Source: Candidatus Harrisonbacteria bacterium (GTDB lineage: Bacteria > Patescibacteriota > Minisyncoccia > UBA6257 > 1-14-0-10-44-23). From it: a DNA stretch of 64,000 bases. The stretch lies in contig JAHFLF010000002.1 in NCBI GenBank assembly GCA_023255625.1, positions 39,734-103,733 on the forward strand. The letters run 5' to 3'. The notes beneath the pieces were generated by a model. That model was given only the letters and a program-made list of their open reading frames with translations. It searched no databases and had not been told where the DNA came from. Positions 1 to 64,000 of the stretch are shown here, piece by piece; positions within the stretch are counted from its first letter, which is position 1, and each line of letters begins with the position of its first letter. The position numbers and the translations under genes were made by a program.

Positions 1-303
1 CATCGCGGCGCGGCGGCCTAGACCGAAGACTCTACGGCCCTCGCCCCGCAGTCGGTCCCCGATGCCCCTTACGAGAGGGATCTCGGGACAGACCACGACG
101 AGATCGGGCTTCTCTGTGGAGGCGAGGCGAGAAATCCCGTCGAGGTCATCGGCCTTCATCGGCCGGTTCTCGCACTTCTCTTCCTCTGCGGTGCCAGCGT
201 TGCCAGGCACCACCAGGACTTTGTTCACGCCAGAGCTTCTGCGGAGACTGCGGGCAATTCGGTGTGTTCGCCCGTCGCTACCTACAACCATGACTGTGCT
301 CAT
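1..303 (-). CDS. purD: Phosphoribosylamine--glycine ligase (PurD), N-terminal part; 5' partial, runs off the window. GC-rich.
   Basis: Reverse-strand translation from ATG at 303: MSTVMVVGSDGRTHRIARSL...NKVLVVPGNAGTAEE...KPDLVVVCPEIPLV, matching the GARS N-domain pattern (V-G-SGGREHA... / V-PGN-GTA). Not in the ORF track because it is truncated. Roughly 62% GC against a ~43% backbone. Confidence 0.55.
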   Translation of the reverse strand, partial: MSTVMVVGSDGRTHRIARSLRRSSGVNKVLVVPGNAGTAEEEKCENRPMKADDLDGISRLASTEKPDLVVVCPEIPLVRGIGDRLRGEGRRVFGLGRRAAM

Positions 304-427
304 GACCTGAGTAACTCCCTTCGAGGCGGTGATGGGCAGCACGACGCGTGCGCCCATCGGGAGTATAGGTCTCCTCGACTACTTTTTGCAACCCTTTTAG
401 TATTTTCTACAAACTACTCACTACCAA

Positions 428-1570
428 CTACAAACTTTCTAAAAAAATCTCCCCGGCGCGTTTCCAGGACAAGCGCGTACTGCCAAGGACGCGGGCTTTG
501 AGTCCCATTTGAGCGAGCTTCTCCGGATCTTTGAGTAGCTCTTGAATCGCGTCAGCAAAAACATGTGGATTGCCGGGCGGGACGAGCTTGCCGGTGATGC
601 CATCATCAACCTGTTCGGGCAGACCACCAACTTCTGTGGCAATCACTGGCCGGCCGATAGCGAGTGCCAGCGAGATCATGCCCGACTGACTCGCCTGCCG
701 ATATGGCAGCACAAGCAGGTCGCAGCCAGCGACAAAGCCGGCGGTTTCGGCGGGGGTGAGCCAGCGGTTTTCAAGGATGACTCCCAAGTCGTGTATCTTG
801 TAGCGCGTATCGTCATCAAGCTCGCCGCGGCCAGCAATTAGCAAGTTTGCGTTAACTCCGCGATTTTTCAAAATTTGGAAAGCATCCACAAGATCAGAGA
901 TTCCTTTGTAGGGCTCTATTCGGCCGATGCAGGCAATCAGCGGCTTGGTTTTTTCAGCAAAGCGCGGGTCAATCTTTATGTCTTTGGTGGCAGAGATGTA
1001 CGCGCCGAGGGGAAGAGCGGTAATCAGCTTGTCAGGTAATCGGGTAATCAGCTCGGAGCGGACGAAGTCGCTATAACAGACAACGGTGTCAGCCGATTTG
1101 AGAAATGATTGCTCAAGATTTTTGGAAAAACTGTTTCGGGTTTCCTTCTCACCAAAAGGATTTTCGTGCGCCGCGGCAAACCACCGGACTTCGCTAAAGC
1201 TTCGACCGGCAAGTCGGAATTTGAGCACGCTATGTGCCCGCGCCACAATCCAGAGCCAGGGGTGGAAGTGGGTGGTGAAAATAGTTAGTTGGTTAGTTGG
1301 TTGCTTGGTTAATTGGAGAATCAACGAAAGAAGCCGTAGTGGGCGGATTAAGGTGCAGCTCCAAAAAATGAACGAAAACGGTGAAGATGAAAAAGTCGGG
1401 ATAATTTTAACTGTACGAAAGCGATTGGAGATAAATTCTTTCTTGAGCTCATTGCCTGCGGCAATAATAATGTCGTGCTCTGTGTGTAGTTCGCACAGTG
1501 CGTTAGAAAACTCCAGAGAGTCCCGCGGCGCCGCACCGGATTTTTGCAGTGAAATAAGTAAAAGTTTCAT
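428..1570 (-). CDS. Glycosyltransferase family 4 (GT-B fold)
   Basis: C-terminal half carries GRIEPYKGISDLVDAFQIL...LLIAGRGELDD and E(Q)VDDGITG, typical of GT1/GT4. The N-terminal region holds an in-frame TAGTTGGTTAGTTGG-type repeat. Confidence 0.7.
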   Translation of the reverse strand: MKLLLISLQKSGAAPRDSLEFSNALCELHTEHDIIIAAGNELKKEFISNRFRTVKIIPTFSSSPFSFIFWSCTLIRPLRLLSLILQLTKQPTNQLTIFTTHFHPWLWIVARAHSVLKFRLAGRSFSEVRWFAAAHENPFGEKETRNSFSKNLEQSFLKSADTVVCYSDFVRSELITRLPDKLITALPLGAYISATKDIKIDPRFAEKTKPLIACIGRIEPYKGISDLVDAFQILKNRGVNANLLIAGRGELDDDTRYKIHDLGVILENRWLTPAETAGFVAGCDLLVLPYRQASQSGMISLALAIGRPVIATEVGGLPEQVDDGITGKLVPPGNPHVFADAIQELLKDPEKLAQMGLKARVLGSTRLSWKRAGEIFLESL

Positions 1571-1763
1571 AATAGGCTGCGCCCCTCCAATATTTCATTT
1601 TCAAGCGGCCGCTTGGAAGTGTAATATTGGGCGGAGTAAATTTAGGGTAAGGAATGACAGCTTATTTATAAAATTGATCAGGTGCTAATTTTAATATCTT
1701 ACCGACATTAAATCAAATGCATTCCCCTCTTATTTATGTTAAGATTTTTAAAATCTTAAGCGC

Positions 1764-3146
1764 ATGCTTTTTAATTCGTTTTCTTACATTGTTCTCTTTT
1801 TGCCGGCAGTTTTTACCATTTATTTTTTGCTTGCGAAATTATATAAAGGCCGCGCCGCACAGTGGTGGCTCGTAATCGCTTCCTTGTTTTTTTACGCTTA
1901 TTGGGATATTCGTTTCCTACCGTTATTGCTTCTCTCGATTTTAATTAATTTTTTTCTCGGTCGCTATCTACACCGGGCCAAACAGCAAGGAGCGCCCGGT
2001 CGCTGGATTTTTATCGCCGGTCTTATTTTTAATATCGGCCTTTTACTTATCTTCAAATATACGAACTTTTTTATTGAAAACGCGAACTTCCTAACCGGAA
2101 GCCACCTTTCGCTTTTCACCTTAATCCTGCCTCTTGGTATAAGTTTTTTTACTTTTACTCAAATTGCTTATTTGGCCGATGTGTACGCGGGCAAAGCCGT
2201 AAGCACCGATATAGCGGATTATTCGCTCTTCGTTACATTTTTCCCGCACCTACTGGCCGGGCCGATAATCCATCACAGCAAAATCATGCCGCAGTTTCGT
2301 GAGCCGGAAAATCATTTAGTGCAACCATCAAATATCCGAACCGGCCTTTTCCTTTTCTTTTCCGGCTTGGCCAAAAAAGTCGTCATCGCTGATTTTTTTG
2401 CAAAATGGGCCGATGCCGGTTTTGGTACAGTCGCGCCGCTTGGCACGACGGCCTGCTGGGTGGCAATTCTCTCCTATACTGTCCAGATTTACTTTGATTT
2501 CAGTGGTTACAGCGACATGGCGGTCGGTGCTGCTCTCTTTTTTAACATCAAACTGCCGATCAACTTTAATTCTCCTTACAAAGCGCTGAACATTCAAGAT
2601 TTTTGGCGAAGATGGCATATCACTTTAGGCAGCTTTTTGCGAGAATACATTTACATCCCGCTGGGCGGCAGCCGCAAAAGTAATCGCACAACTTATCGAA
2701 ATCTATTTCTGGTCTTTCTGATCGGCGGACTCTGGCACGGTGCCGGCTGGACATTTGTGATTTGGGGCGCTTTGCACGGCGCGGCAATGGTTGTCCATCG
2801 TTTTTGGAGCAAAGCCGGATATAAGTTGCCGACTCCGCTGGCCTGGTTTTCCACCTTTCTTTTTATTAATATCACTTGGGTCTTCTTCCGTTCGGGAAGT
2901 TTAACCCAGGCGCTAATCATGCTTCGCTCTCTCTTCACATTTACCCCCTCCCCGACCGCTTTTAGCTGGACGATAGTGGCTGCGCTTTGCGGAATCTTTG
3001 CTTTTATTCTATTGCTTAAAAATTCCAACTATTATGCCGAAAAATTCCGGCCCTCACTCATTGGCACAGTGTATCTCTACGCGTTATTTTTTATCGGATT
3101 TTACTTTCTGAACAATTTTTCACAATTTATTTATTTTAATTTCTGA
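1764..3146 (+). CDS. MBOAT-family membrane-bound O-acyltransferase (AlgI/DltB/PatA-like)
   Basis: Multi-TM protein with W..W.ITLGSFLREYIYIPLGG and the conserved His region characteristic of MBOAT. Confidence 0.8.
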   Translation: MLFNSFSYIVLFLPAVFTIYFLLAKLYKGRAAQWWLVIASLFFYAYWDIRFLPLLLLSILINFFLGRYLHRAKQQGAPGRWIFIAGLIFNIGLLLIFKYTNFFIENANFLTGSHLSLFTLILPLGISFFTFTQIAYLADVYAGKAVSTDIADYSLFVTFFPHLLAGPIIHHSKIMPQFREPENHLVQPSNIRTGLFLFFSGLAKKVVIADFFAKWADAGFGTVAPLGTTACWVAILSYTVQIYFDFSGYSDMAVGAALFFNIKLPINFNSPYKALNIQDFWRRWHITLGSFLREYIYIPLGGSRKSNRTTYRNLFLVFLIGGLWHGAGWTFVIWGALHGAAMVVHRFWSKAGYKLPTPLAWFSTFLFINITWVFFRSGSLTQALIMLRSLFTFTPSPTAFSWTIVAALCGIFAFILLLKNSNYYAEKFRPSLIGTVYLYALFFIGFYFLNNFSQFIYFNF

Positions 3147-3150
3147 TTTT

Positions 3151-4116
3151 ATGAATTTTAAAAAAATCATAAATGACAAAGCTCTTATTTGCATCTTTGT
3201 CGCGCTCGCGGCATCAACCCTGATGTTAGGATCCACTCTATTTTTGCTAGATATTTCAAGAAGTAGCGATGACGAGCTAAGAAAATTTCGAATTGCAAAG
3301 CTCACGGAGCCCACCGCCGTAAGCACAATAATTATCGGCGACAGTTCCGCCGGCGCAGCTCTGAATAGCTCCCTTTTTTCTAAACTTTCCGATCGTAGCA
3401 CTAAAAATCTTTCCCTGACTGTTGACGACGGAATTGTCGGGAGTTATTTGATGCTGGAAAAAGCATTGGCCGTTCATCCGGAGATCGAAACGGTCATCAT
3501 AATGCAGACTGCGGATGTTTGGCGCAAGCATTTTTCTAGTGAGGCGTATTTTGAACTAACCCGCCGGCCTGATTTCTGGCCCGGGCAGACCCGTTTTAGC
3601 TCCAGCACATCACTCATCGATTTTATGGCATACGCGACCGACCTGCACCGGCCACTTCGCGTAATCAATTACGCAGCGAAAAAGGTGTTTAATCCGCAAT
3701 GGCGCATTAGTGTTGATCCGGAGCTTGAGCAGGTAACACAACTACCGGAAACCTTTGCCGGCGGGCAGCTGCAAGTTGAGCCGTCATTTCGCCTATCTCG
3801 AACCATGGAGCCGGTTCAAATTTCATCATTCAAAATGATTGACCAGTTATGCGCGCGCCGTTCCCTGCGATGCGTTTTCCTTTTCGGCCCCATTCATGAA
3901 GCGGTCATTAAAAATTCGCCTGCGGAGCTAGCGGAGATTATTCATAATGTTACCGAGATCGCAAAACATATAAAAGTTATTCAAACAGTCCTGCTGCTAA
4001 AAAATGAGCAGGTGGGCGACACAATCAACCATGTGCTGCCGGCGTATAAAGACAAGATCACGGAAAAAATCTATCGAATTATAGAAAACGATTTAGCGTC
4101 AACTGACAGAAAATAA
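3151..4116 (+). CDS. Putative SGNH/GDSL-like partner of the MBOAT protein (DltD/AlgJ-like), N-terminal anchor
   Basis: Starts 5 bp after the MBOAT stop. N-terminal TM helix, then IIIGDSS (GDS-type) motif. Adjacency to an MBOAT gene is the classic two-component O-acetylation arrangement. Confidence 0.4.
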   Translation: MNFKKIINDKALICIFVALAASTLMLGSTLFLLDISRSSDDELRKFRIAKLTEPTAVSTIIIGDSSAGAALNSSLFSKLSDRSTKNLSLTVDDGIVGSYLMLEKALAVHPEIETVIIMQTADVWRKHFSSEAYFELTRRPDFWPGQTRFSSSTSLIDFMAYATDLHRPLRVINYAAKKVFNPQWRISVDPELEQVTQLPETFAGGQLQVEPSFRLSRTMEPVQISSFKMIDQLCARRSLRCVFLFGPIHEAVIKNSPAELAEIIHNVTEIAKHIKVIQTVLLLKNEQVGDTINHVLPAYKDKITEKIYRIIENDLASTDRK

Positions 4117-4170
4117 CCGGTTATCCGGCAAGATTTTTTTCTTTTCCGCCGGGTAATGTTTCCATCGCAT

Positions 4171-4797
4171 CTAAATTATCAGTTGATATACCTCAAAACC
4201 CTCAAAATATTTTCCTCCATGGTAAATCTGCAAGGCCATAAAATCAGCCAAACCTTTCACTGCCCGGTCCGCCATATAAACATTGGCTCCTTGAGAGTGA
4301 TGAATTTTTGTGGCTTTGGTTTTGAGATTAATCGTCGCGGTAACATCAACATACATATTCGGTGTAAATTGCCGATTCGAGCTCGGCGTTTGATAATATA
4401 AAATCATTGGCACAAATCGCCCTGCTGAAACTGCCGCCCGGGCAACTGCGCGATGATCCTGGTGGGTGTCGTTTGGAGAATTGACAATAATGCAGGTCGG
4501 TTTGAACTCTTTGATGACATGCTCCAGCATGGAGATCGTTGGATGTCCCTCCGGAATTGCGGTATCCGGTAGTTCACCAAAATACACTTTGGCATTAATC
4601 AGTTTCGCCGAGGTGAGCGCCTCATCGCGGCGCTTCTGTTCCTCGCCGCCAACTCCGCCGCAGGTTGCCACAAAATGAGCAATCCGACTCCCGTGCTTTC
4701 TATATTTTGCGAGAGTACCAAAACAACCTAGCTCAATATCGTCCGGGTGCGGTCCGATTGCTAAAATCCGACTGAATAATTCGGTAGGTTTTTTCAT
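4171..4797 (-). CDS. PIG-L/LmbE-family N-acetylglucosaminyl deacetylase
   Basis: ILAIGPHPDDIELGCFGTL (AHPDDE-like motif) and a downstream HQDH motif. Confidence 0.75.
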   Translation of the reverse strand: MKKPTELFSRILAIGPHPDDIELGCFGTLAKYRKHGSRIAHFVATCGGVGGEEQKRRDEALTSAKLINAKVYFGELPDTAIPEGHPTISMLEHVIKEFKPTCIIVNSPNDTHQDHRAVARAAVSAGRFVPMILYYQTPSSNRQFTPNMYVDVTATINLKTKATKIHHSQGANVYMADRAVKGLADFMALQIYHGGKYFEGFEVYQLII

Positions 4798-4843
4798 ACA
4801 AAAAATTATATCATGATTTTTAAAATTTGCAAGAGAAGCATCA

Positions 4844-5566
4844 TTACTTTTCCACCCGCTTCATCAAAAAATCATAACCCTCAAGCACAGTCATCAAACG
4901 AAAACCGAGCGCATCGAGCTCACTTAAAGTTTTTAAATAATCGGAGCTGTAATCGCCGTTTTGGGTTGGCCAAATTTCGATCAAAAGATAATCAGTCTGG
5001 CGCAGCATCATTTGTGCGCCAGCAATCACCTCTTGCTGCACGCCCTCTACATCGATTTTCATAAAATCGATACGTCCGATATTTTCTTGTTTTGCTATAG
5101 CATCCAGTCGTTCCAGTTGAATGGTTTCCTGACCGATATGTATTTTTTGCTCCATTGTCAAAGAGCTACGGTCAGGATTTGGGTGGAGATTGAGCCGTCC
5201 CTCGCTCGCCCTGCTGAATAATCCAATTTTAAAGAAAAGGACGCGTTCGCCAAAGCGTTTTAATTTTTTGCGCGCGGCTAAGAATGAAGAGGTCTGCGGC
5301 TCAAAAAAATACACGCGTGCTGCGGGAAATTTTTTTAAATAGGCAAAGGTAAATTCACCGTCTGCTCCCCCAACCTCGACGATCGTTTTCATTATTTTCC
5401 CCTGTTTATGTTGGTCTTTTGCAATAATTTCCATTGCCAGGTGAATGCCGTTTTTACCGACAAGTGCGTGCTTAAGCGGGCGCAGGATGCGCTTGGCTGT
5501 TTTTACGGACTGGTATCCGAAAAATTGATCTGCGAAAATACCGTATAGTTTATCTAAAAATCCCAT
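4844..5566 (-). CDS. FkbM-family SAM-dependent methyltransferase
   Basis: VEVGGADGEFTFAYLKKFPAARVYFFEP...KIDVEG pattern of FkbM methyltransferases. Confidence 0.7.
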   Translation of the reverse strand: MGFLDKLYGIFADQFFGYQSVKTAKRILRPLKHALVGKNGIHLAMEIIAKDQHKQGKIMKTIVEVGGADGEFTFAYLKKFPAARVYFFEPQTSSFLAARKKLKRFGERVLFFKIGLFSRASEGRLNLHPNPDRSSLTMEQKIHIGQETIQLERLDAIAKQENIGRIDFMKIDVEGVQQEVIAGAQMMLRQTDYLLIEIWPTQNGDYSSDYLKTLSELDALGFRLMTVLEGYDFLMKRVEK

Positions 5567-5597
5567 AGCGCAATCGTATTACAGAAGATTAAGTAAA

Positions 5598-6263
5598 TCA
5601 ATAATCTCCATTCATCAGAAAATCTAATTCTGAACAATAAGGCAAAAACGGCTCATATTGTTGCTGGTATGGTTTTTGCATTATTTCTTCCGGAGTGAGA
5701 AAAATCACTTCTATGTTATTTTTATTAAAATCCTCTACTCGCAGGTTATCCTTTGCCCAGGATGTGCCGGTATAGTATTTATCGGCCTTCAGTGCCAGAC
5801 AAATTTCTAATACCTTGTCTGATCCCTTGCTCGCAATACGCATCTCCGATGCAAAAGTGATGGTCGCGCGCAGATTCAAAAGTTCCTTGAAAAGAATGAT
5901 TAGGTCGGCGTTTAATGCAACCAGATATTGGTGATTTTTAGAATAAACCGCGGCTATTTTTGGAAACACATTTTGGAAATTTTTTGCGCGGCTGTAATGC
6001 ATTTCTATTTTTTTCAAATGCCCGACTCTCCAGTCTTTTGTAGTGTCAACGAGTATGTCTTTGATTAAAGTCTCTCTAGGTTGATGTTTCACCGGTACAG
6101 TCAGCCACTCCTCTCCCTTCTCGGTCCGAATCTTAACCCGATTATGGTATTCTTTTCGCTCGTACTGGACATCGTCAAATAAAACAAAGCAGTCGCACAA
6201 AACCATTTTGCCAAAGAAACCCGACCAGGGCATAAAATTTGGTTGATGTATACCGACCTTCAT
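5598..6263 (-). CDS. WbqC-like family protein (polysaccharide biosynthesis accessory)
   Basis: MKVGIHQPNFMPWSGFFGKM... matches the WbqC-like N-terminus (MKVAIMQPYFFPYIGYF). Overlaps the downstream gene by 4 nt. Confidence 0.65.
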   Translation of the reverse strand: MKVGIHQPNFMPWSGFFGKMVLCDCFVLFDDVQYERKEYHNRVKIRTEKGEEWLTVPVKHQPRETLIKDILVDTTKDWRVGHLKKIEMHYSRAKNFQNVFPKIAAVYSKNHQYLVALNADLIILFKELLNLRATITFASEMRIASKGSDKVLEICLALKADKYYTGTSWAKDNLRVEDFNKNNIEVIFLTPEEIMQKPYQQQYEPFLPYCSELDFLMNGDY

Positions 6264-7297
6264 ATTTTTTTTATTTTTAAATACTTTTGAATATTTTCCA
6301 GGTGCTTCTTACAGACCGCCTCCGGACTATGAATTTCATTAATGTAGCGGGCATTTTTTTCAACGAAATCTAAGCGGAACTGCGGATTGGCCAAAAGCCG
6401 CATCGCTAGCTCCGGCAATTTTTCCATCGGTACTTTAATAATTTCGTAGTTGTCGAGCGTCACAATTGGTTTTTTACAAGCCATAACCTGCATCGGCAGA
6501 AGTGAAAGCGCGCCAATCGCAGAATCGCCAAAGACCAGATCGCTGCCCCGAATAACTGCCGCTAATTTTGGCTTGTCCATATACGGAAGCCAGGAATAAT
6601 TGGGGGAGTTTTTAGTTACTTGTTTGTAATGAGCAGTTAATTCCCCGGTTTCAAGCAAATGTAGCACTGCTTCCGGATATTTCGGCAGGATATTTTTTTC
6701 AAAAATATCAAAAACAAATTCTATTTTTTTATCACCGTGCAGCCGTGCCGCTAAAAAAATCGCTGGATTACCGGCTAATTTTATAACTGGCCCGGTCGGA
6801 TTAAACTGCTCGGTATCAATCGGGTTTGGCAGCCACTGTGGAGTGCGACCGCACCACTCTGCGATTGGTTTTACTAAATCGGGTGTAGAAACATACAGAA
6901 TATTTGGTTCTTGGATTTTAGCAATCACTTTTTTCTCAATCAGCTTATCAAAAAATTTACCAAGCCAAACCTTCCAAGAAGTATGCAAATCTTTCAGGTA
7001 GTCTTGGCCGCGGACACCGATATCAAATCCATGAATTTCAAATATTGATATCTGTTTCGGATATTTTTTGAAAAGTAAAAATGCTTCGGCCCGATTGAAT
7101 TGTACAACATCAAACTTTGCAACCTCGCCCCGAACATACATTTTTTTAAGAAGCAGATAATTCCGCCACACATACGAGATAGCTCTCTCCGGCTTATCAT
7201 ATCCGGGCGGCATAAAAGTAAAATCAAACTGCTCTGATAAATGCGCCTTGAAGAGCTGGTACTGAAAGTAAAAGGAATTAATAAGATATGAGCGCAT
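6260..7297 (-). CDS. Hypothetical protein, possibly a GT-B glycosyltransferase-like fold
   Basis: C-terminal SAIGALSLLPMQVMACKKPIV resembles the E-x7-E/EAMACG-P-I segment of GT4 enzymes. Otherwise unrecognised. Confidence 0.35.
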   Translation of the reverse strand: MRSYLINSFYFQYQLFKAHLSEQFDFTFMPPGYDKPERAISYVWRNYLLLKKMYVRGEVAKFDVVQFNRAEAFLLFKKYPKQISIFEIHGFDIGVRGQDYLKDLHTSWKVWLGKFFDKLIEKKVIAKIQEPNILYVSTPDLVKPIAEWCGRTPQWLPNPIDTEQFNPTGPVIKLAGNPAIFLAARLHGDKKIEFVFDIFEKNILPKYPEAVLHLLETGELTAHYKQVTKNSPNYSWLPYMDKPKLAAVIRGSDLVFGDSAIGALSLLPMQVMACKKPIVTLDNYEIIKVPMEKLPELAMRLLANPQFRLDFVEKNARYINEIHSPEAVCKKHLENIQKYLKIKKI

Positions 7298-7300
7298 AAA

Positions 7301-8152
7301 TTAAAAAAGCATTTTAATGCGGTACTTAAACCAACCAAGCTCGCCGAAATTTGGTCCGCGGGCGTTGCGCCGCGCATATTCATAGGCAAAACTGCCGGAC
7401 TTAGCAGTTAGGAACATTTTAAACGGTAGCGGCAGATATATTTTTTTTGCTTGTTTCGCCGCCCAGGCATGTTTTTCGGTCGTTCTTTTGCATAAATCAG
7501 CGCCGCCGTCTAGAAAAACAGTATTCTCGCGCGGTGGGAGCATTGATGTATATTCCCGACGGTCATCAAGTTGCCACACGACATCTATTTTTTCGGCAAA
7601 ATAACCAGTGAAATCCCAGATCACATCTAATGTTTTCGCGCACAAAGCATCTACTTCATTTTCGGAAATATTCGGAAAGCGAGCCCGAGCATCACGAATT
7701 TTTAAAAGCAGCTCGCGGGCAAAAAATTCATACTCCGGCACCCATTTTGTAATATATTCAACATCATTTAAATGAATTAGTTTTTCACGAACATACCCGG
7801 AAGTTTTTTTGTAGCGATAAAAATTATGTTGAAATGCATAAAAAAATGCGCAGCCCAACTTAATGAAACCGGCATTCTGCGGTGCCGGAGCCGCCGGCGG
7901 TATCGGCTGACCGAAGATACACTCCAGCCCTTCATACGGTAAATAGATTTGCTTGGTTTTAAATTCATCGACTAAGAAAATTTTCCGGATATCAACATCG
8001 GGATAGGAAAATTTTATAGGTATTTCCGCATCGGTGGTTAGGACAACAATCAGATCCAAATCGGAAAGTGGCGAGCCGTCACTAAAACCCGCTCGATATA
8101 CGGCGGCGAGCCGTTCGCCAAAATAATTCTGTAGAGCAGTAAGAACCTTCAT
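7301..8152 (-). CDS. Hypothetical protein with nucleotidyltransferase-like N-terminus
   Basis: GFSDGSPLSDLDLIVVL resembles the GS-x-DxD minimal nucleotidyltransferase motif. Confidence 0.3.
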   Translation of the reverse strand: MKVLTALQNYFGERLAAVYRAGFSDGSPLSDLDLIVVLTTDAEIPIKFSYPDVDIRKIFLVDEFKTKQIYLPYEGLECIFGQPIPPAAPAPQNAGFIKLGCAFFYAFQHNFYRYKKTSGYVREKLIHLNDVEYITKWVPEYEFFARELLLKIRDARARFPNISENEVDALCAKTLDVIWDFTGYFAEKIDVVWQLDDRREYTSMLPPRENTVFLDGGADLCKRTTEKHAWAAKQAKKIYLPLPFKMFLTAKSGSFAYEYARRNARGPNFGELGWFKYRIKMLF

Positions 8153-8158
8153 GCTAAC

Positions 8159-9103
8159 CTATAAATTTTTGAAATACTCGATCGTTTTTAAAAGTCCTTC
8201 GTCCGCAATCAACCGCAAGCACGAGTGTCTCTCGCAAAGTTTTTTTAAAGTTTCGTTATCGGAATCGAAAAGGAATTGCCAGCGCGTTGGATCAACTAGG
8301 GCGAGAGAGCCGTACGGACTATGCTGGGGTAATTCGGCGGTCAGATTATTAACTGCTAACATCGCCTGATATGCCTGTTCGCGCGGTAAAATATATTTTG
8401 CAAACCCCTCTCCGTGCGTTAAAAAGTAAATACCGCCGATCGGACAGGGCGCTACATCACTGCTTTGACCTTCAGGAAACGGAAATAATCTTTCGCCATC
8501 GGTCAATGCGAAATTTTCAGCTAATATTTCCGCATGCAATTCTCTCCGCAATGCGCTAACGAGCGTGCTTTTACCGCTCCCCGGTAGACCGACCGCCAAA
8601 TGTGCCTGACCTCCTATCTTGAAAGCAGCGGCAGAAATACCAACAATCTGCCAGCGCAAAGCGAGCTGCATGAATACGAGCTGCTGCGCGAATAAACGAA
8701 TTAAAGATCGGTAATAATTATTTTTAGTTTTAGAGCCGGAAAAAAATAATCGGTGAGCTAGATATCTAAAAAAATTCTTCTTAAACTTTACTTCGGCGTG
8801 CCACGGCGCAGTTAAGGTTGCTCTGGCCTCGATTTCATTTTCAAAAATGTACAAAGTATTATTTTTCTCATCCCAACCAAGTCCGCCGCCGAGAACATGC
8901 GGAGCATATTGCGACTGATTCAATCTCCAGGAGAAGCCTGGTAAAAATTGAACGACGACATGTACATCCGCTACATAGGCAGCATCTTTCCGCGGAGTAT
9001 CTATTTCAAAACCACGGAAGTATTCTTTAGCAAAAGCCAAAAAATCCCGATTGGAACTGGTGAGCACAAGTTTAACGCCATGAACTAGAAAATGTTGCCG
9101 CAT
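8159..9103 (-). CDS. Hypothetical P-loop NTPase/kinase-like protein (HprK-related-like)
   Basis: Walker-A GLPGSGKST in the C-terminal half. Sits inside the polysaccharide locus. Confidence 0.35.
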   Translation of the reverse strand: MRQHFLVHGVKLVLTSSNRDFLAFAKEYFRGFEIDTPRKDAAYVADVHVVVQFLPGFSWRLNQSQYAPHVLGGGLGWDEKNNTLYIFENEIEARATLTAPWHAEVKFKKNFFRYLAHRLFFSGSKTKNNYYRSLIRLFAQQLVFMQLALRWQIVGISAAAFKIGGQAHLAVGLPGSGKSTLVSALRRELHAEILAENFALTDGERLFPFPEGQSSDVAPCPIGGIYFLTHGEGFAKYILPREQAYQAMLAVNNLTAELPQHSPYGSLALVDPTRWQFLFDSDNETLKKLCERHSCLRLIADEGLLKTIEYFKNL

Positions 9104-9122
9104 AAAAACAGATTAATCTTAC

Positions 9123-10205
9123 TTATTGCAAAGAGACTTGCTTAGCAAACTCCTCTGGGCCGATCATATTCTGTACTTGCATATTAGTCCATTCTGCCAC
9201 ACTAGCCATATCTGCACGAATTGCGGCCGCAAAGTCATTTACGCCGGAGCATAGTTTACCAAGGCCAGATTTTTCTAATTCAGAAAAAATCGGAAGATCA
9301 GAAAACAAAACTTGGCAACCAGCCGCCGCCGCCTCAAGTGCGACCAGTGGAAGTGCCATAGTATGCATTTCGCTTGAAGGTGGTAAAATAACCGTATTTG
9401 TAGCTGCCAAGAAGGAGCGCATCTCTGGAATATTCCGCATAATTCTTATGTTGGCGGGCAACAATGGGTTCATTTCGGAGAGAAATTTTTGAATATGGCG
9501 CTCCTGCCTTGTACCAAACTTTCGGATCGCGAGCGTGAAATCGGCCTCTGGAATCTCGCGCGCCAGTGAAATTGCTGTATGCACGCCCGATTCAACATCG
9601 CTAGAGCTTAAATATGCGATACGGTAGCGATCCGCGCGGATTTTTGGTAAAACATCTTTTTGCTTAGTGAAAAAAACGGGCTCAACTTGATTTTGCTCCG
9701 CAGGAACACCGAGATCAATCAATCGATTAGCTAAATATTTAGAAAAGCAGCGGAAGCGAAGATTTTTTCGATGAGAATTTCTTATAACAAATCTTTTGCC
9801 CGGTCCAGACAGCTCCCGCATCGAAAAAATGCAGACAGTCACCGGCAAATTCTGTAGCTTTCGAAGAACGCTCTGCAGTGCTGGTAAGAAAGACCAGTCT
9901 AGGGAAAAAATAATCAGCTTTTCCGGCTGAAAATCAGTAATTTGGTTCACAATATTTTTTGCTGAAAGAAACCAGTGTAAGTACTTTAAAAAGCGAATTT
10001 TATTTGTAGAAAAGACATATCGTACATCACGGGTAAAAACCCCGGCCTCGCCGATGAACTTTTGATCCGGCCCGTAAGAATTTTGTGAAAAAATAAGCAA
10101 AGTATTCCCTGCTTCGCGCAGCGCACGGCAAGTTTCGTGCGCACTTTTCTGAATCCCTTCAATCAGCGGTTCGTGCTGTTCGGGAGCAAATAAGCAAATT
10201 TTCAT
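9123..10205 (-). CDS. Glycosyltransferase (GT-B fold, GT1/GT4-like)
   Basis: C-terminal LPLVALEAAAAGCQVLFSDLP matches the EA-x-A-G-PV donor-binding segment. Confidence 0.6.
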   Translation of the reverse strand: MKICLFAPEQHEPLIEGIQKSAHETCRALREAGNTLLIFSQNSYGPDQKFIGEAGVFTRDVRYVFSTNKIRFLKYLHWFLSAKNIVNQITDFQPEKLIIFSLDWSFLPALQSVLRKLQNLPVTVCIFSMRELSGPGKRFVIRNSHRKNLRFRCFSKYLANRLIDLGVPAEQNQVEPVFFTKQKDVLPKIRADRYRIAYLSSSDVESGVHTAISLAREIPEADFTLAIRKFGTRQERHIQKFLSEMNPLLPANIRIMRNIPEMRSFLAATNTVILPPSSEMHTMALPLVALEAAAAGCQVLFSDLPIFSELEKSGLGKLCSGVNDFAAAIRADMASVAEWTNMQVQNMIGPEEFAKQVSLQ

Positions 10206-10207
10206 AT

Positions 10208-10978
10208 TTAAGTAATAAATGCTCGATTTAATCCAAACAGAAAACCGTTGTGTTTTGCTACGATAAAATTATTTTTACGCAAAATTTCGATCAATGGTTC
10301 TGGTTTCTGTTCAGGTTCAAAATGGTGATACTCCATGGCAATTTTTTTGATTCGGGCAAAATCAGCCGCTACCATCGAAGGTATAATTTTATATTCCGCG
10401 CCCTCACAATCCATTTTTAGAAAATCAATTTTGCCGATCGCCTGCTGCTCGCAAAAAGAAGCGAAACTTATCGTCTTGACCTCCACGATTTTTGCATCCT
10501 CGTCTCTCTTTGAAAAGCTATGCCGTGCGCTATTTTTTGATGAAAGGTAAAATTTTTCTGTGCCATTCTTATCTGCAAGTGCAACTGGCAATACAGTAAC
10601 ATTGGCAAGTTTATTAGCTGAAACATTTTGGCGAATCCGCTGGGCGAGTTCTGGAACCGGCTCAAGGGCGAAGACATGTCCTTTGTTAGCTCGCTGGGCA
10701 GCTAAAACGGTAAATGTACCAGTATTACTGCCAATATCAACTACGATGTCTGCGGGACCTATGTCGAAAAACGGCGGCGTGTACACCTTTTCATACCAAA
10801 TTTCTGTTAAAATAGACAGTTCGGCCCTACCGATTTGACCATTTTCATTCATAAATTTTGTACCGTCGCGCATAAGGATTTCCTGCACTGGAAACCTGGT
10901 TAATTTAGAAAAAAGAATCAGCATCCAGTTTGCGCACAGGGTTCTGACCGCAGAGAAGGTAAAAAGAAAGGTATTCAT
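10208..10978 (-). CDS. FkbM-family methyltransferase (second copy)
   Basis: VVDIGSNTGTFTVLAA...ALEPVPE...KMDCEGAEY. Confidence 0.7.
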   Translation of the reverse strand: MNTFLFTFSAVRTLCANWMLILFSKLTRFPVQEILMRDGTKFMNENGQIGRAELSILTEIWYEKVYTPPFFDIGPADIVVDIGSNTGTFTVLAAQRANKGHVFALEPVPELAQRIRQNVSANKLANVTVLPVALADKNGTEKFYLSSKNSARHSFSKRDEDAKIVEVKTISFASFCEQQAIGKIDFLKMDCEGAEYKIIPSMVAADFARIKKIAMEYHHFEPEQKPEPLIEILRKNNFIVAKHNGFLFGLNRAFIT

Positions 10979-11005
10979 AAAGGATTATTGTAACAGTTTT
11001 TGTGA

Positions 11006-12088
11006 TTATTTGAAAGAAAAAAGTTCGTCTAATTTTTTATCCGTTATCATCTCTGTATAACCATGGATTATTAACTTACGCGCTTTTATATTATGATCGT
11101 GCGCTAGTTCTATATTCTCTAAATATTTGTTTAAGTTTATGGCGAGTTGATCCGGATTGTAAAGCGAGTGAAAAAGCGCGCAATCGGTAAAAACAGTATT
11201 AAATTGAATAGTGTTTGGCAGACAAAGAGCCAGTCCTGAAAGCGCCGCTTCATAAACTGACAAATGCTGGCCGCTGCTGATTGCTGAATTGACAAAAATT
11301 GCAAAGGTCGGTAGCAACCGCGAAAGCTCGCTATGCGGAATGTATCCATGTTCTTTGATGCTACTACGAATACCTAAATGATCTACGAGTTCATGAAATT
11401 CCGGTATTCGAATTTCGCCAATAATGTGTAATTTAATTTTGGGTTTATTCATGTGCACCTGTGCGAATGCTCGCAAAATCGTCGGCAGATCATTGTCTGG
11501 TGTAACATTGCCAAGATAGACGATGTCATTCCCCGGGGTGATGTTGGGTTTGAACAGATAAGTATCAATCGCAATCGGCACTACAAAAATTTTCCCGGAG
11601 GCGATCCCCTGCCGGACGAGAAATTCTTTTTCACCCGGCGCTATGACTCTAATTCTCCAATAAAATCGCAACGCGGCTGTTTCAATAAATTGCTTTAGAC
11701 GAGAACGGCGAATAATGCTGTCGTGCGCCATAAACACTGTTTTTCGACAGAATAGCGGCACTAAAAGGAAGTTCTGCCAGATAACCGAGTTGGCATACAC
11801 GAGTGCGTGCCGGTTTATCCAAAGAAAACGGATCATCTGCCACAGACCGTCGTACTTCACGATTTGAGTTTCCGGGTCAAAGTGCGGATCATCCTGAATT
11901 CTTACCGTCGGAGAAATCATATAACCGATCGTTTTATAGCCTGCTTCTTTGGCCAGTCGGAGAGCGTTCAGTTGGTAATTCTGAACTTTAGAAAAACCGA
12001 AAAATTGCTTATGATAACCCCAGATGATGGAAACGAAAACTTTTTGTTGTGTCATAGTGCCTTTGTATAGTACCCTTAGGAGATACAC
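11006..12088 (-). CDS. Glycosyltransferase (GT-B fold)
   Basis: Length and C-terminal segment (HLSVYEAALSGLALCLPNT) fit GT1/GT4. Start abuts the divergent flippase gene. Confidence 0.5.
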   Translation of the reverse strand: MYLLRVLYKGTMTQQKVFVSIIWGYHKQFFGFSKVQNYQLNALRLAKEAGYKTIGYMISPTVRIQDDPHFDPETQIVKYDGLWQMIRFLWINRHALVYANSVIWQNFLLVPLFCRKTVFMAHDSIIRRSRLKQFIETAALRFYWRIRVIAPGEKEFLVRQGIASGKIFVVPIAIDTYLFKPNITPGNDIVYLGNVTPDNDLPTILRAFAQVHMNKPKIKLHIIGEIRIPEFHELVDHLGIRSSIKEHGYIPHSELSRLLPTFAIFVNSAISSGQHLSVYEAALSGLALCLPNTIQFNTVFTDCALFHSLYNPDQLAINLNKYLENIELAHDHNIKARKLIIHGYTEMITDKKLDELFSFK

Positions 12089-13360
12089 ATGGCAACGCTA
12101 CGCGAACTTTTCTTCACAAATACAACAACGCGACATACTGTTATCCGGAACGGTTTTTGGCGCAGTTTTTCTATTGGCTTTAACAAATTGATCCGTCTTT
12201 TAGCGATTTTACTGGCGGCCAGATGGCTCGGCCCGACACTTTTTGGCGAATACAGTTATGTTGTTTCTCTAATGACGCTCGCATTTATTTTTTCGGATTG
12301 GGGAATTAATCTTCTGCTGACTAGAGATCTGCAGCAGAAAAAAGACGGAAATAAAGTTTTTTCTGTCGCTCTTGCTGCTAAACTGCTGATTAACATCGCT
12401 GCCGCGATTGTCGGTTTGGCGCTGCCCTTTTTTGTCAGTGGCGCTCCGGTAATTTTATGCAGCATCATTGTCGCTTCAATGGTTGTCGGTAATATCAGAG
12501 AATTATTTGTAAATGCGATTATCGCAAGGCAACGAGGAGAACTTGAAGCGATTGTTTCCGTCTTAGAAGGAATTTTAACGGTTTTTTTAATTTTCACTTT
12601 GCTTACTGGCTATAGAACCGGCTCCGGTTTCGCACTGATAAATCTGATCACTAATTCAGCCGCATTGGTAATTTGTATCGGTTTAGTTTATCACTGGCTG
12701 GGCTTTCGATTCAAATATGTATCGCCTTCAGAAATCACTCTTTTTTTGAAGGCCGGACTGCCACTCGCACTTTTTGGGATTATCGGATATATCTTTTTTG
12801 CTTCAGATCAGCTTTTTATCAAGCATTATCTAGGCATAGAGCAGGTTGGTTACTACGCCCTAGCAACGCGAGTAATTTATGCAGCGCAATTACTACCTAG
12901 TTTGATAGTTTCAGTTTTGTTTCCAGTCATTTCGCGTTATGCGACAGACCGAGAGCGTCTTGAACCGCTTTTCAAAAAAATATTTTGGCTGCTTGTGGGA
13001 ATCGGCGCTCTTGTCGCCGGCATTATTTTTATCGCAAAGCCGCTTCTGATTATTGCCGCCCCTCAATATTTATCAGCATTACCGATTGTATCCGGGCTTA
13101 GCGGTATTCTAATTTTCATGTTTCCTTCGGTCTGGCTCGATAGTGTGCTTGTCGCGCTGAATAAACAAAAACAGGATTTTTATCTAACTTTTGGCGCGGC
13201 CGGTTTAAACATTATTTTACTTTTTATACTTGTCCAACCATATGGATTTTCTGGCGCGGTGTACGCAACTATCATCAGCCAGGCAATCAATACGGTCGCT
13301 ACCTATATTTATGCCTGGTTGGTGATCCAGAAAATCCAACCGGCAAAAATAATGGCCTAA
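12089..13360 (+). CDS. Wzx-type oligosaccharide/polysaccharide flippase (MOP superfamily)
   Basis: About 12 TM segments, with the N-terminal pattern of polysaccharide biosynthesis protein/Wzx. Confidence 0.7.
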   Translation: MATLRELFFTNTTTRHTVIRNGFWRSFSIGFNKLIRLLAILLAARWLGPTLFGEYSYVVSLMTLAFIFSDWGINLLLTRDLQQKKDGNKVFSVALAAKLLINIAAAIVGLALPFFVSGAPVILCSIIVASMVVGNIRELFVNAIIARQRGELEAIVSVLEGILTVFLIFTLLTGYRTGSGFALINLITNSAALVICIGLVYHWLGFRFKYVSPSEITLFLKAGLPLALFGIIGYIFFASDQLFIKHYLGIEQVGYYALATRVIYAAQLLPSLIVSVLFPVISRYATDRERLEPLFKKIFWLLVGIGALVAGIIFIAKPLLIIAAPQYLSALPIVSGLSGILIFMFPSVWLDSVLVALNKQKQDFYLTFGAAGLNIILLFILVQPYGFSGAVYATIISQAINTVATYIYAWLVIQKIQPAKIMA

Positions 13361-13390
13361 CATTGTTTGCGTACCGCACCGAGCGCTTTT

Positions 13391-14047
13391 TTATGATTGC
13401 GAGTATTTAATTTTAAAAAAATAAAATGCTTTGCGAACCAAGTGAAAGCGTTTTAAAAAACGATAATATAGGAATTTCGGCCAACTAAAATAATCAGTGC
13501 GCGTAACCTCCCGTAAACCCCACTGTTGCTTAAATTTTGCCACAGAAGCAAGCGCCGGATCCGGACAGCCCATGTATTGCAGTAAGCCAAAATTAAAGTG
13601 GGAGAACCCTTTGGCTCGTAAATCAAGAAACATTTCCCAAAATAAGAGATAGTTAGCACGTTCGTTTGGATAATTGTTATCCCAGGCGAATGCACGGCCA
13701 ACAGCTATATCACCCGGGCCGATGTCCGAAGCCCTTTCTTTTGTCACAAAATAACAAGAAAGCAGCTGGCCGTTTTGCATTGCCCCGTAACCAATAGCCA
13801 TCGAATCGGTGACTATATTTTTATAAAATTGATCATAAGGTATCTCTATAAAAGCGAGGTGCCGCTTAATAAGCGTCTGACACTCGGCAAGAAGCGCAGA
13901 ATTATTTTTATCAATCTCCACGACATACACTTCTTTTTTGCGCGCCTGCCGAATTTTTTTGCGGGTATCCTTGCTAAGTCGCTGTTCGTACTGTGCAAGC
14001 GGCGCAGTAAGATCGACAATGGCAAGAGTATACGATACTGAAGGCAT
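13391..14047 (-). CDS. FemAB/Acetyltransf_6-like GNAT-fold acyltransferase (putative)
   Basis: YLLFWEMFLDLRAKGFSHFNFGL resembles the W-E-x3-AK-x-G-x3-FDFGG motif. Confidence 0.4.
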   Translation of the reverse strand: MPSVSYTLAIVDLTAPLAQYEQRLSKDTRKKIRQARKKEVYVVEIDKNNSALLAECQTLIKRHLAFIEIPYDQFYKNIVTDSMAIGYGAMQNGQLLSCYFVTKERASDIGPGDIAVGRAFAWDNNYPNERANYLLFWEMFLDLRAKGFSHFNFGLLQYMGCPDPALASVAKFKQQWGLREVTRTDYFSWPKFLYYRFLKRFHLVRKAFYFFKIKYSQS

Positions 14048-14051
14048 GTCT

Positions 14052-15158
14052 TTACGACGCTAAAAACAATTTATAAATGATTCCAGTTTCATTGAACATT
14101 TTATCGTCGGTAAATTCAGCTGCTCGAAGAAGTGCCGCCTCGCCAAAGTGCTGGCGCAATATAGGGTCAATAATAATTCCTCTAAGTCCTTTTTCAATGG
14201 ATTCCGGGCTTTCAGAGCTAACAACTATTGCACTTTGCCCTAATGTTTCGGCTACACCACCAACATCAGTGGCGATAATCGGCAAACCGGCCTGCATCGC
14301 TTCAAGGATCGCAAACGGCATCCCTTCTTTGCGCGACGGCAAAACAAAAATATCAAACGCTTTGAGCAGCCGCGCGGCTGATTTTTGTGCGCCGCAAAAT
14401 TTAATTACTTTTGAAAGTCCCTGTAAAGTAACCATTTTCTCTAATTTCTCTCGTTGCGGGCCTTCACCGATAATTGCGATCATGGTAATTTTTTCTAAAA
14501 TATCCGGCGATAACTTGGCCGCTGCTTGAATAAGAATATCCACGCCTTTATTCGGATACAGATTCGCAATAGTTCCAATGCATAATCCATCAGCAGGCAA
14601 ACCCAGCTGCTGCCGCGCCGCCTGCTTGCCCAAAAAATCCATCGCCGGGATTCCGTTATGAATAATCTGCATCTTTTCTGCGCTAGCGCATTTAGAAGAC
14701 AGCAGTCCATTGTAGTCCTCCTGCGAAACCGCGATTGTATATGCTCGGCGACGGGCAGCCCGGCGCTCTAAAAATCCATAGAATGACTTTTTCAACGCGC
14801 TTAGCGCTTCATTAAGCACCAGCCCGTGAACTGTGTAAATGACCGGAATCGAACTTTTTTTCGCCGCAAAACTACCGATAACTCCCGCTTTTGAAGAATT
14901 AAGATGAATAAGATCCGGCTTAACTTCGGCTATCACTTTACGCAGTTCAAAGTACGCGGCCAAATCATGATACGGAGAGATATCCCGTTTCAGGTGTTTC
15001 AGGCGGATAGTTTCGATACCCAATCTTTTTGCCTCTTCAAAAAGCCAGTCATGTTCTATGCCACAGCCAATAATACCCCCAAAGTATTTAGCTAATTGCA
15101 ATGTATAGGTTTGGGCTCCACCTAAATCAGCGGAGGTAACTATATAAAGAATCTTCAT
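14052..15158 (-). CDS. Glycosyltransferase family 4
   Basis: MKILYIVTSADLGGAQTY... N-domain and EGMPFAILEAMQAGLPIIATDVGG C-domain. Confidence 0.8.
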   Translation of the reverse strand: MKILYIVTSADLGGAQTYTLQLAKYFGGIIGCGIEHDWLFEEAKRLGIETIRLKHLKRDISPYHDLAAYFELRKVIAEVKPDLIHLNSSKAGVIGSFAAKKSSIPVIYTVHGLVLNEALSALKKSFYGFLERRAARRRAYTIAVSQEDYNGLLSSKCASAEKMQIIHNGIPAMDFLGKQAARQQLGLPADGLCIGTIANLYPNKGVDILIQAAAKLSPDILEKITMIAIIGEGPQREKLEKMVTLQGLSKVIKFCGAQKSAARLLKAFDIFVLPSRKEGMPFAILEAMQAGLPIIATDVGGVAETLGQSAIVVSSESPESIEKGLRGIIIDPILRQHFGEAALLRAAEFTDDKMFNETGIIYKLFLAS

Positions 15159-15182
15159 ACGGTAATCCTTAAGTATCTCGAA

Positions 15183-15482
15183 CTATTTTCTATTCTTTAG
15201 CCGCTCAATCGCTTTGGTAAGACGGCTTCTCTGCCCTTCGTTCCATCTCTTAGAAATTTCAATCAGTCGCCGAATGAATTCTACTTGATCCGGTTCGGTC
15301 AAATCATCAAAAATCATTGCAAAATTTAGAAGTATTTTTGCGGTGGCCTCATCCTCTGTAAGTGCAGGATCAAGGGCGAGGGCAGCAATATCAGCCAGCT
15401 GGTCCGGCTGTATTCTTGACTCTGGGGTTTTGGCTTCATCAGCTATAGATTGAAGGGCTCTTTCAAGCTGGTCATTACTCAT
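15183..15482 (-). CDS. Hypothetical small protein
   Basis: ORF only. Confidence 0.3.
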   Translation of the reverse strand: MSNDQLERALQSIADEAKTPESRIQPDQLADIAALALDPALTEDEATAKILLNFAMIFDDLTEPDQVEFIRRLIEISKRWNEGQRSRLTKAIERLKNRK

Positions 15483-15494
15483 TTTGATGGAACT

Positions 15495-16103
15495 CTAATT
15501 TTGATTAATTTTTATTCTGTCGTGTCTGTGATAATAACTCATAATGATTCCCGCCGGAATAGCGCCTAAAAGGTTGAAAAGCAAATCGAGTGCATTATTC
15601 ATGTAGTCCCCAATCTCTTTTCCAGCATTCAGGAAAACAACCGCAAAAAGTTCCATAATCTCGTTCAGCACACCAACCCCTATTGTAAGAAGAATTATCA
15701 AAAGGGCAAGCAGGAAGAGATTATGTTTTATTTTTTGATCAAGATGCGGAGCCAGCAAGCTGTAGATAATAAGACCGAGAACAAAAGAACCCCAAAGATG
15801 AATAATATTGTCATAGCGCAGAATATCCTGAATAAACCATAGATCATAGAGCCGTACTCCATGCACGGCGATGTTTATACCCGCCACGTGCAAAAGACCG
15901 AGAACAGAAAGTCCGGCAATAATACTCGGCGCTATGTGAAGCGTCTTGTGAAAGTAATAAATTAGCGCTACCGGCAAGCTGATAAAAAAAGCAGTAATGA
16001 AAAATTCATATTTCCCGGCTTGCACCGCTATTAAACCGAAAAAAAGCAGGTAGCTGATGTTAAAAAACAGAAGCGCATTAAAACTTTTTTGGGTTTGCGT
16101 CAT
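15495..16103 (-). CDS. Hypothetical integral membrane protein
   Basis: Five to six hydrophobic helices; no recognised motif. Confidence 0.35.
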   Translation of the reverse strand: MTQTQKSFNALLFFNISYLLFFGLIAVQAGKYEFFITAFFISLPVALIYYFHKTLHIAPSIIAGLSVLGLLHVAGINIAVHGVRLYDLWFIQDILRYDNIIHLWGSFVLGLIIYSLLAPHLDQKIKHNLFLLALLIILLTIGVGVLNEIMELFAVVFLNAGKEIGDYMNNALDLLFNLLGAIPAGIIMSYYHRHDRIKINQN

Positions 16104-16259
16104 AGTTTGACTGCTGGCAAATTATTAGGATTCTTGCTATTAATTATAGTTATAGTATAGAGCATTTGGTGGGGTCGTCCCAGTACCAGAGCACGAAGTC
16201 TTGTTCCCGATTTGTCTGCGAGAACTTGAGCAGGTACAAATCGTAATCCCGTCCAAAGC

Positions 16260-16344
16260 GGAGGTGTCGCATAGCGGCTTAGTGCGCAGTCTTGGAAAGA
16301 CTGTGTGCCGAAAGGCACCGTGAGTTCGAATCTCACCACCTCCG
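16260..16344 (+). tRNA. tRNA-Ser (anticodon GGA), class II with long variable arm
   Basis: Hand-folded cloverleaf: acceptor GGAGGTG/CACCTCC, anticodon stem CAGTC/GACTG with loop TTGGAAA, variable arm GTGCC-GAAA-GGCAC, T-arm GTGAG-TTCGAAT-CTCAC, discriminator G. Confidence 0.85.
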
Positions 16345-16390
16345 CTTTGGACGGGAGAAAGGCGGCATGCCGAAAGTTTACCCGCCTTGG

Positions 16391-16425
16391 GCGGGGCATC
16401 GAGGGTTCAAATCTCTCCCCCACCG
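16391..16425 (+). ncRNA. tRNA-like fragment: GC hairpin, T-arm and acceptor-like 3' strand, with no recognisable 5' half
   Basis: CCCGCC-TT-GGGCGGG hairpin, then GAGGG-TTCAAAT-CTCTC (T-arm-like), then CCCCACC-G. The complementary GGTGGGG occurs only at 16168-16174, upstream of tRNA-Ser. Confidence 0.3.
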
Positions 16426-16453
16426 TAGGCATATTTATTATCGACAAAAGTGT

Positions 16454-17743
16454 CTATTGTCGGCCAAACAAACGGCGAAGAAAAGATGGCTTTTGTACTG
16501 GTTCTGCCGGTTTTTTTGGCGCAGGCACAGGTGAGTCAATATCCCATGATTCATCTGGCGTAACAGGCGCGCTTCTCTCAACGCGCTGCGTCTGCAGAGT
16601 TGGCATTTTTTGTATCGGTCGAGAAGTTGTAGATCCCGGCTCGAAAACCACAGCCCCATTGCATAAAGAAAAGGGTTTCGATCGGCCTATCGGATCCAGA
16701 AATTTATTGAGGGTAACAGTATAAGAGAAGCCGTCAGGCGGCATTAGCGTAACATTGACCCGAAATTCAACATCTCCGTCATGGTGGGTTGAGCCGTAAC
16801 TGCCGGGGCGTTCCGAGTACAAATGTAGGATTGCGTCAACAACATATTCCGCATCATTTTTTCTATAAAACTTGAATTCTGATGGGTCCACATTAGTTAG
16901 TCGCCCAGATGGCAGTCCTTCCTGAACACTTGAATTCTGGGCAGAAAAAATTTGCTCATTGCGTATTGCTCTTAGCTCTGGCGGCCATTTTCCTGGCTCC
17001 GTCTCAATACGAGTTAGGGCGGGTTCACTCGTAGAAACTTTTTCAACGGGCTTGGGTGCTGGCGCTGGCTCAACTGCCCGGCGGACTACCGGAGCCGCCG
17101 GCGCTGGCAGAACAGGCCTTTCTATTTTTACGGGCGGCCTTGGCGCTTCTCTTAACTTCGCATATCTTCCATTGCCATATATAGCTGGTTCTAAAGTAGT
17201 ATAGGTTCTCTTTTCGTCATGCATTCCGTCAGGCACGCTCTCAAAGGAAAATAATCCTGGAATTGCGAATGATTCTTCAGAATTTGCAACTTGACCTCCG
17301 ACATAATACTGAAAGTCGCTACCTGGATCAGACGAAACGCACATATCTAACAAACGGCACGCTCTTCTAAACGCATCCTGAATTTTTGGAATTTTTCTTG
17401 CGACCTCTTGTGATAGGGGTTTTGCAATATCGTCTTTGGTAGAAGATTCAAAAGCATATACGCCATTTTTTCCTCGTACTGCACCCCTGAAAATGCTCTG
17501 AAATAGTATATGGACAATCGTTCTTTGCTGCTCTATCTTTTTTCCTTGATCTGCAAGTTTGCCGACATTTTGATAGTCAAGCAAAATGTGTCGGATGTAT
17601 CTGTCCTCTCCTGGATCAAATTCAGGCAGAAGTTCTAATATATCTCTTAGTTCAGCCGGTGCCGCCGCTATCTCTTCTGGTGTTAATCGTTTTGGCGCAC
17701 CAGTGGGAGCCCGCCCCATCGCCCCGTCAAAATTTTCAGACAT
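16454..17743 (-). CDS. Hypothetical protein with Pro/Ala-rich linker
   Basis: Long ORF; central PAPAAPVVRRAVEPAPAPKP linker; no known motif. Confidence 0.4.
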   Translation of the reverse strand: MSENFDGAMGRAPTGAPKRLTPEEIAAAPAELRDILELLPEFDPGEDRYIRHILLDYQNVGKLADQGKKIEQQRTIVHILFQSIFRGAVRGKNGVYAFESSTKDDIAKPLSQEVARKIPKIQDAFRRACRLLDMCVSSDPGSDFQYYVGGQVANSEESFAIPGLFSFESVPDGMHDEKRTYTTLEPAIYGNGRYAKLREAPRPPVKIERPVLPAPAAPVVRRAVEPAPAPKPVEKVSTSEPALTRIETEPGKWPPELRAIRNEQIFSAQNSSVQEGLPSGRLTNVDPSEFKFYRKNDAEYVVDAILHLYSERPGSYGSTHHDGDVEFRVNVTLMPPDGFSYTVTLNKFLDPIGRSKPFSLCNGAVVFEPGSTTSRPIQKMPTLQTQRVERSAPVTPDESWDIDSPVPAPKKPAEPVQKPSFLRRLFGRQ

Positions 17744-17775
17744 AAAAACGAGGTTATATTTTATCTACCAAATTA

Positions 17776-18477
17776 TTACGAATGTATCATCGTCCCCTGT
17801 GCCTCTCTGCCTTCAATCAGATTGCGGAGATTGACTAAATCGCGGCCATTTGCCATACAGACCGTCAGATTGTGCTCTGCGGCGTGTTTTGCTGCGGTTG
17901 GGTCAAACGGGGCGCTCATGCCCGGTTTCCAGTCATTTGGAATATAACCCATGTACTCTTTCCAAGTTACATCAAAAAGTTTTTTAGCGCTCGGATCCTT
18001 TTTCGGGTCTGCAGTATACACAAAATCAGCGGTACTCAAGTTAATGACCGCCTCTCCGCCGTAATGAATGGCTAACATTGCTGAATCGTGGTCTGACGAA
18101 CGGCCTGGAATCCAGCCGCTGCCAATTACAACCGGTTTAGTTACGGCCGGCGGATGCGAGGGGTCCTCAATGACCTCGGGGTGTGCGATGTCGGTTAGGA
18201 TACTACGCAGAAGTTGGGCGTTTAGCCGCGTACTGGCGATGCCAATCCAGTCAAGGTCTGCATCTGTCGGTTTCCCGACTGTCCGCGCGGCCTCTTGATA
18301 TACTCTACACAACCTTCCTCCGCCGGTAATAATAATGAAACGATACCCCTCGCTTACATATTGACGAATCTCGTTGGCAAATTCTTTCAGGTAAGCAACA
18401 TCAAGTTCGTTCGGATAAAAAATAGAGCCGCCCAAAGAGATAACAATTAGCTTTTGCTTATCAAAATTGAATTTCAT
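17776..18477 (-). CDS. Amino-acid-kinase family protein, UMP kinase (PyrH)-like, short archaeal/CPR type
   Basis: LVISLGGS...IIITGGG...SDHDSAMLA fits the uridylate/carbamate kinase fold; about 230 aa. Confidence 0.55.
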   Translation of the reverse strand: MKFNFDKQKLIVISLGGSIFYPNELDVAYLKEFANEIRQYVSEGYRFIIITGGGRLCRVYQEAARTVGKPTDADLDWIGIASTRLNAQLLRSILTDIAHPEVIEDPSHPPAVTKPVVIGSGWIPGRSSDHDSAMLAIHYGGEAVINLSTADFVYTADPKKDPSAKKLFDVTWKEYMGYIPNDWKPGMSAPFDPTAAKHAAEHNLTVCMANGRDLVNLRNLIEGREAQGTMIHS

Positions 18478-18609
18478 ACAGTTTATTATAGCAAATCAGC
18501 GCTGGTTTAGCGCTAGCGGCAATTCTCGGAGCAGCTTGGCTGTGAGAGCATAGGGCCATTTTCCAGCAGAAAAATACGCCTGGTGCCGTCTGCGCTAAAC
18601 CCGTGCTGA

Positions 18610-20268
<1,659 letters not shown>

Positions 20269-20378
20269 TTAATTTTCATTTTATAATTTTCATTTTTCAA
20301 ACAATTTTCAATTCTTTAATTTCGAAATTTCTAGATTGGAAATTGTTTGGGAATTGAAAATTGAAAATTAGAAATTCT

Positions 20379-20666
20379 TCAAACGAGTACGGCTAGCACA
20401 TCATCTTCATCTCCGACCAAATATTTTTTTCCTTCAATTTCTATCTCATCCGGACCGTATTTTTTGAATAAAACTTTGTCGCCGACTTTAACCGTCATAG
20501 CAACCAGTTTTCCCTCGACAGTTTTACCCGGGCCGACAGCCACCACCGTACCCATCATGGGTTTTTCACCGGAGCTGTTCTCTGGCAGTACAATTCCCGA
20601 CTTGGTTGTTTTTTCAGCGCTAAGCCCCTCAATAAATAGCCGATTAGATAGTGGTTTAAAGTTCAT
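20379..20666 (-). CDS. groS: Co-chaperonin GroES (Cpn10)
   Basis: MNFKPLSNRLFIE...KTTKSGIVLPE...GTVVAVGPG. Confidence 0.9.
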   Translation of the reverse strand: MNFKPLSNRLFIEGLSAEKTTKSGIVLPENSSGEKPMMGTVVAVGPGKTVEGKLVAMTVKVGDKVLFKKYGPDEIEIEGKKYLVGDEDDVLAVLV

Positions 20667-20735
20667 AAGAGCTACGAATTACGAATATTGTACAAAAGTA
20701 CGAATATATTAGATATAAAATAACCGACTTGATAA

Positions 20736-20764
20736 AAATTTTAGCATTTTAGAGCCGATTTTAT
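20736..20764 (-). promoter_or_regulatory. Putative sigma70 promoter for groES-groEL (TTGACG-17-TAAAAT on the minus strand)
   Basis: -35 at 20759-20764 and -10 at 20736-20741, about 70 nt upstream of the groES ATG. The 5' UTR has three ATTCGTA(C/A) direct repeats; no canonical CIRCE seen. Confidence 0.45.
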
Positions 20765-20776
20765 GAATCGTCAATG

Positions 20777-22339
20777 CTACTTAGTCGGCGCCAAATTTAT
20801 ATAACCGGCATAATCAATGCCAAATCTTTGTTGGCTGCCGACGCTCTGTACGGTATAAACAGCAATTTTATTTTTACCCTTGGCAAGGTACGGAGCAATG
20901 TTGAGTACGGTTGGCGTGCTGGGAACGATCAAACCGCGTTTCTGCGGCGGTACGCTGTAGATACTCACGCCATTCACGCGCACTTCAATCTGCTTGTTGG
21001 TGCTTAAAACTGCTAAATAACCCTCGGCTGGTGCTGCCGGTAGATCAACTGTTTCCACCGCAACCATAATTGTATTTTGAACCGGGCCTTTACCATTTTC
21101 CTGCATCCCGGGTCGAAAACCAATCCAGGAGGAGTCGGGCAGGGTGGCTTCCCACGGTTGGGTCGTGCCCGGCAAAATAACCGACGGGCGCAGCTTGCTC
21201 GCTTCATATTCTACATAATGATCCTCGTCTTGACTATGGAAGTACTGCTGCGACTGGGTGGTGATTTTTAGTTCGTTAGCGGCGATACTCCCGAGCTGTG
21301 ATTCTACGCGGAGGGCAATTTTTTGCGCGCGTGCGGCAGCCGTTCTGTCGGCTTTTGGTACATCGTCCTCTCTAAGGCATTTTTGGCTATCAATGTTATT
21401 TTTGAAAAGATCAGCGCTCATGTCCCGGAGCCCGTCAACTGCTACAGCATACAGAAGATTAATAGTGTAAGCCGCGCGCACGCCATTTTTAATCGTTTTG
21501 AAGTTATTGATTCGCGTGATCGCACGATCCCGAACTTGCATAACGCTAATTTTGGGATCAGGAATAGGATTATTATCTTCTTGGAATTGTAAAAGCTGGC
21601 TCACGGAAGTCTGACAGATCTGCTTGCTTAGTTTATCTAAAACAAATTTTGCCTCTTTCGTGATGGCGGCGACTGCTTTAGTTGCTGTTTGTGGAATAGA
21701 AATTTCCGGAAGACGCACAACGGCGACCGGCGTTCCTTCGGCGCGTTTTGCGGCTGTACCAGAAAGAGGCAGGCCACTTGGGCCGGCGCCGGCCAGACTG
21801 GCAAAATTGGCCCACCCGGAAACGGTCGAAACCGTGCTGATTACCTCCCCAGCCGCAATAATCAGCGGGTCTGAAAACAGTGAAGCAGTGCCAATGATTG
21901 AGGCAAATGTCTCGCTGACAACGGCGGTAGCGCCCGTCACATCACCCAAAAAAGCCAGAGGTGTTGGGACACCGACCACCGCCAGTGCCACGCCAACGAT
22001 CACTGGCAGGCCGGTTGGTGCATCAGGAATGCGGCCATAGTTTGGCGCAAACACGCCAACCCGTTCATTACCATCGCTCCCAAATTTGATAACTTGTCCG
22101 CCCGATAATGGATTAAGTGGTTCTCGTCTCTCAACCGGTGATTTGTCGATTGACTCTGCCTGACTGGCCGAAAACTGTGCGCTCTGATTAGCGACATAAA
22201 TAATTCCGAGCGCCATGCCAAAAACAATGCCGACGATAGCCCAGGCGTACCAGCTGTGGACGCGGTGACGGCCAACGATGGTAAAGTCTTTCTTAATGTC
22301 CGCAACCGTCTTTTCGCCGAGGTTGTGTTTGTTCTCCAT
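20777..22339 (-). CDS. Membrane-anchored protein, paralog A of a tandem family with a shared N-terminal module and large unknown ectodomain
   Basis: N-terminus ...ADIKKDFTIVGRHRVHSWYAWAIVGIVFGMALGIIYVANQSAQFSASQ is near-identical to the N-termini of the two downstream paralogs. Confidence 0.5.
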   Translation of the reverse strand: MENKHNLGEKTVADIKKDFTIVGRHRVHSWYAWAIVGIVFGMALGIIYVANQSAQFSASQAESIDKSPVERREPLNPLSGGQVIKFGSDGNERVGVFAPNYGRIPDAPTGLPVIVGVALAVVGVPTPLAFLGDVTGATAVVSETFASIIGTASLFSDPLIIAAGEVISTVSTVSGWANFASLAGAGPSGLPLSGTAAKRAEGTPVAVVRLPEISIPQTATKAVAAITKEAKFVLDKLSKQICQTSVSQLLQFQEDNNPIPDPKISVMQVRDRAITRINNFKTIKNGVRAAYTINLLYAVAVDGLRDMSADLFKNNIDSQKCLREDDVPKADRTAAARAQKIALRVESQLGSIAANELKITTQSQQYFHSQDEDHYVEYEASKLRPSVILPGTTQPWEATLPDSSWIGFRPGMQENGKGPVQNTIMVAVETVDLPAAPAEGYLAVLSTNKQIEVRVNGVSIYSVPPQKRGLIVPSTPTVLNIAPYLAKGKNKIAVYTVQSVGSQQRFGIDYAGYINLAPTK

Positions 22340-22362
22340 AAAATTTACTGTACTATGCCCTA

Positions 22363-23382
22363 TTAATTCAGTTTTAGCGGTTCAAGTGGTGATTTTGGAG
22401 AATTAAAAGCATCTTGCCGATAATAACGCAATAAGCCGTTAACGCCAGAGCCAAAATCGTCGGTCATCTTGTAGTATTTTGCAATCATTGAATAAAGATA
22501 AAATTCATTAGTTATCGAAGAGGAATTTTCTGTGAAAGGAGTCGTGCCCAATTCACGATCGCAATTAGATCCTTTTAGTCCTTTGCGCGCTCCATATTTG
22601 CAAATAACATGCCCTCTTATTTTCCTATGCCCAAATTCATGAACAATGGATGGCAGTATATAAACATCTTTCTCTGGACTGATTCCGGTCATAACATGAA
22701 ACCATCCTTTTACGCATAAATGTATATTTCTCTTCCCTGTAGCACCTTCAACATATGCCGGTTGAAACGGGCCGCATTCGGCACCATTTCTAACAATACT
22801 TTTAACATTTTCGATAATATAGTCGCCTAGCGGCTTCCCATCGGGAACATAAGAGGCAAAACCGGCACTATTTTTTGTTAAGGAATTAAAAAATAGCATA
22901 GCCGACGCGACATCTGATTCCTCGGACGGACAAGGGAATTTCGCGCCCTTTCTATTCAAAAACCCTTTTAGTTTAGAAGCATTGGCTCTCCACCAGTCAT
23001 TTTGCTCCGCACAGCTGGCGTATCCCGGCATTGGCGGCAAACCAGCCGATGGCGCAGCCGGTACAGAGGTGTATCCAGGTGGCAAATCAGATGCCGAGGC
23101 GATAATCAGTTCATCAATATCAGCATCCGCTTCTTCTGCGATCGGAATACCATAATCTAAGCCCCCCTCCTCGTTACTGCTCGGAGCGTAATATTTAGCC
23201 GCCTGCGACGCGCTAAACTGCGCGGATCGATTCGCCACATACACAATGCCGAGCGCCATGCCGAAGACAATGCCTACGATGGCCCAGGCGTACCAAGCAT
23301 GGACTCGCTGTTTACCGACGATCGTGAAATCTTTTTTAATGTCCGCAACCGTCTTCTCGCCGATGTTGTGCATATCGGGCAT
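22363..23382 (-). CDS. Membrane-anchored putative zinc metallopeptidase (HExxH), paralog B of the tandem family
   Basis: Same N-terminal module (KKDFTIVGKQRVHAWYAWAIVGIVFGMALGIVYVANRSAQFSASQ). Ectodomain contains VHEFGH. Confidence 0.5.
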   Translation of the reverse strand: MPDMHNIGEKTVADIKKDFTIVGKQRVHAWYAWAIVGIVFGMALGIVYVANRSAQFSASQAAKYYAPSSNEEGGLDYGIPIAEEADADIDELIIASASDLPPGYTSVPAAPSAGLPPMPGYASCAEQNDWWRANASKLKGFLNRKGAKFPCPSEESDVASAMLFFNSLTKNSAGFASYVPDGKPLGDYIIENVKSIVRNGAECGPFQPAYVEGATGKRNIHLCVKGWFHVMTGISPEKDVYILPSIVHEFGHRKIRGHVICKYGARKGLKGSNCDRELGTTPFTENSSSITNEFYLYSMIAKYYKMTDDFGSGVNGLLRYYRQDAFNSPKSPLEPLKLN

Positions 23383-23533
23383 ATTTATTTAATTATTATT
23401 TTTTTATGCGAAAGTAATACTATAAAGAATATTCTCATCCAAAAATTTGTCAACCGAAAAACCAAAACCGTCCGCCAGATGGCGGACGGTTTTGGGAAAT
23501 GGTGGTTAAACCATTTCCCCTATTACTTACTAC

Positions 23534-24328
23534 TTAGGGTTGGCTACCAGAATTAAGACTCGGCAACAGTCCTCCATCTTCATTTGATTTTTCTCCACCG
23601 GGTGTTATCGGACCAGTTTCTTCTCCAGCCGGAGGTGGAGGTGCTCCGCCAGGACCATTCCCGGGGTTTCCTGGAAGAGTAGAGTTTCTTTCGCAATATA
23701 CGCTAAAATAAACAGTTGCTGATTGTGCTCTTGAAATGTACTTCCCCTCTTTTGCGTGAAAACCAGGAGTTTCCTCTCCTTCAGGCGCAGAAGTAACAAG
23801 CTTGCATTTTGGATCTCCATCCGGCTTAGCTATCCTAAGCGTACACTTGTCGGCTGCCACATCGCACTTATCTCCTTCGTCGAAAGCCGCGGTATATTGC
23901 CTATTAAACGAGCCATTACACTTCTCTATTGCTTTTACATTTGCCTGATGCACGGCATTCATAACTTTTTCTTCTGCCTTTTTTGCCTTATCGCTTTTAT
24001 CCTCTCCACTTTGATAACTAATCGCAAGAGACCAATCAGCAGAAGTTATGGCCACCTCGGCCGGTGTATCCGCATATACCGTAATGTCTTTAGAAAACGG
24101 ACACATTTTTGTATTTCCTGACGACGAAGAACCCCCGCCACCATCGGCGCGGCTGGCGCTAAACTGCGCGGAGCGGTTGGCGACGTAGACGATACCGAGA
24201 GCCATACCGAAAACAATGCCGACAATGGCCCAGGCATACCAGCTGTGGACGCGCTGTTTGCCGACGATCTTAAAATCCTTTTTTAAATTTGCAACTGCAT
24301 CCTCGGCCTGATTCGACTGCTGATCCAT
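23534..24328 (-). CDS. Membrane-anchored Cys-rich protein with Gly/Pro-rich tail, paralog C of the tandem family
   Basis: Same N-terminal module (KKDFKIVGKQRVHSWYAWAIVGIVFGMALGIVYVANRSAQFSASR). Gly/Ser linker, 8 Cys, C-terminal PGNPGNGPGGAPPPPAG. Confidence 0.5.
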   Translation of the reverse strand: MDQQSNQAEDAVANLKKDFKIVGKQRVHSWYAWAIVGIVFGMALGIVYVANRSAQFSASRADGGGGSSSSGNTKMCPFSKDITVYADTPAEVAITSADWSLAISYQSGEDKSDKAKKAEEKVMNAVHQANVKAIEKCNGSFNRQYTAAFDEGDKCDVAADKCTLRIAKPDGDPKCKLVTSAPEGEETPGFHAKEGKYISRAQSATVYFSVYCERNSTLPGNPGNGPGGAPPPPAGEETGPITPGGEKSNEDGGLLPSLNSGSQP

Positions 24329-24345
24329 ATAATTAATAAATAAAA

Positions 24346-24813
24346 TTATTTTTTGAATAATGGCTTCAAGACATCGTAACGACTAACGACGCCAACTAAT
24401 TTTCGCTGCGGATCGATGACCGGGATTGGATTAATCGCGTGATGACTCTGAAAAGCTTTAACTACCTCTTCATACGAAGAGGTGCTGGCGAGCGAAAAAG
24501 GATCAACATTCATAATGTCTTTAGCCGTTAACTTCGTAACCGAGGCGACATCATCAGAAAAATCCTTTTGATCCTTGCTAAAAACCGGTAGATCGCCGAG
24601 CACCTTCTGCAGCGTCGGTAAATGAATACCCATTTGCCCGCTAATCAAATTATATTCAGTGATAATTCCAACTAAAGTATTTTCTGCATCAACAACCGGC
24701 ACGCCATTGAATTTATTGTCGGTCAAAAGTTTGGCAACATCAACTAGCGCCGTTTCCGGGCGTACCGTCATCGGCTTTTCAGTCATGATGTCTCGGATAC
24801 TTAATTCAGTCAT
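24346..24813 (-). CDS. CBS-domain pair protein
   Basis: Two CBS repeats (IMTEKPMTVRPETALVDVAKLL... / IMNVDPFSLASTSSYEEVVKAF...). Confidence 0.75.
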   Translation of the reverse strand: MTELSIRDIMTEKPMTVRPETALVDVAKLLTDNKFNGVPVVDAENTLVGIITEYNLISGQMGIHLPTLQKVLGDLPVFSKDQKDFSDDVASVTKLTAKDIMNVDPFSLASTSSYEEVVKAFQSHHAINPIPVIDPQRKLVGVVSRYDVLKPLFKK

Positions 24814-24869
24814 TGATTTAACTATATATCCGCTAGATATTTATGTCCACTGTGGATAAGACCGGGGGA

Positions 24870-25820
24870 TTACTTATGGGCGCCGGTGAGCTGGTTGCGA
24901 TGCAAAAAATCGTAAATGTTCAATAGGCCCTTTACCGCATCTCCGGCCGAGATATTGTTTTGCTTGTAAAGAACATCCGAGACATCGCCAGCCGCCCAAA
25001 TCCCAACGCAGGAGCTTTGCTGCGTTTTATGATCAACCACAATCTCGTTGCCCGGATTCAGAGTAACAAGCTCTTTAACAAAATCAGAATTTGGGAGCGA
25101 GCCGATTTCCACAAAGAGCCCTTGGGCCTGTATTTCTTTTGTCTGGCCAGTCGCTTTGTCTTGATATTTCACTGAATTAACCACTTTTTCTCCGAGTACC
25201 TCCGTGGGAACCGCCCCATATATAATTTTTACTTTCGGATGGCTTTTAACCTTATCTTGCGTGACTGAATCCCCCTTTAGCTCGGTGCCGCGCACCAGCA
25301 GCGTGATGCTACTAGCATACGGGATTGAATCAACGATTGCCTCGAGACCGGCATTGCCAGCACCGACAACAACCACATCTTTATTCTTAAAAAGCGGCGC
25401 GTCGCAGGTGCTGCAAAATACAACGCCCTTGCCGTCCAAACGATCCTCGCCCGGGATGCCGAGCCGTCGCCTCCGGCTGCCGGAGGCAATCATAATGGTC
25501 TTAGTTTCAAAAATTTTACCGCTAGAGGTTGTAAGCGAAAAATGGCCAGCCGGCGGGCCTCCGTCAACTTTCGCAACTGCGGTAACCCGTTCGCCGTCAA
25601 CAATCTCTATTCCGTGAGCGCGAACATGCTCCTCCAAATCCTGCGCGAGTTTTAATCCAGAGATGGCCTTAGTACCAACCCAGTTATAAATTTCGTTCGA
25701 GACAATTGATTGTCCACCGAAAGTTTCGGTGATGAGCGCCGTCTTAATTTGTTTTCGGCCGGCATAGACGCCGGCGGCGACAGCCGCCGGCCCGCCTCCG
25801 ATGATGATTAATTCAAACAT
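24870..25820 (-). CDS. trxB: Thioredoxin-disulfide reductase
   Basis: IIIGGGPAAVAAGVYAGR FAD site, CSTCD redox-active disulfide, second GAGNAGLEA NADPH site. Confidence 0.9.
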   Translation of the reverse strand: MFELIIIGGGPAAVAAGVYAGRKQIKTALITETFGGQSIVSNEIYNWVGTKAISGLKLAQDLEEHVRAHGIEIVDGERVTAVAKVDGGPPAGHFSLTTSSGKIFETKTIMIASGSRRRRLGIPGEDRLDGKGVVFCSTCDAPLFKNKDVVVVGAGNAGLEAIVDSIPYASSITLLVRGTELKGDSVTQDKVKSHPKVKIIYGAVPTEVLGEKVVNSVKYQDKATGQTKEIQAQGLFVEIGSLPNSDFVKELVTLNPGNEIVVDHKTQQSSCVGIWAAGDVSDVLYKQNNISAGDAVKGLLNIYDFLHRNQLTGAHK

Positions 25821-25822
25821 AA

Positions 25823-25921
25823 ATTGGTTAGTTGGTTACTTGGTTGGCTGGTTAGTTAGTAATGCAAATAGCAAGACAAATTAATTGATTTTTTACCAAC
25901 TAACTAGCTAACTGACTAACA
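25823..25921. repeat. Imperfect inverted repeat built from GGTTAGTTGG/TTGGTT units
   Basis: ttggttagttggttacttggttggctggttagttagt ... accaactaactagctaactgactaac in the trxB-grx spacer. The same unit (agttagttggttagttggttgcttggtt) recurs at about 1274-1312 inside the first GT gene. Confidence 0.4.
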
Positions 25922-25927
25922 AAGTAA

Positions 25928-26161
25928 CTATCCCGCCAGGGCGCGCTCCACCTCGCTCTTATTAAAACCGACAAAAATCTGCCCATCAATATCAATCACC
26001 GGCACACCCATCTGACCGGATTTAGTAACCATCTCGTCGCGAGCCGCATCGTCCTCGGCAACATTCACATCAGAATAAGCCAGCCCTTTGCTTTTGAAAT
26101 ATTCTTTGGCCATTTTGCAGTATACGCAGGTCGGAGTCGAATAAACTTTGATTGTTTTCAT
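25928..26161 (-). CDS. Glutaredoxin/NrdH-like small redoxin
   Basis: 77 aa, CVYC active site, KVYSTPTC...GVPVI fold signature. Confidence 0.85.
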   Translation of the reverse strand: MKTIKVYSTPTCVYCKMAKEYFKSKGLAYSDVNVAEDDAARDEMVTKSGQMGVPVIDIDGQIFVGFNKSEVERALAG

Positions 26162-26345
26162 AGAGTAATCGCTAATAATGCGAATGATTAGGTAATAATG
26201 CGAATGAGAGATGAACGATAAATATTATAGCATGCGAAGAAAATAGAAGAAGTCTGAATCGGGGGCGGTTTGCTGACAAAAAGGCGGCCGTAAAGAAGTC
26301 CTGGCCGATCTTTTGTCAGCAAACCGCCAACATGCGCAAACTACT

Positions 26346-27023
26346 CTACTTCTTAGCTAGCTCATCGTCAATCGCCTTTTTGAAGGAATCGTATGGGTAC
26401 GCCCCCTCGATGAAAACATTGTTAACAAAGCTGGCTGGCGTACCGCTGATTCCTAGATTAATTCCGTCTTCTAAATCTTTTTTCACCTCGGCGGCGGTTG
26501 CCGGATTCTTCAAACACGCGCCAAAAGCGGTGGTATCAAGCTGAAGTGAGCCGGCCAGTTGACTAAAATCTAGCTTCGGAAGCTCGCTTTGCTTTTCAAA
26601 CAGCGCGTCATGATATTCCCAATACTTTCCCTGCGCTCCGGCACACTGCGCTGCGATTGCCGCAGGAGTCGCAAAAGGATGGATATTTTCAAGCGGAAAA
26701 TCGCGATGCACCATGCGTAACTTCCCAGTTTTTACATATTCTTCCCGCAATCGACTTTCTACCGTATCAAACTGTTGCTTGCAAAATGGACACTGAAAAT
26801 CGCCGAAGATAATCATCGTTACCGGCGCATTAACATCTCCAAGCACAGCATCGTCGTCGATAGACAAAGTCGCCTTCCGCGCATCGCCGACTGGCACTAT
26901 CTCCGATTCCGCTCCCGGCTTATACATCAGTGCGCCGGCAATCAGCACTCCGGCAATGATAATACTGACCGGCAGTAATAATTTTGATGTTTTGCCCGAC
27001 GACTCTATTTGTTGTTCATTCAT
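26346..27023 (-). CDS. DsbA-family thiol:disulfide oxidoreductase, N-terminal TM anchor
   Basis: FGDFQCPFCKQ (CxxC) in a thioredoxin-like domain, with an N-terminal hydrophobic helix. Confidence 0.8.
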   Translation of the reverse strand: MNEQQIESSGKTSKLLLPVSIIIAGVLIAGALMYKPGAESEIVPVGDARKATLSIDDDAVLGDVNAPVTMIIFGDFQCPFCKQQFDTVESRLREEYVKTGKLRMVHRDFPLENIHPFATPAAIAAQCAGAQGKYWEYHDALFEKQSELPKLDFSQLAGSLQLDTTAFGACLKNPATAAEVKKDLEDGINLGISGTPASFVNNVFIEGAYPYDSFKKAIDDELAKK

Positions 27024-27135
27024 AATGAAAAAGTTATTGAATTAAATCCGTATAAAGAGTATACTATATTTTAAGTTTGCGTCCATTCGGTTTGGTAATT
27101 CAGGGTCAGCGGGGCGCTTTTTTAATGTAAAATAT

Positions 27136-28548
27136 ATGCGAACTAACACGCATTCACAGCGCCCATCACCGCAGCCAGCCGGTTGGCTTCATGGTGGCGC
27201 GCGCTACGCACTACTACTTTTTGGCGATATTCTGATTTTTTATACAACCCTCATTTTAACCTTAGTCCTGCGCTACGGTTATGAAGGATTCGAGAGCGAG
27301 GTATTTTTCGCCCACCGATACGCGTTTACTATCGGTTTACTTTTATGGCTGATCATCTTTTACCTGGGCGGGCTATATGACCGGTTAGTCGTTGTCCGCA
27401 ACATTTTGGACCGGCGTTTTTTCGCTTTAGTCGGCATCGGCGGATTATTTTTAATCCTGATGTTTTATTTTATGCCATCGCTGGGCATTACACCCAAAAC
27501 AACTCTTTTAATTTTTATCTTTGTGTACGCCGTGGTTGGCTATGGTTGGCGCATGATTTTTAATGCACTGGTGCGTGGTGCGGCTGGCCGCGGAGCAGTG
27601 CGAATCATGATGATCGGCTCATCTCTTGCCGCCGGAGAAATTTGCGACGCCATCGCAAACCAACCTGGCTACGGCTACACGATCGGCTATTCTCTGAAAG
27701 ATGGCCTGCAAACTTTTCAAAATCCAGAACTCTTTCTCAAAGAAATACGCGACCACAACATCGATCTGCTGGTGATTCCTCAACAATTAGAGCATGACCC
27801 GGGCGCGGTGCGAATTTTGTATGCCGCACTTTTAAATGGTACTTCAATCAGTACCTTGCCGGACTTTTACGAACGGCTTTTTGAAAAAGTCGCACTTTCA
27901 ATTTTGGACGAAACCTGGCTAATTCGAAATTTGGCCGACCGGCGATCGCGCTACCAAACACTCCGCCGTGTCAGCGAAATCAGCATCGCCATTATCCTCT
28001 GGCTCTTGGCCAGCCCGATTTTACTGCTGATTACACTACTCATACCGCTTACTTCCAGCGGCTCTGTTCTGTATCGACAACCGCGCATCGGCTACGATGG
28101 AAAACTATTCACATTGTACAAATTTCGCAGCATGTACTCGCACAAAGAAAAAAATCCGGATGCTGATGCCGGCTCTGCGCAGTGGTCTAGCGGCAACGGC
28201 GACGCCCGGGTAACACCATTTGGCCGTTTCTTGCGGAATACTCACCTGGATGAGCTACCGCAACTTTTTAACATTATCTGCGGAGACATGTCCTTTGTCG
28301 GGCCGCGTCCGGAACGCCCGGAGTTCACCGCCGATCTGGAAAAGAAAATACCCTATTATACTCTTCGTTACCTAGTTCGGCCCGGCATTACCGGCTGGGC
28401 ACAACTTAACTATCAATACGGCGCTTCAGTTGATGATGCTTATCAAAAACTGCAATATGATATTTACTATATAAAACGCCGCTCTTTGTGGCTGGACATG
28501 ATCATTATTTTAAAAACAATTAAGCGGCTGTTCGTGGAGCCCGATTAA
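27136..28548 (+). CDS. Polyprenyl-phosphate sugar phosphotransferase (WbaP/bacterial sugar transferase family)
   Basis: Four N-terminal TM helices plus C-terminal LYRQPRIG..G..F..YKFRSM...DELPQL.N...GDMSFVGPRP. Confidence 0.85.
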   Translation: MRTNTHSQRPSPQPAGWLHGGARYALLLFGDILIFYTTLILTLVLRYGYEGFESEVFFAHRYAFTIGLLLWLIIFYLGGLYDRLVVVRNILDRRFFALVGIGGLFLILMFYFMPSLGITPKTTLLIFIFVYAVVGYGWRMIFNALVRGAAGRGAVRIMMIGSSLAAGEICDAIANQPGYGYTIGYSLKDGLQTFQNPELFLKEIRDHNIDLLVIPQQLEHDPGAVRILYAALLNGTSISTLPDFYERLFEKVALSILDETWLIRNLADRRSRYQTLRRVSEISIAIILWLLASPILLLITLLIPLTSSGSVLYRQPRIGYDGKLFTLYKFRSMYSHKEKNPDADAGSAQWSSGNGDARVTPFGRFLRNTHLDELPQLFNIICGDMSFVGPRPERPEFTADLEKKIPYYTLRYLVRPGITGWAQLNYQYGASVDDAYQKLQYDIYYIKRRSLWLDMIIILKTIKRLFVEPD

Positions 28549-28552
28549 ATCT

Positions 28553-29464
28553 ATGAAAAAATTAAAGATATTAGTTACCGGCGGGGCGGGCTTCATCGGC
28601 AGCCATGTGGTGGATGCTTATATTTCCGCCGGCCACTCGGTTTCAGTAATTGACAATCTTTCGACCGGCAATCCGGCCAATGTGCACCCGAAGGCGCGTT
28701 TTTACAAAGTGGATATTCGCGACAGCGCCGGGGTCGCCGCAGTTTTTAGCCGCGAAAAACCGGAAATAGTAAACCATCAGGCGGCGCTGGCCTCCGTAAC
28801 TCTTTCTCTAAAAAGGCCACTGGAAACATATGAGGTTAATACACTCGGCACAATCAATCTCCTGTTAGCCAGCGCACCGTATATTAAAAAATTTATCTTT
28901 GCCAGTAGCGGCGGTGCTATTTACGGGCAGCCAAAAAAAATCCCGACTACCGAACAGGAACTGCCCAGCCCAATCTCTGCTTATGGATTTTCCAAACAAC
29001 TCGCCGAAGATGCCGTTCGTTTTTATGCCGGGCAACTCGGTTTTGAATATATAATTCTGCGCCCGTCGAATGTTTTCGGCCCGCGACAGAATAATGGCGG
29101 CGAGGGTGGCATTTTTGCAATTTTTACCGCTCTGGCGGCGACCGGTTCGCAGCCAACTATATATAGAAAAGAATCAACTCGCGATTATGTTTATGTTACC
29201 GATATTGCAAAGGCCAATCTGCTGGCCACCACAAAAGCCAAAAATGAGACACTGCATATCAGCTCGGCCAGACAAACTTCCAACCAGCAGGTTTACGAAA
29301 TAATCGCCAAAGAATTTGATTGGCAGAAAAAACCAATCTATCAAGCCGCCCGGCCGGGTGAAATTGCCCGAAGCGCTCTTTCTGCCGTAAAAGCTGAAAA
29401 AATGCTTGGTTGGCAGCCCACCGTCAGTATTCCGCAAGGCGTCAAAAACATGAAACTTTATTAG
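28553..29464 (+). CDS. NAD-dependent epimerase/dehydratase (UDP-sugar 4-epimerase-like, SDR family)
   Basis: ILVTGGAGFIGSHVV Rossmann motif; the YxxxK catalytic region is present. Confidence 0.85.
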   Translation: MKKLKILVTGGAGFIGSHVVDAYISAGHSVSVIDNLSTGNPANVHPKARFYKVDIRDSAGVAAVFSREKPEIVNHQAALASVTLSLKRPLETYEVNTLGTINLLLASAPYIKKFIFASSGGAIYGQPKKIPTTEQELPSPISAYGFSKQLAEDAVRFYAGQLGFEYIILRPSNVFGPRQNNGGEGGIFAIFTALAATGSQPTIYRKESTRDYVYVTDIAKANLLATTKAKNETLHISSARQTSNQQVYEIIAKEFDWQKKPIYQAARPGEIARSALSAVKAEKMLGWQPTVSIPQGVKNMKLY

Positions 29465-29476
29465 TCGTTTTTTATT

Positions 29477-30934
29477 ATGGCCCTTGCTAATTTAAAACGG
29501 CTTTTTTTCTCAAACAGCAGTACCAGCCAGACAATCGCTAAAAATACTGCGTGGCTTTTTATCGGCGAGATTGTCGGGCGACTGATTCGTTTTTGGATTG
29601 TCGTCTACGCCGCCCGCGTTTTGGGTGCCGCTGAATACGGAATTTTTTCTTATGTACTCACGCTGGCCGCATTTGCCACAATCTTTGCGGATATCGGACT
29701 TTCCGCCCTGCTGACGCGCGAGACCAGCAAGGCCCCGGAGCTTCGCCAGAGTTACTTTAACTCAATGCTCACGGCTAAGGCCGGATTGATTTTAGTTGTC
29801 GGCTTAGGAATTTATTTAATTACTCCGCTGATTACTAACCTAACCGGCGCGATGGCGCTTCTGCCGCTGGTTATTTTGATGTTCATTTTTGACTCTTTGC
29901 GCGAGTTTGGCTTTGGCATGCAACGCGGGCTGGAAAGAATGGAGCTCGAGGCCATCACGAAAATAATTATGAATGCGCTAATTACCGGTTTGGGCTTTGC
30001 GGCTTTGTGGTATCAGCAAAGCGCCGGCTCGCTGGTTACCGGCTATGTTCTGGGCGCCGGCATTGGCTGTCTGATCACTGCTTGGCTCCTGCGCCGATTC
30101 ATCGCCCGGCTGAAAGACGGAGTCAATTTAAAACTGATCTGGCCAATTTTTAAGATGGCTTGGCCGCTCGGAGTGCTGCAACTGCTCGGGGCGATTATGA
30201 TTAATACCGACATGCTGATTCTCGGCTGGTTTCGCAGCCCGGTCGAGCTTGGCTATTACGGCGCGGCGCAAAAAATCATTTTGCTGCTCTATGTGGCGCC
30301 AAATTTACTGGCTTCAGCGGTTTTTCCGGTCTTCTCCCGGTTGGCCAGAGTCAATAACGAGCGATTCCGTTTATTATTCGAGAAGGTAGTTGCCTGTTCG
30401 GAGATTTTAGCCATTCCTCTGGCCGTCGGTAGCATCGTGCTGGCACCGCAAATTATCCGACTTTTATTTGGCGCTGAATATCTGCCGGGCACAGCGACTC
30501 TAGCACTGCTGATGACCACTCTAGTCATCGTCTTTCCAAGCACAATTTTTTCTAACGCGCTGTTTGCTTTTAATCAGCAGAAAAAATTTATGCTGTATGT
30601 GGCCATCGGAGTTGTTTCTAATATTATTTTAGACATTATCTTTATCCCCCGCTGGGGCATCGAGGGTTCGGCTTGGGCCACAATTATTTCCCAGGTGCTG
30701 ACCAACATCTTCATATGGCGAGCGATGTACAAAACTAATCCGTACAATATCTTAAAGCGTATTCTCCGCCCGCTGACCGCCGCAATCCTGATGGGTGCGT
30801 TGATTTACGGCCTGGCTGTTCTTGGCCTGCCGCTTTTGTTAATTATTGCTCTCGGCGCAGCCAGCTACCTAGCACTGCTCTATCTTTTACGCGAACCGCT
30901 GCTGGCTGAAGCAAGAACCCTTTTCAGGGGCTAA
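29477..30934 (+). CDS. Wzx-type polysaccharide flippase (second copy, MOP superfamily)
   Basis: About 14 TM segments; N-terminus parallels the 12089..13360 protein. Confidence 0.7.
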   Translation: MALANLKRLFFSNSSTSQTIAKNTAWLFIGEIVGRLIRFWIVVYAARVLGAAEYGIFSYVLTLAAFATIFADIGLSALLTRETSKAPELRQSYFNSMLTAKAGLILVVGLGIYLITPLITNLTGAMALLPLVILMFIFDSLREFGFGMQRGLERMELEAITKIIMNALITGLGFAALWYQQSAGSLVTGYVLGAGIGCLITAWLLRRFIARLKDGVNLKLIWPIFKMAWPLGVLQLLGAIMINTDMLILGWFRSPVELGYYGAAQKIILLLYVAPNLLASAVFPVFSRLARVNNERFRLLFEKVVACSEILAIPLAVGSIVLAPQIIRLLFGAEYLPGTATLALLMTTLVIVFPSTIFSNALFAFNQQKKFMLYVAIGVVSNIILDIIFIPRWGIEGSAWATIISQVLTNIFIWRAMYKTNPYNILKRILRPLTAAILMGALIYGLAVLGLPLLLIIALGAASYLALLYLLREPLLAEARTLFRG

Positions 30935-30958
30935 ATTTGACTTAATAACAGAACTTAT

Positions 30959-32341
30959 TTATCGGGAACTCAAAGATTGCCGGATAAACGCGACTAATTC
31001 TCCGGCAGCGCGCTGCACGGTGTAATTCGCAAGTGCCTGCTGGCGAGGATGATAATTCGGCAAATTCTCTAGAAATTTCTGCAATGCACCGGAGAAATCT
31101 TCCGCATTTTTGAATACGGCACCGCATTCTTTGGTCGGGTCTTCGGTGGAAATCTCGGACTCTTCGGTCATTGCTGGCTCTGCGCCATACTGGCCCGGTT
31201 GCCAAGAGAAGGTTGGAACATCAGCCATCCAGGCCTGCTTCAGTTCCTGACCGGTTAAGTCATGGCTGGCAATAAAAATCAGGCAGCGGGCACGCTGCAG
31301 AAGCCGCCGATACTGTCTCTCTGAAAAAAGGGCATTTTTTGAAACAACAATCGGCATCTTTTGATCCCACAACTTCGCGGTAATTTCGTGAAACAGTTTT
31401 TCTGGCGCGTCTTTAGCATAAACGATGCAGTGTCCGGTCTCCGCCGCACTACTTTCCCGAGAGCCAAAATCGGTAACTCCATTTGACCAGATGATCGCCT
31501 TTTCAAAATATTGATCGACACTCATCAGCCACTTCTTAATCCAACTCATACTGACTAAAATCAAATCAATTTCCGGAGAACGAAGCAATGCGCCGGGTTG
31601 GGCTGGCGCGGAAAGAATCTCTGGCCCGGCCAAAATCAACCGGACAAATCCCCTATTTTTTTGTTCAATCGCCAAAGCCAGATTTTCTTCGCCCGAGATA
31701 ACTAAAACTGTATCCGTAATTAATTCTGCCGGTGGATTGACCCGCACCTCAATTCCCAATTTGGCTAGCTCTGTGCTTAACTCTGATACAGGAGAGCCCG
31801 TCCCCCTTCGAATCGAATTAAAAAAACTGGTTATACGGCTAATTCCAAAAACCGGCTGCTGCGTAAAAATACAAATCTTACCAAGATCAGAGGGCAGCAG
31901 CGATGCCGGCAGCCGAATTTTTGCCGGTTGAGGAGCTTCGGACTCATTATCTGAACCAAGTGTTCTGACTAAAACACAGGGCACGCCAAGCCGCAGAGCC
32001 AGCCGGCCGTCATCATGCAAAGAATCGCCGATGACTACTATCGGCTTGTTTTTAACCTGCAGTTCCTGCAAAACTCGTCCGACATAGGGCTTTGGAGTAT
32101 CAAGCGACAACCACTGAATCGGCATTTTTAAATTTTCGTTTTTTTTCTGTGCTTCGGTAGTGTCGCCGTTGCTGCAAATATAAATTTCATTGCCTTGCGT
32201 AGCCAGCCGGCAAATAACCTCGGAAGATTCCGGATCAATCTCGCTGCTTATTGGCGCGGTAATCGTGCCGGTCAAATCCAACAAAATTAACGAGTCATGA
32301 AGCCGGGAGAGATCCAGCTCTTTGAAGTATCGGCGGTTCAT
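30959..32341 (-). CDS. Hypothetical two-domain protein: HAD-like N-terminal domain plus unknown C-terminal domain
   Basis: LLDLTGTI (DxDGT-like motif I) and VVIGDSLHDD (motif IV-like) at the N-terminus; C-terminal about 300 aa unrecognised. Confidence 0.4.
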   Translation of the reverse strand: MNRRYFKELDLSRLHDSLILLDLTGTITAPISSEIDPESSEVICRLATQGNEIYICSNGDTTEAQKKNENLKMPIQWLSLDTPKPYVGRVLQELQVKNKPIVVIGDSLHDDGRLALRLGVPCVLVRTLGSDNESEAPQPAKIRLPASLLPSDLGKICIFTQQPVFGISRITSFFNSIRRGTGSPVSELSTELAKLGIEVRVNPPAELITDTVLVISGEENLALAIEQKNRGFVRLILAGPEILSAPAQPGALLRSPEIDLILVSMSWIKKWLMSVDQYFEKAIIWSNGVTDFGSRESSAAETGHCIVYAKDAPEKLFHEITAKLWDQKMPIVVSKNALFSERQYRRLLQRARCLIFIASHDLTGQELKQAWMADVPTFSWQPGQYGAEPAMTEESEISTEDPTKECGAVFKNAEDFSGALQKFLENLPNYHPRQQALANYTVQRAAGELVAFIRQSLSSR

Positions 32342-32344
32342 ATT

Positions 32345-34582
32345 TTACAATTCGCTCATTCCGAGTTCGCTAAAAATTTCCTGGAAAGCTGGATAATTTT
32401 CCGATTCCTTCAGATCCGGAACCTGCTTGCGTAACAGCGTAAAGTACTCTCTGGCTTTCTCCTGGTCGTCGCGGTAATAACTGATAATCCCAAGTTTCGC
32501 CAGAATCTCGTTATTTTCCGGCGCTAATTCGTGTGCAGCCAAAAATAATGAATATGCACGATCATATAAACCCTCCTCGCCAAAATATCCGCCAAGCTGC
32601 GCATATTCTTGCGCGCTTTCCGGATGATAGCCAAGCTCCAGCGCCTGATCAAACATTTTAAGCGCATGCGTTTTATCGCTCGAGTACGGATATTCCAGTA
32701 AACCGTAATGATAATATGGCGCGGAAGCGATTGGATCTAAGTCAATAGATTCTTGCAGATCAGCCAGTGCACCGCTGAAATCATTTGCAGTTAATTTTAG
32801 TTTAGCGGAGACATACCAGTTTTGCTGTCGTTTCGGAGATAGTTTAAAGGCAACTGCCAGATCGCTCGCAGCATTGGCCAAAAACTTTTTGCCGAAACGA
32901 CCGAGAGTAATTTGAGCATCAGCAAAAGAAATTCGGAGCGGATAGTTATCCGGCTGCTGCTCTATAGCCGCTCTGGCGTCGGCAAAAATCGGTGCGATGT
33001 AGCGCGCAGAATCCGGAACAAGCACAAGCTGCGACTGCCGGCTAATTAAACTAAACGCGTCCTGAACCAGCAATGTTTTAAACGGGTAGTAACTTTGCTG
33101 CGCATTTTGGTAAGCCACCATGCCCGGTTTGGCGTCCTCGCCGGTAAAATGATCGAGCATGACATAATGCTGCGTGTTCGCGTATACGGTTGAGGTATGG
33201 GCGTAAAAAAGCGCCGCAACTCCCAGCCCGCCGACCAAACCGGTAAAAATACGACGGAATTTATTTTTCGAATTGTCGGTCGCACCAGTCGGTGCCACAG
33301 ACGCTGTCCCTTGGCCAAAAACCAAGAGCGCCGCCAAACCAGCAAAAAGGTTTAAATATGTACCAAAAGTATCAAACAAGAAAAATCCCTGAATAAGATA
33401 GCCGATAAAAGCAGCGTAAGCCAACCTCCGATGGTTTGGCGAAATTTGGAGACGAGAAATCCCCCGCCAGATTATCCAAAGCAGATAAATATACGCGGCA
33501 AAACCGATAATACCGCCGGTCGCGAGCATTTCAAAGGGCGTACTATGTGGCTTATCAAAATATGTTTCGCTAAACCCGCCACGCAGCTGCCTCGGATCAT
33601 AGTTCGCATCGCTGATCTCACGAAAATTTTCAAAACCAACACCCAGAATCGGGTTTTGGACAAATCCTTTCAGTGCAATTCGCCAGCCGATCAGTCGGTT
33701 GTTGATACTGGCATCATTAGCTGAAAATGCCAGTAAACGGTTAATGCCGGGTACATTACGCCAAAGGTTTGAGTCATGCGTAGAATAAACCAAACCAATG
33801 AGCACAATGACTATGCCGGCAGCTACCGCAATCAGCTTGCCTCCAGATACTCCGGAAACTGCCTTGTAGCGGTCATAAAGAAATCCGCCGATTAGTAAAG
33901 CCAGGCCGGCTAAAAAGCCAAGCATCGCACCTCGGGTATTAGCATTTAGAAAACTGAAAAGTACGATCAAAGTAGCGATAGAAACATAAATCCGGTTGGC
34001 TGGATTTTTTGAACTGGTGCGCAGAAGCGCCCAGCCCAAGAAAAGATAAGTGAGAAGATAGCCGGCCAGATAAGCGGGGTTACCGAGTGTGCCGCCCGGC
34101 CGTTCACCGCCGCCGACATAAAATACGGAGGGGGCAATATATTGTAGAAAAGCAAAAAGCGAAACCGCTACTGATACCCAAAAAAGATATGTCAGGTATT
34201 TTTTCCAGTCCTGCTTCTCCAAAAAAATTGAAAGCAGCAGAAAATACATATAAAAATGCCAGAGTCCGATGATTCCAATCGCGCGTTCCGGAGTTGAGAA
34301 AAGCGCCTGAAGCGGGTTGTGGCTGATTAGTCCGCCTACAGTAAAAACCGCCAGAAAAATCAAAATTGCAGAGTGGATCCGGTTCAGATGAGGCCGATAT
34401 TGACTACCCTTGAATGCCAGGTAAAACCAAGCGAGCGCGGCTAACTCAATGACCAGATAAAAGCCGTAAGTCTTGAGAGTGATAAACGGATAAAGAGTCT
34501 GTTTGTAAAAAACCAGCAAAAAAAGCGGAGCAACATAAAGTCCGATTGTAATCGCCCGCTTGCAAAAATGTTCTAAGGTCAT
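32345..34582 (-). CDS. O-antigen ligase-like (Wzy_C) polytopic membrane protein with C-terminal TPR repeats
   Basis: About 12 N-terminal TM helices with a large periplasmic loop; C-terminal about 250 aa contain TPR-like repeats (YDRAYSLFLAAHELAPENNEILAKLGIISYY...). Confidence 0.55.
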   Translation of the reverse strand: MTLEHFCKRAITIGLYVAPLFLLVFYKQTLYPFITLKTYGFYLVIELAALAWFYLAFKGSQYRPHLNRIHSAILIFLAVFTVGGLISHNPLQALFSTPERAIGIIGLWHFYMYFLLLSIFLEKQDWKKYLTYLFWVSVAVSLFAFLQYIAPSVFYVGGGERPGGTLGNPAYLAGYLLTYLFLGWALLRTSSKNPANRIYVSIATLIVLFSFLNANTRGAMLGFLAGLALLIGGFLYDRYKAVSGVSGGKLIAVAAGIVIVLIGLVYSTHDSNLWRNVPGINRLLAFSANDASINNRLIGWRIALKGFVQNPILGVGFENFREISDANYDPRQLRGGFSETYFDKPHSTPFEMLATGGIIGFAAYIYLLWIIWRGISRLQISPNHRRLAYAAFIGYLIQGFFLFDTFGTYLNLFAGLAALLVFGQGTASVAPTGATDNSKNKFRRIFTGLVGGLGVAALFYAHTSTVYANTQHYVMLDHFTGEDAKPGMVAYQNAQQSYYPFKTLLVQDAFSLISRQSQLVLVPDSARYIAPIFADARAAIEQQPDNYPLRISFADAQITLGRFGKKFLANAASDLAVAFKLSPKRQQNWYVSAKLKLTANDFSGALADLQESIDLDPIASAPYYHYGLLEYPYSSDKTHALKMFDQALELGYHPESAQEYAQLGGYFGEEGLYDRAYSLFLAAHELAPENNEILAKLGIISYYRDDQEKAREYFTLLRKQVPDLKESENYPAFQEIFSELGMSEL

Positions 34583-34610
34583 AGAAAGAATTTTACCATA
34601 AAGTTAGCTT

Positions 34611-35315
34611 TTAGTGGAAATTCTGATCGTTCTGCTCTTTGCTGAAATTGCTTAATAGCTGGCACTGTCCATCTGCCGGCAGCGGGCCCCAAATCTTTTC
34701 AATCTCTTGTTTAGCTGTCGCCGCCCTGCCTTCATCCCGCCCAAGTCGATACAGACAATACAAACTATTCCAAATAGCATAATCGCCTTTCGGCCGTTTC
34801 TGGAGTCCCTCGTTATAGTATGCTACGGCTTTTTCGTAATCAAGATAATTCTTGTCGGTGCCAAATAATAATCCGTACGCTGCGCCGAGATTCAGCGGTA
34901 TCGTGATGTCATTTTTATTGATTGGATTGTGCGGCTCTAAAAGCGCAATAGCGCTGCGCCAACTTGCTAATTGCTGGCCGCTGACAATTTGATCTTTTGC
35001 GGTTTTGTAAACTCTAAATAGCAATGTCTGATTATCAATCGGTGGATATGCGTCCAGAAGCGCCGCCGCTCCTTTTGCAAACTGCTCCGGTTCCATCCCC
35101 CGCTCGTCATACAAAAAATGGCTAATCTGAATATCTTTACGAATAAAAGTAAAACTTGTGTATAAGCAAAGAAGAGTTAAAAAAAATCCCAGGATGAATA
35201 AAACCCTGGCGGAAATAGATAAAGGTTTTTCTGGAAATCTCTGGCGCTCGCTCATGCACTTAAAAATAGCATATAGATTGTCCAGAAACCACAAAGGGCC
35301 CCGTGAGGAGCCCAA
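34611..35315 (-). CDS. Hypothetical membrane-anchored TPR-like protein
   Basis: N-terminal TM segment plus helical repeat-like C-terminus. Confidence 0.35.
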   Translation of the reverse strand: MGSSRGPLWFLDNLYAIFKCMSERQRFPEKPLSISARVLFILGFFLTLLCLYTSFTFIRKDIQISHFLYDERGMEPEQFAKGAAALLDAYPPIDNQTLLFRVYKTAKDQIVSGQQLASWRSAIALLEPHNPINKNDITIPLNLGAAYGLLFGTDKNYLDYEKAVAYYNEGLQKRPKGDYAIWNSLYCLYRLGRDEGRAATAKQEIEKIWGPLPADGQCQLLSNFSKEQNDQNFH

Positions 35316-35354
35316 TTGTGGTGATTCTGATAACCGAATCCCTTACAGCTATTA

Positions 35355-38300
35355 CTAGATGTAGGTAACGTCGGCGATCGTGAACGGAGCAACGCCAGTT
35401 TCAAGCTGGATGTTGGCCGTTGTACCGTCGTTCCAGAGAACATCGCCAGCCGCGTTGATCAACAGACCGAGACTCTCGGTGTTGGTGTCCGGGTTAGCAA
35501 AGCTCGTGGAGACTACGCGAATCTGCGCTACATCCGGGCTGTTGGCATAGATTTCTATGCTCGGCTCGAAGGTTACGCTGCAAGTGTCGCCAACCGTCGG
35601 AGTGCAAGTCTTGTTAGTCGCACTACCGAAGGCGGTTCCATCTGTGCGAACCATTGACACTGTAAAGGCGGTCGTGCTTGAAGCAACGGCGCTGCCGATG
35701 AACTTCAAGGAGACCGACTGCAGGGTCAATGTGTAGCTGCCAGTGTTGTTGAAGGTAATATTCGCAAGTTTGTCGGTCGCCTGACGGCTGCGGCTGGATG
35801 TAGTACCAAGCACTTCAGCTGCCATACCGAACTTCGTGCGGTAAACCTTCTGCGTGTTACTGGCAATCGTCGTACTGCCACCAGCGGCGCTACCAGAAAC
35901 GGTAACGGTCGCGGATGCAGAACCGACTGCTTTAGCCGTGATATCGGTCGCGGCTTGGATCTTGAAGACATGGCTGCTGTTACTGACAGCACCACCCGAA
36001 CTTACATCCGGAACATCTGCCTTCAAGGTTAGAGCCAGAGTCTTGTTCTTCTCAACCACCACGCCCGAACCAAGCAACGCTAGGTCAATGGTCGAAGTTG
36101 TGATTGAAACCGAGGTTGCCTGAACAGTGCCGGAAACAGCGGCACCGGTCGAATCAACCAATTGGAAGTTCTGGAACGAAGTCTTACCCGTAGCACCGCT
36201 AGCGATTGTGTCGCTGACGATCACGCGAGTAATGCGGACTGCATCAACACCGTTGTTCGCGAAGTTCATCGTGTACAATGGGTTGTTCCTTGTGTCCATA
36301 GACAAGTTCTGGGCCTTTGGCGAGGTGTTGTGCTTCGATACCGTCAAGGTCGGACCAGTGGAGATCGTTACGGTCTGACCAGCTTGCTCGCTGGTAAACG
36401 CAATCGAGCTACCAGAGATTCCGCCGTTGGCGGTCCAGTTCTTGAAGTCGATGACAGAGGCGTAATCTGCCGCGGTTGAACTGTTGAGAATGTCAGCAGT
36501 TACATCGAAGCGAGTTGAACCACCTGCCGGGACAACTACGTCACCAGAGAAGGTCATGCCAGTTTCAGTGGCAGCAACCGACTGCTGGGTGTAACCGTAC
36601 TGCGCGCTACCAACCCAAACCCTCAAATTCTGAAGGTCTAAGCCAGAGTTTGCATCGCGGTCAAGAGTAATCGTGCGGATCGTGGCTGACTGGGCCGAAG
36701 AGGCGGTCAGAACGAAGGCGGCGATTCTGGCGTCAGAGGCACCGTTAATGTATGTCGGTCCGTTTAGTGACGGATCAACAGCAACGGTCAAAGGAGTGCT
36801 GTTAACAGTACGAGTCGCACCGGTAGCTGCACCAGAGTCAGCGGCCTGGAAGGAAACTTGTCCCTCCAAAGCACTGCTGCCGGCGACGAGAGCCGCGGCG
36901 ATCGTGTTGATATCAGCGTTGCTACCAATGTCCGCAATCACCGAGAAGACCTGGGTGGTGTTCGGGGCGATTACGAAGTTGATGTTGCTGCTGCTCGTAC
37001 CAAAGTGACAAGTCAGGACTGTGGTCGAGGAGACCGTACAGTCATTGTTGCCACCGGCACCAACGATCGTAGTGATTGAACTACCAAGCTGTCGTCCATC
37101 ATCCGCAACAATGCGAACATTGGAGAGATCGTCCTGGTAAGTAGCTGCGGCAACCCATCCCTCGGTCGGAACCGGGCTGATGCGCTGCGTCAAGCTGACA
37201 TCCAGGAACTTAACCTTCACAGCTTCACCGGCAGCATAAATGGTGAACTTAGCGAGGGTTACGCCCGAGGCGCCAACCGGAACATCATAAGTCGGGGAAT
37301 CCGAAGCGGTCGAAACCGTTATGGAACCCTTGTTGATGGTGATCGAGGTCGAGCTACCGCTCAAACTGGCAGTGATGTTCTGGTGGTACTGCGAGTCCAT
37401 AGCAACAGCATCAAACGGACGAAGGATCGAGAATTGAATGCTTCGGTTTGGGCTGCCCGTCACATCAGCGTAAATCGAAATGTTCGAGTTACCGGTCTGA
37501 AGACGAACCGGGTTAGCGGCCATGCTGAAGACAATCGTGTTTGCGCCCATCGGAACTGAAGCCACCTGCGTTCCGTTTACACGGAGAGCAATGTTCTTCA
37601 GGTCGCCGACATTTGCCGAGCCAACCAGGGTAACCTGGATGCTCTTCAAATCAACCGGGCTGTTGGTAACTGCAGCGGTCCACGAGCCAACATTGACACC
37701 ATTGGTGCCGGCGTTAACTGTGCTACCAACTGCCTGCGCCGTAAGAGTCAGACCGGCGATGGACGGGTTGCTAACGGTTGTAACGGTGAGGACGTTACCA
37801 CGGACCGGAAGACCGGCCACCGGAGCATTACCCGAGGTCATAACACCTGTCAGATCAAAGGCGATTGTGTTACCAGAAGCGGCCGAGGTCGAAACATCAG
37901 CACGCAATTCACCGCGCCACGACTGGCCGGCCGGAACATTCAAGTTCAAGCCAGAGAAGGTAGCGATGCCGCCGTTAAGCGACTGGAATTGAGCGATAAC
38001 TGCACCGGTCGCAACATCAGCGAGATAAAGGTTGCTGATGAGCGAGTCAGAGAGAACACCAGTCTTGGTGAAGGAAAGGCCTGTAACGGTAACACCCATA
38101 GTGGACGGAGCCGTAAAGGTGTAACCAGCTACGCGAACCTGGCCTGCGCCAGAGATGATGCTGCCAGTAACATTGCCGGTGTTATCCGCAGCGATCCAAA
38201 GTGAACCGCTCGAGTTAACAATCGGAGCCGGAGTACCTGGAGTTGCCGGAGTTCCTGGCATGGACGGAGCCATGGCCATAAACCTTGCGCGGGACAACGG

Positions 38301-38738
38301 ACCGAAGTATCCGGTGTTTGAAACACCGCTAGCCATCTGCCATTTCATGACAGCGGCTTTGGTGAGAGCACCAAAGTAGCCGGTGTTGTAACCAGCGCCA
38401 AGGTGACCACCTGAAATCAAAGCGTTTTGGAGGCAGGTAACATCTGTACCTCGAGATCCGACCATCAGGTCGCGAGTAAAGGTGCAAGATGAGCTCACTG
38501 CCATGCTACCGCCCTGCAAAGCAGCCAAGGCAGCTGTCAGCTGGGCAATCTGTGCCTGGAGCTGTTCAACTGTCATGGTCTGTGCACCGGCGACGCTTGC
38601 AAACGAGCCAAGGCCCGAAAGCGAAACAATCGTCGTTGCAGTCAGAACTGCGGCAGCAACTTTTTTGGAAAACGTACTCATGATATATAAGTTGCTAAAT
38701 AACTTTATTACTAATGGATTTATAATTCTTTTCGGCAA
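35355..38738 (-). CDS. Giant secreted/cell-surface protein (1127 aa): signal peptide, coiled coil, peptidoglycan-binding (PG_binding_1-like) module, long Thr/Ser/Ala/Val/Gly-rich beta-repeat region
   Basis: N-terminal ...AAAVLTATTIVSLSGLGSFASVAGAQT signal; QLQAQIAQLTAALAALQ coil; DVTCLQNALISGGHLGAGYNTGYFGALTKAAVMKWQMASGVSNTGYFGPLSRARF resembles PG_binding_1; then about 900 aa of T/S/A/V/G-rich sequence. Confidence 0.6.
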   Translation of the reverse strand: MPKRIINPLVIKLFSNLYIMSTFSKKVAAAVLTATTIVSLSGLGSFASVAGAQTMTVEQLQAQIAQLTAALAALQGGSMAVSSSCTFTRDLMVGSRGTDVTCLQNALISGGHLGAGYNTGYFGALTKAAVMKWQMASGVSNTGYFGPLSRARFMAMAPSMPGTPATPGTPAPIVNSSGSLWIAADNTGNVTGSIISGAGQVRVAGYTFTAPSTMGVTVTGLSFTKTGVLSDSLISNLYLADVATGAVIAQFQSLNGGIATFSGLNLNVPAGQSWRGELRADVSTSAASGNTIAFDLTGVMTSGNAPVAGLPVRGNVLTVTTVSNPSIAGLTLTAQAVGSTVNAGTNGVNVGSWTAAVTNSPVDLKSIQVTLVGSANVGDLKNIALRVNGTQVASVPMGANTIVFSMAANPVRLQTGNSNISIYADVTGSPNRSIQFSILRPFDAVAMDSQYHQNITASLSGSSTSITINKGSITVSTASDSPTYDVPVGASGVTLAKFTIYAAGEAVKVKFLDVSLTQRISPVPTEGWVAAATYQDDLSNVRIVADDGRQLGSSITTIVGAGGNNDCTVSSTTVLTCHFGTSSSNINFVIAPNTTQVFSVIADIGSNADINTIAAALVAGSSALEGQVSFQAADSGAATGATRTVNSTPLTVAVDPSLNGPTYINGASDARIAAFVLTASSAQSATIRTITLDRDANSGLDLQNLRVWVGSAQYGYTQQSVAATETGMTFSGDVVVPAGGSTRFDVTADILNSSTAADYASVIDFKNWTANGGISGSSIAFTSEQAGQTVTISTGPTLTVSKHNTSPKAQNLSMDTRNNPLYTMNFANNGVDAVRITRVIVSDTIASGATGKTSFQNFQLVDSTGAAVSGTVQATSVSITTSTIDLALLGSGVVVEKNKTLALTLKADVPDVSSGGAVSNSSHVFKIQAATDITAKAVGSASATVTVSGSAAGGSTTIASNTQKVYRTKFGMAAEVLGTTSSRSRQATDKLANITFNNTGSYTLTLQSVSLKFIGSAVASSTTAFTVSMVRTDGTAFGSATNKTCTPTVGDTCSVTFEPSIEIYANSPDVAQIRVVSTSFANPDTNTESLGLLINAAGDVLWNDGTTANIQLETGVAPFTIADVTYI

Positions 38739-38766
38739 ACCGCCAGCGCTGTCTCTCCCGCAGGAA

Positions 38767-38846
38767 ACACAGAACTTAGAACACAGAACTTAGAACATGG
38801 AGCTTCCGCCCCTGTCCTTAGTTCTTAGTCCTTTGTCCTTAGTTCC
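38767..38846. repeat. Short tandem repeats upstream of the giant surface-protein gene
   Basis: cacagaacttagaa repeated twice in tandem, then tccttagtt three times (gtccttagttcttagtcctttgtccttagttcc). Confidence 0.4.
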
Positions 38847-39255
38847 CCAAAGGATCGACCTACACAGCTGCTAGTAGTTCTGGATCAAATTCAGATCCGA
38901 AACCGTGTGAGGTAGAGCCCGTTTTGGCTCTAGTGGTCCCGAAACCTTGCTAATAATACATAAGCCCCGCGTGAGCGGGGCAAATGAATTAAGAAGCAAG
39001 CGTGCGGGCGTAAGTAGCGCAAGTCAAAAAGTAAATAGACTTTCAACTTGCGCCAGCTTTCTACCAGCGCGCCTACCTCCAACGCATCCTGCCTCACGCA
39101 AGAAACGAAAGAAGAAACGAAAAAGATTTTATCTGATGACTATATCAAAGTTCCTCTGCACTGTCCATTTCAGATTCTCATCATCGCAAATTTCCGAATA
39201 CTCCAACAAAAATACTGACAGCTACTAACCACTACAGAATAGAACGAGCCGACTA

Positions 39256-39954
39256 CTAACTGGTTACAAGCTGTGGATAACCTTCCTCCTTAATTTTGAT
39301 CACATAGTAGTTACTTGGCCCACCATCCCCTTGCCGCATTATTTTTCCGGAATCTGTAAGAATTTTTAAATCATTCCGAATAGTTCTTTCACTTAATTCC
39401 GGAAATACGGCAATAAAGTCTCTTAATTGCAATTTTCCGGAAATTGCCGAACCTAATAATTCCATTATTTTGTCTTGCCGCATTTTTGCCGTATATTCTG
39501 CCGTATTATCTAATTCTGAAGTTACCGGCTCATTGCCTATTTCTGAATCATCGATGATTACCTCCTGAAAATCATTTTTTGACCTTACCTCTGGCGCTGA
39601 TCTTGCTACTTGTTTTTTTATTGGAACTTTAACAGTAAATAAAGAGGCAGCATCAATCTTCTCGGCCAGTCCACTAATTTGCCGGATATCGGTCTCTAAA
39701 GATTCAAGTTCGCGTTCTAAAATTTTGGCATTTACCGGTTCGATCTCGTAAAGATTCTTGCCCAAAATAATAAATTGCCGGATAGCATTAAAAACCGGCA
39801 AAATCGTTTCCGGATTACTGAATGCCATATTCTGAAGCAGATCGTAGCTTAATTTCTCAATTCTTTGCCGCAATTCGGTTCGGCGGATGTATGCGGCAAT
39901 CTTTATTACGGCAAAAGCAATTTCCTGACCCTTCTGAATGATCATTTTTTGCAT
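39256..39954 (-). CDS. Hypothetical regulator: four-helix-bundle-like N-terminal domain plus C-terminal HTH
   Basis: C-terminal LRDFIAVFPELSERTIRNDLKILTDSGKIMRQG resembles a DeoR/winged-HTH segment. Confidence 0.35.
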   Translation of the reverse strand: MQKMIIQKGQEIAFAVIKIAAYIRRTELRQRIEKLSYDLLQNMAFSNPETILPVFNAIRQFIILGKNLYEIEPVNAKILERELESLETDIRQISGLAEKIDAASLFTVKVPIKKQVARSAPEVRSKNDFQEVIIDDSEIGNEPVTSELDNTAEYTAKMRQDKIMELLGSAISGKLQLRDFIAVFPELSERTIRNDLKILTDSGKIMRQGDGGPSNYYVIKIKEEGYPQLVTS

Positions 39955-40080
39955 GCATATATACTAGCAGTTATGCCGTATTATGTCAATACATTCAATA
40001 AATAAAGCTTTGACATAAAAATCTAATAAGGTTATCGTTATTGTGCTAATGATACCCATCAGACAGAAAGGGGGTGGACG

Positions 40081-40527
40081 ATGGCCACCAAAAAGAAGCC
40101 GGGCGTGCGTGGACCGTACCGCCACTCCTCTGACTTTTTAGGGGGACAGATGCGTAAGGCAAAGGCGCGGAAAAAGGCCCAGCACGAAAAGGCCTGGCTT
40201 CCGCGAAACAGGCCGCGCATCAAGATCCTGGCCAGAATGAGGCAACGGGGAGCAAGTGGAGCAGAGATCGGACTGGCGCTTGGCGGATTGTGCAAGCAAC
40301 GGATCGGGGAGATCCTGAAAAGAGCCGAACGGCTCCTGGGGAAGGAGATGTTCGAGCCCAAGGAACCGATGGTCACGCTGCGAGAAGCGGCGGCAAGGTT
40401 CGGCGTCCGAGCCAGTTGGATCCGCTATCTCTGCAAAAAAGATAAGATCCCTCATGAGCGGTGCGGCAGACGCTACCGCTTAACCAAGGAGAGCATGGAT
40501 TTCTTACAGGAATGCCTGGAGGAATAA
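40081..40527 (+). CDS. GC-rich small basic protein with C-terminal excisionase/AlpA-family HTH (HTH_17-like)
   Basis: Arg/Lys-rich N-terminus; C-terminal MVTLREAAARFGVRASWIRYLCKKDKIPHERCGRRYRLTKESMDFL fits the excisionase-family pattern. Embedded in an about 540-bp >60% GC patch. Confidence 0.45.
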   Translation: MATKKKPGVRGPYRHSSDFLGGQMRKAKARKKAQHEKAWLPRNRPRIKILARMRQRGASGAEIGLALGGLCKQRIGEILKRAERLLGKEMFEPKEPMVTLREAAARFGVRASWIRYLCKKDKIPHERCGRRYRLTKESMDFLQECLEE

Positions 40528-40580
40528 GCATCGGCCCGGGCCAGAAGCGTCCCCGACGCTCCTCGCCCGGGCCGCTTTCA

Positions 40581-42344
40581 TTATTCCACTGTCCCTCTAA
40601 TCCTCCTGACGCCTGACGACACCGGCTCTTCTTTCGCAATTTTGAACCTTCCCACTTCAGCGGTGTGGCCAACATGCGGACCGCCACAAAACTCTTTGCT
40701 GAAACAATTATCGATTGACTCCCCCATCACATATACTTTGACCGGGTCGCCATACTTGGCTTTGAAAAAGAAAAGGGCGCCAGTTTTTTCGGCCTCTTTT
40801 TTGGGCAGCAGATGAAAAGTAACCTGCAGATCGTCGGCAACCGCCTTATTCACCAAATCCTGTGTCTTTTTTATCTCCTCTGGAGTTAATTTGCGGGGAA
40901 AGGTAAAATCAAAACGAGTGCGTTCGGCGGTGATATCTGAACCGGCCTGATGCACCTCATTACCCAAAACCTGCCGCAGCGCTGCCTGCAGCAAATGAGT
41001 TGCTGTGTGCAAACGAGTAACTTTAACTAATTCAATTTCATCTTTGGCTTTGAGCTCGCCGGTATCGAGCAACAAACCGTGTCCGCCAAATTTCTTTTCT
41101 GTACCCGCTCGGGAAATCTCCTGATGCTTCTTAAATTCCCGGTCAAAATCATGCTGCGAAATACCGCTTGTCGGCTCCGGAGCCATCTCCTTCATAAGTT
41201 CAAAATTAAGTCCGTAGGTCGAGGAGATCCCAAAAGCGCCGGCGGCATCAAGCACCGCGTGCTTTTTTAATTCAGCAAGTCCGCCAACTACCGCCTTTTC
41301 AAACTTATCCTGCTCATCACTAATAACATTGAGAATCTCCGGATTATTCAGTTCCGGGTAAATAGTACCAAATTTCTGCTGGACTACCGGCACAAGCGAG
41401 CCAAAAATATCCCCATGAATATCGGCCTTAATCTTGTGAGCCAAAACTCGCCGGATCAAACGGCGCAAAATGTATCCGGCATCTTTGTTGGCAGGACGGA
41501 CTCCATCAGCGATCAGGAATACACTTGCACGGATGTGGTCAGCAATAATGCGCTGCACTCGTTCCTCTGCTAGTGGTGCGAGCTCCCGAATCTTCGCCAT
41601 TATGCCGACGAATAGATCGGTATCATAATTACTTTGTACTCCCTGTTTGGTCATTACAACGCGCTCAAGCCCGGCGCCAGTATCAATACCTTGAATTGCG
41701 AGCGGCTTGAGCTCCTTGCCGGGTACACCTTTAAGCAGCTCGTCGCGACTACCCGGATAAAAAAACTGATTAAAAACAATATTCCAAATTTCAACATCCT
41801 TGCCTTCCGCATTCTTACAATAAATTTCAGTCGTTGGACCGCATGGGCCGGATGTACCGGTTGGCCCCCAAAACACATCCTCCATCCCTTCTTCCCGAAT
41901 ATCTTTTATGCCCAGCGATTGCCAAATTGCACGACTTTCTTCATCTTTCGGCACAGCAGCCGAACCCCGGAAAATCGTCACATACGAAATTGGCATGTTC
42001 AAATGCTGCGTAAACAGTTCATAGGCAAAGGTAATTGCTTCTTTTTTCCAGTAACCACCGAAGGAAAAATTGCCAAGCATTTCAAAAAATGTCTGGTGTG
42101 TGGCGTCGCCCGTCTCTTCAATGTCTGAAGTACGGAAAGACTTTTGAATCGAAACGGTGCTCATGCTCCCAAAATCTTTCTGCGCGTCGAGATCACCCGT
42201 AAAATAGGGCTTAAACTGCTGCATGCCCGCGGTCGTGAGTAAAACGGACGGATCACTCGGCGAAAGCGAAGAAGACTTCACAAGTGTGTGCCCGCGACTC
42301 GTAAAGTAATCAATAAACTTTTTGCGAATCTCTTCAGAGGTCAT
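40581..42344 (-). CDS. alaS: Alanine--tRNA ligase, catalytic plus editing domains only (587 aa, no C-Ala domain)
   Basis: N-terminus MTSEEIRKKFIDYFTSRGHTLVKSSSLSPSDPSVLLTTAGMQQFKPYF; editing-domain H-x3-H...CGGPHVGHTAEVGRFKI at the C-terminus, then stop. Confidence 0.9.
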   Translation of the reverse strand: MTSEEIRKKFIDYFTSRGHTLVKSSSLSPSDPSVLLTTAGMQQFKPYFTGDLDAQKDFGSMSTVSIQKSFRTSDIEETGDATHQTFFEMLGNFSFGGYWKKEAITFAYELFTQHLNMPISYVTIFRGSAAVPKDEESRAIWQSLGIKDIREEGMEDVFWGPTGTSGPCGPTTEIYCKNAEGKDVEIWNIVFNQFFYPGSRDELLKGVPGKELKPLAIQGIDTGAGLERVVMTKQGVQSNYDTDLFVGIMAKIRELAPLAEERVQRIIADHIRASVFLIADGVRPANKDAGYILRRLIRRVLAHKIKADIHGDIFGSLVPVVQQKFGTIYPELNNPEILNVISDEQDKFEKAVVGGLAELKKHAVLDAAGAFGISSTYGLNFELMKEMAPEPTSGISQHDFDREFKKHQEISRAGTEKKFGGHGLLLDTGELKAKDEIELVKVTRLHTATHLLQAALRQVLGNEVHQAGSDITAERTRFDFTFPRKLTPEEIKKTQDLVNKAVADDLQVTFHLLPKKEAEKTGALFFFKAKYGDPVKVYVMGESIDNCFSKEFCGGPHVGHTAEVGRFKIAKEEPVSSGVRRIRGTVE

Positions 42345-42436
42345 ACAGTATTCGCGAACACGCTAATAAACCTAATATGCGTATAAAAACTAACCATTAG
42401 CATATTAGCGTAAATTAGTATGTTAGTGAATACTCT

Positions 42437-43327
42437 CTAAAATGCCCTGATCAGTAGCAAATTTTTCAAATCAATCAGCTGCTGATTGCCGGCTAATTCC
42501 GGAGAGTTCAGCAAAAACAAAACCGTCTGCAGGCGCTCACCGGAACTACCGGCGGCAGAGCCGATCTGGCTTACTAGCGCCAAACCGCCCTGGATAGCAA
42601 TTCTGGTCAGGATAGCTGCGCGCTGCTCCAATAAAGTTGTAGCAACTTGATTACTGCCCTTAAAAGCCGCCTCTCTAGCGATTAGGTCAAAAACCTCTGC
42701 TGTCCGTAATTGTTCTACCGGTGCTTTTTCTGAAAGACCTTCGGTGGCAATCGAAACAAATTTTTCACTTCCTATAACCGATTCAATTTCTGCAACGGCG
42801 ACCGAACTCATCCGCTCTTTAACATCGCCCAAAACCGCCTGATGTGCGTTACTCAAATTTGACCAGCCGGTCATTTCATCGACTAGGCGCAGATTACTCA
42901 TAAATGTCGTAACAATGCCGGCCGACAGCCCCAATTTATCGCCGGCAGCTGACCAATTAAAATGCGAAAGCGTCAGCCCGTATTGATAATTCGCAAGCTG
43001 ATAATCCCGTAGCGCCTCAAGTGTCAATTTATCGTTTTTCGGACTGACCTCGTAAGTCTTTAAAAGTCGGGCTGCATATTGATTTAGCAGCAGAGTCCGA
43101 GAAGCGAGCTTGTCGTCGGCGAATGAACTTTTTATATCATCAACTACGCGCACTAACCGGAAAAATGGATTAGAGCGAACAAATGTAACCTGCTCCACAC
43201 CGAACATATCGGTAGTCGACGATCCCGGGGCCATTGGTTTAGTTTTAGCGCCAACTGGAGTAATCGCTAATACGCTAATAGCCAATAATGCTAATAGAGG
43301 AAAAAATGTTTTTTTTATCTTTTTCAT
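42437..43327 (-). CDS. Hypothetical secreted protein
   Basis: MKKIKKTFFPLLALLAISVLAITPVGA signal peptide; no known motif. Confidence 0.4.
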   Translation of the reverse strand: MKKIKKTFFPLLALLAISVLAITPVGAKTKPMAPGSSTTDMFGVEQVTFVRSNPFFRLVRVVDDIKSSFADDKLASRTLLLNQYAARLLKTYEVSPKNDKLTLEALRDYQLANYQYGLTLSHFNWSAAGDKLGLSAGIVTTFMSNLRLVDEMTGWSNLSNAHQAVLGDVKERMSSVAVAEIESVIGSEKFVSIATEGLSEKAPVEQLRTAEVFDLIAREAAFKGSNQVATTLLEQRAAILTRIAIQGGLALVSQIGSAAGSSGERLQTVLFLLNSPELAGNQQLIDLKNLLLIRAF

Positions 43328-43369
43328 AATCTTATTCGTATGATTAGAGCGTTCGTATGTTCGTGAACA

Positions 43370-44599
43370 CTAATATCCCTCCAGCATATTCGCCTTCAAA
43401 TGCCCGCGAATCCGTTGCAGCGCTTTGGCCTCGATCTGACGAATGCGCTCGCGCGTAACACCGAACTCTTTGCCAACCTCTTCCAGGGTGTGAGTAACGC
43501 CATCCTCGAGCCCAAAACGCATTTGCAAAATTTTCTGCTCGCGCTCCGCCAGATCAACCAAAATATCTTTAATCCGCTCGCGCAGTAAAGTCTGACTGGC
43601 GATTTGTGCCGGCGTCAAACTCTTGTCGTCTTTAATAAATTCAGAAAGCGTCGAGTCATCGTCGTCATCACCAACCGGCGACTCGAGCGAAACAACATCC
43701 TGGCTGATTTTCTGAATGTAATGGATTTTATCAATCGGTAGCTCCATTTCCACGGCGATCTCCTCAACGAGCGGTTCGCGCCCTAACTCCTGGGTTAGTC
43801 GGCGCTTAACTTGCGTATACTTGGAAATCGTCTCCACCATATGCACCGGAATTCTAATTGTCCGGCTCTGATCAGCCAGTGCTCGGGTAATGGCCTGACG
43901 AATCCACCAGGTGGCGTAAGTTGAAAATTTAAAACCGCGCTTGTAGTCAAACTTGTCGACGGCGCGGGAAAGACCAATATTGCCCTCCTGAATTAAGTCC
44001 AAAATACCCAAATTTGCCGAACGATTCACATAGCGCTTGGCGATAGAGACAACCAAACGCAGGTTGGCGGAGATAAACTTTTTGCGGGCCTCTTCATCGC
44101 CGGTTGCAATCTTTTTCGCCAGCTCTCGTTCATCCAGAGCTTTAAGCAGCGGCGCCTTACCGATTTCTTTCAAATACATCTGCACTGAATCCGGCATTTC
44201 TAGCTCGACATTGGTTGCCGCCACCAATTCTTTTTCGCTGACCTCTTCTTTTTCCGGTACGCTGATGAGCTGGCTAGTCTCGATTACCTTGATATTATGC
44301 TTATCTAGCGAAGCATAAACATTGTCTAAAAATGTAACATCCTGCTCAATATGCGGGAAATAACTTAAAACCTCTGTATCGGTTACATAGCCACGATCCT
44401 TTCCGCGCTCAATCAGTTCTTCAAGCTGCTGCTCGTTCAGTTCCAGCCGCTTAGCAGCTTTTGGCGGAATCTTTTTAGAATGCTTGATTGGCTTTTTAAA
44501 AACTTTCTTGGTGCTTTTAGCGGCTTTTTTCACCGCTTTCTTAGCGGATTTATGCTTCTTCACCGGCTTTTTAAAAATCTTTTTAATACTCTTAGCCAT
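43370..44599 (-). CDS. rpoD: RNA polymerase sigma-70 factor RpoD with Lys-rich N-terminal extension
   Basis: Regions 2-4 recognisable ([16 protein letters not shown]; C-terminal region 4 HTH). Confidence 0.9.
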
Positions 44600-44696
44600 A
44601 AACAGGAAAAGCCCGGAGACACTCCATTAAACCCGTCTCAAAGCTCAAGTATTAGTATACCCTACAAAAGCACTTTTGTCCACCAGATGAGTAAAA

Positions 44697-46508
44697 CTAC
44701 CCACGAGCCAGATCCCTATAATCTTCTAACAATTTTGTCAATTTTTCGGCATCTTTTGAAAGCTCCGCCTTACGGATCTCCTCTTGCAGCTCCTTCCGGC
44801 GCAAAGACGCCCCCTCTTTCGAAAGCTCGGCAAAAAGCTGCTCTGTCTCCCCTTTTCCCGGCTCAAACCCGGATTCTAAATAAATCAGGTTGACTATACC
44901 GATAAGCTCCGGAGCCAGTGCGCTATCGCTGATTTGCGTGCCGGTAACCAAATTCTGCGCTAAATATTCCAAAACCGGTTGATACGCACTGGGAAAATAC
45001 TTTTTACTATCCAGCGCCTGCTGCATAACTATTTTATCGCGCAGCGCCAGAGAGAGAATCCGCCGGACTATTCTCTCCAGCCGATTTATGGGCTGATCAA
45101 CGAAAGCCACTGCAGATTTTGGCTCCTCTACCTTTGCGCCGGCCGCCGCCGAGATCTTTACAACATTCATTTCGGCGCTAATCGCCTGCTCCGACAATCC
45201 GGTTCTTGAAGCCAGTAGCTGCAGCCAATGCTGCTGCTCAATAGGACTAGCAATTCCTTTTATTTTTTGCAGCGCCTGCCTAATCCCCTTTTTTAAAATA
45301 GCAAAGTCCCCGCCCCGGCCGCGATCAATTCCGTAATAGTTAAAATAATATTCCATTGCCGGAATTGCTTTACCAATTAATTCGGCGAAGTGGCCCGGCT
45401 TATTCTTTGCAATGTCGGCTGGATCTTTAAGTGTCGGGTCGTTTCCGACGCCTGATGGGTCGGAACCCCGACCTTGCACCGCAAGCGTCGGGGCATACAC
45501 GATCACCTTCGTATTCAAGTCATTTTGCTGCGCCAGATCAATCGTCCGCTCCGCCGCCGCCTTGCCGGCACTGTCGTTGTCAAATGAAAGCACTAAATTT
45601 TCTGCCAGCCGGCGCAGTAGCTTCAAATGCTCATCGGTCAGAGCCGTTCCAGAGGTAGCCACCACATTTTTCACTCCGTCCTGGTAAGTCATTAAAAAAT
45701 CCATCTGCCCCTCGACAAGCACCGCCTGATTCTGTTCGCGCACGCTATTTTTTGTCTTCCAAAACCCGTACAGTAACTTTGATTTCTGAAAAATCGGAGT
45801 TTCCGGCGAATTAACATATTTTCCGACCTCCGGACTTTCTTCGCCTGGTTGGACACGCCCCGTGAAACCAATTACCTTGCCGAAGTGATTATGCAAAGGA
45901 AACATAATCCGGTTTCGGAATCGGTCATAATACATCCCGCGCTCGGTTTTAAAAATAAGTCCGGCTCGTTCAATGTCGGCTGCCGAAAAACCAAGTTTGA
46001 CTAGATGCCGCATCAGATTATCGCTACCCGGCAATGCTACGCCAAGCTCAAATTCGTTGATGGTCTCTTCTTTCAACCCGCGATCTTTCAGATACGCAAG
46101 CGCGGGGTTGCCCGCTGCAGCGGGCAACCCCGCGCCCTCCCACATACTTGCCCGAAAATAATCTTTAGCAATCCGGTTAATCTCGTAAAGCACCTCATAT
46201 TTTTTCTGGTCACTCGTCCCGACTCGCTTTAACTCAACTCCGGCTCGGTCAGCCAAAACTTTCAGCGCCTCGATAAATTCAATATTTTCAAACTGCATCA
46301 AAAATGCAAAAATATCGCCGCCCTTGCCACAACCAAAACAATGCCAAATCTGCCGTTCCGGATTGACCATAAACGACGGCGACTTCTCTTTATGAAAAGG
46401 ACACAGCCCTTTCAAGTTCCGGCCAGCCGGTTTAAGCGCAACATAACCGGCGACAAAATCTTTAACATCTATTTTTTGCTTAATCGCGTCGATAGTTGGG
46501 TCGGCCAT
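44697..46508 (-). CDS. dnaG: DNA primase DnaG
   Basis: CHC2 zinc finger (GLCPFHKEKSPSFMVNPERQIWHCFGCGKGGD); TOPRIM core (VLVEGQMD). Contains two GC-rich palindromic in-frame insertions. Confidence 0.9.
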   Translation of the reverse strand: MADPTIDAIKQKIDVKDFVAGYVALKPAGRNLKGLCPFHKEKSPSFMVNPERQIWHCFGCGKGGDIFAFLMQFENIEFIEALKVLADRAGVELKRVGTSDQKKYEVLYEINRIAKDYFRASMWEGAGLPAAAGNPALAYLKDRGLKEETINEFELGVALPGSDNLMRHLVKLGFSAADIERAGLIFKTERGMYYDRFRNRIMFPLHNHFGKVIGFTGRVQPGEESPEVGKYVNSPETPIFQKSKLLYGFWKTKNSVREQNQAVLVEGQMDFLMTYQDGVKNVVATSGTALTDEHLKLLRRLAENLVLSFDNDSAGKAAAERTIDLAQQNDLNTKVIVYAPTLAVQGRGSDPSGVGNDPTLKDPADIAKNKPGHFAELIGKAIPAMEYYFNYYGIDRGRGGDFAILKKGIRQALQKIKGIASPIEQQHWLQLLASRTGLSEQAISAEMNVVKISAAAGAKVEEPKSAVAFVDQPINRLERIVRRILSLALRDKIVMQQALDSKKYFPSAYQPVLEYLAQNLVTGTQISDSALAPELIGIVNLIYLESGFEPGKGETEQLFAELSKEGASLRRKELQEEIRKAELSKDAEKLTKLLEDYRDLARG

Positions 46509-46618
46509 GCCTTTACTATATCCCTACGCGCCCGCTGGCGCAATAAAAGATTGTAAATTTATGAACCCTGCGCTATGTTGAATCTGTGACGCCTCGCGCG
46601 TCCGGAAAGGAGTCGGTC

Positions 46619-46792
46619 ATGACAAGTTTGCAGTTCTTTGGCGGGATCCTGATTCTGGTGGGAATCCTGCTCTTCCTACTCGGCTACAACCTAGTCGGTA
46701 AGAACGGGGGCGGCGTGATAGCCGGACTCTTCGGCATGCTGTCAGTTGCCTGCGCCGCAATCGGTATGGTGTTTTTCCTTGGGAGGGGCTAA
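46619..46792 (+). CDS. Small hydrophobic protein (57 aa, 2 predicted TM), GC-rich
   Basis: SD GGAAAGGAG 5 nt before the ATG at 46619. MTSLQFFGGILILVGILLFLLGYNLVGKNGGGVIAGLFGMLSVACAAIGMVFFLGRG. Confidence 0.45.
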   Translation: MTSLQFFGGILILVGILLFLLGYNLVGKNGGGVIAGLFGMLSVACAAIGMVFFLGRG

Positions 46793-46944
46793 TGAACCCC
46801 TTGCTAACGATTGCCGGCGTCATCCTGGTTCTCGCTAGTGCCGCTCGTGGCTACAGAGCGGTGTGGCAGGAGGAATACGAGGAGGCGGCTGGATACGCAT
46901 TTCTGTTCCTGGTCGGCGCCTGCTTCCTGGTGGCGGCCCGATGA
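46792..46944 (+). CDS. Small hydrophobic protein (50 aa, 2 TM), translationally coupled
   Basis: ATG overlaps the upstream stop (TAATG). MNPLLTIAGVILVLASAARGYRAVWQEEYEEAAGYAFLFLVGACFLVAAR. Confidence 0.4.
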   Translation: MNPLLTIAGVILVLASAARGYRAVWQEEYEEAAGYAFLFLVGACFLVAAR

Positions 46945-47354
46945 TGAACATCTTCGTGCTCGCACCGTTGTGCATCCTTCCCGTGCTGGTGTTCGGCCTG
47001 ATCATGATCGGGCGCGTGCGAGTTATCTTCCGAACCTGCTACCCGCCCGGGGCAGAGCGCCCACCCTGCATCGTTCGGTGGCCACGACATCGCTTCGAGG
47101 CCTGGTTCTACCTCGCTGTAGGATCAGCGCTGATAGGAACGGCGAGCGCCTGCCTCGTCGGAGTTCTGCTTCTACTCGCAGGCGTCGACCAGGTCCGGCG
47201 AGAAGAGATCTTCTGGTTCCAGAGCGCATGGTGCTGGCTGGCCGGTGGAGGCATCCTGGCGAACCTCTGCGGATTCACCACGCAGCGGTTCGATGGACTC
47301 AATCGTGATTGGACGAAATTCAAGGAGGAACAACATAAGTGCGCGACCAGCTAA
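46941..47354 (+). CDS. Small membrane protein (137 aa, 3-4 TM), translationally coupled (ATGA overlap)
   Basis: MMNIFVLAPLCILPVLVFGLIMIG... The ORF track's longer N-terminus (from 46863) is probably spurious. Confidence 0.4.
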   Translation: MMNIFVLAPLCILPVLVFGLIMIGRVRVIFRTCYPPGAERPPCIVRWPRHRFEAWFYLAVGSALIGTASACLVGVLLLLAGVDQVRREEIFWFQSAWCWLAGGGILANLCGFTTQRFDGLNRDWTKFKEEQHKCATS

Positions 47355-47376
47355 CATCACGCTCGGTCCCGCTTAG

Positions 47377-47425
47377 CTCGAACCCGTCATGCAGACTCGT
47401 CGTCCGCCCGACGGGTTCTGCATTT
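47377..47425 (+). terminator. Hairpin after the small-membrane-protein operon
   Basis: GAACCCGTC ... GACGGGTTC 9-bp stem followed by TGCATTT. Confidence 0.35.
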
Positions 47426-47516
47426 AAAGCTGCCCCTTGCACTTTTTATATATTTCTAGTATTCTATCTCTTATCTTATTCGCATTATTAGCTATCCGCG
47501 TATTAGCGATTACTCT

Positions 47517-47831
47517 ATGAAACACTGTGAAGTTTGCAAAAAGACCTCAATCATGGCCGGCACCAGAATTCTTTTGCGTGGTCACTACAACCCGACCAAC
47601 TGGAGCCGTAAGTACCCGAACCTGCAAAAATCAGTTAATCCGGCCGGCGAAAAAGTTTTTTGCTGCACCGGCTGCATCCGCACCTTTGGCAAGGTAGCAC
47701 GAATGAAAGATAAAAAAGCAAAAGCAATTGTTGCTGCAGCTGCGAAAGCCGCTGCGCCGAAGCCAGTTGCAAAGCCCGCCGCTCCAGCGAAAGTAAAGAA
47801 ACCGAAAGCCGAAAAGAAAGCGGCAAAGTAG
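47517..47831 (+). CDS. rpmB: Ribosomal protein bL28 with Lys/Ala-rich C-terminal tail
   Basis: C-x2-C...RKYPNLQK...C-x2-C pattern like bL28 (KRRFLPNLQ). Tail AAAAKAAAPKPVAKPAAPAKVKKPKAEKKAAK. Upstream TTGCAC-17-TATTCT promoter-like; downstream hairpin ATCCCT/AGGGAT with T-run at 47858-47892. Confidence 0.6.
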   Translation: MKHCEVCKKTSIMAGTRILLRGHYNPTNWSRKYPNLQKSVNPAGEKVFCCTGCIRTFGKVARMKDKKAKAIVAAAAKAAAPKPVAKPAAPAKVKKPKAEKKAAK

Positions 47832-48081
47832 TTGGAAAAAAATCAAAGTAAATAATCAAAATCCCTTTGCCAGACGGCGAGGGATTTTTGAATGCTGCAG
47901 AATACTAAATATCACTTATTATTACGGCCGTGATAATAAGTGATATTTGAATAAAAAATAATTTTAGAAAAAATATTTTTGTTGCGGCCAACCCGTCAAT
48001 AAGCTATTCTGTAGTCAAAACTTAAATTAAAACAGCTTGTCTAACTAATTGAATTCGCGCTGACAAGTCGTAGGCAGATAA

Positions 48082-48152
48082 CGGGATGTGGTGTAGTGGT
48101 AGCACGCGTGGCTGGGGGTCATGCAGTCCGGGTCCGATTCCCGGCATCCCGA
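48082..48152 (+). tRNA. tRNA-Pro (anticodon GGG)
   Basis: Hand-folded: acceptor CGGGATG/CATCCCG, D-arm GTGT-AGTGGTA-GCAC, anticodon stem CGTGG/TCATG (2 G-U) with loop CTGGGGG, T-arm CCGGG-TCCGATT-CCCGG, discriminator A. The GC-rich island starts immediately 3'. Confidence 0.75.
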
Positions 48153-48414
48153 CCTTTAAATAAATTATGACGGGTAAATATATGGCAGACTCAGTTTCGG
48201 CTGATCCCTTCAGGGTTGTCAGCTTTTCGGCTACCTGCTATGTTGGGGTAGCGAGCCAGAAGCTCTGGCTTCTGTCCTCGCTACCCCGTCGTGCAGAATA
48301 GGCAAAAAGCTGCACAACGCGGTGTAAAGATACTTTTGAGACGGGTTCTGGAGTAAGATAAAATTTCGGTTGTTCGGCCACCGAAATTAAAGTGCCGACT
48401 TAGGGAGATTCCCG

Positions 48415-48849
48415 ATGCAGACGCATGAGCCACTTTTTTGTGTCGCTGGCGGATTTCCCGCTGCAACAATCGCCTGTTTCGGTCCGACCGCGACGGCACA
48501 TTTCGTCGAGATGACCGCAGTAGAGGCGGTCGGCTGGATCCGCGCCAAGGACACGGCAACACTGAAGCTCCTTTGGCGATACGGCCCAGAGGAGTCGCTG
48601 CTTCGTGAATTCATGGCTGGTCAAGGCCTGGCCGACCTGCTCAAGGGACGCGATCGCCCAGACCGTCTGAACGGCAGCCGCTTCGAACGGCTCGAGGCGA
48701 TCATCGTCTTTCGCACCGAAAGCGGGGCTGTCCGTATTCGTCTGTTGACAATGGAGCCAACCTGTCCCCTCGACTCTGAAGAAGAGCCGACGGTCGAGGT
48801 TCAACTGCCACCAGAGGAGATCGCTGACATCAACCAACTCGGCGAGTGA
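48415..48849 (+). CDS. Hypothetical protein (GC-rich island)
   Basis: GGGAG SD 8 nt before the ATG. Competing minus-strand ORFs exist in this high-GC stretch, so the frame choice is tentative. Confidence 0.3.
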   Translation: MQTHEPLFCVAGGFPAATIACFGPTATAHFVEMTAVEAVGWIRAKDTATLKLLWRYGPEESLLREFMAGQGLADLLKGRDRPDRLNGSRFERLEAIIVFRTESGAVRIRLLTMEPTCPLDSEEEPTVEVQLPPEEIADINQLGE

Positions 48850-48964
48850 GTAACCTCGCCAACCGCACCAGGGGCCCCGACGCAAATGCGCTCGGGGCCC
48901 TCGGACTATTCGGTCTCAACGCATAAGCTCCGAAGTCCCGCCAAGATGAGATATAATCGGCTAA

Positions 48965-49033
48965 CCCCCAAACTTTTCCCCAAGATGAGCAGGGATACCT
49001 TTTACTGCTCCCTTTGGGGAAAAGTTTGGGGGG
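48965..49033. repeat. Core-conserved palindromic element, copy 1 (+ orientation)
   Basis: Arm ccccaaacttttcccc, core CAAGATGAGCAGGGATACCTTTTACTGCTCCCTTTGG, arm ggggaaaagtttgggg; the arms are exact reverse complements. Confidence 0.6.
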
Positions 49034-49038
49034 CCGGC

Positions 49039-49103
49039 AACCAAAAATTCCCGCCATAGGGAGCAGTAAATCCTATCTGCTCATCTTGACGGGAATTTTG
49101 GGA
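49039..49103. repeat. Core-conserved palindromic element, copy 2 (- orientation, variant core), convergent with copy 1
   Basis: Arms ccaaaaattcccg / cgggaattttgg; core variant CCATAGGGAGCAGTAAATCCTATCTGCTCATCTTG. Confidence 0.55.
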
Positions 49104-49264
49104 TTGCGCTTTTATTAAAAGACTATTTTTGTTTTTTATATTTCTAAATTAAAATCTTAAAAATCACAAAGGGCCGGACGAAGATCGTCACGGCCCTTGT
49201 GCTGTTGCGAGGACACTTACTTCGGGCGGTCCTCGACTTTGCCCGTTGAGCTTGCGCTCCATGT

Positions 49265-49873
49265 CTACCTCCTCCGTCGCGACTGCGACGGGATCTCGTA
49301 GCCGCCGTAGCGGCTGCGAGGCAGGTTCACGCCTGCCGAGCGGTGGGTCCATGTCCCGCCGCCGTTGCCGCTGTTGTACCCGCCGACATATGCCGGCTGA
49401 TACAGCGGCGTAGAAGCCGACGACGCCCCGATCGCGACGCCGGTCGCATATGACTGCGACTGCGTCGTCGGCTGGGAGTCCGGCGGCTCCCATCCGGCCT
49501 CGATGAGGAGCTTCCTCATCTCGTCCGGCGAAACGCCCCCCAGCCCCGTCGTCGCGGCCGCGCTGACCGCAGCCGCGTTGGCAGGCGTCGGCGTCGCGGA
49601 GTGGGCGCGAATCCATTCCTTGATCAAGGAAGGCGGACCGTTGAACTGGTCTCCTCCCTCCTTGATCAATCGCCTCGTGCCGTCGGGGTCGGTCGAGTTC
49701 GTCGACCCCTCCGAGGAATGCCGCGTGAACTCCACGGATTCCTCGGGCTCGTCCGACTCGACGATCTGAACGAACGTCTGCCGGACCTCTTCCATCGGAT
49801 TCACGGCCCGACACCCCGTCGCGACACCCAGTGTCGTCGCGATGACACACAGAACGATGAGGGGGTTCCTCAT
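49265..49873 (-). CDS. Putative lipoprotein (GC-rich island)
   Basis: Likely start MRNPLIVLCVIATTLGVATGC (lipobox ATGC) with GGAGG SD. Ser/Thr/Gly-rich mature region. Confidence 0.5.
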   Translation of the reverse strand: MRNPLIVLCVIATTLGVATGCRAVNPMEEVRQTFVQIVESDEPEESVEFTRHSSEGSTNSTDPDGTRRLIKEGGDQFNGPPSLIKEWIRAHSATPTPANAAAVSAAATTGLGGVSPDEMRKLLIEAGWEPPDSQPTTQSQSYATGVAIGASSASTPLYQPAYVGGYNSGNGGGTWTHRSAGVNLPRSRYGGYEIPSQSRRRR

Positions 49874-49930
49874 GTTCGTCTCCTTCCGGCCCGTAGGCCT
49901 CCCCAACTGCACTATGCGTTGGTGGAATAT

Positions 49931-49959
49931 ATTATACACCTATTGTATCAAAATGTCAA
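49931..49959 (-). promoter_or_regulatory. Consensus sigma70 promoter TTGACA-17-TATAAT driving the 49265..49873 gene
   Basis: Minus-strand read: tttgacattttgatacaataggtgtataat. -35 region motif ttgacattttgat shared with the other three island promoters. Confidence 0.55.
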
Positions 49960-50000
49960 ATCTAACACCAGCGAATTCAGCAAGTAAGTAAAAGTCCCGA

Positions 50001-50070
50001 GCCCCTAAACTTCCCGCCAAAGGGAGCAGTAAAAGGTATCCCTGCTCATCTTGGCGAGAAGTTTAGGGGC
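50001..50070. repeat. Core-conserved palindromic element, copy 3 (- orientation)
   Basis: Arms gcccctaaacttc / gaagtttaggggc flank the exact complement of the copy-1 core. Confidence 0.6.
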
Positions 50071-50085
50071 TCATTTTATTCATAA

Positions 50086-50292
50086 AAATGAAAAGAGCCG
50101 AGTACCAGTGAAGGTATCCTCGGACTCTTTTCGCTACCGGTATTTCTCGGGTCTTCCTGCCCGCGTTCCCACCGGTAGGAACAACTCTCACTGGAACGAA
50201 CTTTCACCTCTCAATCTGGGAATACTCCTTTTCTTCAGCTACTCTCAACCAGATTCCCCTTTGGTTGAGTGGCTGTGGCGCGAAGTTGCGCC
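50086..50292 (-). repeat. 207-bp duplicated element, copy 1, starting 1-2 nt after a stop codon and ending in a hairpin plus U-run
   Basis: About 99% identical to 52250..52456. On the transcribed strand it begins with a GGCGC-AACTTC-GCGCC hairpin, contains CTCAACCA/TGGTTGAG and GTTCC-TACCGGTGG-GAAC hairpins, and ends GAGTCCGAGGATACC..GGTACTCGGCTC + TTTT. The ORF-track proteins 50051..51097 and 52221..52619 on the plus strand just translate it. Confidence 0.6.
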
Positions 50293-50293
50293 G

Positions 50294-50998
50294 TCAGAGC
50301 CGAGCGAGATCATCGACCAAGCTCTTCGCCAAGTCAGTGTCCCGCACATGGGCATTGATCTGCTCGATCATCTTCGAGAGACCAACGTCCGCGATGAGCG
50401 CCGGATAGCTCCGACGCATCGCCTGCCGCCGATCTTCGGCGACCTTGGGCAGAGGCGGCCTGGACGTGAGAGCTGCGAAATAGCTCTCCGCGTCCTTGCC
50501 GAACGCCTCCAAGGCGGCGTTCTGGACCACCTTCACCTTCGCCGCTGCCTGCGCGTCGGCGAAGTCGCGCATCGCCGCCCGGATCAGATCCGGCGTCTTC
50601 GCCTGCTGCTCGGCCAGGTCCTTGACCTGCGCCGCCAGCGCGACGATGGCCGGGTCGACTCTCGGCGCCTTCTCGAGCGCCTCGAGTCGCTTCTCGAGCG
50701 TGCTCTTGTCGGCGAGCTGCTTCGCCAGCCCGGCGATCTGCGCCTGCAGCTGCTTGAAGGACTCGTCGGACACCTGCGATGCGGCACTCTGTGTGCCGGA
50801 CAGTCTGGCGAGACTCGCCTCCGACGCCGCCAGCCGCGTCTCGAGCCGGTTGATCCCCTCGGTCGCCGCGTCGACGCGCCCGGAGACCTCGTCGGCGTGC
50901 TGACTGCCGCCGCCGAACTGTCCGTAGGAAACCCCCCACGCGACGGCGCCCAGGACCGCGACCGCCCCGACCCACAGAAGAATATTCGTGAGCTTCAT
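50294..50998 (-). CDS. Membrane-anchored coiled-coil protein (GC-rich island)
   Basis: Likely start MKLTNILLWVGAVAVLGAVAWGV (TM anchor) after SD GGAGAGGGAGGG; Ala/Gln/Leu-rich heptad-like remainder. Confidence 0.5.
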   Translation of the reverse strand: MKLTNILLWVGAVAVLGAVAWGVSYGQFGGGSQHADEVSGRVDAATEGINRLETRLAASEASLARLSGTQSAASQVSDESFKQLQAQIAGLAKQLADKSTLEKRLEALEKAPRVDPAIVALAAQVKDLAEQQAKTPDLIRAAMRDFADAQAAAKVKVVQNAALEAFGKDAESYFAALTSRPPLPKVAEDRRQAMRRSYPALIADVGLSKMIEQINAHVRDTDLAKSLVDDLARL

Positions 50999-51079
50999 AA
51001 AACCCTCCCTCTCCGACCCTACTTGGGGTACGGACCAACGGCTTCTGGCCGCTGGCAATCGGGCATTTCCGACCTAAAT

Positions 51080-51109
51080 ATTATAGCATATAAATAGCAT
51101 CTCTGTCAA
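51080..51109 (-). promoter_or_regulatory. Consensus sigma70 promoter TTGACA-18-TATAAT driving 50294..50998
   Basis: Minus-strand read: cttgacagagatgctatttatatgctataat. Confidence 0.5.
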
Positions 51110-51234
51110 GCAATCAAATTGTTATAAAAACGGCACGCCCCCAAAGTACAGTTCTTCTGTATCTCCAGGGGCGCATGCTCGGACTGATTTTGCTTGATTC
51201 CGATGAAGTCCGTAGACATCGGAGCAATTGGTGA

Positions 51235-51900
51235 TCACTTCTTGAAGAAGATCACCGGGTGCGGCTTCTCTGCCGGAGCCGGAGTCGCGTGCGGCTGTCG
51301 GCTCGCCCGAATGAAGTTCAGGACGGCGAAGCCGAGCAGGATCACCAGGACGGCGAAGACAATCCGCAGCGGCCAGCTCGTCCTCGGCTGCTGCTCGACG
51401 ACCTCGTCGGACTCCGGCTGCTCGGAGACCTCCGTCCGATCGTCGGCAGCTGGAGCTGCCGGGCGGCCTCGTCGAAAGACCTCCTGGACAGCCAAGGCGT
51501 CTGGCTGCCTTGCAGCCGCAGGGACTTCGTCGACGAAGGTGTCCTGTCTCGAGATCTCGACCGTCGCCATCCTCGGCTCGGCCGACGACAGGTCCAGGTC
51601 GTCCCCCTCGCCGAAGATCAGGTCGTCGGAGGCATCCTCCGAGTCGCCCTTCTTCCCAGCCGAGAGGTCGATGACGCCCGTCTCCTCTTCGGACCGCACG
51701 CCGGTCAGGTCGAGGTTCTCGACGTCCGCCTTGCGGAACTTCATGACGTCGATCTTCTGACCAGGTTTCGCCGGATCATCCTGCTTCTCGCGTAAGGCGC
51801 GGATCTCTCCCTCCGAGACCAGCCGCTTCAGCTTGGGCTCGTCGATGGTGAGGCGCTTCAGGACCTCGTCGAATGTCAAGAACTCGCCGCTCTTGCCCAT
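51235..51900 (-). CDS. HTH (excisionase/MerR-like), acidic linker and C-terminal TM-anchor protein (GC-rich island)
   Basis: Likely start MGKSGEFLTFDEVLKRLTIDEPKLKRLVSEGEIRALRE (HTH_17-like); Asp/Glu-rich middle; C-terminal WPLRIVFAVLVILLGFAVLNFI helix. Confidence 0.45.
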   Translation of the reverse strand: MGKSGEFLTFDEVLKRLTIDEPKLKRLVSEGEIRALREKQDDPAKPGQKIDVMKFRKADVENLDLTGVRSEEETGVIDLSAGKKGDSEDASDDLIFGEGDDLDLSSAEPRMATVEISRQDTFVDEVPAAARQPDALAVQEVFRRGRPAAPAADDRTEVSEQPESDEVVEQQPRTSWPLRIVFAVLVILLGFAVLNFIRASRQPHATPAPAEKPHPVIFFKK

Positions 51901-51980
51901 GATCGTCTCCCTTCCCTCCGTGCAAAAACACAGAGGAACGCAGCACAACGCCGCGTTTAACGGTCATTTCCGTCAAAATT

Positions 51981-52009
51981 AACATAGCATTTTATTATCA
52001 AAATGTCAA
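51981..52009 (-). promoter_or_regulatory. sigma70-like promoter TTGACA-17-TATGTT driving 51235..51900
   Basis: Minus-strand read: tttgacattttgataataaaatgctatgtt. Confidence 0.45.
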
Positions 52010-52049
52010 ATCTAACACCGCGAGTTCAACAAGTAAGTGCAAAGCCGCA

Positions 52050-52118
52050 AACCTAGAGTTTCCCCCAAGATGAGCAGGGATACCTTTTACTGCTCCCTTT
52101 GGGGGAAACTCTAGGTTT
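52050..52118. repeat. Core-conserved palindromic element, copy 4 (+ orientation)
   Basis: Arms aacctagagtttccccc / gggggaaactctaggttt; core identical to copy 1. Confidence 0.6.
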
Positions 52119-52130
52119 GCGATTCGGAAT

Positions 52131-52202
52131 GAAAACTTAAGATTCTCCCCATAGGGAGCACTAAATCCTATGTGCTCATCTTGGGGAGAATCTTAAGTTT
52201 TC
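52131..52202. repeat. Core-conserved palindromic element, copy 5 (- orientation, variant core with compensatory stem change), convergent with copy 4
   Basis: Arms gaaaacttaagattctcccc / ggggagaatcttaagttttc. Inner stem GAGCAC/GTGCTC replaces GAGCAG/CTGCTC. Confidence 0.55.
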
Positions 52203-52249
52203 TGATTAATCAACATCGGTATGTGTTTTGGGTTAAATACATTCAACAA

Positions 52250-52456
52250 AAAAGAAAAGAGCCGAGTACCAGTGAAGGTATCCTCGGACTCTTTTCGCTA
52301 CCGGTATTTTTCGGGTCTTCCTGCCCGCGTTCCCACCGGTAGGAACAACTCTCACTGGAACGAACTTTCACCTCTCAATCTGGGAATACTCCTTTTCTTC
52401 AGCTACTCTCAACCAGATTCCCCTTTGGTTGAGTGGCTGTGGCGCGAAGTTGCGCC
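52250..52456 (-). repeat. 207-bp duplicated element, copy 2, directly after the TAG stop of 52456..53043
   Basis: One mismatch against copy 1 (tatttttcgg vs tatttctcgg). Confidence 0.6.
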
Positions 52457-53043
52457 TACGGGAGCTGGGCGGTCGCCAGCCCGATCAGCCCACTGTGCTT
52501 GGTGGCCACGACGGCCGCCAGACAGGTGGCGTTGTCGGGAAAGGGCTTGCCGCCGTTGCCCACCCTGCGGAACTTCCGCACCAGGAACACCGCTTCGGCG
52601 CTCCTGCCGTCGTCGATGAGCGCCGCGGCCTCGGCGAGCAGCTTGTCCGCGACCGGACCCGCTGCCGGAGCCGACTTCTTCTCGAGGACATCGACCCGCG
52701 CCCCGAGGTCGACGACCTCGTCGGCGATCGCGCCGACGACCGTGGACGATGCCCAGTCCTTGGGGTTGAACCCCGCGGACGACGCCGGCACGGCAGTCTG
52801 CGCGGCGACCGGAGCGGTGGCAGAGGCCGCCGGCGCAGGGGCCGCCACCGCCACCGGCTGGCTCACGACCGGCGTCGGCAGTGTCGCAGCCGGAGCCGCC
52901 ACGACAGCCGCCGGCGTGGCGGCAGTCGCCTGCTGCGGGCACGAACCCGCAGTCGGATCGGCGCTGACGCCGATCCCGAACACGCTCCGACATCCTCCCG
53001 CCGCGAGCACCGCGGCGAGCACGACCAACCTTCGCGTCTGCAT
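52456..53043 (-). CDS. Putative lipoprotein, Ala/Pro-rich (GC-rich island)
   Basis: MQTRRLVVLAAVLAAGGC signal/lipobox; PAAVVAAPAATLPTPVVSQPVAVAAPAPAASATAP linker; SD GGGAGGAG. Confidence 0.5.
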   Translation of the reverse strand: MQTRRLVVLAAVLAAGGCRSVFGIGVSADPTAGSCPQQATAATPAAVVAAPAATLPTPVVSQPVAVAAPAPAASATAPVAAQTAVPASSAGFNPKDWASSTVVGAIADEVVDLGARVDVLEKKSAPAAGPVADKLLAEAAALIDDGRSAEAVFLVRKFRRVGNGGKPFPDNATCLAAVVATKHSGLIGLATAQLP

Positions 53044-53123
53044 CGTTCGATCTCCTCCCGGGGTTTTACCCCGTTCTAATGGACCCGCCCGACCCTCGCT
53101 GGGTCAGTCCGAATCGCCTAAAA

Positions 53124-53152
53124 TATATAGCATATTGCAATAAAAATGTCAA
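53124..53152 (-). promoter_or_regulatory. sigma70-like promoter TTGACA-17-TATATA driving 52456..53043
   Basis: Minus-strand read: tttgacatttttattgcaatatgctatata. Confidence 0.45.
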
Positions 53153-53191
53153 ATATCGTTCTATTGAGTTCAAAACTAGGCCAGCATTTAG

Positions 53192-53263
53192 CCAATGCAA
53201 AATCCGCACCAAGATGAGCAGGGATACCTTTTACTGCTCCCTATGGTGCGGACTTTGCATTGG
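53192..53263. repeat. Core-conserved palindromic element, copy 6 (+ orientation); a degenerate partner lies at about 53271-53300
   Basis: Arms ccaatgcaaaatccgcacc / ggtgcggactttgcattgg (1 mismatch); core CAAGATGAGCAGGGATACCTTTTACTGCTCCCTATGG. Confidence 0.55.
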
Positions 53264-53391
53264 CTGTCTCGCCAAATAGATCTTATCTGCTCACCTTGGG
53301 GAGAAGCTTGGGGCAACTGCTCTAGCCAAAATGACCGCTCTATAGTTCAATATTGCATTTCTGTTAGATTTTCAAATAAAAACTTAAATCT

Positions 53392-53425
53392 CCATGTTAC
53401 AGCGTACTAGTACGCTGTAACATGG
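53392..53425. repeat. Perfect 34-bp palindrome
   Basis: ccatgttacagcgtac-ta-gtacgctgtaacatgg with no flanking T/A run; lies between the island and the leuS terminator. Confidence 0.6.
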
Positions 53426-53463
53426 CTAGGAAATAAACTGAAGTAAAAAATGAGCGACAAGAT

Positions 53464-53520
53464 AAAAAATTACGGGATTTTGGCAATAGAACCCCGTTTG
53501 CCAAAATCCCGTAATTTTTT
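53464..53520 (-). terminator. Bidirectional intrinsic terminator downstream of leuS
   Basis: 23-bp perfect inverted repeat aaaaaattacgggattttggcaa / ttgccaaaatcccgtaatttttt with A/T runs on both sides. Confidence 0.65.
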
Positions 53521-53540
53521 ATTGCCCGCCAAAACAAAAA

Positions 53541-55964
53541 TCAAATAATTAGATTAATCAGCCGGTCTGGCACAAAGATCACTTTCTTCGGAGCGCCGCT
53601 CACCCATTTTTTAATACTTTCTTGCAAAAGAGCCAACTCAATCGCCTCGGCTTGAGTAATCCCCTTTTGTGCCTGTATAGTCCCACGCACCCGGCCGTTC
53701 ACCTGAATAATTAAATCAAAAGTATGCTCGATAATAAGCGAGGGATCAAAGGAGGGCCAGGGCTGTTGGCACAGTAGTAACGAATCGCGAGTAGCGAGTA
53801 GCGAGTTTAATTCTTCAGTGATATGCGGAGCGAAGGGCGACAAAATTTTCAGGAATTTCTGCCAATCTTCATTTGTAATCTGTAATTTGTAATTCGTGAT
53901 TTGATTTATGAATATCATCATCGCAGAAACAGCTGTGTTAAACGACATGCTCTCAATGTCTTCTGAAACTTTTTTGATGGTCTTATGCAGTAAACGAACC
54001 ACTTTGGTATCACTCGTGCTCACCCGTGCCTCACTTGTGCCCACATGTATCCCTATCTTCCATATCTTCTCCAAAAACCTGGCCGTACCTAATACGCCAT
54101 GGTTATCCCACGCCGCCGCTTGATTAAATGGTGCGATAAACAAAATGTAGAGCCGCAGGGCGTCAGCACCAAACTCTTTAACAAAATCATCCGGGTTGAC
54201 AATGTTGCCAACGGACTTGCTCATCTTAGCTCCATCGCTGGCAAGAATAGTCCCCTGCGCCGTTCGCTTTTGATACGGTTCTTTGACCGGTACAAGCCCC
54301 TGATCGTACAAAAATAAATTCCAAAAACGGGAATAAAGTAAATGTAGCGTAACATGCTCCATGCCGCCGTTGTACCAATCCACGGGCAGCCAATAAGATA
54401 GTTTATCAAGTTCCAAGTTCCAAGTTGCAAGTGAGACAGGATTCTTAAAAGCATTCGGACTCAAAAGATACGCCATGTAGTACCACGAAGAACCGGCCCA
54501 GTTGGGCATAGTGTCGGTCTCGCGCTTGGCCGGCCCCTTACACTGCGGGCACTTCGTATTTACCCATTTCGTCATTGTTGAAAGCGGCGACTCGCCGTTG
54601 TCTGTGGGCTGATACTTTTCAACTTTAGGCAGCTTTACGGGTAAATCTTTTTCAGGCACCGCAACCCAGCCGCACTTTGCGCAGTTAATAAGCGGGATCG
54701 GTTCACCCCAATATCGCTGGCGGCTAAAAACCCAGTCACGCAGTTTATAGGTAACTGTTTTTTTGCCACCGGTAATTGCCAATGCTTCATCAAAGGAGAT
54801 GAGCGGCTTATCAACAATCGGCAACTTGAATGTCTCTGCGAAGGCCCGGTCGCGCTCGTCATGTTGCGGCACTGCCATAATAGCTCCGGTTCCATAAGCG
54901 ACGAGCACATAATCGCCTATCCATACCGGGATCTTTTCTTTTGTCGCCGGATTAATAACTTTAATGCCTTTTAGCTCAACTCCGGTTTTTGCTTTCCCTT
55001 CCGAGGATCGGTCAAGATCGCTCTTCAGCTTTGTTTCTGCAATGTACTCTTGAACCTCTTTATAATTTGCAATTTGCAATTTAATTTTCTCGATAATTGA
55101 ATGTTCCGGCGCAAGCACGAGATAGGTCGCTCCGGAAATAGTGTCCGGCCGGGTGGTGAAGACCTTGATTAACTGGATTGCCACGCTACGCCCGCCAGAG
55201 GCGGGCAAGCTCGCAATGACAAGCGGGAATTCAATTTCCGCTCCCTCGCTGCGTCCAATCCAGTTTTCTTGCTGCGCTTTTATCTCCGGCAGATACTCAA
55301 CCTCTTTCAGCCCTTCAAGCAGTTTATCGGCATAAGCCGTAATTTTCAGCATCCATTGCTCCTTCTCACGCTGCTCAACTGCAGTGCCACATCGTTCGCA
55401 CTTGCCGCTAATAACTTCTTCGTTCGCCAGACCAATTTTATCTTTTGGACACCAGTTAATATTGACCCGCGCCTTGTAAGCCAGTCCGGCCTTAAATAAT
55501 TGCAGAAAAATCCACTGCGTCCATTTGTAATACTGCGGATCGGTCGTATTCACCTCGCGACTCCAGTCAAAAGAATACCCAAGCGACTGTAGCTGTTTAC
55601 GAAAATTTGTAGTATTTTGTTTGGTCGCAGTCTGCGGCGGAATACCAGTTTTAATCGCATAATTTTCAGTCGGCAGGCCAAAAGCGTCCCAACCCATGGG
55701 AAAAAGCACATTGTAACCTTCCATACGCCGCTTGCGGGCAAGCACATCAAAAGCCGTATAGGAACGCAGGTGGCCCATATGCATGCCCGCGCCAGATGGG
55801 TATGGAAATTCAACCAGGGCGTAGTACTTCTCCGACGCTTGCGGCGCAAGGTCGGAGCCCCGACCCTCCAGGCGTCGGGGTGGATCATCCTTGGCCTCGA
55901 AAACTTTTTCCGCTGTCCATTTTTTCTGCCACTTTTTTTCTATTTTCTGCGGATCGTAGTTCAT
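53541..55964 (-). CDS. leuS: Leucine--tRNA ligase
   Basis: MNYDPQKIEKKWQKKW start (the ORF-track N-terminus from 56066 is probably spurious). HMGH and KMSKS (AKMSKSVGN) motifs, CP1 editing domain. Contains a GC-rich palindromic in-frame insertion (PPRRLEGRGSDLAPQASE) just before the YPSG motif. Confidence 0.9.
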   Translation of the reverse strand: MNYDPQKIEKKWQKKWTAEKVFEAKDDPPRRLEGRGSDLAPQASEKYYALVEFPYPSGAGMHMGHLRSYTAFDVLARKRRMEGYNVLFPMGWDAFGLPTENYAIKTGIPPQTATKQNTTNFRKQLQSLGYSFDWSREVNTTDPQYYKWTQWIFLQLFKAGLAYKARVNINWCPKDKIGLANEEVISGKCERCGTAVEQREKEQWMLKITAYADKLLEGLKEVEYLPEIKAQQENWIGRSEGAEIEFPLVIASLPASGGRSVAIQLIKVFTTRPDTISGATYLVLAPEHSIIEKIKLQIANYKEVQEYIAETKLKSDLDRSSEGKAKTGVELKGIKVINPATKEKIPVWIGDYVLVAYGTGAIMAVPQHDERDRAFAETFKLPIVDKPLISFDEALAITGGKKTVTYKLRDWVFSRQRYWGEPIPLINCAKCGWVAVPEKDLPVKLPKVEKYQPTDNGESPLSTMTKWVNTKCPQCKGPAKRETDTMPNWAGSSWYYMAYLLSPNAFKNPVSLATWNLELDKLSYWLPVDWYNGGMEHVTLHLLYSRFWNLFLYDQGLVPVKEPYQKRTAQGTILASDGAKMSKSVGNIVNPDDFVKEFGADALRLYILFIAPFNQAAAWDNHGVLGTARFLEKIWKIGIHVGTSEARVSTSDTKVVRLLHKTIKKVSEDIESMSFNTAVSAMMIFINQITNYKLQITNEDWQKFLKILSPFAPHITEELNSLLATRDSLLLCQQPWPSFDPSLIIEHTFDLIIQVNGRVRGTIQAQKGITQAEAIELALLQESIKKWVSGAPKKVIFVPDRLINLII

Positions 55965-56034
55965 GGGAATGAAGTATGGGATAAGAATTATGAAGTATGG
56001 AAAATAAATTCCCGCTGCCCTTAATTCATACTTC

Positions 56035-56937
56035 TCACTTCTTAATTCCGAAAATGCGTTCCGCATTTTCGGTGGTTATTCTTGCCATTTCATCATACGA
56101 CACTCCCTTAATTTCCGCTAATTTTTTTACAACCTCTGTAATATATGCCGGCTCGTTGCGCTTCCCGCGGTGCGGCTCGGGGCTAACATACGGGGCGTCG
56201 GTTTCGGTCAGCAGCCGGTCAAGAGGAATCATTTTAATCTGCTCATCATAGTCCGGGCACTTGCCCGCCTTAGGCGGGAAGGTAATGACACCACCGAATT
56301 CAAAGTTAAATCCTGCTTGAAGAAATTTCTTGGTCATTGCTGCGGAGCCAACATAGAAATGTAGGACTCGCGGAAGTATGAAGTTAGAATTATGAATTAT
56401 GGCAAGGAGGTCTTCGTAAGCATCATCGGTGCTTTTGCCGGGCTTGCCCTCCGTAGCTTTAGCGAAGGAGGGCCGGCAATGAATCATGAGCGCTTTACCG
56501 ACCTCCTGCGCAATCCGTACATGCTGCAAAAACACATCTTTCTGTTTTATTCGTACTTTCGTAAAAGATTCGTCATTCGTAGCTCTATAGTAATCCAACC
56601 CGCACTCGCCGATAGCAACGACTTTTGGGTCGCGCGCTAAATTCAAATAAAAATCGTAATCAAACTCTTCCTCGCGACTCGTAAAACTCTTTGCCGCCGC
56701 TCCGCCCCCAAGCTCATTCTCATCATGATACGACTTTGCGGTGTGAACAGGATGCAAGCCGATCGCGGCGTAAACATCCTTTTCATAAAAGTTGGCAATC
56801 TCAACCGCCCGCGCAGAGGTATCCCGCTGCGTACCAACATTAATGATTGAAACGCCGGCAGCTAAAGAGCGGTCAATGACCTCTTTCCAATCCTTTTCAA
56901 AAGCGGCAAATTGTACATGCGTATGGCAATCGAACAT
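56035..56937 (-). CDS. tatD: TatD-family metal-dependent hydrolase/DNase
   Basis: MFDCHTHVQF (HxH), later GLHP and GECGLDY motifs. Confidence 0.8.
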   Translation of the reverse strand: MFDCHTHVQFAAFEKDWKEVIDRSLAAGVSIINVGTQRDTSARAVEIANFYEKDVYAAIGLHPVHTAKSYHDENELGGGAAAKSFTSREEEFDYDFYLNLARDPKVVAIGECGLDYYRATNDESFTKVRIKQKDVFLQHVRIAQEVGKALMIHCRPSFAKATEGKPGKSTDDAYEDLLAIIHNSNFILPRVLHFYVGSAAMTKKFLQAGFNFEFGGVITFPPKAGKCPDYDEQIKMIPLDRLLTETDAPYVSPEPHRGKRNEPAYITEVVKKLAEIKGVSYDEMARITTENAERIFGIKK

Positions 56938-57296
56938 AAAGAGTAATCGCTAATATACGAATAGCGAATAATGCTAATGGAAATATGATACCAGAAAAAT
57001 TAATTTCAGATAGCCGCTTGACTTAAATTCATTGCTGTTATAGATTACTAAGCAACGGAGAGAGAAAATCTCTCTGGTAAACATAACCTGTGAATCGGAG
57101 TTGGGGTTGAGATGTGGGTTACACGGCCCACCCCGTTAGTCGAAAGAGTCTTGTAAAGCGACTTGTCGAGCCAACTGGAGGGTCTTCCGATCCCTCTTCA
57201 TAACTCGGCATTAGCCACCCTAACTCCTCCATCCTCGCGCGACCCGACAGAAGCTCTGCCGGGTCTTTGATTTTTAAAATATAATCGCTCAACTTG

Positions 57297-57367
57297 TCGG
57301 GATGCCGGGAGTTGAACCCGGGCCGCACAGTCCCGAACCGTGCATACTACCGCTATACGACATCCCG
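57297..57367 (-). tRNA. tRNA-Pro (anticodon CGG)
   Basis: Minus-strand fold: acceptor CGGGATG/CATCCCG, anticodon stem CACGG/CTGTG with loop TTCGGGA, T-arm CCGGG-TTCAACT-CCCGG, discriminator A. Same acceptor as the tRNA-Pro(GGG) at 48082. Confidence 0.75.
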
Positions 57368-57615
57368 TTTTTACCCGCCTCCGGCAGGCCTTCGCTGAAA
57401 GCCCGCTCCGCTACGACATCTAGCATAAAGCATTTGCTCAATTTTGAAAAGTTCATGTATGAGGCCTTATACGGTTAAAAATTCTCCTCTTTCGTTTATA
57501 CCAAATTATCTCCGGAAAAAACTTGATATCATTAAAAGACGACCGTTCTTTAATTATATCAAGTTGCTATCGGACAAAAAATGGGGAAAAAATATCCTGC
57601 TCTTCTACATCTCTT

Positions 57616-58191
57616 CTACAAAAGCTCTCTTGTAGTTCCCGAACTGCCAACCTCTATGATCTCTACATATTCCTCAATGCTAAATTTCAAAAGATCATTG
57701 ATAAATTCTTTTGGCAATAAAAACTTACCTATCCAGACGCTGTTCTGCAACTTTTGGAAGCCGAGTCTTTTGAGAACTGCACGGAGCCATTCGCGCTGCT
57801 TACGCAGCTTTTCTGGAATGTCATATGCGATAACGATTAACTTCTTGCCCGGCTTGGCCTCGTAGCTAGCGCCGATTGCTCTGCGTGTATTCTCGGCACG
57901 CAAAACATCGCGGCGCCTCCTACCGTCTGCTGTGAGAGAGTATCTAATTACATCACCAACCTTCCGCGCTGAAATAAGCTCATTTTTCTTAATGTAAGAA
58001 AGCATATTCATATAACGCATATAGCGCTTGCGTCGCTGTACACGCAGAACCCTTGCCTCTGCTACACTACCAAAGATATTTTGAGTGAACTCGTCGGTCA
58101 TCGTTAGCACCCCAATCACCTCTACTGCCGTCAGGGCGCCGTCGCTAAGCGCATCAAGGATTTTAATTGTCAGATTCGCCGGCTTTCCCAT
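57616..58191 (-). CDS. PaaX-family-like regulator: N-terminal winged HTH plus C-terminal Cas2-like domain
   Basis: C-terminal KKLIVIAYDIPEKLRKQREWLRAVLKRLGFQKLQNSVWIG closely resembles the Cas2 core (VV-YDI-d-krr-kv-k-L-yG-rvQnSVF). No CRISPR array or other cas genes in the window. Confidence 0.45.
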   Translation of the reverse strand: MGKPANLTIKILDALSDGALTAVEVIGVLTMTDEFTQNIFGSVAEARVLRVQRRKRYMRYMNMLSYIKKNELISARKVGDVIRYSLTADGRRRRDVLRAENTRRAIGASYEAKPGKKLIVIAYDIPEKLRKQREWLRAVLKRLGFQKLQNSVWIGKFLLPKEFINDLLKFSIEEYVEIIEVGSSGTTRELL

Positions 58192-58292
58192 AATCCATGT
58201 AAATGAATTTGATATAGTTATTGAACGACCGTTTTTTAATTATAGCACTTGATGACCTAACGGATACGCCAAAAACGATTCTTTCCTTGTGG

Positions 58293-59840
58293 TTATTTTA
58301 CGAAATACCTCTTCTTAATCTCCTCATCGATCGAATTTTGCGCTGCGGCTGCACGCTCTTTTGCCTTGGCTTTCAGAGGTTCAAGCTCATCGTTTGATAG
58401 TTTCGCAAGATCAGCGGCTCGCTTCAACAAAATTTCTTTCGTGTTTAATGTCGGGTCGCCAAGCACCTCTTCGAGCAATACCGCAATAATCTGCCCGATT
58501 AAACGGCCGGCAGGAATCTTGAGCTCCTTCATCAAGTCCTCGCCGTTAATCGCCAGCATCTTCGCGCTGATCGGATCAGTTTTCACCTTTTCAATCATGG
58601 CGAGCAGATAGCGTAGACGATACGGCTGGGCTTTGGGCACGCCGCTACCAATCCGGTCGGCCTCGCGGACGCGAACCAAATCATCAATATTTTCTGCGCC
58701 AACCCGTGCCAGCAGTCGCCGCACACCGGCCAGCGTAACAATTTCCGGATCATAGACAAACATGTGCTCGTACACGAGCATGCTGACCTGATCAATAATC
58801 TCGTTACTGAAATGCAACCGCGTCAGCATCTTTGCCGCCATCTTTGCCCCGACTACCTGGTGACTATAGAAAGTCCAATCGCCTTTTTTGCCTGCACGCA
58901 CCTTTTTACCCGTTGCCGTATCTTTCCAAACCCGGGTTGCCGGCTTGCCAACATCGTGCAGTAGTGCCGCAAGCCGCACCGCCAGCGAATGGCCCTTAGT
59001 TGCAGAATATTCCAACGATTTTAGATTGTGCTCATAGACATCGTAAATATGATGCTGGTTCTGCTCGCAGCCCACACCATCGAGGAGTTCCGGCAGCACG
59101 AACTTCAGCAGTCCGGTCGTACGCATGATCTCAATTCCCTCGCCGGCACGCTTAGTCATGATCATCTTCGTCAGCTCATCGCGGATCCGCTCGGCGGCGA
59201 TGTGCTCGAGTAATTTTGCTTCGGCTTTAAGCGCCTCCATTGTTTCTTTCTCAATCTTAAAACCAAGTTGAGCATGGAAACGAACTGCTCGCATCAGCCG
59301 GAGCGCGTCTTCGCGAAATCGCTCGCCAGCGTCTCCGACTGCGCGAAGCATCCCTTCGACAAGGTCATGCTGACCGCCGAATGGATCAACTAATAACTTA
59401 TGACTCATAACTAATAACTGGAAACGCTCGCCCTCGTTATTTGTTATAAGTTCTAAGTTATGAGTTAAGTCGACCGCCATCGCATTCACAGTAAAATCCC
59501 GCCGCGCCAAATCCTCTTCAATAGTTTTCACAAACTTCACCTCATCCGGCCGGCGCTTGTCGCTGTAACTGCCCTCGGTACGGAAGGTTGTAACTTCGAT
59601 AATCTTGCAAGTCGGATCCATACTCTCGGTCTTCACGCCGACCGTACCAAAGCTATTTTCGTAAACGCTATCCGGAAACAATAAATGCACCTGCTCTGGC
59701 AAAGCATCGGTAGCAATATCCCAGTCCTTTGGCGGAACATCAGTCAGCAAATCGCGCAAACAACCGCCGACTAAATACGCTTTGTATTTATTAGCGTGCA
59801 GAATAGCGGCGATTTGTAAAACCTCTTTGGCAATTTGCAT
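58293..59840 (-). CDS. cca: CCA-adding tRNA nucleotidyltransferase / poly(A) polymerase family with HD domain
   Basis: Likely start MQIAKEVLQIA...; LVGGCLRDLL...DWDIAT head domain; HD motif LAALLHDVGK. Confidence 0.8.
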   Translation of the reverse strand: MQIAKEVLQIAAILHANKYKAYLVGGCLRDLLTDVPPKDWDIATDALPEQVHLLFPDSVYENSFGTVGVKTESMDPTCKIIEVTTFRTEGSYSDKRRPDEVKFVKTIEEDLARRDFTVNAMAVDLTHNLELITNNEGERFQLLVMSHKLLVDPFGGQHDLVEGMLRAVGDAGERFREDALRLMRAVRFHAQLGFKIEKETMEALKAEAKLLEHIAAERIRDELTKMIMTKRAGEGIEIMRTTGLLKFVLPELLDGVGCEQNQHHIYDVYEHNLKSLEYSATKGHSLAVRLAALLHDVGKPATRVWKDTATGKKVRAGKKGDWTFYSHQVVGAKMAAKMLTRLHFSNEIIDQVSMLVYEHMFVYDPEIVTLAGVRRLLARVGAENIDDLVRVREADRIGSGVPKAQPYRLRYLLAMIEKVKTDPISAKMLAINGEDLMKELKIPAGRLIGQIIAVLLEEVLGDPTLNTKEILLKRAADLAKLSNDELEPLKAKAKERAAAAQNSIDEEIKKRYFVK

Positions 59841-59847
59841 AATAATT

Positions 59848-59919
59848 TGTGCCCTCGTGAGGAATCGAACCTCAATCCTCTGGTTCGAAGCCAGAAGTCC
59901 TATCCGTTGAACGACAAGG
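59848..59919 (-). tRNA. tRNA-Arg (anticodon TCG)
   Basis: Minus-strand fold: acceptor GCCCTTG/CGAGGGC (one G-U), D-arm GTTC-AACGGATA-GGAC, anticodon stem TCTGG/CCAGA with loop CTTCGAA, T-arm TGAGG-TTCGATT-CCTCA, discriminator A. Confidence 0.85.
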
Positions 59920-59954
59920 GCCACATACAAATCCTACCCTAATCAGACAAAAAC

Positions 59955-60022
59955 AAAAAGCCCGGCATCGTTTCGCGGGACTGTGAGTCAAGTGTCTCGC
60001 GAAACGAACCGGGCTTCATTTT
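59955..60022 (-). terminator. Long bidirectional intrinsic terminator after the 60030..60725 gene
   Basis: AAAAAGCCCGG-cat-CGTTTCGCGGGAC...GTCTCGCGAAACG-aa-CCGGGCTT-ca-TTTTTT. Confidence 0.55.
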
Positions 60023-60029
60023 TTCTAAT

Positions 60030-60725
60030 CTACTTTCTCATCTCCTCTCCCCAGCGGCCAAGAAAACGCGCCGCCTGATCCTTACCGCCCAGACCAAAGG
60101 CCAATCCGCCGGCCAGAGCCAGCATAGCAATGAGCCCAGTAACTAAAGTTTGGATGATGCCGGTGTTAACTCCGACCTGCGGCAAAGCCGTCAGGAAACC
60201 GAAAACAACGACAACCCACCAGACTAATACACCAAGACCTCGGGCGTGATGCAACTTTGCACCAGCCACCGAAGCGGTAACCAGGTTACGAAGGAAGTTG
60301 GCAACAACCATTGCAGCCAGCATAATCAAGGTCGCGATGATGACATTCGGGATAAAGGCCAAAACGCTCTTCAAGAAATCCGAGAAGGCGCCAAATTTGA
60401 GAATCTCCGAAGCCGCGAGCAGGAATGCCACGACGATAAACCAATAAACTAGCTTACCGACAAACACGCCGACATTCAGCTTGATGTTGGCGCGCTCCAG
60501 GTAACCCTCAACCTCTGCCTTGCGCATGACCGAATCAATTCGCAGATAGTGGACAATGCGCTCCACCAGCTTTTCCAGCAATGAGGCGATGATTAAACCG
60601 ATAATAAAAACAACCACCGCGCCAATCAGCGCCGGCAAGAAAGAAACAACCGTGCTCCACAAACCGGAAAGCGAATTACCAGTAGTGTTAATCCATTCGT
60701 TAAAAATCGTGCTGTCTGGGTACAT
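60030..60725 (-). CDS. Hypothetical polytopic membrane protein (TM-helix-repeat type)
   Basis: Five to six TM helices; no catalytic motif seen. Confidence 0.4.
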   Translation of the reverse strand: MYPDSTIFNEWINTTGNSLSGLWSTVVSFLPALIGAVVVFIIGLIIASLLEKLVERIVHYLRIDSVMRKAEVEGYLERANIKLNVGVFVGKLVYWFIVVAFLLAASEILKFGAFSDFLKSVLAFIPNVIIATLIMLAAMVVANFLRNLVTASVAGAKLHHARGLGVLVWWVVVVFGFLTALPQVGVNTGIIQTLVTGLIAMLALAGGLAFGLGGKDQAARFLGRWGEEMRK

Positions 60726-60902
60726 ATAGTTAGTGAATGTAATATTAATTGATAGTTTTTGTAATATGCGCTGCCACGGGTTGTCCTAAGAAACAGGACT
60801 AATTCGACCGTTCCCGTTTTCTTTACTCATATAAGTATAACCCCGCCAGTAACAGGCGCAAGCATATTTCATGCACAGCCCCGTTGATCCTATAAATTTG
60901 TA

Positions 60903-61346
60903 CTACTGAATCCGCGAAACCAGTAGACCCAATAGGTTTTTGACCGCCCATTGCGCGTCTCTTTCTGTAGCGCTAGTGGTAAATCGTTGCCAAGACGCCA
61001 GTATCTCCTCGTCCTCGAGATCGCGGACGGCGCTTTCCAGTTTCAAACGGGTCTCAAAATCAATCTCGTTATCGGCCTTCAGCACCTTATCAATAAAAAG
61101 CTGGGTGAAGGCCAGGACTTTAGTATTCGTAGCGGCCGCCGTCTGTCGACTTTGAACACGCACAAGCTCCTGGCCGACATCTTTGTAAGCCAGGAAAAAA
61201 TACGCCGAGAGCATGGCGAGCAGAACAATCACGATGCCGGCCAGAATATCTATGCCGGTAACATGGCTGGTCAGGAAGGATTTTAGGGTAACTTCCTTTT
61301 CAATTTTCGAGAGAGTAATTTTTTCCATAGTAGCTAGTAATAACAA
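60903..61346 (-). CDS. Hypothetical membrane-anchored protein
   Basis: Single N-terminal TM helix and a helical C-terminus. Confidence 0.3.
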   Translation of the reverse strand: MLLLATMEKITLSKIEKEVTLKSFLTSHVTGIDILAGIVIVLLAMLSAYFFLAYKDVGQELVRVQSRQTAAATNTKVLAFTQLFIDKVLKADNEIDFETRLKLESAVRDLEDEEILASWQRFTTSATERDAQWAVKNLLGLLVSRIQ

Positions 61347-61366
61347 GTGATAACTATTGCCTGGCC

Positions 61367-63334
61367 TTACGGCAGGCCCTGAACATCCTCCCTTCTTGGC
61401 GGCCCTACTCCGAGGAGAAGTCGTTCACGGCGTTCTCTTAGTTTATCACGGTAGAAATTGTAGACCAGGAGAAGGAAAACGATGAGCAGCATAATCTCTT
61501 TCCAATCCAGAGACTTTAGCAATTGGAAACTAGTGGCCAGCTCAATATTTTCATGAACTGCCCGGCCATCCTGCACGATAAACGGCTTGCCTTCGTGAAC
61601 TGAATACCCCGGCGCTTCGACCTTGATTTGATACCAGCCCTGTGGAACTAAAAATGAGTACTGCCCCGTCTGATCAGTAATTTGCGGATTCACCTGCTGG
61701 AATTCTGCGGCCGGCCATGGCTTATATGTGTCTGTTGTCGGGTCAAGCCAGGAAAGCGTTACTATTGCCCCGGGCACGCGCACCTCTTTACCACCTGGAG
61801 CCAATTCATAAACATATCCCTCCGGATCAACTACGGTAACCATTTTCAGTAACTGATCGCCGAGTTTTACATCTTGATAGGAAATCAGAGTGAGTACCTC
61901 GTACTCTCCGCTAGCTACTGGTGCATCTACCTGTGCAGTATAAATACCGTCCTGATCCGGGTCGGTGAATTCAAATTCAGATAAAACTAATGCTGTTTGA
62001 GCGGCTTCGGCGGCATGCGCCGTACTAACACCAAAAAAATCTGCCAGTGGCTGCTCTAGCTGCACGCCAGAGATAACACGATTACGGAATACAATATACC
62101 CTTTCACGCTACTGGCTGAATATTGTGGACGAACAGAGAGTGTTAAAGTTTTACCGACTAAAGTTCGGATTACTTGTTCGCTCTCGCCGCCAGAAGTCAG
62201 GTGCAGGTTTGGTGAAATATCAATTAGCCCACCGGCAAATTTTGCAAATAAAACTCCTTTCGGAAATTTCGCGCGCAGATCAGGCGTCAGTTCAGCAATT
62301 TGCAATGATTTGCCTCCGGAAACTTTTCCGCCAGAAACTGCGGTAATGGGTAGGCGGAGTACATCGGTCAGCCCGGGCATTTTCAAAGAAATTTTCCGCA
62401 GCTTCTCCAGGTCACCGAAACGATTAATCCCGACCTCGGCAAAAAGCTTGCCCAGCTGCGGCACCTGGCCGGCTAAGTTGCGCAATTCTTCCGGAAGCGG
62501 CCGGAAGACAAATTCGTTGAGTACCTCGCGGGAAATCAACCGCCATTTTGCTTGAAAGGCCAGCGGCGAATTTTTTGGAACAACATCTTCCAGTGGCACT
62601 TTGCCGATAACTAACGGCGGCGGCTTTGGCTGAAAAATCCCGCTGATTACATCTACAATTTTATCAATAATGCCGACCGGCGGTTGCTCGACCGGAGTTA
62701 CGATAATTCCCGGTGGCGGCATGGCCGGTGACGGCCCAGGACTGATATATATTGGTGGCGCATAGCTACTACCACCGCCACCGCTGGCGGCATGGAAAGC
62801 TTGAGGAAATGCCGAAACCTCCAGCGAGGTCGCGACAACGCTGCCGCTCTCTTTTACCCGAACAACAAAATAGTACTGTTGCGAAAAAGACAGATTAGAA
62901 ATAATCGCCGAAAGTCCGCTTTGGCCGCTAGCAAAGGTGTATGGCCCGCCGCTAGTCAGCGAAACACCCGGTTCATAACTCGGGCTATTAACCTCCTGCG
63001 CCGCAGTCCAAGTCAGTGTTACATCGCCGTAATCCGGCCCGCTGATTGCAGTTACAACCGGCGCCACAACATTTACACCAACTCCGGCCTCGCCAGGAAC
63101 TATCTGAAAACCGGTTGAAGTTGCTTTGCTACCGGAAATAAACGGGATTCCTCCCTGAACTCGAAAACTGGTCGAAGTGGAAACGCCGCTCAATTCTTCA
63201 ATGCTTGGATTTCTAACCTTAAAGTTTGAAGACGAAAAATCTGCAGCAAAAATTGGCGATGCGCCAAGTAGACCAATGAGTCCGGCCAGACCTATCAGCC
63301 CTATCGGTCGTATAAGCCGCGTGCGGAAAATCAT
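61367..63334 (-). CDS. Secreted/cell-surface protein with Fn3-like and carboxypeptidase-regulatory-like (prealbumin-fold) domains and a C-terminal TM anchor
   Basis: Signal MIFRTRLIRPIGLIGLAGLIGLLGASPIFA; YGDVTLTWTAAQ...YYFVVRV (Fn3-like); DQTGQYSFLVPQGWYQIKVEAPGY (CarbopepD_reg-like); C-terminal EIMLLIVFLLLVYNFY helix. Confidence 0.45.
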   Translation of the reverse strand: MIFRTRLIRPIGLIGLAGLIGLLGASPIFAADFSSSNFKVRNPSIEELSGVSTSTSFRVQGGIPFISGSKATSTGFQIVPGEAGVGVNVVAPVVTAISGPDYGDVTLTWTAAQEVNSPSYEPGVSLTSGGPYTFASGQSGLSAIISNLSFSQQYYFVVRVKESGSVVATSLEVSAFPQAFHAASGGGGSSYAPPIYISPGPSPAMPPPGIIVTPVEQPPVGIIDKIVDVISGIFQPKPPPLVIGKVPLEDVVPKNSPLAFQAKWRLISREVLNEFVFRPLPEELRNLAGQVPQLGKLFAEVGINRFGDLEKLRKISLKMPGLTDVLRLPITAVSGGKVSGGKSLQIAELTPDLRAKFPKGVLFAKFAGGLIDISPNLHLTSGGESEQVIRTLVGKTLTLSVRPQYSASSVKGYIVFRNRVISGVQLEQPLADFFGVSTAHAAEAAQTALVLSEFEFTDPDQDGIYTAQVDAPVASGEYEVLTLISYQDVKLGDQLLKMVTVVDPEGYVYELAPGGKEVRVPGAIVTLSWLDPTTDTYKPWPAAEFQQVNPQITDQTGQYSFLVPQGWYQIKVEAPGYSVHEGKPFIVQDGRAVHENIELATSFQLLKSLDWKEIMLLIVFLLLVYNFYRDKLRERRERLLLGVGPPRREDVQGLP

Positions 63335-63349
63335 TCTAAAAGTATAACA

Positions 63350-63835
63350 CTACTTCTTGTTCTGCTGATAGTTCGCGATGGACTTAACTACATTACTGTC
63401 GCTGCGCAGGTCTTCAACAAGCAAAATCTGGTCGCGGTTGATGTACATTTTATCGGTCGGCCCGTGCAATTCAGCGCCCAACTTTATGAGCGAAAGAATT
63501 GGCTCCGGATCCGGATTTTTCTTAGTCGTTGGCTGCACCTGTTGATGCAAATAATAAATATCCTCGAGCTCAACAAACTGACTGCTCAAACTGTTTGTGA
63601 TTTTGCCAAAATAAACCTGGTTGTTGACCAAAAAAACCGCCTGGTAATCACTGGATTTAACCACAACGGCCGGCTCGACAACTGGCGCTGCACGATCCAA
63701 GGACGGAATGGTAAATCCCGCCAAAAGCAAATAAGAGACAACGGCCAAAGCAATCGCGACAACCAAAATCAAAATTACCAACGACTTCTTCGAGCTGCGC
63801 TTTTTTGTGTTATCTATATTTTCCTCCATAGTCAA
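63350..63835 (-). CDS. Hypothetical membrane-anchored protein
   Basis: N-terminal TM (LVILILVVAIALAVVSYLLLAGF); no motif. Confidence 0.3.
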   Translation of the reverse strand: MTMEENIDNTKKRSSKKSLVILILVVAIALAVVSYLLLAGFTIPSLDRAAPVVEPAVVVKSSDYQAVFLVNNQVYFGKITNSLSSQFVELEDIYYLHQQVQPTTKKNPDPEPILSLIKLGAELHGPTDKMYINRDQILLVEDLRSDSNVVKSIANYQQNKK

Positions 63836-64000
63836 TAAAAAATTAAGAAACTAATGCTGAAAGTGTATTCTAAATATAGCACACGCTATACTGGTTTCCT
63901 AAAACCTGGCTGCTTGTGGATAAACTCTACTGCTATTCCCTTTCCAGAACTTTGATAATTTTTCCGATTATATCTTTCTTGTTAACCAAACCAAACTGCG

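Follow-up and report, generated by a model that had tools for sequence, protein, structure and literature searches.

A GC-rich islet of three coupled small membrane-protein genes between dnaG and an rpmB-like gene, probably a lineage-restricted orphan operon of an uncultured Paceibacteria species

In Escherichia coli, the primase gene dnaG is part of the macromolecular-synthesis operon (i.e., rpsU-dnaG-rpoD). Known short membrane proteins include the holins of bacteriophages (class I, cf. lambda S105 and PF07332) and the known type I toxins, which are single-TM peptides accompanied by an antisense RNA. Patescibacteria (CPR) have tiny genomes, depend on other cells and possess envelope proteins that are mostly uncharacterised. 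Their genomes have been reported to be rich in genomic islands (PMC12455944), and another source describes orphan genes for small membrane proteins, including de novo TM proteins that arose from T-rich sequence (PMC7005711).

In the window (i.e., the whole stretch of 64,000 nucleotides that was analysed), rpoD follows dnaG on the same strand, as in the E. coli operon, but there is no rpsU upstream of dnaG; instead, a divergent rpmB-like gene is found, with a membrane micro-protein cassette of the clade in between. The genes on the dnaG side are alaS, one for a secreted protein of 296 aa, rpoD and dnaG, and the interval from dnaG to the rpmB-like gene contains only three small ORFs (referred to as orfA, orfB and orfC; Table 1). 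An earlier note, made from the DNA letters alone, had described this region as an approximately 900-bp patch of more than 60% GC between dnaG and rpmB. The atypical composition was confirmed, but the mean GC content amounts to 58.6% (46509–47430; 59.4% in the coding part, with a peak of 65%, vs. 47% for the genome), and 60% is exceeded only from approximately 46800 to 47250. Likewise, the dnaG label was confirmed, while the rpmB label could not be matched in Pfam, NCBIfam or PDB searches; since neither the HMM nor the PDB searches connected it with L28, we infer the identity of this gene from a PNLQK-type resemblance only.

Table 1. Coordinates of the cassette and its flanking features in the window.
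Feature	Position	Strand	Description	Family match
dnaG (primase)	44697–46508	-	left flank, divergent from cassette	Pfam Zn_ribbon_DnaG, DNAG_N, Toprim
Promoter-like site of cassette (putative)	46551–46579	+	TTGTAA-17 nt-TATGTT, read from sequence	
Shine-Dalgarno (SD) sequence AAGGAG	46607–46612	+	6 nt 5′ of orfA ATG	
orfA	46619–46792	+	57 aa, two-helix membrane hairpin, predicted TM ~5–23 and 33–54	
Internal SD sequence GGGAGGGG for orfB	46781–46788	+	within last orfA codons	
orfB	46792–46944	+	50 aa, two short hydrophobic helices (3–18, 35–49) flanking acidic/basic loop	
orfC	46941–47354	+	137 aa, helices 4–33, 47–79 and 87–136; Arg-rich loop 25–52; charged C-terminal tail	
3′ stem-loop region	47380–47423	+	mutually exclusive hairpins A (47380–47388/47410–47418) and B (47389–47395/47417–47423)	
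Promoter-like site of rpmB-like gene (putative)	47437–47465	+	TTGCAC-17 nt-TATTCT, read from sequence	
rpmB-like gene	47517–47831	+	right flank, 104 aa, CxxC...CxxC, PNLQK, Lys/Ala tail	

When compared with the class I holins, orfC is alike in its size, its three predicted helices, its charged hydrophilic tail and its tandem Met codons, and the genes are similarly small and tightly packed. It differs by its long basic, predicted cytoplasmic loop, which with 28 residues is atypical of holins, and by its chromosomal slot beside dnaG, which is filled in sister species too. With orphan and de novo TM genes, the cassette shares the lack of homologues, the short hydrophobic products, the T-rich second codon positions, a position that is intergenic in relatives and a fast turnover between sister species. 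Nevertheless, it forms an organised three-cistron unit with SD sequences, stop/start overlaps and promoter-like and hairpin ends of its own, is GC3-rich and not simply T-rich, and occupies a slot that persists across species. Finally, it resembles the genomic islands of Patescibacteria in being a patch of hypothetical genes whose composition stands out within a streamlined CPR genome, but it spans only about 0.85 kb, carries no integrase, repeats or att sites, is GC-rich instead of AT-rich, and retains a conserved position with related flanks in sister species.

The three ORFs overlap exactly as claimed in the earlier note, with sizes of 57, 50 and 137 aa and with TAATG and ATGA junctions. At the orfA/orfB junction (TAATG), one base is common to the TAA stop and the ATG start, while the orfB/orfC junction reads ATGATGA, so that orfC starts with MM, with ATGA as the overlap of its first ATG with the orfB stop and TGATG as that of its second. 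The SD sequence that the note had called good was indeed found properly spaced before orfA. The membrane character of the products was upheld as well, with 2, 2 and 3 helices predicted from hydropathy for orfA, orfB and orfC, respectively (vs. 2, 2 and 3–4 in the earlier claim), and with three long helices in a single-sequence AF2 model of orfC (pLDDT of 68). Residues 112–137 of orfC contain 4 K/R, 1 H and 4 D/E, and neither orfA nor orfB carries such a tail. Moreover, the TM2–TM3 hairpin of orfC weakly resembles orfA (z of 5.2, p-value of 0.0015), suggesting a local duplication. A consensus promoter/terminator scan yielded zero plus-strand sites in 46300–47700; the promoter-like site of the cassette is absent from this output because it matches 8 of the 12 consensus positions.

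That orfA, orfB and orfC are genuine coding ORFs, beyond chance, is supported by their composition. GC content at the codon positions follows the order GC3 > GC1 > GC2 in all three frames (.71/.57/.38 for orfA,.71/.67/.47 for orfB and.73/.60/.47 for orfC, in that order), and a coding phase (G1, T2, C3) was found in exactly the proposed frames and shifts at each junction. T occupies codon position 2 at a frequency of.53 in orfA and of.36 in both orfB and orfC, and the dependence of base on codon position yielded chi-square p-values of 2e-6, 0.02 and 5e-6 for the respective ORFs. The alternative frames and the opposite strand displayed GC2 equal to or above GC3, or shadow patterns, and no coding pattern. 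The tiling of 736 nt by at most three ATG-coupled ORFs was matched in 15 of 20,000 shuffles. In addition, DNA that is 100% identical across both junctions was present in ERZ27280214 and ERZ27297344, and SRR14366772 contained the exact orfA–C proteins in the same gene order; this agreement between independent assemblies excludes an assembly chimera. The earlier note had reckoned that the ORFs would be discredited if they were conserved nowhere and a different frame or strand looked more coding. They are orphans, yet the coding pattern favours the proposed frames and strand.

Searches with orfA, orfB and orfC against Pfam, PHROGs, NCBIfam and PADLOC yielded nothing significant. The Phage_holin_3_6 family (PF07332) aligned to orfC with an E-value of 0.12 and 12.9 bits (vs. 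a cutoff of 28.4 bits), and the sole database signal for orfB was phrog_27713 (E-value of 0.006), a family of unknown function. Among 5.8 billion word-indexed protein clusters, orfC and orfA retrieved only themselves, and a profile of orfA with its L003 and L005 counterparts added to self matches only the L005 ORF that was already in the profile (E-value of 6e-5). An exhaustive HMMER search of 1.84 billion representatives with orfC returned itself and P0003, and the latter was rejected as a relative since it is a spurious translation of a tandem repeat. No matches were obtained in phage, viral and plasmid collections (50,697 phage genomes by tblastn, an IMG/VR scan, and plasmids by blastn), and the best Foldseek hits of the orfC model were uninformative (E-values of 0.3 in BFVD and 1.2 in PDB). 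Rfam searches, at gathering thresholds and at E-values up to 10, revealed tRNAs and one match with an E-value of 8.3, and no family with an E-value below 8 in 46480–47540. A second copy of the islet DNA, or a DGR-like template/variable repeat, was found neither in the window nor in the 162 loci compared, and further copies in other genomes, phages and plasmids were limited to identical ones from the same organism. At the level of sequence comparison, the three ORFs thus remain orphans after searches of all these protein, phage, plasmid and RNA libraries. For orfB and orfC no diverged orthologue was found, and hence no signal of purifying selection. Literature searches yielded general background only.

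The divergent pair of dnaG and the rpmB-like gene is kept in approximately 45 related loci. In most relatives that keep the pair, the spacer is AT-rich and 41–250 bp long, compared with 1008 bp here; in L133/L084, which a DnaG NJ tree puts close to the clade, it is an empty stretch of 153 bp. However, L003, L004 and L005, the nearest relatives, have this slot filled with other small TM ORFs, which are preceded by equally placed strong SD sequences and have a GC3 of.65–.88 (vs..45–.56 for dnaG), and in L005 there are two ORFs coupled by GTGA. The occupied slot spans species whose DnaG is 56–70% identical to that of the window (e.g., 70% for L003 and 61% for L004). Similarity between the slot ORFs is weak: orfA scored a z of 4.9 (p-value of 0.001) against the first ORF of L005 and a z of 2.0 against the L003 ORF, and all such values (z of 2–5) stem from 18 tests on hydrophobic low-complexity sequence. 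An in-frame GTGGGNATC(C/G)TG motif (VGIL) of orfA is shared as well. The non-coding ends are related too, with GCGCTATGxTxAATCTG around –10 in both the window and L003, AAAAGATTGTA at –35 in both the window and L004, and a 3′ CATCAC motif common to the window and its nearest relatives. At one site, the copy in L003 reads ATA in place of the ATG of the window. Since sister species thus combine different small GC3-rich membrane ORFs with related non-coding ends, the locus appears to be a resident, vertically inherited variable one and not a recent insertion. Because the similarities between slot ORFs are of this weak, low-complexity kind, fast divergence of the same locus and repeated replacement within the same slot are not cleanly separable from sequence.

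The hairpin that the earlier note had placed after the last ORF is present at 47380–47418 (GAACCCGTC...GACGGGTTC; –25.8 kcal/mol for a 78-nt region, z of –2.6); it has no T-run and fails the canonical terminator scan. Predicted fold energies were –27.7 kcal/mol for hairpin A and –24.0 kcal/mol for hairpin B. An H-type pseudoknot was considered for this 3′ element and dropped on stereochemical reasoning; because the loops are too short for a stem of 9–10 bp, the element is read as two alternative hairpins. The same A/B topology recurs with other sequences in L003, L004 and L005, where the CCCACCG...CGGTGGG stem is found only at this site among the 162 loci. Presumably, the stem-loop serves as a transcription stop or as an insulator ahead of the next promoter. 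An integron-type cassette was also considered and rejected, given that there is no intI, that the cassette is a single unit, and that the motif of the hairpin appears nowhere but at this site in the 162 loci and the window.

Several other explanations of the islet were weighed against this evidence. The ORFs could be spurious by-products of GC-rich, T-skewed DNA, with the patch being non-coding or coding in another frame or strand, as long ORFs exist in five of its six frames (e.g., a 165-aa ORF at 46811–47308), homologues are absent from the searches, and an antisense shadow ORF of 61 aa was called instead of orfC in two of three gene-calling runs. Nevertheless, orfA and orfB were called in every assembly (and orfC in the remaining run), and the three-base periodicity confined to the proposed frames, the correct SD spacing, the ATG-stop overlap at both junctions and the rarity of such tiling among shuffles render this very unlikely. 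Alternatively, three consecutive same-strand ORFs that tile the patch without gaps in three different frames might be the remains of a single membrane protein of approximately 245 aa, broken by frameshifts. However, an ATG coincides precisely with the stop before it at both junctions, orfB has a strong SD sequence of its own, the identity between independent assemblies implies that the frame changes are not sequencing errors, and the fragments and orfC match no family or protein, so that we regard a pseudogene as very improbable. A holin/antiholin lysis cassette left by a prophage, with orfC as a class I-like holin and orfA and orfB as its modulators, fits the architecture of orfC and the sub-threshold family signals of orfC and orfB. 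This reading is hardly credible either, considering the wide shortfall of the Phage_holin_3_6 score, the lack of any PHROG holin or NCBIfam match, of an endolysin, spanin or other phage gene within 6 kb, and of matches in phage genomes, IMG/VR and BFVD structures, as well as the occupied slot beside essential genes in sister species.

A membrane toxin-immunity, bacteriocin-immunity or small-toxin module, in which one hydrophobic peptide would disturb the membrane and a partner translated along with it would act as its antidote, would agree with small, hydrophobic, Gly-rich helical hairpins that are tightly coupled in translation, and with the quick turnover of content between species that is expected of conflict systems. 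We consider it unlikely, since matches to families of toxins, antitoxins, immunity proteins or defence proteins were absent in Pfam, NCBIfam, PHROGs and PADLOC, Rfam gave no match to an antisense RNA family (although a novel antisense RNA may be present), the nearby genes offer no exported-peptide leader or processing/transport function, and each product has two to three TM segments and not the single one of type I toxins. The earlier note is upheld in describing a small operon of membrane proteins that are coupled in translation and deviate in composition, but its likening of the islet to holin/antiholin or toxin-immunity modules is not supported. Its further suggestion of carriage by a mobile element corresponds to a recently acquired islet of GC-rich donor DNA, inserted by such an element or by illegitimate recombination. 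The cassette GC3 of.71–.73 does stand out (z of about 4) from that of 46 core genes (.48 ±.06) and exceeds that of host membrane proteins (.40–.61), and most relatives have an empty spacer. However, terminal repeats, a target duplication and a recombinase were all absent (boundary repeats in 46000–48200 were not above chance), neither a donor nor a second copy turned up in the 1.84 billion protein representatives or among phages, plasmids and viral contigs, and the slots of the nearest relatives are differently filled, with common 5′ and 3′ ends and an equal GC3 excess. Furthermore, the GC-rich island next to the cassette has a syntenic counterpart in L003, which contains a 30% identical homologue of a 237-aa HTH+TM protein (vs. 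88% identity for RpoD and 70% for DnaG), indicating that the GC excess is old. Recent acquisition is therefore improbable.

With a probability of roughly 0.6, we favour the islet being a genuine, self-contained, lineage-restricted and fast-evolving tricistronic membrane micro-protein operon, located in a vertically inherited variable slot of an uncultured Paceibacteria (Patescibacteria/CPR) bacterium. A weak sigma-70-like promoter would drive a single mRNA of approximately 850 nt that ends at the 3′ hairpin. Ribosomes would load at the SD sequence of orfA and reinitiate at TAATG and ATGATGA, yielding the three products in a roughly fixed proportion. These would enter the cytoplasmic membrane as helical hairpins, with the basic loop and charged tail of orfC facing the cytoplasm, and might conceivably assemble into a small hetero-oligomeric complex. 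Most likely, orfB and orfC are an extension, specific to this lineage, of an ancestral gene that resembled orfA. Because the content of the slot turns over while its ends persist, one could imagine an accessory and rapidly diversifying envelope function (e.g., at the host-cell or phage interface, or in membrane-embedded protection) as opposed to core physiology or lysis. On present evidence, the cassette is an uncharacterised orphan operon and not a new mechanism.

More tentatively, and we consider this doubtful though possible, the spacer between dnaG and the rpmB-like gene could be a dedicated, vertically inherited expression slot of the clade, with a conserved promoter, SD sequence and dual-hairpin 3′ element, and with a cargo that is replaced or re-invented per species but stays strongly GC3-rich like the neighbouring orphan genes. 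If so, a GC bias acting locally, through gene conversion or at a hot spot of recombination, or else a mechanism of cassette exchange as yet undescribed in CPR, would be at work, and the GC deviation would mark fast-evolving native genes and not a recent transfer. Independently of this reading, the membrane micro-protein content of the slot differs in each sampled species, beside essential replication and transcription genes, so that the slot is a tangible candidate for a function at the interface with host or phage. The lasting GC3 excess of syntenic orphan genes also cautions against equating compositional islets with recent horizontal transfer, and the absence of orfC from two of three gene-calling runs exemplifies how such genes escape annotation.

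On the other side of the cassette, the rpmB-like gene is followed by tRNA-Pro and by orphan proteins that lack Pfam domains. Beside a tRNA gene 0.8 kb from the cassette, a larger block of GC-rich orphan genes starts; the 3′ end of tRNA-Pro has no copy (att repeat) at the far end of this island, and the ORFs tested at 48.4–53.1 kb gave weak excisionase-type HTH matches only. Gene callers place the start of the rpmB-like protein at Met13, and its 104-aa form has no exact database record. A leader peptide in the 5′UTR of this gene was considered and dropped, as its start codon is absent. The TTGCAx-17-TATxCT layout in front of the rpmB-like gene is also present in L003 and L005.

The cassette at 46509–47430, between the divergently transcribed dnaG and rpmB-like genes, contains three plus-strand ORFs (orfA, orfB and orfC) with exactly the lengths and the TAATG and ATGA junctions that an earlier note on this DNA had claimed. 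Specifically, an AAGGAG sequence lies 6 nt upstream of the orfA ATG, GGGAGGGG lies directly upstream of the orfB ATG, and orfC has a tandem start in which both ATGs overlap the orfB TGA (ATGA for the first, TGATG for the second). A stem-loop (GAACCCGTC...GACGGGTTC) follows orfC, and the 78-nt region that it occupies folds at –25.8 kcal/mol (z –2.6). GC content averages 58.6% over the cassette (59.4% across orfA–C) vs. 46.5–47.5% in the flanking DNA; the patch is atypically GC-rich, but the >60% ascribed to it is reached only at about 46800–47250.

Features of the cassette and its surroundings (window positions unless a relative's locus is named)
Feature	Position	Strand	Remarks
Left flank: alaS, 296-aa secreted protein, rpoD, dnaG		–	dnaG at 44697–46508
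GC-rich ORF beside alaS	40081–40527	+	148 aa; 58% GC; GC3.69
Palindrome within dnaG	46100–46135		36 bp, perfect
Promoter-like site	46551–46579		upstream of orfA
orfA	46619–46792	+	57 aa
orfB	46792–46944	+	50 aa; ATG shares one base with orfA TAA (TAATG)
orfC	46941–47354	+	137 aa; Met-Met N-terminus
Stem-loop	47380–47418		3′ of orfC
3′ hairpin region	47380–47423		L003 5589–5629; L004 70–105; L005 851–889
Promoter-like site	47437–47465		TTGCAC-17-TATTCT
Dispersed repeat	47477–47516		40 nt; copies (–) at 56940–56974, 26162–26205, 43258–43296
rpmB-like gene	47517–47831	+	104-aa CxxC/PNLQK protein
Palindrome	47907–47948		42 nt, AT-rich, near-perfect
tRNA-Pro	48082–48154		
GC-rich orphan block	48200–53100	–	4.9 kb; 60% GC, up to 72%; GC3.67–.87
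Lipoprotein-like proteins	49265–49873; 52456–53043		in block
Membrane-anchored coiled coil	50294–51058		in block
HTH_17/excisionase-like protein	51235–51948		in block; C-terminal TM
leuS	53541–56066		

On internal evidence, orfA–C are coding in these frames. GC content at codon positions 1/2/3 is.57/.38/.71 in orfA,.67/.47/.71 in orfB and.60/.47/.73 in orfC, with the maximal-GC position shifting frame exactly at both ORF junctions, and G, T and C are enriched at positions 1, 2 and 3, respectively (T at position 2:.53,.36 and.36; base-by-codon-position chi-square p-values of 2e-6, 0.02 and 5e-6). Spurious ORFs are an improbable explanation: two gene-calling runs did choose a 61/62-aa minus-strand ORF over orfC, but this ORF and the other competitors (i.e., a 165-aa plus-strand ORF at 46811–47308 and several on the minus strand) display non-coding or shadow patterns, so that coding potential does not favor the different frame or strand that the earlier note had considered. 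Moreover, tiling of 736 nt by at most three ATG-coupled ORFs occurred in 15 of 20,000 shuffles. The frame shifts at the junctions might also suggest a frameshifted pseudogene, to which we assign a low probability as well, given the ribosome-binding sites and the stop/start overlaps. The DNA itself is neither a chimera nor a sequencing error, since independent assemblies carry it identically through the dnaG and rpmB-like junctions (ERZ27280214 and ERZ27297344, at the DNA level); a further one (SRR14366772) contains it as judged by exact proteins and gene order. All other copies of orfA–C are identical to those in the window.

As claimed, the products are predicted membrane proteins; their predicted helices number two, two and three. 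Hydropathy places these at about 5–23 and 33–54 in orfA (GRAVY 1.58) and at 3–18 and 35–49 in orfB, where both are short and flank a charged loop; for orfC it predicts three, and an AlphaFold2 single-sequence model (mean pLDDT of 68) has helices at 4–33, 47–79 and 87–136. Because loop 25–52 of orfC holds seven Arg residues, the positive-inside rule, by which the protein can be oriented in the membrane, suggests that this loop and the charged C-terminal tail are cytoplasmic, with the N-terminus outside.

The three proteins are orphans. Pfam, PHROGs, NCBIfam and PADLOC yielded no significant match, the best family scores being those of Phage_holin_3_6 for orfC (12.9 bits vs. a cutoff of 28.4) and of phrog_27713 (unknown function) for orfB (E 0.006). 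Searching 5.8 billion clusters with orfC and orfA returned self matches only, and exhaustive HMMER over 1.84 billion representatives returned only orfC itself and a translated tandem repeat. There was no match in IMG/VR, 50,697 phage genomes or 72,556 plasmids, nor in Rfam for the cassette, and Foldseek against viral and PDB structures was uninformative for the orfC model. The likeness to holins that had been proposed is confined to generic criteria (i.e., protein length, number of TM helices and the charged tail), whereas the two defining tests, a family match and a lysis-gene or phage context, fail, making a holin-type lysis remnant improbable. The proposed analogy of the coupled ORFs with a toxin-immunity module is likewise unsupported by any significant match in the four family collections, and such a module has a low probability.

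The DnaG protein places the source in the Patescibacteria, class Paceibacteria (Harrison-, Wolfe-, Colwell- and Liptonbacteria-type MAGs), its best matches being the loci L003 (70% identity), L004 (61%), L006 (57%) and L005 (56%). About 45 of 160 related loci have an rpmB-like gene divergently upstream of dnaG, and in most of these the spacer is AT-rich and 41–250 bp long (vs. 1008 bp in the window), which makes the gene pair ancestral and the cassette extra DNA in between. The nearest relatives likewise hold extra DNA of the same design in this slot: an SD-led, two-TM ORF of about 70 aa in L003 (GC3.88), two single-TM ORFs of 49 and 38 aa with a GTGA overlap in L005 (GC3.74), and a multi-TM ORF of 165 aa in L004 (GC3.65), while GC3 of their dnaG genes is only.45–.56. 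In L006, L024 and L154 the spacer carries unrelated cargo, and in L133/L084 it is empty.

The non-coding slot ends of the window, L003, L004 and L005 are related. Around a promoter-like site of the form TTGxAx-17-TATGxT, window and L003 both have GCGCTATGxTxAATCTG, and the SD region is common to them as well; window and L004 have AAAAGATTGTA in common; and in the 3′ UTRs a common CATCAC precedes a GC-rich hairpin. Across 162 loci and the window, the stem CCCACCG...CGGTGGG is confined to this site in L003, L004 and L005. The coding parts hardly align. OrfA resembles ORF1 of L005 (z 4.9, p-value of 0.001; recovered by profile search at E 6e-5) and the L003 ORF (z 2.0), with an in-frame GTGGGNATC(C/G)TG (VGIL) common to all three, and the orfC TM2–TM3 hairpin resembles orfA (LVG(I/V)LL...GGG(V/I)(I/L)A; z 5.2, p-value of 0.0015), hinting at local duplication; as 18 comparisons of hydrophobic sequences were tested, these p-values are only suggestive. 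In L003 (locus positions 5880–5900, minus strand), the counterpart of orfA has ATA in place of ATG, likewise 6 nt from the SD, which may reflect non-canonical start use or decay.

GC3 of orfA–C exceeds the average for 46 core genes (.476 ±.061) by about 4 SD, and also the values of the genome's own membrane proteins (.40–.61), so that the composition is truly atypical, as noted earlier, and hydrophobicity does not explain it. A recently acquired foreign islet, carried by a mobile element as had been suggested, nevertheless has a low probability: the cassette shows no boundary repeats, recombinase or second copy, no donor was found in any database searched, and the slot ORFs of the three sister species have the same GC3 excess. 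Moreover, the adjoining GC-rich orphan block has a syntenic, likewise GC-rich counterpart in L003, which holds a homologue of the block's 237-aa HTH+TM protein at 51235–51948 (30% identical, next to 88% for RpoD, 80% for the L28-like protein and 70% for DnaG). A high GC content thus appears to be a long-standing trait of the clade's fast-evolving, lineage-specific genes. In the block, the tested ORFs have no Pfam domain above threshold, and neither an integrase nor an att repeat of tRNA-Pro was found. The GC-rich ORF beside alaS encodes an excisionase-family HTH (TIGR01764, E 1.2e-5; PADLOC mad1, E 8e-6).

The earlier reading as a small membrane-complex operon is reasonable, and the finding real and correctly described: the cassette adds an orphan case to a familiar kind, lineage-restricted operons for small membrane proteins, and lies in a variable intergenic hot spot. 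A single transcript would run from the promoter-like site upstream of orfA to the 3′ hairpin, with the rpmB-like gene probably driven by its own promoter-like site, an arrangement also present in L003 and L005. Ribosome reinitiation at the stop/start overlaps would couple synthesis of the three helical-hairpin proteins, which would insert and then assemble as a small membrane complex, perhaps, as the weakest step, to serve an accessory function in the envelope that diversifies rapidly. A more interesting possibility, with four genomes and weak similarities behind it, is an expression slot that is itself conserved, whose cargo turns over but stays GC3-rich and whose 3′ hairpin has two states.

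The 3′ region can form two mutually exclusive hairpins, A and B, with one arm in common (–27.7 vs. –24.0 kcal/mol in the window, –28.4 vs. –28.7 in L003). Their arms vary by species with complementarity kept (ATGCA/TGCAT, ACGCA/TGCGT, GTGCA/TGCAC, ACGAGG/CCTCGT), and the element, which matches no Rfam family, may serve as an attenuator-like switch at the boundary of cassette and rpmB-like gene.

That gene is called rpmB-like here because its identification as rpmB in the earlier note was not borne out by Pfam, NCBIfam or PDB sequences, and a comparison with a B. subtilis L28 sequence gave only E 0.07. The protein has four Cys residues (CxxC...CxxC), and its tail is rich in Lys and Ala; the start chosen by gene callers, Met13 (92 aa), leaves out the conserved N-terminal CxxC. 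Directly before the 104-aa reading frame lies the dispersed repeat (TTCGCATTATTAGCTATCCGCGTATTAGCGATTACTCT), which lacks a purine-rich SD and does not occur upstream of the rpmB-like gene in either L003 or L005. Copies about 89% identical end at most 2 nt from start codons (tatD; an ATG at about 26161), and one further copy encodes the signal peptide (LLALLAISVLAITP) in the 296-aa ORF. The dnaG palindrome (GCGCGGGGTTGCCCGCTG/CAGCGGGCAACCCCGCGC) coincides with a 6-residue insertion, GAGLPA, absent from 16/16 aligned DnaG relatives, and the second palindrome (AAATATCACTTATTATTACGG/CCGTGATAATAAGTGATATTT) is in the spacer that separates the rpmB-like gene from tRNA-Pro.

What the first reader, a model, noticed from the sequence alone, without database searches (positions are those of the whole stretch)
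48082..53330. A 5-kb GC-rich island abutting tRNA-Pro(GGG), with consensus promoters, lipoprotein and membrane-protein genes and two structured repeat families
GC content jumps from about 43% to over 60% immediately 3' of tRNA-Pro(GGG) and drops again near 53100, before leuS. Inside are five minus-strand genes with no recognisable enzymatic function: two lipoproteins, a TM-anchored coiled-coil protein, an HTH-acidic-TM protein and one hypothetical. Each is preceded by an AT-rich, near-consensus sigma70 promoter (TTGACA-17/18-TATAAT, sharing the motif ttgacattttgat) embedded in GC-rich DNA, and each is followed by structured repeats. No integrase, transposase or att direct repeat is visible. 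The likeliest explanation is a tRNA-adjacent genomic island acquired from a high-GC donor. For a CPR episymbiont that donor could be its actinobacterial host, which would be remarkable. A degraded prophage or ICE, or an assembly chimera, are alternatives. The perfect consensus promoters are unusual and suggest strong constitutive expression, as with phage early promoters.
Basis: partly seen in the sequence, partly recalled or inferred. Interest (0 to 1): 0.8.

Follow-up and report, generated by a model that had tools for sequence, protein, structure and literature searches.

The report
Planctomycete-type gene cassettes in a Parcubacterium
A tiny candidate-phyla-radiation (CPR) bacterium carries, just downstream of its leuS gene, a row of foreign high-GC genes for cell-envelope proteins, at least one taken from Planctomycetes; each has its own strong promoter, and related genomes hold different foreign genes at the same spot, which hints at who the unknown host may be.

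Summary
Between tRNA-Pro(GGG) and leuS lie four minus-strand genes (B-E) with GC3 of 0.84-0.87, against 0.36-0.61 in the backbone, plus one plus-strand gene (A). Each has its own near-consensus sigma70 promoter. The region also holds a covarying hairpin repeat family and a duplicated 209-nt 3' element.

It is not a chimera. Separate assemblies cross both junctions at 99.99-100% identity.

The interpretation needs correction:
- The backbone is a Harrisonbacteria-like Parcubacterium, not a Saccharibacterium.
- Gene D is a xenolog of a conserved planctomycete gene: 85-86% amino-acid and 79% nucleotide identity in its N-terminal half, nested inside that family's tree. An actinobacterial donor has no support.
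- There is no integrase, att repeat or phage content.
- Three related genomes carry different high-GC cargo at the same leuS-proximal locus, with the same promoter style.
- At a second locus, a conserved promoter or terminator flanks unrelated ORFs.

The best reading is a recombinase-free hotspot of moron-like expression units, repeatedly refilled with planctomycete-type envelope genes.

Genes C and E have no detectable homologs, and A and B could not be searched at scale. Function, expression and any host link are inferred, not shown.

The parts
48082..48154 (+). tRNA-Pro(GGG), left neighbour of the island.
   Evidence: Found by ARAGORN and Rfam. No copy of its 3' end lies at the far boundary of the island.
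48336..48364 (+). Promoter-like site for gene A (TTGAGA-17-TAAAAT, 10/12).
48415..48849 (+). Gene A, 144 aa, GC3 0.64, no recognisable family.
   Evidence: Start codon and Shine-Dalgarno sequence. An independent gene call on this strand in L002. No Pfam, PHROG, NCBIfam or PDB hit. AlphaFold2 model unusable, pLDDT 36.
48965..49032 (.). Hairpin A1: core AAGATGAGCAG, a 12-nt loop, then CTGCTCCCTTTGG.
   Evidence: (I12).
49041..49102 (.). Hairpin B1: same family, 10-nt loop, opposite orientation.
   Evidence: (I16).
49160..49199 (-). Hairpin followed by a T-run after gene B (terminator-like).
   Evidence: Read from the sequence.
49265..49873 (-). Gene B, 202-aa lipoprotein (lipobox ATGC), GC3 0.84.
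   Evidence: No family, viral or PDB match.
49931..49959 (-). Promoter of B, TTGACA-17-TATAAT (12/12). It shares a 24-nt identical module with the promoter of D.
   Evidence: (D13).
49999..50072 (.). Hairpin A2, inverted relative to A1, A3 and A4. It lies 45 nt upstream of the -35 element of B's promoter.
   Evidence: (I8).
50084..50292 (-). 209-nt 3' element, copy 1. It starts right after the stop codon of C and ends in a terminator hairpin plus T-run.
   Evidence: (D1).
50294..50998 (-). Gene C, 234 aa, N-terminal transmembrane helix plus coiled coil, GC3 0.86. No detectable homologs.
   Evidence: No homolog among 5.8 billion protein clusters. Only a weak Rz-like spanin hit, E = 0.0022.
51080..51109 (-). 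Promoter of C, TTGACA-18-TATAAT (12/12, with a TG extension).
51235..51900 (-). Gene D, 221 aa: winged HTH, acidic linker, C-terminal transmembrane helix. GC3 0.85. Xenolog of a planctomycete-type family.
   Evidence: About 300 homologs. N-terminal 114 residues 85-86% identical and nested in that family's tree. 79% nucleotide identity over 374 nt starting at the ATG. dN/dS about 0.2. Same domain architecture. Fold similar to BldC, Xis and RacA.
51981..52009 (-). Promoter of D, TTGACA-17-TATGTT (10/12, with a TG extension).
52046..52121 (.). Hairpin A3, 43 nt upstream of the -35 element of D's promoter.
   Evidence: (I6).
52131..52202 (.). Hairpin B2.
   Evidence: (I9).
52248..52456 (-). 209-nt 3' element, copy 2 (99% identical to copy 1), directly after the stop codon of E.
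52456..53043 (-). Gene E, 195-aa lipoprotein (lipobox AGGC) with an Ala/Pro-rich linker, GC3 0.87. No detectable homologs.
   Evidence: No hit among 1.84 billion representative proteins. No PDB hit.
53124..53152 (-). Promoter of E, TTGACA-17-TATATA (10/12, with a TG extension).
   Evidence: and read from the sequence.
53190..53265 (.). Hairpin A4, 48 nt upstream of the -35 element of E's promoter.
   Evidence: (I10).
53277..53312 (.). Truncated hairpin B3 (one arm only). It marks the right edge of the island.
   Evidence: (D3).

Best explanation
**What it is.** This is a chromosomal hotspot immediately downstream of leuS in a Harrisonbacteria-like Parcubacterium. It holds horizontally acquired high-GC genes for cell-envelope proteins: two lipoproteins, a membrane-anchored coiled-coil protein and a membrane-tethered winged-HTH protein. 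At least one of them, D, came from Planctomycetota.

**How each gene is organised.** Each foreign ORF keeps donor-type codon usage and a GC-rich leader of 57-81 nt with a strong Shine-Dalgarno sequence. Each is driven by an AT-rich sigma70 promoter at or near consensus, mostly with an extended -10 element. Four of the five genes end in a hairpin followed by a T-run; gene A is followed only by a GC-rich hairpin. The locus therefore works as a row of autonomous, probably strongly and constitutively expressed single-gene units, like phage morons, and not as one integrated element.

**What is specific to this genome.** The expression signals sit on repeated modules. One is a palindromic hairpin lying 43-48 nt upstream of three of the promoters. 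Another is a 24-nt promoter module shared by B and D. The third is a 209-nt 3'UTR-plus-terminator module shared by C and E. These modules have multiplied inside the island.

**How the cargo arrives.** I infer natural transformation plus recombination without a dedicated recombinase. I also infer that the encoded surface proteins serve interaction with a planctomycete partner.

**Shown versus inferred.**
- Shown: composition, coding frames, promoter and terminator motifs, repeats with compensatory changes, contiguity, locus recurrence in relatives, and the ancestry of D.
- Inferred: actual expression, route of acquisition, protein function, and any host relationship.
For: **Composition and codon usage**
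- GC3 is 0.84-0.87 in B-E against 0.36-0.61 in the backbone.
- The RSCU correlation of B, C and E is 0.12 with the backbone, 0.83 with planctomycete genes and 0.85 with the island of relative L023.

**Ancestry of D**
- D has about 300 full-length homologs.
- All four homologs whose contigs were examined sit in a conserved HisK-x-D-RadC-COX3 (or TPR) context; the three with DNA available (plus two further short contigs) are 70-72% GC, and one is labelled Planctomycetes.
- The N-terminal 114 residues of D are 85-86% identical to these proteins and nest inside their clade.
- Nucleotide identity is 79% over 374 nt, starting exactly at the ATG.
- dS is about 0.5 and dN/dS about 0.2.

**The locus recurs in relatives**
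- L022, L023 and L026 (RpoD 86-88% identical) have GC-rich cargo (GC3 0.76-0.87) directly after leuS, with the same promoter style and mostly different genes.
- The D-like domains of L022 and L026 are each closer to planctomycete sequences (49% and 70%) than to the window's D (37% and 60%).

**Cargo swapping at a second locus (alaS-DeoR)**
- L022 and L023 share a 33-nt promoter at 97% identity, but the leader and ORF downstream are unrelated.
- L023 and the window share a 52-nt terminator hairpin at 90% identity, again with unrelated ORFs.

**Promoters.** The only two 12/12 consensus sites in 64 kb are in the island.

**Hairpins.** There are 28 pairs, 91.8% of cells are paired, and 16 pairs show changes on both sides. 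None of 500 shuffles reached these values, and slid controls gave at most 54% paired.

**Contiguity.** L002 and L005 cross the two junctions at 100% and 99.99% identity.

**Background.** Patescibacteria are naturally competent and integrate DNA by homologous recombination (PMC11665869).
Against: - Only D has a traceable donor. C and E have no detectable homolog anywhere.
- The Planctomycetes label rests on one named MAG protein plus GC content and gene context. No other hit carried an organism name.
- dS of about 0.5 to the nearest sampled homolog means the transfer is not very recent, or the true donor is unsampled. Yet GC3 has not drifted toward the backbone value.
- High-GC codon usage is not specific to Planctomycetes.
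- Promoters and terminators are consensus matches only; there are no expression data.
- The hairpins and the 209-nt element are absent from the relatives and from public genome, metagenome and viral collections. They are therefore not required for the general phenomenon, and their role is unknown.
Confidence: 0.6

Rival explanations
1. A classical tRNA-targeted integrative island, or a degraded prophage or ICE, acquired in one event next to tRNA-Pro(GGG).
For: The segment is next to a tRNA gene and has atypical composition. Each small gene has strong promoters like phage early promoters. Gene C gives a weak Rz-like spanin hit (E = 0.0022), and lipoprotein B lies downstream of it.
Against: - No integrase, recombinase or transposase was found among the window ORFs scanned.
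- There is no duplicate of the tRNA 3' end.
- There are no other PHROG hits and no viral or plasmid relatives of D or B.
- In relatives the GC-rich genes abut leuS, and native genes (HhH-GPD, MscL) separate them from the tRNA.
- The planctomycete homologs of D are single genes in a core chromosomal context, not in a mobile element.
Confidence: 0.08
2. A native, vertically inherited, fast-evolving surface-protein locus. Its high GC3 would be produced or maintained locally, for example by GC-biased gene conversion in a recombination hotspot or by selection, and not by a foreign origin.
For: - The same locus is GC-rich in four related genomes, with functionally analogous cargo: a D-like single-pass membrane protein plus lipoproteins.
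- There are weak positional similarities: E resembles the L023 201-aa lipoprotein (E = 7e-4 in a tiny local database), and B resembles the L023 163-aa lipoprotein marginally.
- C and E have no homologs, as expected for fast-evolving genes.
- High GC3 persists despite dS of about 0.5 from the nearest homolog of D.
Against: - The window's D is 85-86% identical to planctomycete-type proteins but only 37-60% identical to the D-like domains of its own relatives, and it nests within the planctomycete clade.
- There is 79% nucleotide identity to contigs of 70-72% GC.
- At the alaS-DeoR locus the ORFs between conserved signals are unrelated in sequence, length and domains.
- A shift of GC3 from about 0.5 to 0.86 by biased conversion alone would be far larger than effects I know of. 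This point is from my own knowledge and was not tested here.
Confidence: 0.15
3. An assembly or binning chimera that joins CPR and high-GC reads.
For: The composition boundaries are sharp. Short-read assemblies break at the 209-nt repeats.
Against: - Contig L002 runs from the backbone through the tRNA, A, B and hairpin A2 into the 209-nt element at 100% identity.
- L005 runs from the backbone through leuS and E into the element at 99.99% identity, and L001 bridges the middle.
- Identical pieces were recovered from two other samples (L003, L004).
- AT-rich promoter modules are interleaved with the GC-rich ORFs.
- Three relatives from other projects show the same architecture.
Confidence: 0.02
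4. The donor is an actinobacterial host, as in the Saccharibacteria-Actinobacteria pairs the first reader had in mind.
For: High-GC codon usage is compatible with many Actinobacteria. Known cultivated CPR epibionts live on Actinobacteria (PMC11665869).
Against: - The backbone is Parcubacteria (Harrisonbacteria-like), not Saccharibacteria.
- The only named homolog of D is from a Planctomycetes MAG, and the conserved gene context recurs on all homolog contigs examined.
- No actinobacterial match was seen for any island protein.
Confidence: 0.03

Closest known systems
Phage 'morons': autonomous promoter-ORF-terminator units of deviant base composition inside lambdoid prophages. This comparison is from my own knowledge of Hendrix and colleagues' work.
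   Same: Each island gene is a stand-alone unit with its own sigma70-type promoter. Each differs sharply in composition from its surroundings, and four of the five end in a terminator-like hairpin.
   Different: The units are not embedded in a prophage. Here several are arrayed at a chromosomal hotspot that recurs in related genomes. All cargo is high-GC and encodes envelope proteins.
tRNA-associated genomic islands, ICEs and pathogenicity islands.
   Same: The segment is next to a tRNA gene, has atypical GC, and holds accessory genes of unknown function.
   Different: There is no integrase, no att direct repeats and no conjugation or phage genes. The conserved anchor in relatives is leuS, not the tRNA. 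Content turns over gene by gene.
Integron gene-cassette arrays.
   Same: Four co-oriented single-gene units are separated by imperfect palindromic elements. Cargo differs between relatives at a fixed chromosomal position.
   Different: No IntI was seen in the window. The hairpins have a conserved centre and variable ends, the reverse of attC sites, and lack GTTRRRY/RYYYAAC boxes (read). Every unit carries its own promoter.
REP/BIME/REPIN elements and promoter-bearing miniature repeats such as Neisseria Correia elements (from my own knowledge).
   Same: These are short intergenic palindromes, often in inverted pairs. Here they sit at a fixed distance of 43-48 nt upstream of outward-reading promoters, so they are physically linked to expression signals.
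   Different: Copies were seen only inside this 5-kb island within the 64 kb and nowhere in public collections. A 31-nt core is identical in four copies, while the stems have diverged with compensatory changes. No RAYT or transposase was seen.
Host-to-symbiont gene transfer in episymbionts, for example predicted genomic islands and gene transfers in Patescibacteria (PMC12455944).
   Same: A reduced CPR genome carries genes from an unrelated phylum. Islands and transfers are reported as common in Patescibacteria.
   Different: That survey has no occurrence of 'Planctomycet' or of 'promoter' in its main text. Nothing I found in the papers I searched describes promoter-equipped cassettes at a syntenic hotspot.
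BldC, Xis, RacA and MerR-type winged-HTH DNA-binding domains (Pfam HTH_17), for gene D only.
   Same: The N-terminal 65 residues of D are modelled at pLDDT of about 85-90 and match BldC (Foldseek probability 1.0, target TM-score 0.70), RacA and mycobacteriophage Xis. Homologs carry PF12728.
   Different: D itself scores below the Pfam gathering cut-off (18.3 against 27 bits). It also has a conserved acidic linker and a C-terminal membrane anchor that these proteins lack.

Membership tests
tRNA-targeted integrative island / ICE / prophage | A site-specific recombinase (integrase) at one end. | tested here: not met
   Pfam scans of the island proteins and of about 45 further window ORFs found no integrase, recombinase or transposase.
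tRNA-targeted integrative island / ICE / prophage | A direct repeat of the tRNA 3' end at the distal boundary (attL/attR). | tested here: not met
   With 3 mismatches allowed, the 23-nt 3' end of tRNA-Pro(GGG) matches only itself and the separate tRNA-Pro(CGG) gene. No flanking direct repeat was found.
tRNA-targeted integrative island / ICE / prophage | An empty site (tRNA directly next to the flanking core gene) in related genomes. | tested here: not met
   L022, L023 and L026 have other GC-rich genes after leuS, plus native genes before the tRNA. No empty site was seen.
tRNA-targeted integrative island / ICE / prophage | Phage or conjugation genes. | tested here: not met
   The PHROG scan gave only two weak hits, both for C: an unannotated family (E = 4e-5) and an Rz-like spanin (E = 0.0022). 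Viral contigs and plasmids hold no relatives of D or B.
Integron cassette array | An IntI tyrosine recombinase with an attI site and the Pc promoter. | tested here: not met
   None was found in the 64-kb window. The rest of the genome could not be examined.
Integron cassette array | attC sites with conserved outer R''/R' boxes (RYYYAAC / GTTRRRY) and a variable centre. | tested here: not met
   The hairpins have an invariant centre and variable outer stems. No GTTRRRY box lies at the ends in the alignment.
Phage moron | An autonomous promoter-ORF-terminator unit of deviant composition. | tested here: met
   This is met at the sequence level for all five genes, although A has only a GC-rich hairpin and no T-run. 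Expression was not tested.
Phage moron | Located within a prophage genome. | tested here: not met
   There are no phage genes in or around the island.
REP / BIME / MITE-type repeats | A short palindromic intergenic repeat family. | tested here: met
   There are six full copies and one truncated copy, with 91.8% of cells paired and 16 pairs with changes on both sides.
REP / BIME / MITE-type repeats | Genome-wide dispersal and a cognate transposase (RAYT, TnpA or DDE). | tested here: inconclusive
   All copies lie within 48965-53312 of the 64-kb window, and no transposase is in the window. The remainder of the genome was not available.
Any Rfam RNA family (for the hairpins and the 209-nt element) | A score at or above the family's gathering threshold. 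| tested here: not met
   Only tRNAs pass. Below threshold there are only chance miRNA-precursor-like hits to the long hairpins.
Pfam HTH_17 / excisionase-family DNA-binding domain (gene D) | A Pfam match at the gathering score, or the family's fold. | tested here: inconclusive
   D scores 18.3 bits against a cut-off of 27, and TIGR01764 gives 17.4 against 28.8. However, about 300 homologs carry PF12728, and the model matches BldC and Xis folds.
Planctomycete HisK-x-D-RadC-locus protein family (gene D) | Full-length homology and the same domain architecture. | tested here: met
   Identity is 50-57% over the full length and 85-86% over the N-terminal 114 residues. The HTH, acidic linker, EEPKD..W motif and transmembrane helix are arranged the same way.
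Planctomycete HisK-x-D-RadC-locus protein family (gene D) | The conserved genomic context of the family. | tested here: not met
   In the window D is flanked by unrelated cargo (E and C). None of the planctomycete neighbours is present. This is what one expects for a single-gene transfer.

The most novel reading that the evidence does not exclude
This Parcubacteria clade may maintain fixed 'expression slots': a resident strong promoter upstream and a resident terminator downstream, at the leuS and alaS-DeoR loci. Genes captured from a planctomycete host would be swapped into these slots repeatedly, without a dedicated recombinase. The cargo would keep host-type codon usage because turnover is fast. 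The host-like envelope and DNA-binding proteins would be displayed or used to interact with, or mimic, the host. If so, the locus would be a built-in record of host identity for a CPR lineage whose hosts are unknown.
Probability: 0.22. Interest if true: 0.8.

Novelty: new variant of a known kind. Interest (0 to 1): 0.6.

Why it matters
**Host identity.** To my knowledge no bacterial host has been identified for a Parcubacteria lineage; the cultivated epibiont-host pairs cited in PMC11665869 are Saccharibacteria on Actinobacteria. A syntenic locus that repeatedly takes in planctomycete-type genes gives a concrete hypothesis. It can be tested by co-occurrence analysis, proximity ligation or FISH.

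**Domesticating foreign genes.** The locus shows how a streamlined genome of about 45-50% GC can put genes of 65-73% GC to use. It places them one at a time behind near-consensus promoters. At a second locus it swaps cargo between a conserved promoter and a conserved terminator. This is a recombinase-free counterpart to integron cassettes and phage morons.

**Tools.** The consensus promoters are candidates for CPR genetics. The hairpin family, with its invariant 31-nt core, is a candidate regulatory or structural element.

**Caveat.** If the planctomycete link is wrong, what remains is an ordinary horizontal-transfer hotspot with unusual regulatory tidiness.

Tried and rejected
**Rfam.** Neither the gathering-threshold search nor the permissive search matched the hairpins or the 209-nt element.

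**Hairpin core scans**
- The GTDB species genomes gave 10 hits. All are chance matches in unrelated taxa, with no flanking stems.
- The JGI metagenomes gave one chance hit.
- IMG/VR gave none.

**Protein family searches**
- Pfam, PHROGs and NCBIfam found nothing for A, B, C or E.
- The PDB sequence search found nothing for A, B or E.
- Large-scale homolog searches found nothing for C or E.

**Other negative results**
- D has no match in plasmids, and D and B have none in viral contigs.
- The AlphaFold2 model of A from a single sequence failed (pLDDT 36).
- The island proteins are not neighbours of D in planctomycete contigs.
- The signal-peptide protein upstream of D in Planctomycetes is not homologous to E or any other cargo protein.
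- The 3'UTRs of cargo genes share no motif across genomes.
- The relatives contain neither the hairpins nor the 209-nt element.
- Organism names for further D-family hits could not be obtained.
- The accession numbers do not appear in the paper library.

**Readings considered and rejected.** The attC reading of the hairpins, the spanin pair reading of C plus B (too weak), and the chimera reading.

Full report
**1. The observation**

ARAGORN and Rfam place tRNA-Pro(GGG) at 48082-48154 on the + strand. To its right, GC climbs from about 0.40 to blocks of 0.55-0.75, which end near 53100. leuS (53541-56066, minus strand) returns to 0.41-0.49.

The rise is not uniform. GC-rich ORFs alternate with intergenic modules of 0.44-0.52.

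Frame-specific composition identifies the real reading frames among many overlapping chance ORFs:

| Gene | Coordinates | Strand | GC3 |
|---|---|---|---|
| B | 49265-49873 | - | 0.84 |
| C | 50294-50998 | - | 0.86 |
| D | 51235-51900 | - | 0.85 |
| E | 52456-53043 | - | 0.87 |

- GC2 in these genes is 0.41-0.59, and each has a GGAG-type Shine-Dalgarno sequence 5-8 nt before the ATG.
- All backbone ORFs of the window have GC3 of 0.36-0.61.
- The fifth gene, A (48415-48849, GC3 0.64), is best read on the plus strand. It has its own promoter and Shine-Dalgarno sequence, and an independent gene call in L002 agrees.
- B and E have a signal peptide with a lipobox. C has an N-terminal transmembrane helix. 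D has a C-terminal transmembrane helix.

**2. Promoters, terminators and repeats**

*Promoters*
- A consensus scan finds 12 promoter-like sites in 46400-53600, against 3.1 +/- 1.8 in shuffles.
- My own scan of the whole window shows that the only two 12/12 TTGACA-N17/18-TATAAT sites in 64 kb are those of B and C. D, E and A score 10/12.
- Backbone genes also have sigma70-like sites, at up to 10/12. The island promoters are therefore a stronger version of the resident type.
- The -10 element lies 57-81 nt upstream of the ATG for B-E and 50 nt for A. The GC-rich DNA begins just after it.

*The 209-nt element*
- It occurs twice at 99% identity (50084-50292 and 52248-52456).
- It begins right at the stop codons of C and E and ends in a hairpin plus T-run.

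*The hairpin family*
- There are six full copies and one truncated copy.
- Type A has a 12-nt loop and type B a 10-nt loop. A and B sit as inverted neighbours at three places.
- A 31-nt core is identical in four copies, while the 22-bp lower stems have diverged.
- On the alignment, 91.8% of cells pair and 16 of 28 pairs show changes on both sides. None of 500 shuffles reaches this, and slid controls give at most 54% pairing.
- G-U pairs are almost absent and copies occur in both orientations. That fits a DNA-level or orientation-independent palindrome better than a strand-specific RNA. This is inference.

*Links between the modules*
- Type A hairpins lie 43-48 nt upstream of the -35 elements of the E, D and B promoters.
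- The D and B promoters share a 24-nt identical module.
- Within the window, the hairpins and this module occur only in the island.
- Neither repeat matches an Rfam family.
- The hairpin core is absent from GTDB species genomes, JGI metagenomes and IMG/VR apart from chance hits.

**3. Not a chimera**

- Exact-protein look-ups recover contigs from other assemblies. L002 covers 39265-50177 at 100% identity, running from the backbone across the tRNA, A, B and hairpin A2 into the 209-nt element.
- L001 covers 50037-52451.
- L005 covers 52311-63043 at 99.99% identity, crossing the leuS-E junction.
- L003 and L004, from two further samples, cover B.
- Short-read contigs break at the 209-nt repeat, as expected for a repeat of that length.

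**4. The backbone**

- The window encodes GroEL, aminoacyl-tRNA synthetases, DnaG, RpoD, glycosyltransferases and an O-antigen ligase-like protein.
- RpoD is up to 79% identical to proteins labelled Candidatus Harrisonbacteria. Other named hits are Parcubacteria or Patescibacteria.
- So the organism is a CPR bacterium, but a Parcubacterium. It does not belong to the Saccharibacteria, the CPR group with known actinobacterial hosts.

**5. The donor**

*Gene D*
- D has about 300 full-length homologs of roughly 210 aa.
- Four contigs carrying its closer homologs were examined, and all show the same context: a histidine kinase, a small secreted protein, D, then RadC and COX3/COX4 (one has a TPR protein before RadC), with type II secretion or pilus genes upstream.
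- The three with DNA available, plus two further short contigs, have 70-72% GC. One is labelled 'Planctomycetes bacterium'.
- Over the N-terminal 114 aligned residues, D is 85-86% identical to these proteins and nests within one of their clades.
- At the DNA level it is 79% identical over 374 nt, and the match starts exactly at the ATG. dS is about 0.5 and dN/dS about 0.2.
- The full architecture is shared, apart from an 11-residue insertion: winged HTH, conserved acidic stretch, variable linker, EEPKD..W motif and transmembrane helix.
- An AlphaFold2 model built with 59 sequences gives a confident winged HTH (residues 1-65) and transmembrane helix. The HTH resembles BldC, RacA and Xis.
- None of D's planctomycete neighbours is present in the island, so D arrived as a single gene.

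*The other genes*
- C has no homolog among 5.8 billion clusters, and E has none among 1.84 billion representatives.
- A and B could not be searched at that scale.
- Codon usage of B, C and E correlates 0.83 with planctomycete genes and 0.12 with the backbone. This is compatible with a planctomycete source but not specific to it.

**6. Relatives change the picture**

| Locus | Relationship | Cargo directly after leuS |
|---|---|---|
| L022 | RpoD 86-88% identical, different project | An IS1595 transposase lies next to leuS; 517-aa and 218-aa genes, GC3 0.79-0.80 |
| L023 | RpoD 86-88% identical, different project | Four genes, GC3 0.83-0.87: two lipoproteins, a 476-aa single-pass membrane protein and a 162-aa membrane-anchored protein |
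| L026 | RpoD 86-88% identical, different project | 625-aa protein with a D-like domain (GC3 0.76) and a 163-aa lipoprotein (GC3 0.85) |

- All three keep the synteny leuS ... tRNA-Pro(GGG), an L28-like gene, dnaG, rpoD, alaS.
- Native genes (HhH-GPD, MscL) separate the cargo from the tRNA there. The conserved anchor is therefore leuS, not the tRNA.
- Every separately transcribed cargo gene or first gene of a pair again has an AT-rich TTGACAtttt...TGcTATAAT-type promoter and a long GC-rich leader.
- The cargo is mostly non-homologous between genomes.
- The D-like domains of L022 and L026 are each closer to planctomycete sequences (49% and 70%) than to the window's D (37% and 60%). This points to separate acquisitions.
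- At a second locus, between alaS and a DeoR-like gene, L022 and L023 share a 33-nt promoter at 97% identity but have unrelated leaders and ORFs. L023 and the window share a 52-nt terminator hairpin at 90% identity, with unrelated ORFs. Cargo is thus exchanged between conserved expression signals.
- The more distant L025 (Harrisonbacteria CG10-like) has different synteny and one gene with GC3 of 0.87.

**7. Most likely mechanism**

The locus is a recombinase-free hotspot of moron-like expression units. The cargo is envelope proteins of high-GC, at least partly planctomycete, origin. In this genome the expression signals sit on repeated modules that have multiplied locally: the hairpin plus promoter, and the 209-nt 3'UTR plus terminator.

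No integrase, transposase, att repeat or phage gene is present. Patescibacteria are naturally competent and integrate DNA by homologous recombination (PMC11665869), which offers a route.

Strong constitutive expression, a surface or host-interaction function, and a planctomycete host are all inferences.

**8. Comparison with known systems and novelty**

- The units work like phage morons but are not in a prophage.
- The array looks like integron cassettes but lacks IntI and attC organisation, and every unit has its own promoter.
- The hairpins resemble REP, BIME or Correia-type repeats, but dispersal and a transposase could not be shown.
- Genomic islands and gene transfers are reported as common in Patescibacteria. 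The survey I read has no occurrence of 'Planctomycet' or 'promoter' in its text (PMC12455944).
- I rate this a new variant of a known kind: a horizontal-transfer hotspot or island.

**9. Limits**

- Donor identity rests on one gene family and one taxonomic label.
- Two of the five genes have no detectable homologs, and two were not searched at scale.
- There are no expression data.
- The rest of the genome, including any recombinase or further hairpin copies, was not available.
- The role of the hairpins and the 209-nt element remains unexplained.

Noticed in passing
window 46586-47360 (+): A second GC-rich patch lies between dnaG and the L28-like gene. It holds three small hydrophobic proteins (57, 50 and 137 aa; GC3 0.71-0.72) followed by a hairpin with a short T-run. 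Small transmembrane-protein clusters with raised GC3 sit at the same position in L023 (7464-7958) and L026 (6241-8046).
   Followed up: partly
window 40081-40527 (+); L022 13999-14535; L023 14344-14949; L026 14578-16156: There is a second cargo slot between alaS and a DeoR-like gene. The window has a 148-aa protein with a C-terminal HTH_17 domain (GC3 0.69), and relatives have unrelated GC-rich ORFs (GC3 0.72-0.86). The promoter is conserved between L022 and L023, and the terminator between L023 and the window.
   Followed up: yes
L022 2436-3239: An IS1595-family DDE transposase gene lies directly after leuS in one relative, at the edge of its GC-rich cargo. It is the only mobility gene seen at this locus in any genome.
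   Followed up: no
proteins P0083, P0092, P0093 (hits); L026 559-2436: Some D-family hits fuse a PHA_gran_rgn domain (PF09650) to a D-like domain that is nearly identical to the planctomycete consensus, and they end in Lys-rich tails. The L026 625-aa protein shares this architecture (51% identity over 238 aa). These hits may be further CPR captures of the same domain.
   Followed up: partly
window 50100-50135 and 52264-52299, compared with hairpin A loops (e.g. 48996-49007): The loop of the terminator hairpin in the 209-nt element (GGATACCTTCACTGG) resembles the type A hairpin loop (GGGATACCTTTTACTG). The two repeat families may share ancestry or a binding partner (read).
   Followed up: no
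window 48944-48960: A partial duplicate of the hairpin 5' core (CCAAGATGAG), followed by ATATAAT, lies just left of hairpin A1. It may be a remnant of another copy (read).
   Followed up: no
window 53392-53425, 53462-53522 and 47907-47948: Three long perfect or near-perfect AT-rich palindromes (17+17, 25+25 and 21+21 nt) lie in the native intergenic DNA flanking the island, after leuS and before the tRNA. They look like bidirectional terminators (I23, I13, I15).
   Followed up: no
L025 6948-9956: DnaG in the Harrisonbacteria CG10-like relative is 1002 aa and has a faint LAGLIDADG_3 hit that splits the zinc-ribbon region. This suggests an intein.
   Followed up: no
window 57616-58191 (-): A 191-aa protein with a PaaX_M / Cas2-like domain lies next to tRNA-Pro(CGG). 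No CRISPR array was noticed nearby.
   Followed up: no
window 47517-47831 (+): A 104-aa Cys-rich protein with a Lys/Ala-rich tail is conserved next to tRNA-Pro(GGG) in all relatives examined (70-94% identity among the relatives' copies). It resembles a divergent ribosomal protein L28 to my eye, but it gives no Pfam hit.
   Followed up: partly
window 53541-56066 (-): The longest leuS ORF begins with a 34-residue hydrophobic, non-LeuS-like extension (MRNAFSELRSEKYELRAAGIYFPYFIILIPYFIP). The true start is probably the internal MNYDPQKIEKKW.
   Followed up: no

What the first reader, a model, noticed from the sequence alone, without database searches (positions are those of the whole stretch)
48965..53300. 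Novel palindromic element family: invariant 37-nt core, arms that differ between copies but always stay self-complementary, mostly in convergent pairs
There are six full copies and at least one degenerate copy, plus a truncated core (ccaagatgag) at 48941-48950. All share the core CAAGATGAGCAG-GGATACCTTTTA-CTGCTCCCTTTGG, or a second variant CAAGATGAGCAG-ATAGGATTTA-CTGCTCCCTATGG. The 13-20-nt arms differ completely between copies yet are perfect reverse complements within each copy. Examples are ccccaaacttttcccc/ggggaaaagtttgggg, cctagagtttccccc/gggggaaactctagg, gaaaacttaagattctcccc/ggggagaatcttaagttttc and gcccctaaacttc/gaagtttaggggc. Copy 5 has a compensatory double change in the inner stem (GAGCAC/GTGCTC versus GAGCAG/CTGCTC). 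The CCAAGAT/CCTTTGG junction pairs only if G-U wobble is allowed. Covariation plus the G-U requirement argue for selection on an RNA hairpin structure rather than plain DNA repeats. Copies 1/2, 4/5 and 6/7 form convergent pairs about 10 bp apart, placed between the end of one island transcription unit and the promoter of the next. This is the inverse of attC sites or DUS-pair terminators, where the ends are conserved and the centre varies. Possible roles are a protein-binding core held at a hairpin tip (recombination site, partition or defence-related recognition site), an insulator or terminator between island cassettes, or the footprint of a mobile hairpin element that regenerates its flanking stem on insertion.
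Basis: seen in the sequence. Interest (0 to 1): 0.85.

Follow-up and report, generated by a model that had tools for sequence, protein, structure and literature searches.

The report
Conserved-core hairpins bounding foreign-gene cassettes
A small, previously undescribed family of long DNA/RNA hairpins sits at every boundary between recently acquired, separately promoted foreign genes in an uncultured ultra-small (CPR) bacterium. Each hairpin has an invariant mismatched core and a freely co-varying stem, and most likely acts as a boundary or insulator element, though its function is not proven.

Summary
There are six full hairpins (62-76 nt), one truncated copy and one half copy at 48918-53312. 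I also found an eighth, diverged copy outside the island at 26264-26328.

All copies share the same plan: a variable lower stem, a conserved G·U plus AU/CC internal loop (AAGAT/CCTTT), a 5-6 bp co-varying upper stem, and a conserved apical loop (GGAYWYCTTTTAC). Half of the pairs (15 of 30) show double-sided changes and 97% of cells are paired.

The arms are not unrelated. Within the island they are diverged homologues, 41-76% identical.

The host is a ~45% GC Parcubacteria-like CPR bacterium. The island is an array of cassettes, each made of a host-type consensus promoter, a GC3~0.85 foreign ORF (one Planctomycetes-like) and a terminator.

The first hairpin met by transcription leaving any gene is always core-forward. 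Convergent pairs therefore face both directions.

There is no Rfam match. No copy was found in GTDB genomes, JGI metagenomes, IMG/VR, phages, plasmids or two syntenic relatives. No recombinase lies within 83 kb.

My best reading (0.35) is an orientation-specific single-strand hairpin that insulates or processes transcripts. The rivals are cassette recombination sites and selfish REPIN-like repeats. RNA versus DNA action is unresolved.

The parts
48918..48950 (+). c0: half copy (5' arm plus CCAAGATGAG), broken off after GAG. It lies just after the terminator-like hairpin of ORF E.
   Evidence: Sequence read.
48965..49032 (+). c1: full hairpin, variant 1 (loop GGATACCTTTTA), perfect 17-bp arms. 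It is the left member of convergent pair c1/c2.
   Evidence: (-49.2 kcal/mol, z -6.9), and 35 (84 bits).
49041..49102 (-). c2: full hairpin, variant 2 (loop ATAGGATTTA, CCCTATGG). It is the first hairpin after the terminator of gene A.
   Evidence: (-33.9 kcal/mol, z -6.4), and 35 (73 bits).
49999..50072 (-). c3: solitary full hairpin, variant 1. Its core is flipped relative to c4 and c6, although the flanking promoter module is homologous. It lies between the terminator of gene B and the promoter of gene A.
   Evidence: (-54.2 kcal/mol, z -9.3), and 35 (99 bits).
52046..52121 (+). c4: full hairpin, variant 1, perfect 24-bp lower stem. It is the left member of pair c4/c5 and lies upstream of the gene C promoter.
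   Evidence: (-55.7 kcal/mol, z -10.7), and 35 (99 bits).
52131..52202 (-). c5: full hairpin, variant 2, with a compensated upper stem (GAGCAC/GTGCTC). It is the first hairpin after the 209-nt tail and terminator of gene D.
   Evidence: (-43.6 kcal/mol, z -9.0), and 35 (84 bits).
53190..53265 (+). c6: full hairpin with a variant-1 loop and variant-2 3' junction (CCCTATGG). It lies upstream of the gene D promoter.
   Evidence: (-47.9 kcal/mol, z -8.6), and 35 (93 bits).
53266..53312 (-). c7: degenerate variant-2 copy (CAAGGTGAGCAGATAAGATCTA...) lacking the 3' half of the core. It abuts c6 with no spacer and is the first family element after the leuS terminators.
   Evidence: One search shows no stable fold (z -0.3 and -2.0).
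26264..26328 (-). c8: diverged family member outside the island. It keeps AAGAT, the GGA..TTTAC loop and CCTTT, but its upper stem is fully compensated (CGGCC/GGCCG) and its arms are unrelated. It lies 17 nt after the DsbA-like stop and 31 nt before the glutaredoxin -10 box.
   Evidence: (33.9 bits, E 5e-7 over the window), and 73.
49931..49959 (-). Promoter of cargo gene A (TTGACA-17-TATAAT). It is part of the duplicated hairpin-plus-promoter module.
51981..52009 (-). Promoter of cargo gene C (TTGACA-17-TATGTT, with a TG-extended -10). A 24-nt stretch is identical to the gene A module.
   Evidence: (D8).
53124..53152 (-). Promoter of cargo gene D (TTGACA-17-TATATA), belonging to the same module family.
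51080..51109 (-). Promoter of cargo gene B (TTGACA-18-TATAAT). Its 15-mer ATGCTATAATATTTA is identical to the host glutaredoxin promoter next to c8.
50084..50292 (-). 209-nt shared 3' tail of gene B. It begins 2 nt after the stop codon and ends in an intrinsic terminator whose loop (GGATACCTTCACTGG) resembles the variant-1 core loop.
   Evidence: (D1, 99% identical).
52248..52456 (-). Second copy of the 209-nt 3' tail, following gene D. It begins at the stop codon.

Best explanation
The elements are a lineage-specific family of orientation-specific boundary hairpins that work in single-stranded, folded form.

Anatomy (shown). A long lower stem of any sequence presents two recognition features to a trans-acting factor. 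One is a fixed mismatched block (G·U followed by AU opposite CC). The other is a fixed 12-13-nt apical loop on a 5-6 bp upper stem.

Proposed action (inferred). The hairpin most likely acts in RNA, on transcripts that run past the ordinary terminators. A core-forward hairpin facing the incoming polymerase would give a defined, protected or processed 3' end, in the manner of an RNase III-type site or a factor-bound stop. This would shield the strong consensus promoter that follows. Two hairpins placed head to head would insulate in both directions.

History (inferred). The hairpin(s) plus a host-type promoter were duplicated as one module each time a foreign ORF was installed in the island.

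Shown: the structure, the covariation, the positions, the orientation rule and the module homology. Inferred: transcription of the hairpins, the trans-acting factor and the insulating effect.
For: 1. A single-strand fold is indicated, not a duplex operator. The stems co-vary: 15 of 30 pairs in the island, and 3 further upper-stem pairs change in c8. Meanwhile the unpaired centre and the mismatched block are conserved across the most distant copies (AAGAT, GGA-N4/5-TTTAC, CCTTT).

2. The asymmetric mismatches survive in every copy while the arms stay near perfect. The core is therefore selected, not just young. It is 37/37 identical in c1, c3 and c4, while the arms are 41-76% identical. The adjacent promoter spacers of genes A and C are visibly more alike than the arms (read from alignment A2; no figure computed).

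3. Orientation rule. The first family hairpin met by transcription leaving each gene is core-forward. This holds for c7 after leuS, c5 after D, c3 after B, c2 after A, c8 after the DsbA-like gene, and c0/c1 after the + strand ORF E. c3 occupies the same module position as c4 and c6, with homologous flanks, yet its core is flipped. So the only hairpin at that junction faces the sense transcript.

4. c8 sits in ordinary host DNA. It lies 17 nt after a stop codon with no other terminator, directly upstream of a host promoter. This means the family is a host regulatory or boundary device, not something imported with the island.

5. A lower stem of 19-24 bp with an internal loop has the anatomy of phage T7 intercistronic RNase III sites (established knowledge).

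6. The terminator loop of the 209-nt tail shares 13 of 15 bases with the core loop. This hints at an RNA loop motif read by one factor.
Against: - No expression data exist.
- In the island every forward hairpin lies downstream of a good intrinsic terminator, so little RNA may reach it.
- There is no U-tract after the stems, so they are not canonical terminators themselves.
- G·U pairs are almost absent from the variable arms (2 cells), and both strands fold equally well as RNA and as DNA. That pattern fits a DNA palindrome at least as well.
- The orientation rule rests on about four independent events (p ~ 0.06).
- Only 8 copies are known, all in one species-level lineage.
- The loop resemblance to the 209-nt tail could be chance (about 0.1 expected per window, by hand estimate).
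Confidence: 0.35

Rival explanations
1. The hairpins are recombination sites of a cassette system acting on folded single-stranded DNA. Each promoter-gene-terminator unit would be a mobile cassette bounded by hairpins. An unlinked structure-specific recombinase or HUH nuclease would read the conserved core, possibly nicking at the invariant TTTAC at the 3' edge of the loop. The variable stem would only need to pair.
For: - The hairpins coincide exactly with cassette boundaries.
- The cargo is heterogeneous and recent: GC3 is 0.84-0.87 against ~0.5 in the host. Gene C has Planctomycetes homologues in an unrelated native context and gene B is an orphan.
- A forward copy lies at the 3' side of every unit, as attC does in integron cassettes.
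- Half and truncated copies (c0, c7) sit at the two edges of the array, and c7 is cut by c6.
- The two syntenic relatives fetched carry no family member in that spacer; the spacers are too diverged to align, so an insertion is not shown.
- The stems are almost purely Watson-Crick and fold well as DNA.
- The junction between cargo and 'vector' is sharp, with the 209-nt tail starting 0-2 nt after the stop codon.
Against: - No integrase, transposase, HUH or Y1 protein was found among the Pfam results obtained for most called genes in 83 kb. That covers the window plus 19 kb of extension; several ORFs between about 11.5 and 34.6 kb were identified only by synteny.
- The outermost positions, where strand exchange normally occurs, are the variable ones.
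- No target duplications and no tRNA-derived att repeat are present.
- No presence/absence polymorphism appears among four independent assemblies.
- c8 carries no cargo.
- The three pairs look like duplicates of one ancestral pair rather than independent joints.
Confidence: 0.25
2. The hairpins are selfish or neutral fold-back repeats (REPIN/BIME- or MITE-like). They would have spread by duplication together with neighbouring DNA. Their arms would stay complementary through intra-palindrome templated repair rather than through selection for a function.
For: - The inverted doublets with two alternating sequence variants resemble E. coli BIMEs and REPINs.
- The genome keeps many unrelated long perfect palindromes.
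- A relative carries an unrelated ~70-nt palindromic insertion flanked by a TATA duplication, so small palindromic insertions occur in this clade.
- Double-sided changes without G·U intermediates are what quasi-palindrome correction produces (established mutational mechanism).
Against: - Templated correction should also erase the three mismatched positions of the core, yet they are invariant in all eight copies, including the distant c8.
- The centre is conserved and the ends are not, which is the opposite of transposase-recognised MITE ends.
- There is no GTAG/CGTC tag, no TSD and no RAYT.
- The copy number is low and clustered (7 of 8 copies in 5 kb).
Confidence: 0.2
3. The core is a duplex-DNA operator: an inverted repeat CCAA-N3-GAGCAG-N12-CTGCTC-N3-TTGG bound by a dimeric regulator that controls the adjacent promoters. 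One candidate is the HTH_17 membrane protein of gene C.
For: - The hairpins lie 30-50 nt upstream of promoters.
- An HTH_17 protein is encoded in the island (E 0.003), and another at 40081-40527.
Against: - For an operator the half-sites should be conserved and the centre free. Here the half-sites of c8 are replaced by a different self-complementary sequence, while the centre and the non-palindromic mismatch block are conserved.
- 17-24 bp of additional perfect palindrome is unnecessary for an operator.
- Orientation relative to the promoter is not constant (c3 versus c4 and c6).
Confidence: 0.05
4. The hairpins are a TIGR-like stem-loop guide-RNA array. Such arrays have variable palindromic stems flanking guide units and are known from CPR bacteria and phages.
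For: TIGR stem-loop arrays have 'variable but consistently palindromic' stems and occur in CPR genomes (PMC12045711).
Against: - In TIGR units the loop holds two variable 8-12-nt spacers between short box C/D motifs. Here the whole 37-nt interior is invariant.
- The units are not tandem, being 1-2 kb apart with genes between them.
- No Nop-domain Tas gene appears among the Pfam results obtained for most called genes in 83 kb.
Confidence: 0.02

Closest known systems
REP / BIME / REPIN elements of proteobacteria (RAYT-associated)
   Same: - They are extragenic palindromes.
- Two sequence variants alternate in inverted orientation as doublets.
- They lie between transcription units.
- Proposed roles are mRNA 3'-end protection and insulation.
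   Different: - The units here are 62-76 nt, not 20-40 nt.
- There is no GTAG/CGTC tag.
- The centre is conserved and the stem variable, rather than the whole unit being conserved.
- Only 8 copies are known, 7 of them in one 5-kb island.
- No RAYT gene was seen.
Phage T7 intercistronic RNase III processing hairpins (R0.3-R1.3 etc.)
   Same: - The anatomy matches: lower stem, conserved internal loop, upper stem and loop.
- They are repeated at boundaries between separately expressed genes.
- They are orientation-specific.
   Different: - T7 sites lie inside polycistronic transcripts, whereas these lie beyond intrinsic terminators.
- Cleavage here is untested.
- The lower stems here are longer and perfect.
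Integron attC sites
   Same: - They are folded single-strand hairpins in which structure matters more than sequence.
- One site sits at the 3' side of each gene cassette in an array of unrelated, horizontally acquired genes.
   Different: - The conservation pattern is inverted: attC keeps the R''/R' and L boxes at the stem base and varies in the centre.
- The cassettes here carry their own promoters and terminators.
- No IntI or attI is present.
- Boundaries carry paired, convergent sites.
IS200/IS605 subterminal hairpins and derived PATEs
   Same: They are imperfect hairpins with conserved mismatches, read in single-stranded DNA by a small HUH enzyme. A conserved TTAC-like motif is also present (TTTAC here).
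   Different: - LE and RE hairpins lie in the same orientation on one strand, and are short (~20 nt) and conserved between copies.
- No TnpA or TnpB is present here.
- The TTTAC lies inside the loop, not 5' of the hairpin.
TIGR stem-loop arrays (Tas/Nop RNA-guided systems)
   Same: They have variable yet always self-complementary stems flanking repeated units, and they occur in CPR bacteria.
   Different: - Loop content is variable (spacers) in TIGR arrays and invariant here.
- TIGR units are tandem and sit next to a Tas gene. Neither is the case here.
Phage 'morons' (promoter-gene-terminator units of deviant GC content)
   Same: The cassettes of the island are autonomous units with a sigma-70-type promoter and an intrinsic terminator around a gene of foreign composition.
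   Different: - The setting is chromosomal, in a CPR bacterium.
- The units share promoter modules, a common 209-nt 3' tail and boundary hairpins.

Membership tests
Any Rfam 15 family | Score at or above the family's gathering threshold | tested here: not met
   One search found only four tRNAs in the window. One search (E<=10) gave only sub-threshold miRNA-type generic hairpin hits (<=32.5 bits against thresholds of 63-90) on the copies.
REP/BIME/REPIN | 20-40-nt imperfect palindrome carrying a conserved GTAG or CGTC tag at one end | tested here: not met
   The units are 62-76 nt. No GTAG or CGTC appears at the foot of any copy in the printed flanks.
REP/BIME/REPIN | Inverted doublets of two alternating sequence variants | tested here: met
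   c1/c2, c4/c5 and c6/c7 are variant-1(+) / variant-2(-) pairs spaced 0-9 nt apart.
REP/BIME/REPIN | High genome-wide copy number with an associated RAYT (Y1 transposase) gene | tested here: inconclusive
   Eight copies were found in ~83 kb, 7 of them clustered. No Y1 or HUH domain appears in the Pfam results obtained for most called genes there. The rest of the genome was not available.
Integron attC | Conserved R''(RYYYAAC)/R'(GTTRRRY) boxes at the stem base with a variable centre | tested here: not met
   The stem bases differ between copies and do not fit the consensus, while the centre is invariant.
Integron attC | IntI integrase and attI adjacent to the array, with promoterless cassettes | tested here: not met
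   No integrase was found in the island or in the Pfam results obtained for most called genes in 83 kb. Every cassette has a consensus promoter.
MITE | Conserved terminal inverted repeats and flanking target-site duplication | tested here: not met
   The termini are the least conserved part. No direct repeat flanks any copy.
IS200/IS605 ends / PATE | Left and right subterminal hairpins in the same orientation, with TnpA (Y1) or TnpB | tested here: not met
   Unit-bounding hairpins are inverted relative to each other. No tnpA or tnpB was found (and the locus Pfam lists).
TIGR stem-loop array | Tandem units whose loops hold two variable spacers flanked by box C/D motifs, next to a Nop-domain Tas gene | tested here: not met
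   The interior is invariant over 37 nt. The units are 1-2 kb apart, and no Nop domain appears in the neighbourhood. The definition is taken from PMC12045711.
Canonical intrinsic terminator | GC-rich stem immediately followed by a U-tract | tested here: not met
   The terminator scan flags none of the full hairpins, only an internal fragment of c2. The sequences after the stems lack T-runs.
RNase III processing hairpin (T7 type) | About 20 bp of duplex interrupted by a conserved internal loop | tested here: met
   The lower stems are 17-24 bp with an invariant internal loop.
RNase III processing hairpin (T7 type) | Cleavage by RNase III within a transcript | not testable with these tools
   No RNA data or enzyme assay is available.

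The most novel reading that the evidence does not exclude
The island is a gene capture-and-expression platform of a CPR symbiont. Foreign ORFs, at least one from Planctomycetes (a proposed host group for Parcubacteria), would be installed between a standard host promoter module and a standard 3' tail. The conserved-core hairpins would be the structure-specific single-strand recombination sites that delimit and shuffle these cassettes, recognised by a recombinase of a so far unknown kind encoded elsewhere. In effect this would be an integron-like system with inverted site logic and self-promoted cassettes.
Probability: 0.15. Interest if true: 0.85.

Novelty: new variant of a known kind. Interest (0 to 1): 0.55.

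Why it matters
The hairpin has a clear recognition architecture: a fixed mismatch block and a fixed loop on a freely co-varying stem. It also has a defined orientation rule. That makes it a clean candidate for a new cis-acting boundary element in Candidate Phyla Radiation bacteria, whose gene regulation is almost unexplored.

Its setting may matter more than the hairpin itself. A streamlined symbiont carries an array of recently acquired, un-ameliorated foreign genes. Each is fitted with a near-consensus host promoter, and two share a 3' tail that starts at the stop codon. If the hairpins are the joints of that array, they would expose how such bacteria domesticate host-derived genes. They would also add a new site type to the short list of structure-specific recombination systems. 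If they are insulators, they would be a natural counterpart of the hairpin insulators used in synthetic circuits.

Tried and rejected
- Rfam at gathering and at E<=10 gave nothing specific.
- The exact core pattern gave 0 hits in IMG/VR and 0 in GTDB species genomes.
- A relaxed-stem core pattern in JGI metagenomes gave 9 hits. All were coding-sequence chance matches without hairpins.
None has the inner stem or arms.
- blastn of the whole island against phage and plasmid collections gave no match.
- The covariance model and a structural regex were run on two syntenic relatives (69% and 62% DsbA identity) and on 19 kb of contig extension. No members were found.
- Four independent assemblies were compared for cassette or core-orientation polymorphism. 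They are identical, and their contigs simply break inside the repeats.
- A tRNA-Pro-derived att repeat was sought. The longest match is 9 nt, consistent with chance.
- Pfam and PHROGs scans of the cargo proteins gave only a weak HTH_17 hit on gene C. The NCBIfam call failed on a bad coordinate and was not repeated.
- A gene B homology search found it to be an orphan.
- TIGR-Tas stem-loop arrays were considered after a literature hit and rejected.
- A peptide reading of the core (MSRDTFYCSLW...) was rejected, because variant 2 stops after 3 codons.
- A second covariance model including c8 was not built, because MAFFT shifted its 3' half by one column.

Full report
**1. What is in the sequence**

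The 12-mer CAAGATGAGCAG occurs with 0-1 mismatch at seven sites, all between 48981 and 53298. In total there were 22 hits at <=2 mismatches against 4.4 expected, and 0 of 100 shuffles reached that.

Repeat analysis and reading of the sequence give six complete units:
- c1 48965-49032 (+)
- c2 49041-49102 (-)
- c3 49999-50072 (-)
- c4 52046-52121 (+)
- c5 52131-52202 (-)
- c6 53190-53265 (+)

There is also a truncated unit, c7 (53266-53312, -), which abuts c6, and a half unit, c0 (48918-48950, +).

There are two variants. Variant 1 has the loop GGATACCTTTTA (c1, c3, c4, c6). Variant 2 has the loop ATAGGATTTA and the 3' junction CCCTATGG (c2, c5, c7). c6 is a hybrid of the two.

Each complete unit folds into one long hairpin. 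As RNA the energies are -32 to -56 kcal/mol, with z-scores of -6.4 to -10.7 on either strand. As DNA the units fold equally convincingly. c7 does not fold.

**2. Anatomy and covariation**

On the six-copy alignment with the structure I named, 97% of cells are paired and 15 of 30 pairs carry changes on both sides. No shuffle out of 500 reaches the observed values. Sliding the partner by one to three columns drops pairing to 35-58%.

The unit consists of the following parts:
- A lower stem of 17-24 bp with variable sequence.
- An invariant block in which G pairs with U/T, and then A and U face C and C (AAGAT opposite CCTTT).
- A 6-bp upper stem. In c5 this stem carries a compensated G-C to C-G change.
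- A 10-12-nt conserved loop.

Anchored at the core, the island arms are 41-76% identical (mean 57%, against 28% for shuffled arms, 0 of 2000). They are therefore diverged homologues that have kept pairing. Only c1, c4 and c5 are perfect. c2 and c3 have a U·G, c2 also has a C·U, and c6 has an A·C.

**3. A member outside the island**

A covariance model built from the six copies was run over the whole window without filters. It recovered the six copies plus a new hit at 26264-26328 (-) with 33.9 bits and E about 5e-7.

Its sequence is GGCGGTTTGCTGACAAAAGAT-CGGCC-AGGACTTCTTTAC-GGCCG-CCTTTTTGTCAGCAAACCGCC.

It keeps AAGAT, the GGA...TTTAC loop and CCTTT in the right structural places, including the same three mismatched positions. 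Its upper stem is replaced by a different self-complementary sequence, and its arms share only 6-18% identity with the island arms.

This distant copy shows which features are constrained: the unpaired and mismatched positions. It also shows which features only need to pair: both stems. A duplex operator would show the opposite pattern. The pattern seen here is what a motif read in folded, single-stranded form should look like.

**4. Context**

The host DNA is about 45% GC and encodes DnaG, sigma-70, LeuRS, GroEL and similar proteins. The DsbA-like neighbour of c8 has its best named relatives in Candidatus Sungbacteria and Yanofskybacteria, which are Parcubacteria within the CPR.

The region 48155-53330 follows tRNA-Pro(GGG). 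It holds four minus-strand ORFs with GC3 of 0.84-0.87, against about 0.5 for host genes:
- A, 49265-49873, a lipoprotein-like product.
- B, 50294-50998, with a TM segment plus coiled coil. It is an orphan.
- C, 51235-51900, with HTH_17 plus a TM segment.
- D, 52456-53043, a lipoprotein-like product.

The + strand ORF E (48415-48849) also lies in this region.

Gene C has hundreds of homologues at 45-57% identity. The one homologue that carries an organism name is from a Planctomycetes bacterium MAG. There the gene sits in a conserved chromosomal context (RadC, COX3) without the other cargo genes. The native genes start with GTG and have unrelated upstream DNA.

Each island gene has its own AT-rich, near-consensus promoter (TTGACA-17/18-TATAAT) and its own intrinsic terminator.

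The promoter modules are homologous to one another. Gene B's promoter shares an exact 15-mer (ATGCTATAATATTTA) with the host glutaredoxin promoter next to c8. The regulatory parts are therefore host-type, and only the ORFs are foreign.

Genes B and D share a 209-nt 3' tail that is 99% identical. It starts 0-2 nt after the stop codon and ends in a terminator.

The same arrangement appears in four independent assemblies, whose contigs break inside the repeats. The island is therefore not an assembly chimera.

**5. Position and orientation of the hairpins**

Read in the direction of transcription (minus strand), the order is:
- leuS, terminators, [c7 forward][c6 reverse]
- promoter, D, tail/terminator, [c5 forward][c4 reverse]
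- promoter, C, terminator, promoter, B, tail/terminator, [c3 forward]
- promoter, A, terminator, [c2 forward][c1 reverse]
- c0, then the end of E (which runs the other way)

The first family hairpin met by a polymerase leaving any gene is always core-forward. This includes c8 after the DsbA-like gene and c0/c1 after E. The convergent pairs therefore face both directions.

c3 has the same flanking module as c4 and c6 but a flipped core. This shows that the 37-nt centre can invert between its own arms. It also shows that at the one single-hairpin junction, the retained orientation faces the sense transcript. I count about four independent events behind this rule, so it is suggestive rather than significant.

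**6. Distribution**

No copy was found beyond this lineage:
- The exact core gave no hit in IMG/VR or in GTDB species genomes.
- Relaxed patterns in JGI metagenomes, GTDB and IMG/VR returned only chance matches without stems.
- The phage and plasmid collections gave nothing.
- Two syntenic relatives carry no family member in the DsbA-glutaredoxin spacer; those spacers are too diverged to align with ours, so an insertion is not shown. They have no family member in about 38 kb.
- One relative has an unrelated palindromic insertion with a TATA duplication in the same promoter.
- Nineteen further kilobases of the same contig hold no copy.
- No integrase, transposase, HUH or Nop-domain protein appears among the Pfam results obtained for most called genes in those 83 kb. 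Several ORFs between about 11.5 and 34.6 kb were identified only by synteny.

**7. Interpretation**

The conserved, asymmetric, unpaired features on co-varying stems show selection on a folded single strand. Whether that strand is RNA or DNA cannot be decided here, for four reasons:
- The 'G-U requirement' is part of a mismatch block that exists in DNA too.
- Variable-arm G·U pairs are rare.
- Both strands fold alike.
- This genome maintains many unrelated perfect palindromes.

I favour an orientation-specific boundary or insulator hairpin acting on read-through transcripts (confidence 0.35). The reasons are the orientation rule, c8's position directly after a stop codon in ordinary host DNA, the T7 RNase III-site-like anatomy, and the loop motif shared with the tail's terminator.

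The main rival (0.25) is that the hairpins are single-strand recombination sites of a cassette system. This would explain their exact coincidence with the joints of a heterogeneous, recently acquired gene array, and the broken copies at its edges. It lacks a recombinase, polymorphism and conserved termini.

A selfish REPIN-like repeat (0.20) fits the doublets but not the invariant mismatches. A duplex operator (0.05) and a TIGR-type guide array (0.02) are contradicted by the conservation pattern.

**8. Comparison and novelty**

The family is not a member of REP/BIME, attC, MITE, IS200/IS605-end, TIGR or any Rfam family. In each case a defining feature was tested and not met (see the membership table).

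It works most like a REP/BIME doublet or a T7-type processing hairpin, and it is laid out like an attC turned inside out. I rate it a new variant of a known kind (structured intergenic boundary repeats).

There is a 15% chance that it marks a new cassette-capture system in CPR bacteria, which would be of high interest.

Noticed in passing
window 48155-53330: This is a five-kilobase array of autonomous cassettes next to tRNA-Pro(GGG). Each cassette has a near-consensus host-type promoter, a foreign ORF (GC3 0.84-0.87 against ~0.5 in the host) and a terminator. Gene C is Planctomycetes-like and gene B is an orphan. The host is a Parcubacteria-like CPR bacterium, a group proposed to associate with Planctomycetes (PMC9040852).
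   Followed up: partly
window 50084-50292 and 52248-52456 (minus strand): A 209-nt, 99%-identical 3' tail is shared by the unrelated genes B and D. It starts 0-2 nt after the stop codon, is predicted to be structured (z -3.2) and ends in a terminator. The terminator loop GGATACCTTCACTGG matches the hairpin core loop at 13 of 15 positions. It has no Rfam match.
   Followed up: partly
window 46586-47354 (+) and 40081-40572 (+): There are further GC-rich insertions in the host DNA. One holds two or three small membrane-protein ORFs (GC 0.61, GC3 0.68) between dnaG and a ribosomal-protein-like gene. The other is a 148-aa HTH_17 protein (GC3 0.69) followed by an 82%-GC hairpin. Neither has family hairpins.
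   Followed up: no
window 26159-26175 (-), 47503-47519 (+), 56937-56953 (-), 43254-43270 (-), 42342-42358 (-): The leader motif TTAGCGATTACTCT(ATG) recurs directly at start codons of host genes (5 sites against 0.12 expected). At two of these sites it is preceded by ATTCGCATTATTAGC repeats. It may be a lineage-specific 5'-UTR or translation-initiation element in place of a Shine-Dalgarno sequence.
   Followed up: partly
L018 8300-8395 (GCA_964641225.1): In a relative, a ~70-nt palindromic element (arms CCCCCACACCAAA/TTTGGTGTGGGGG) flanked by a TATA duplication is inserted between the TTGACA and TATACT boxes of the glutaredoxin promoter. It is MITE-like and unrelated in sequence to the family studied here.
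   Followed up: no
window 53462-53522, 53392-53425, 47907-47948, 59955-60019, 23457-23500, 46096-46139, 20290-20357, 59393-59461, 42357-42424: The genome carries many unrelated, very long (15-25 bp) perfect or near-perfect hairpins. Most are intergenic and several are bidirectional terminators with A/T tracts; one (46096-46139) lies inside dnaG. This suggests a general tendency of the lineage to keep perfect palindromes.
   Followed up: partly
window 57616-58191 (-): This is a 191-aa protein with a PaaX central Cas2-like domain (PF20803, E 4e-14; a weaker CRISPR_Cas2 hit). No CRISPR array was noticed in the repeat and RNA scans that were run, none of which was aimed at this locus.
   Followed up: no
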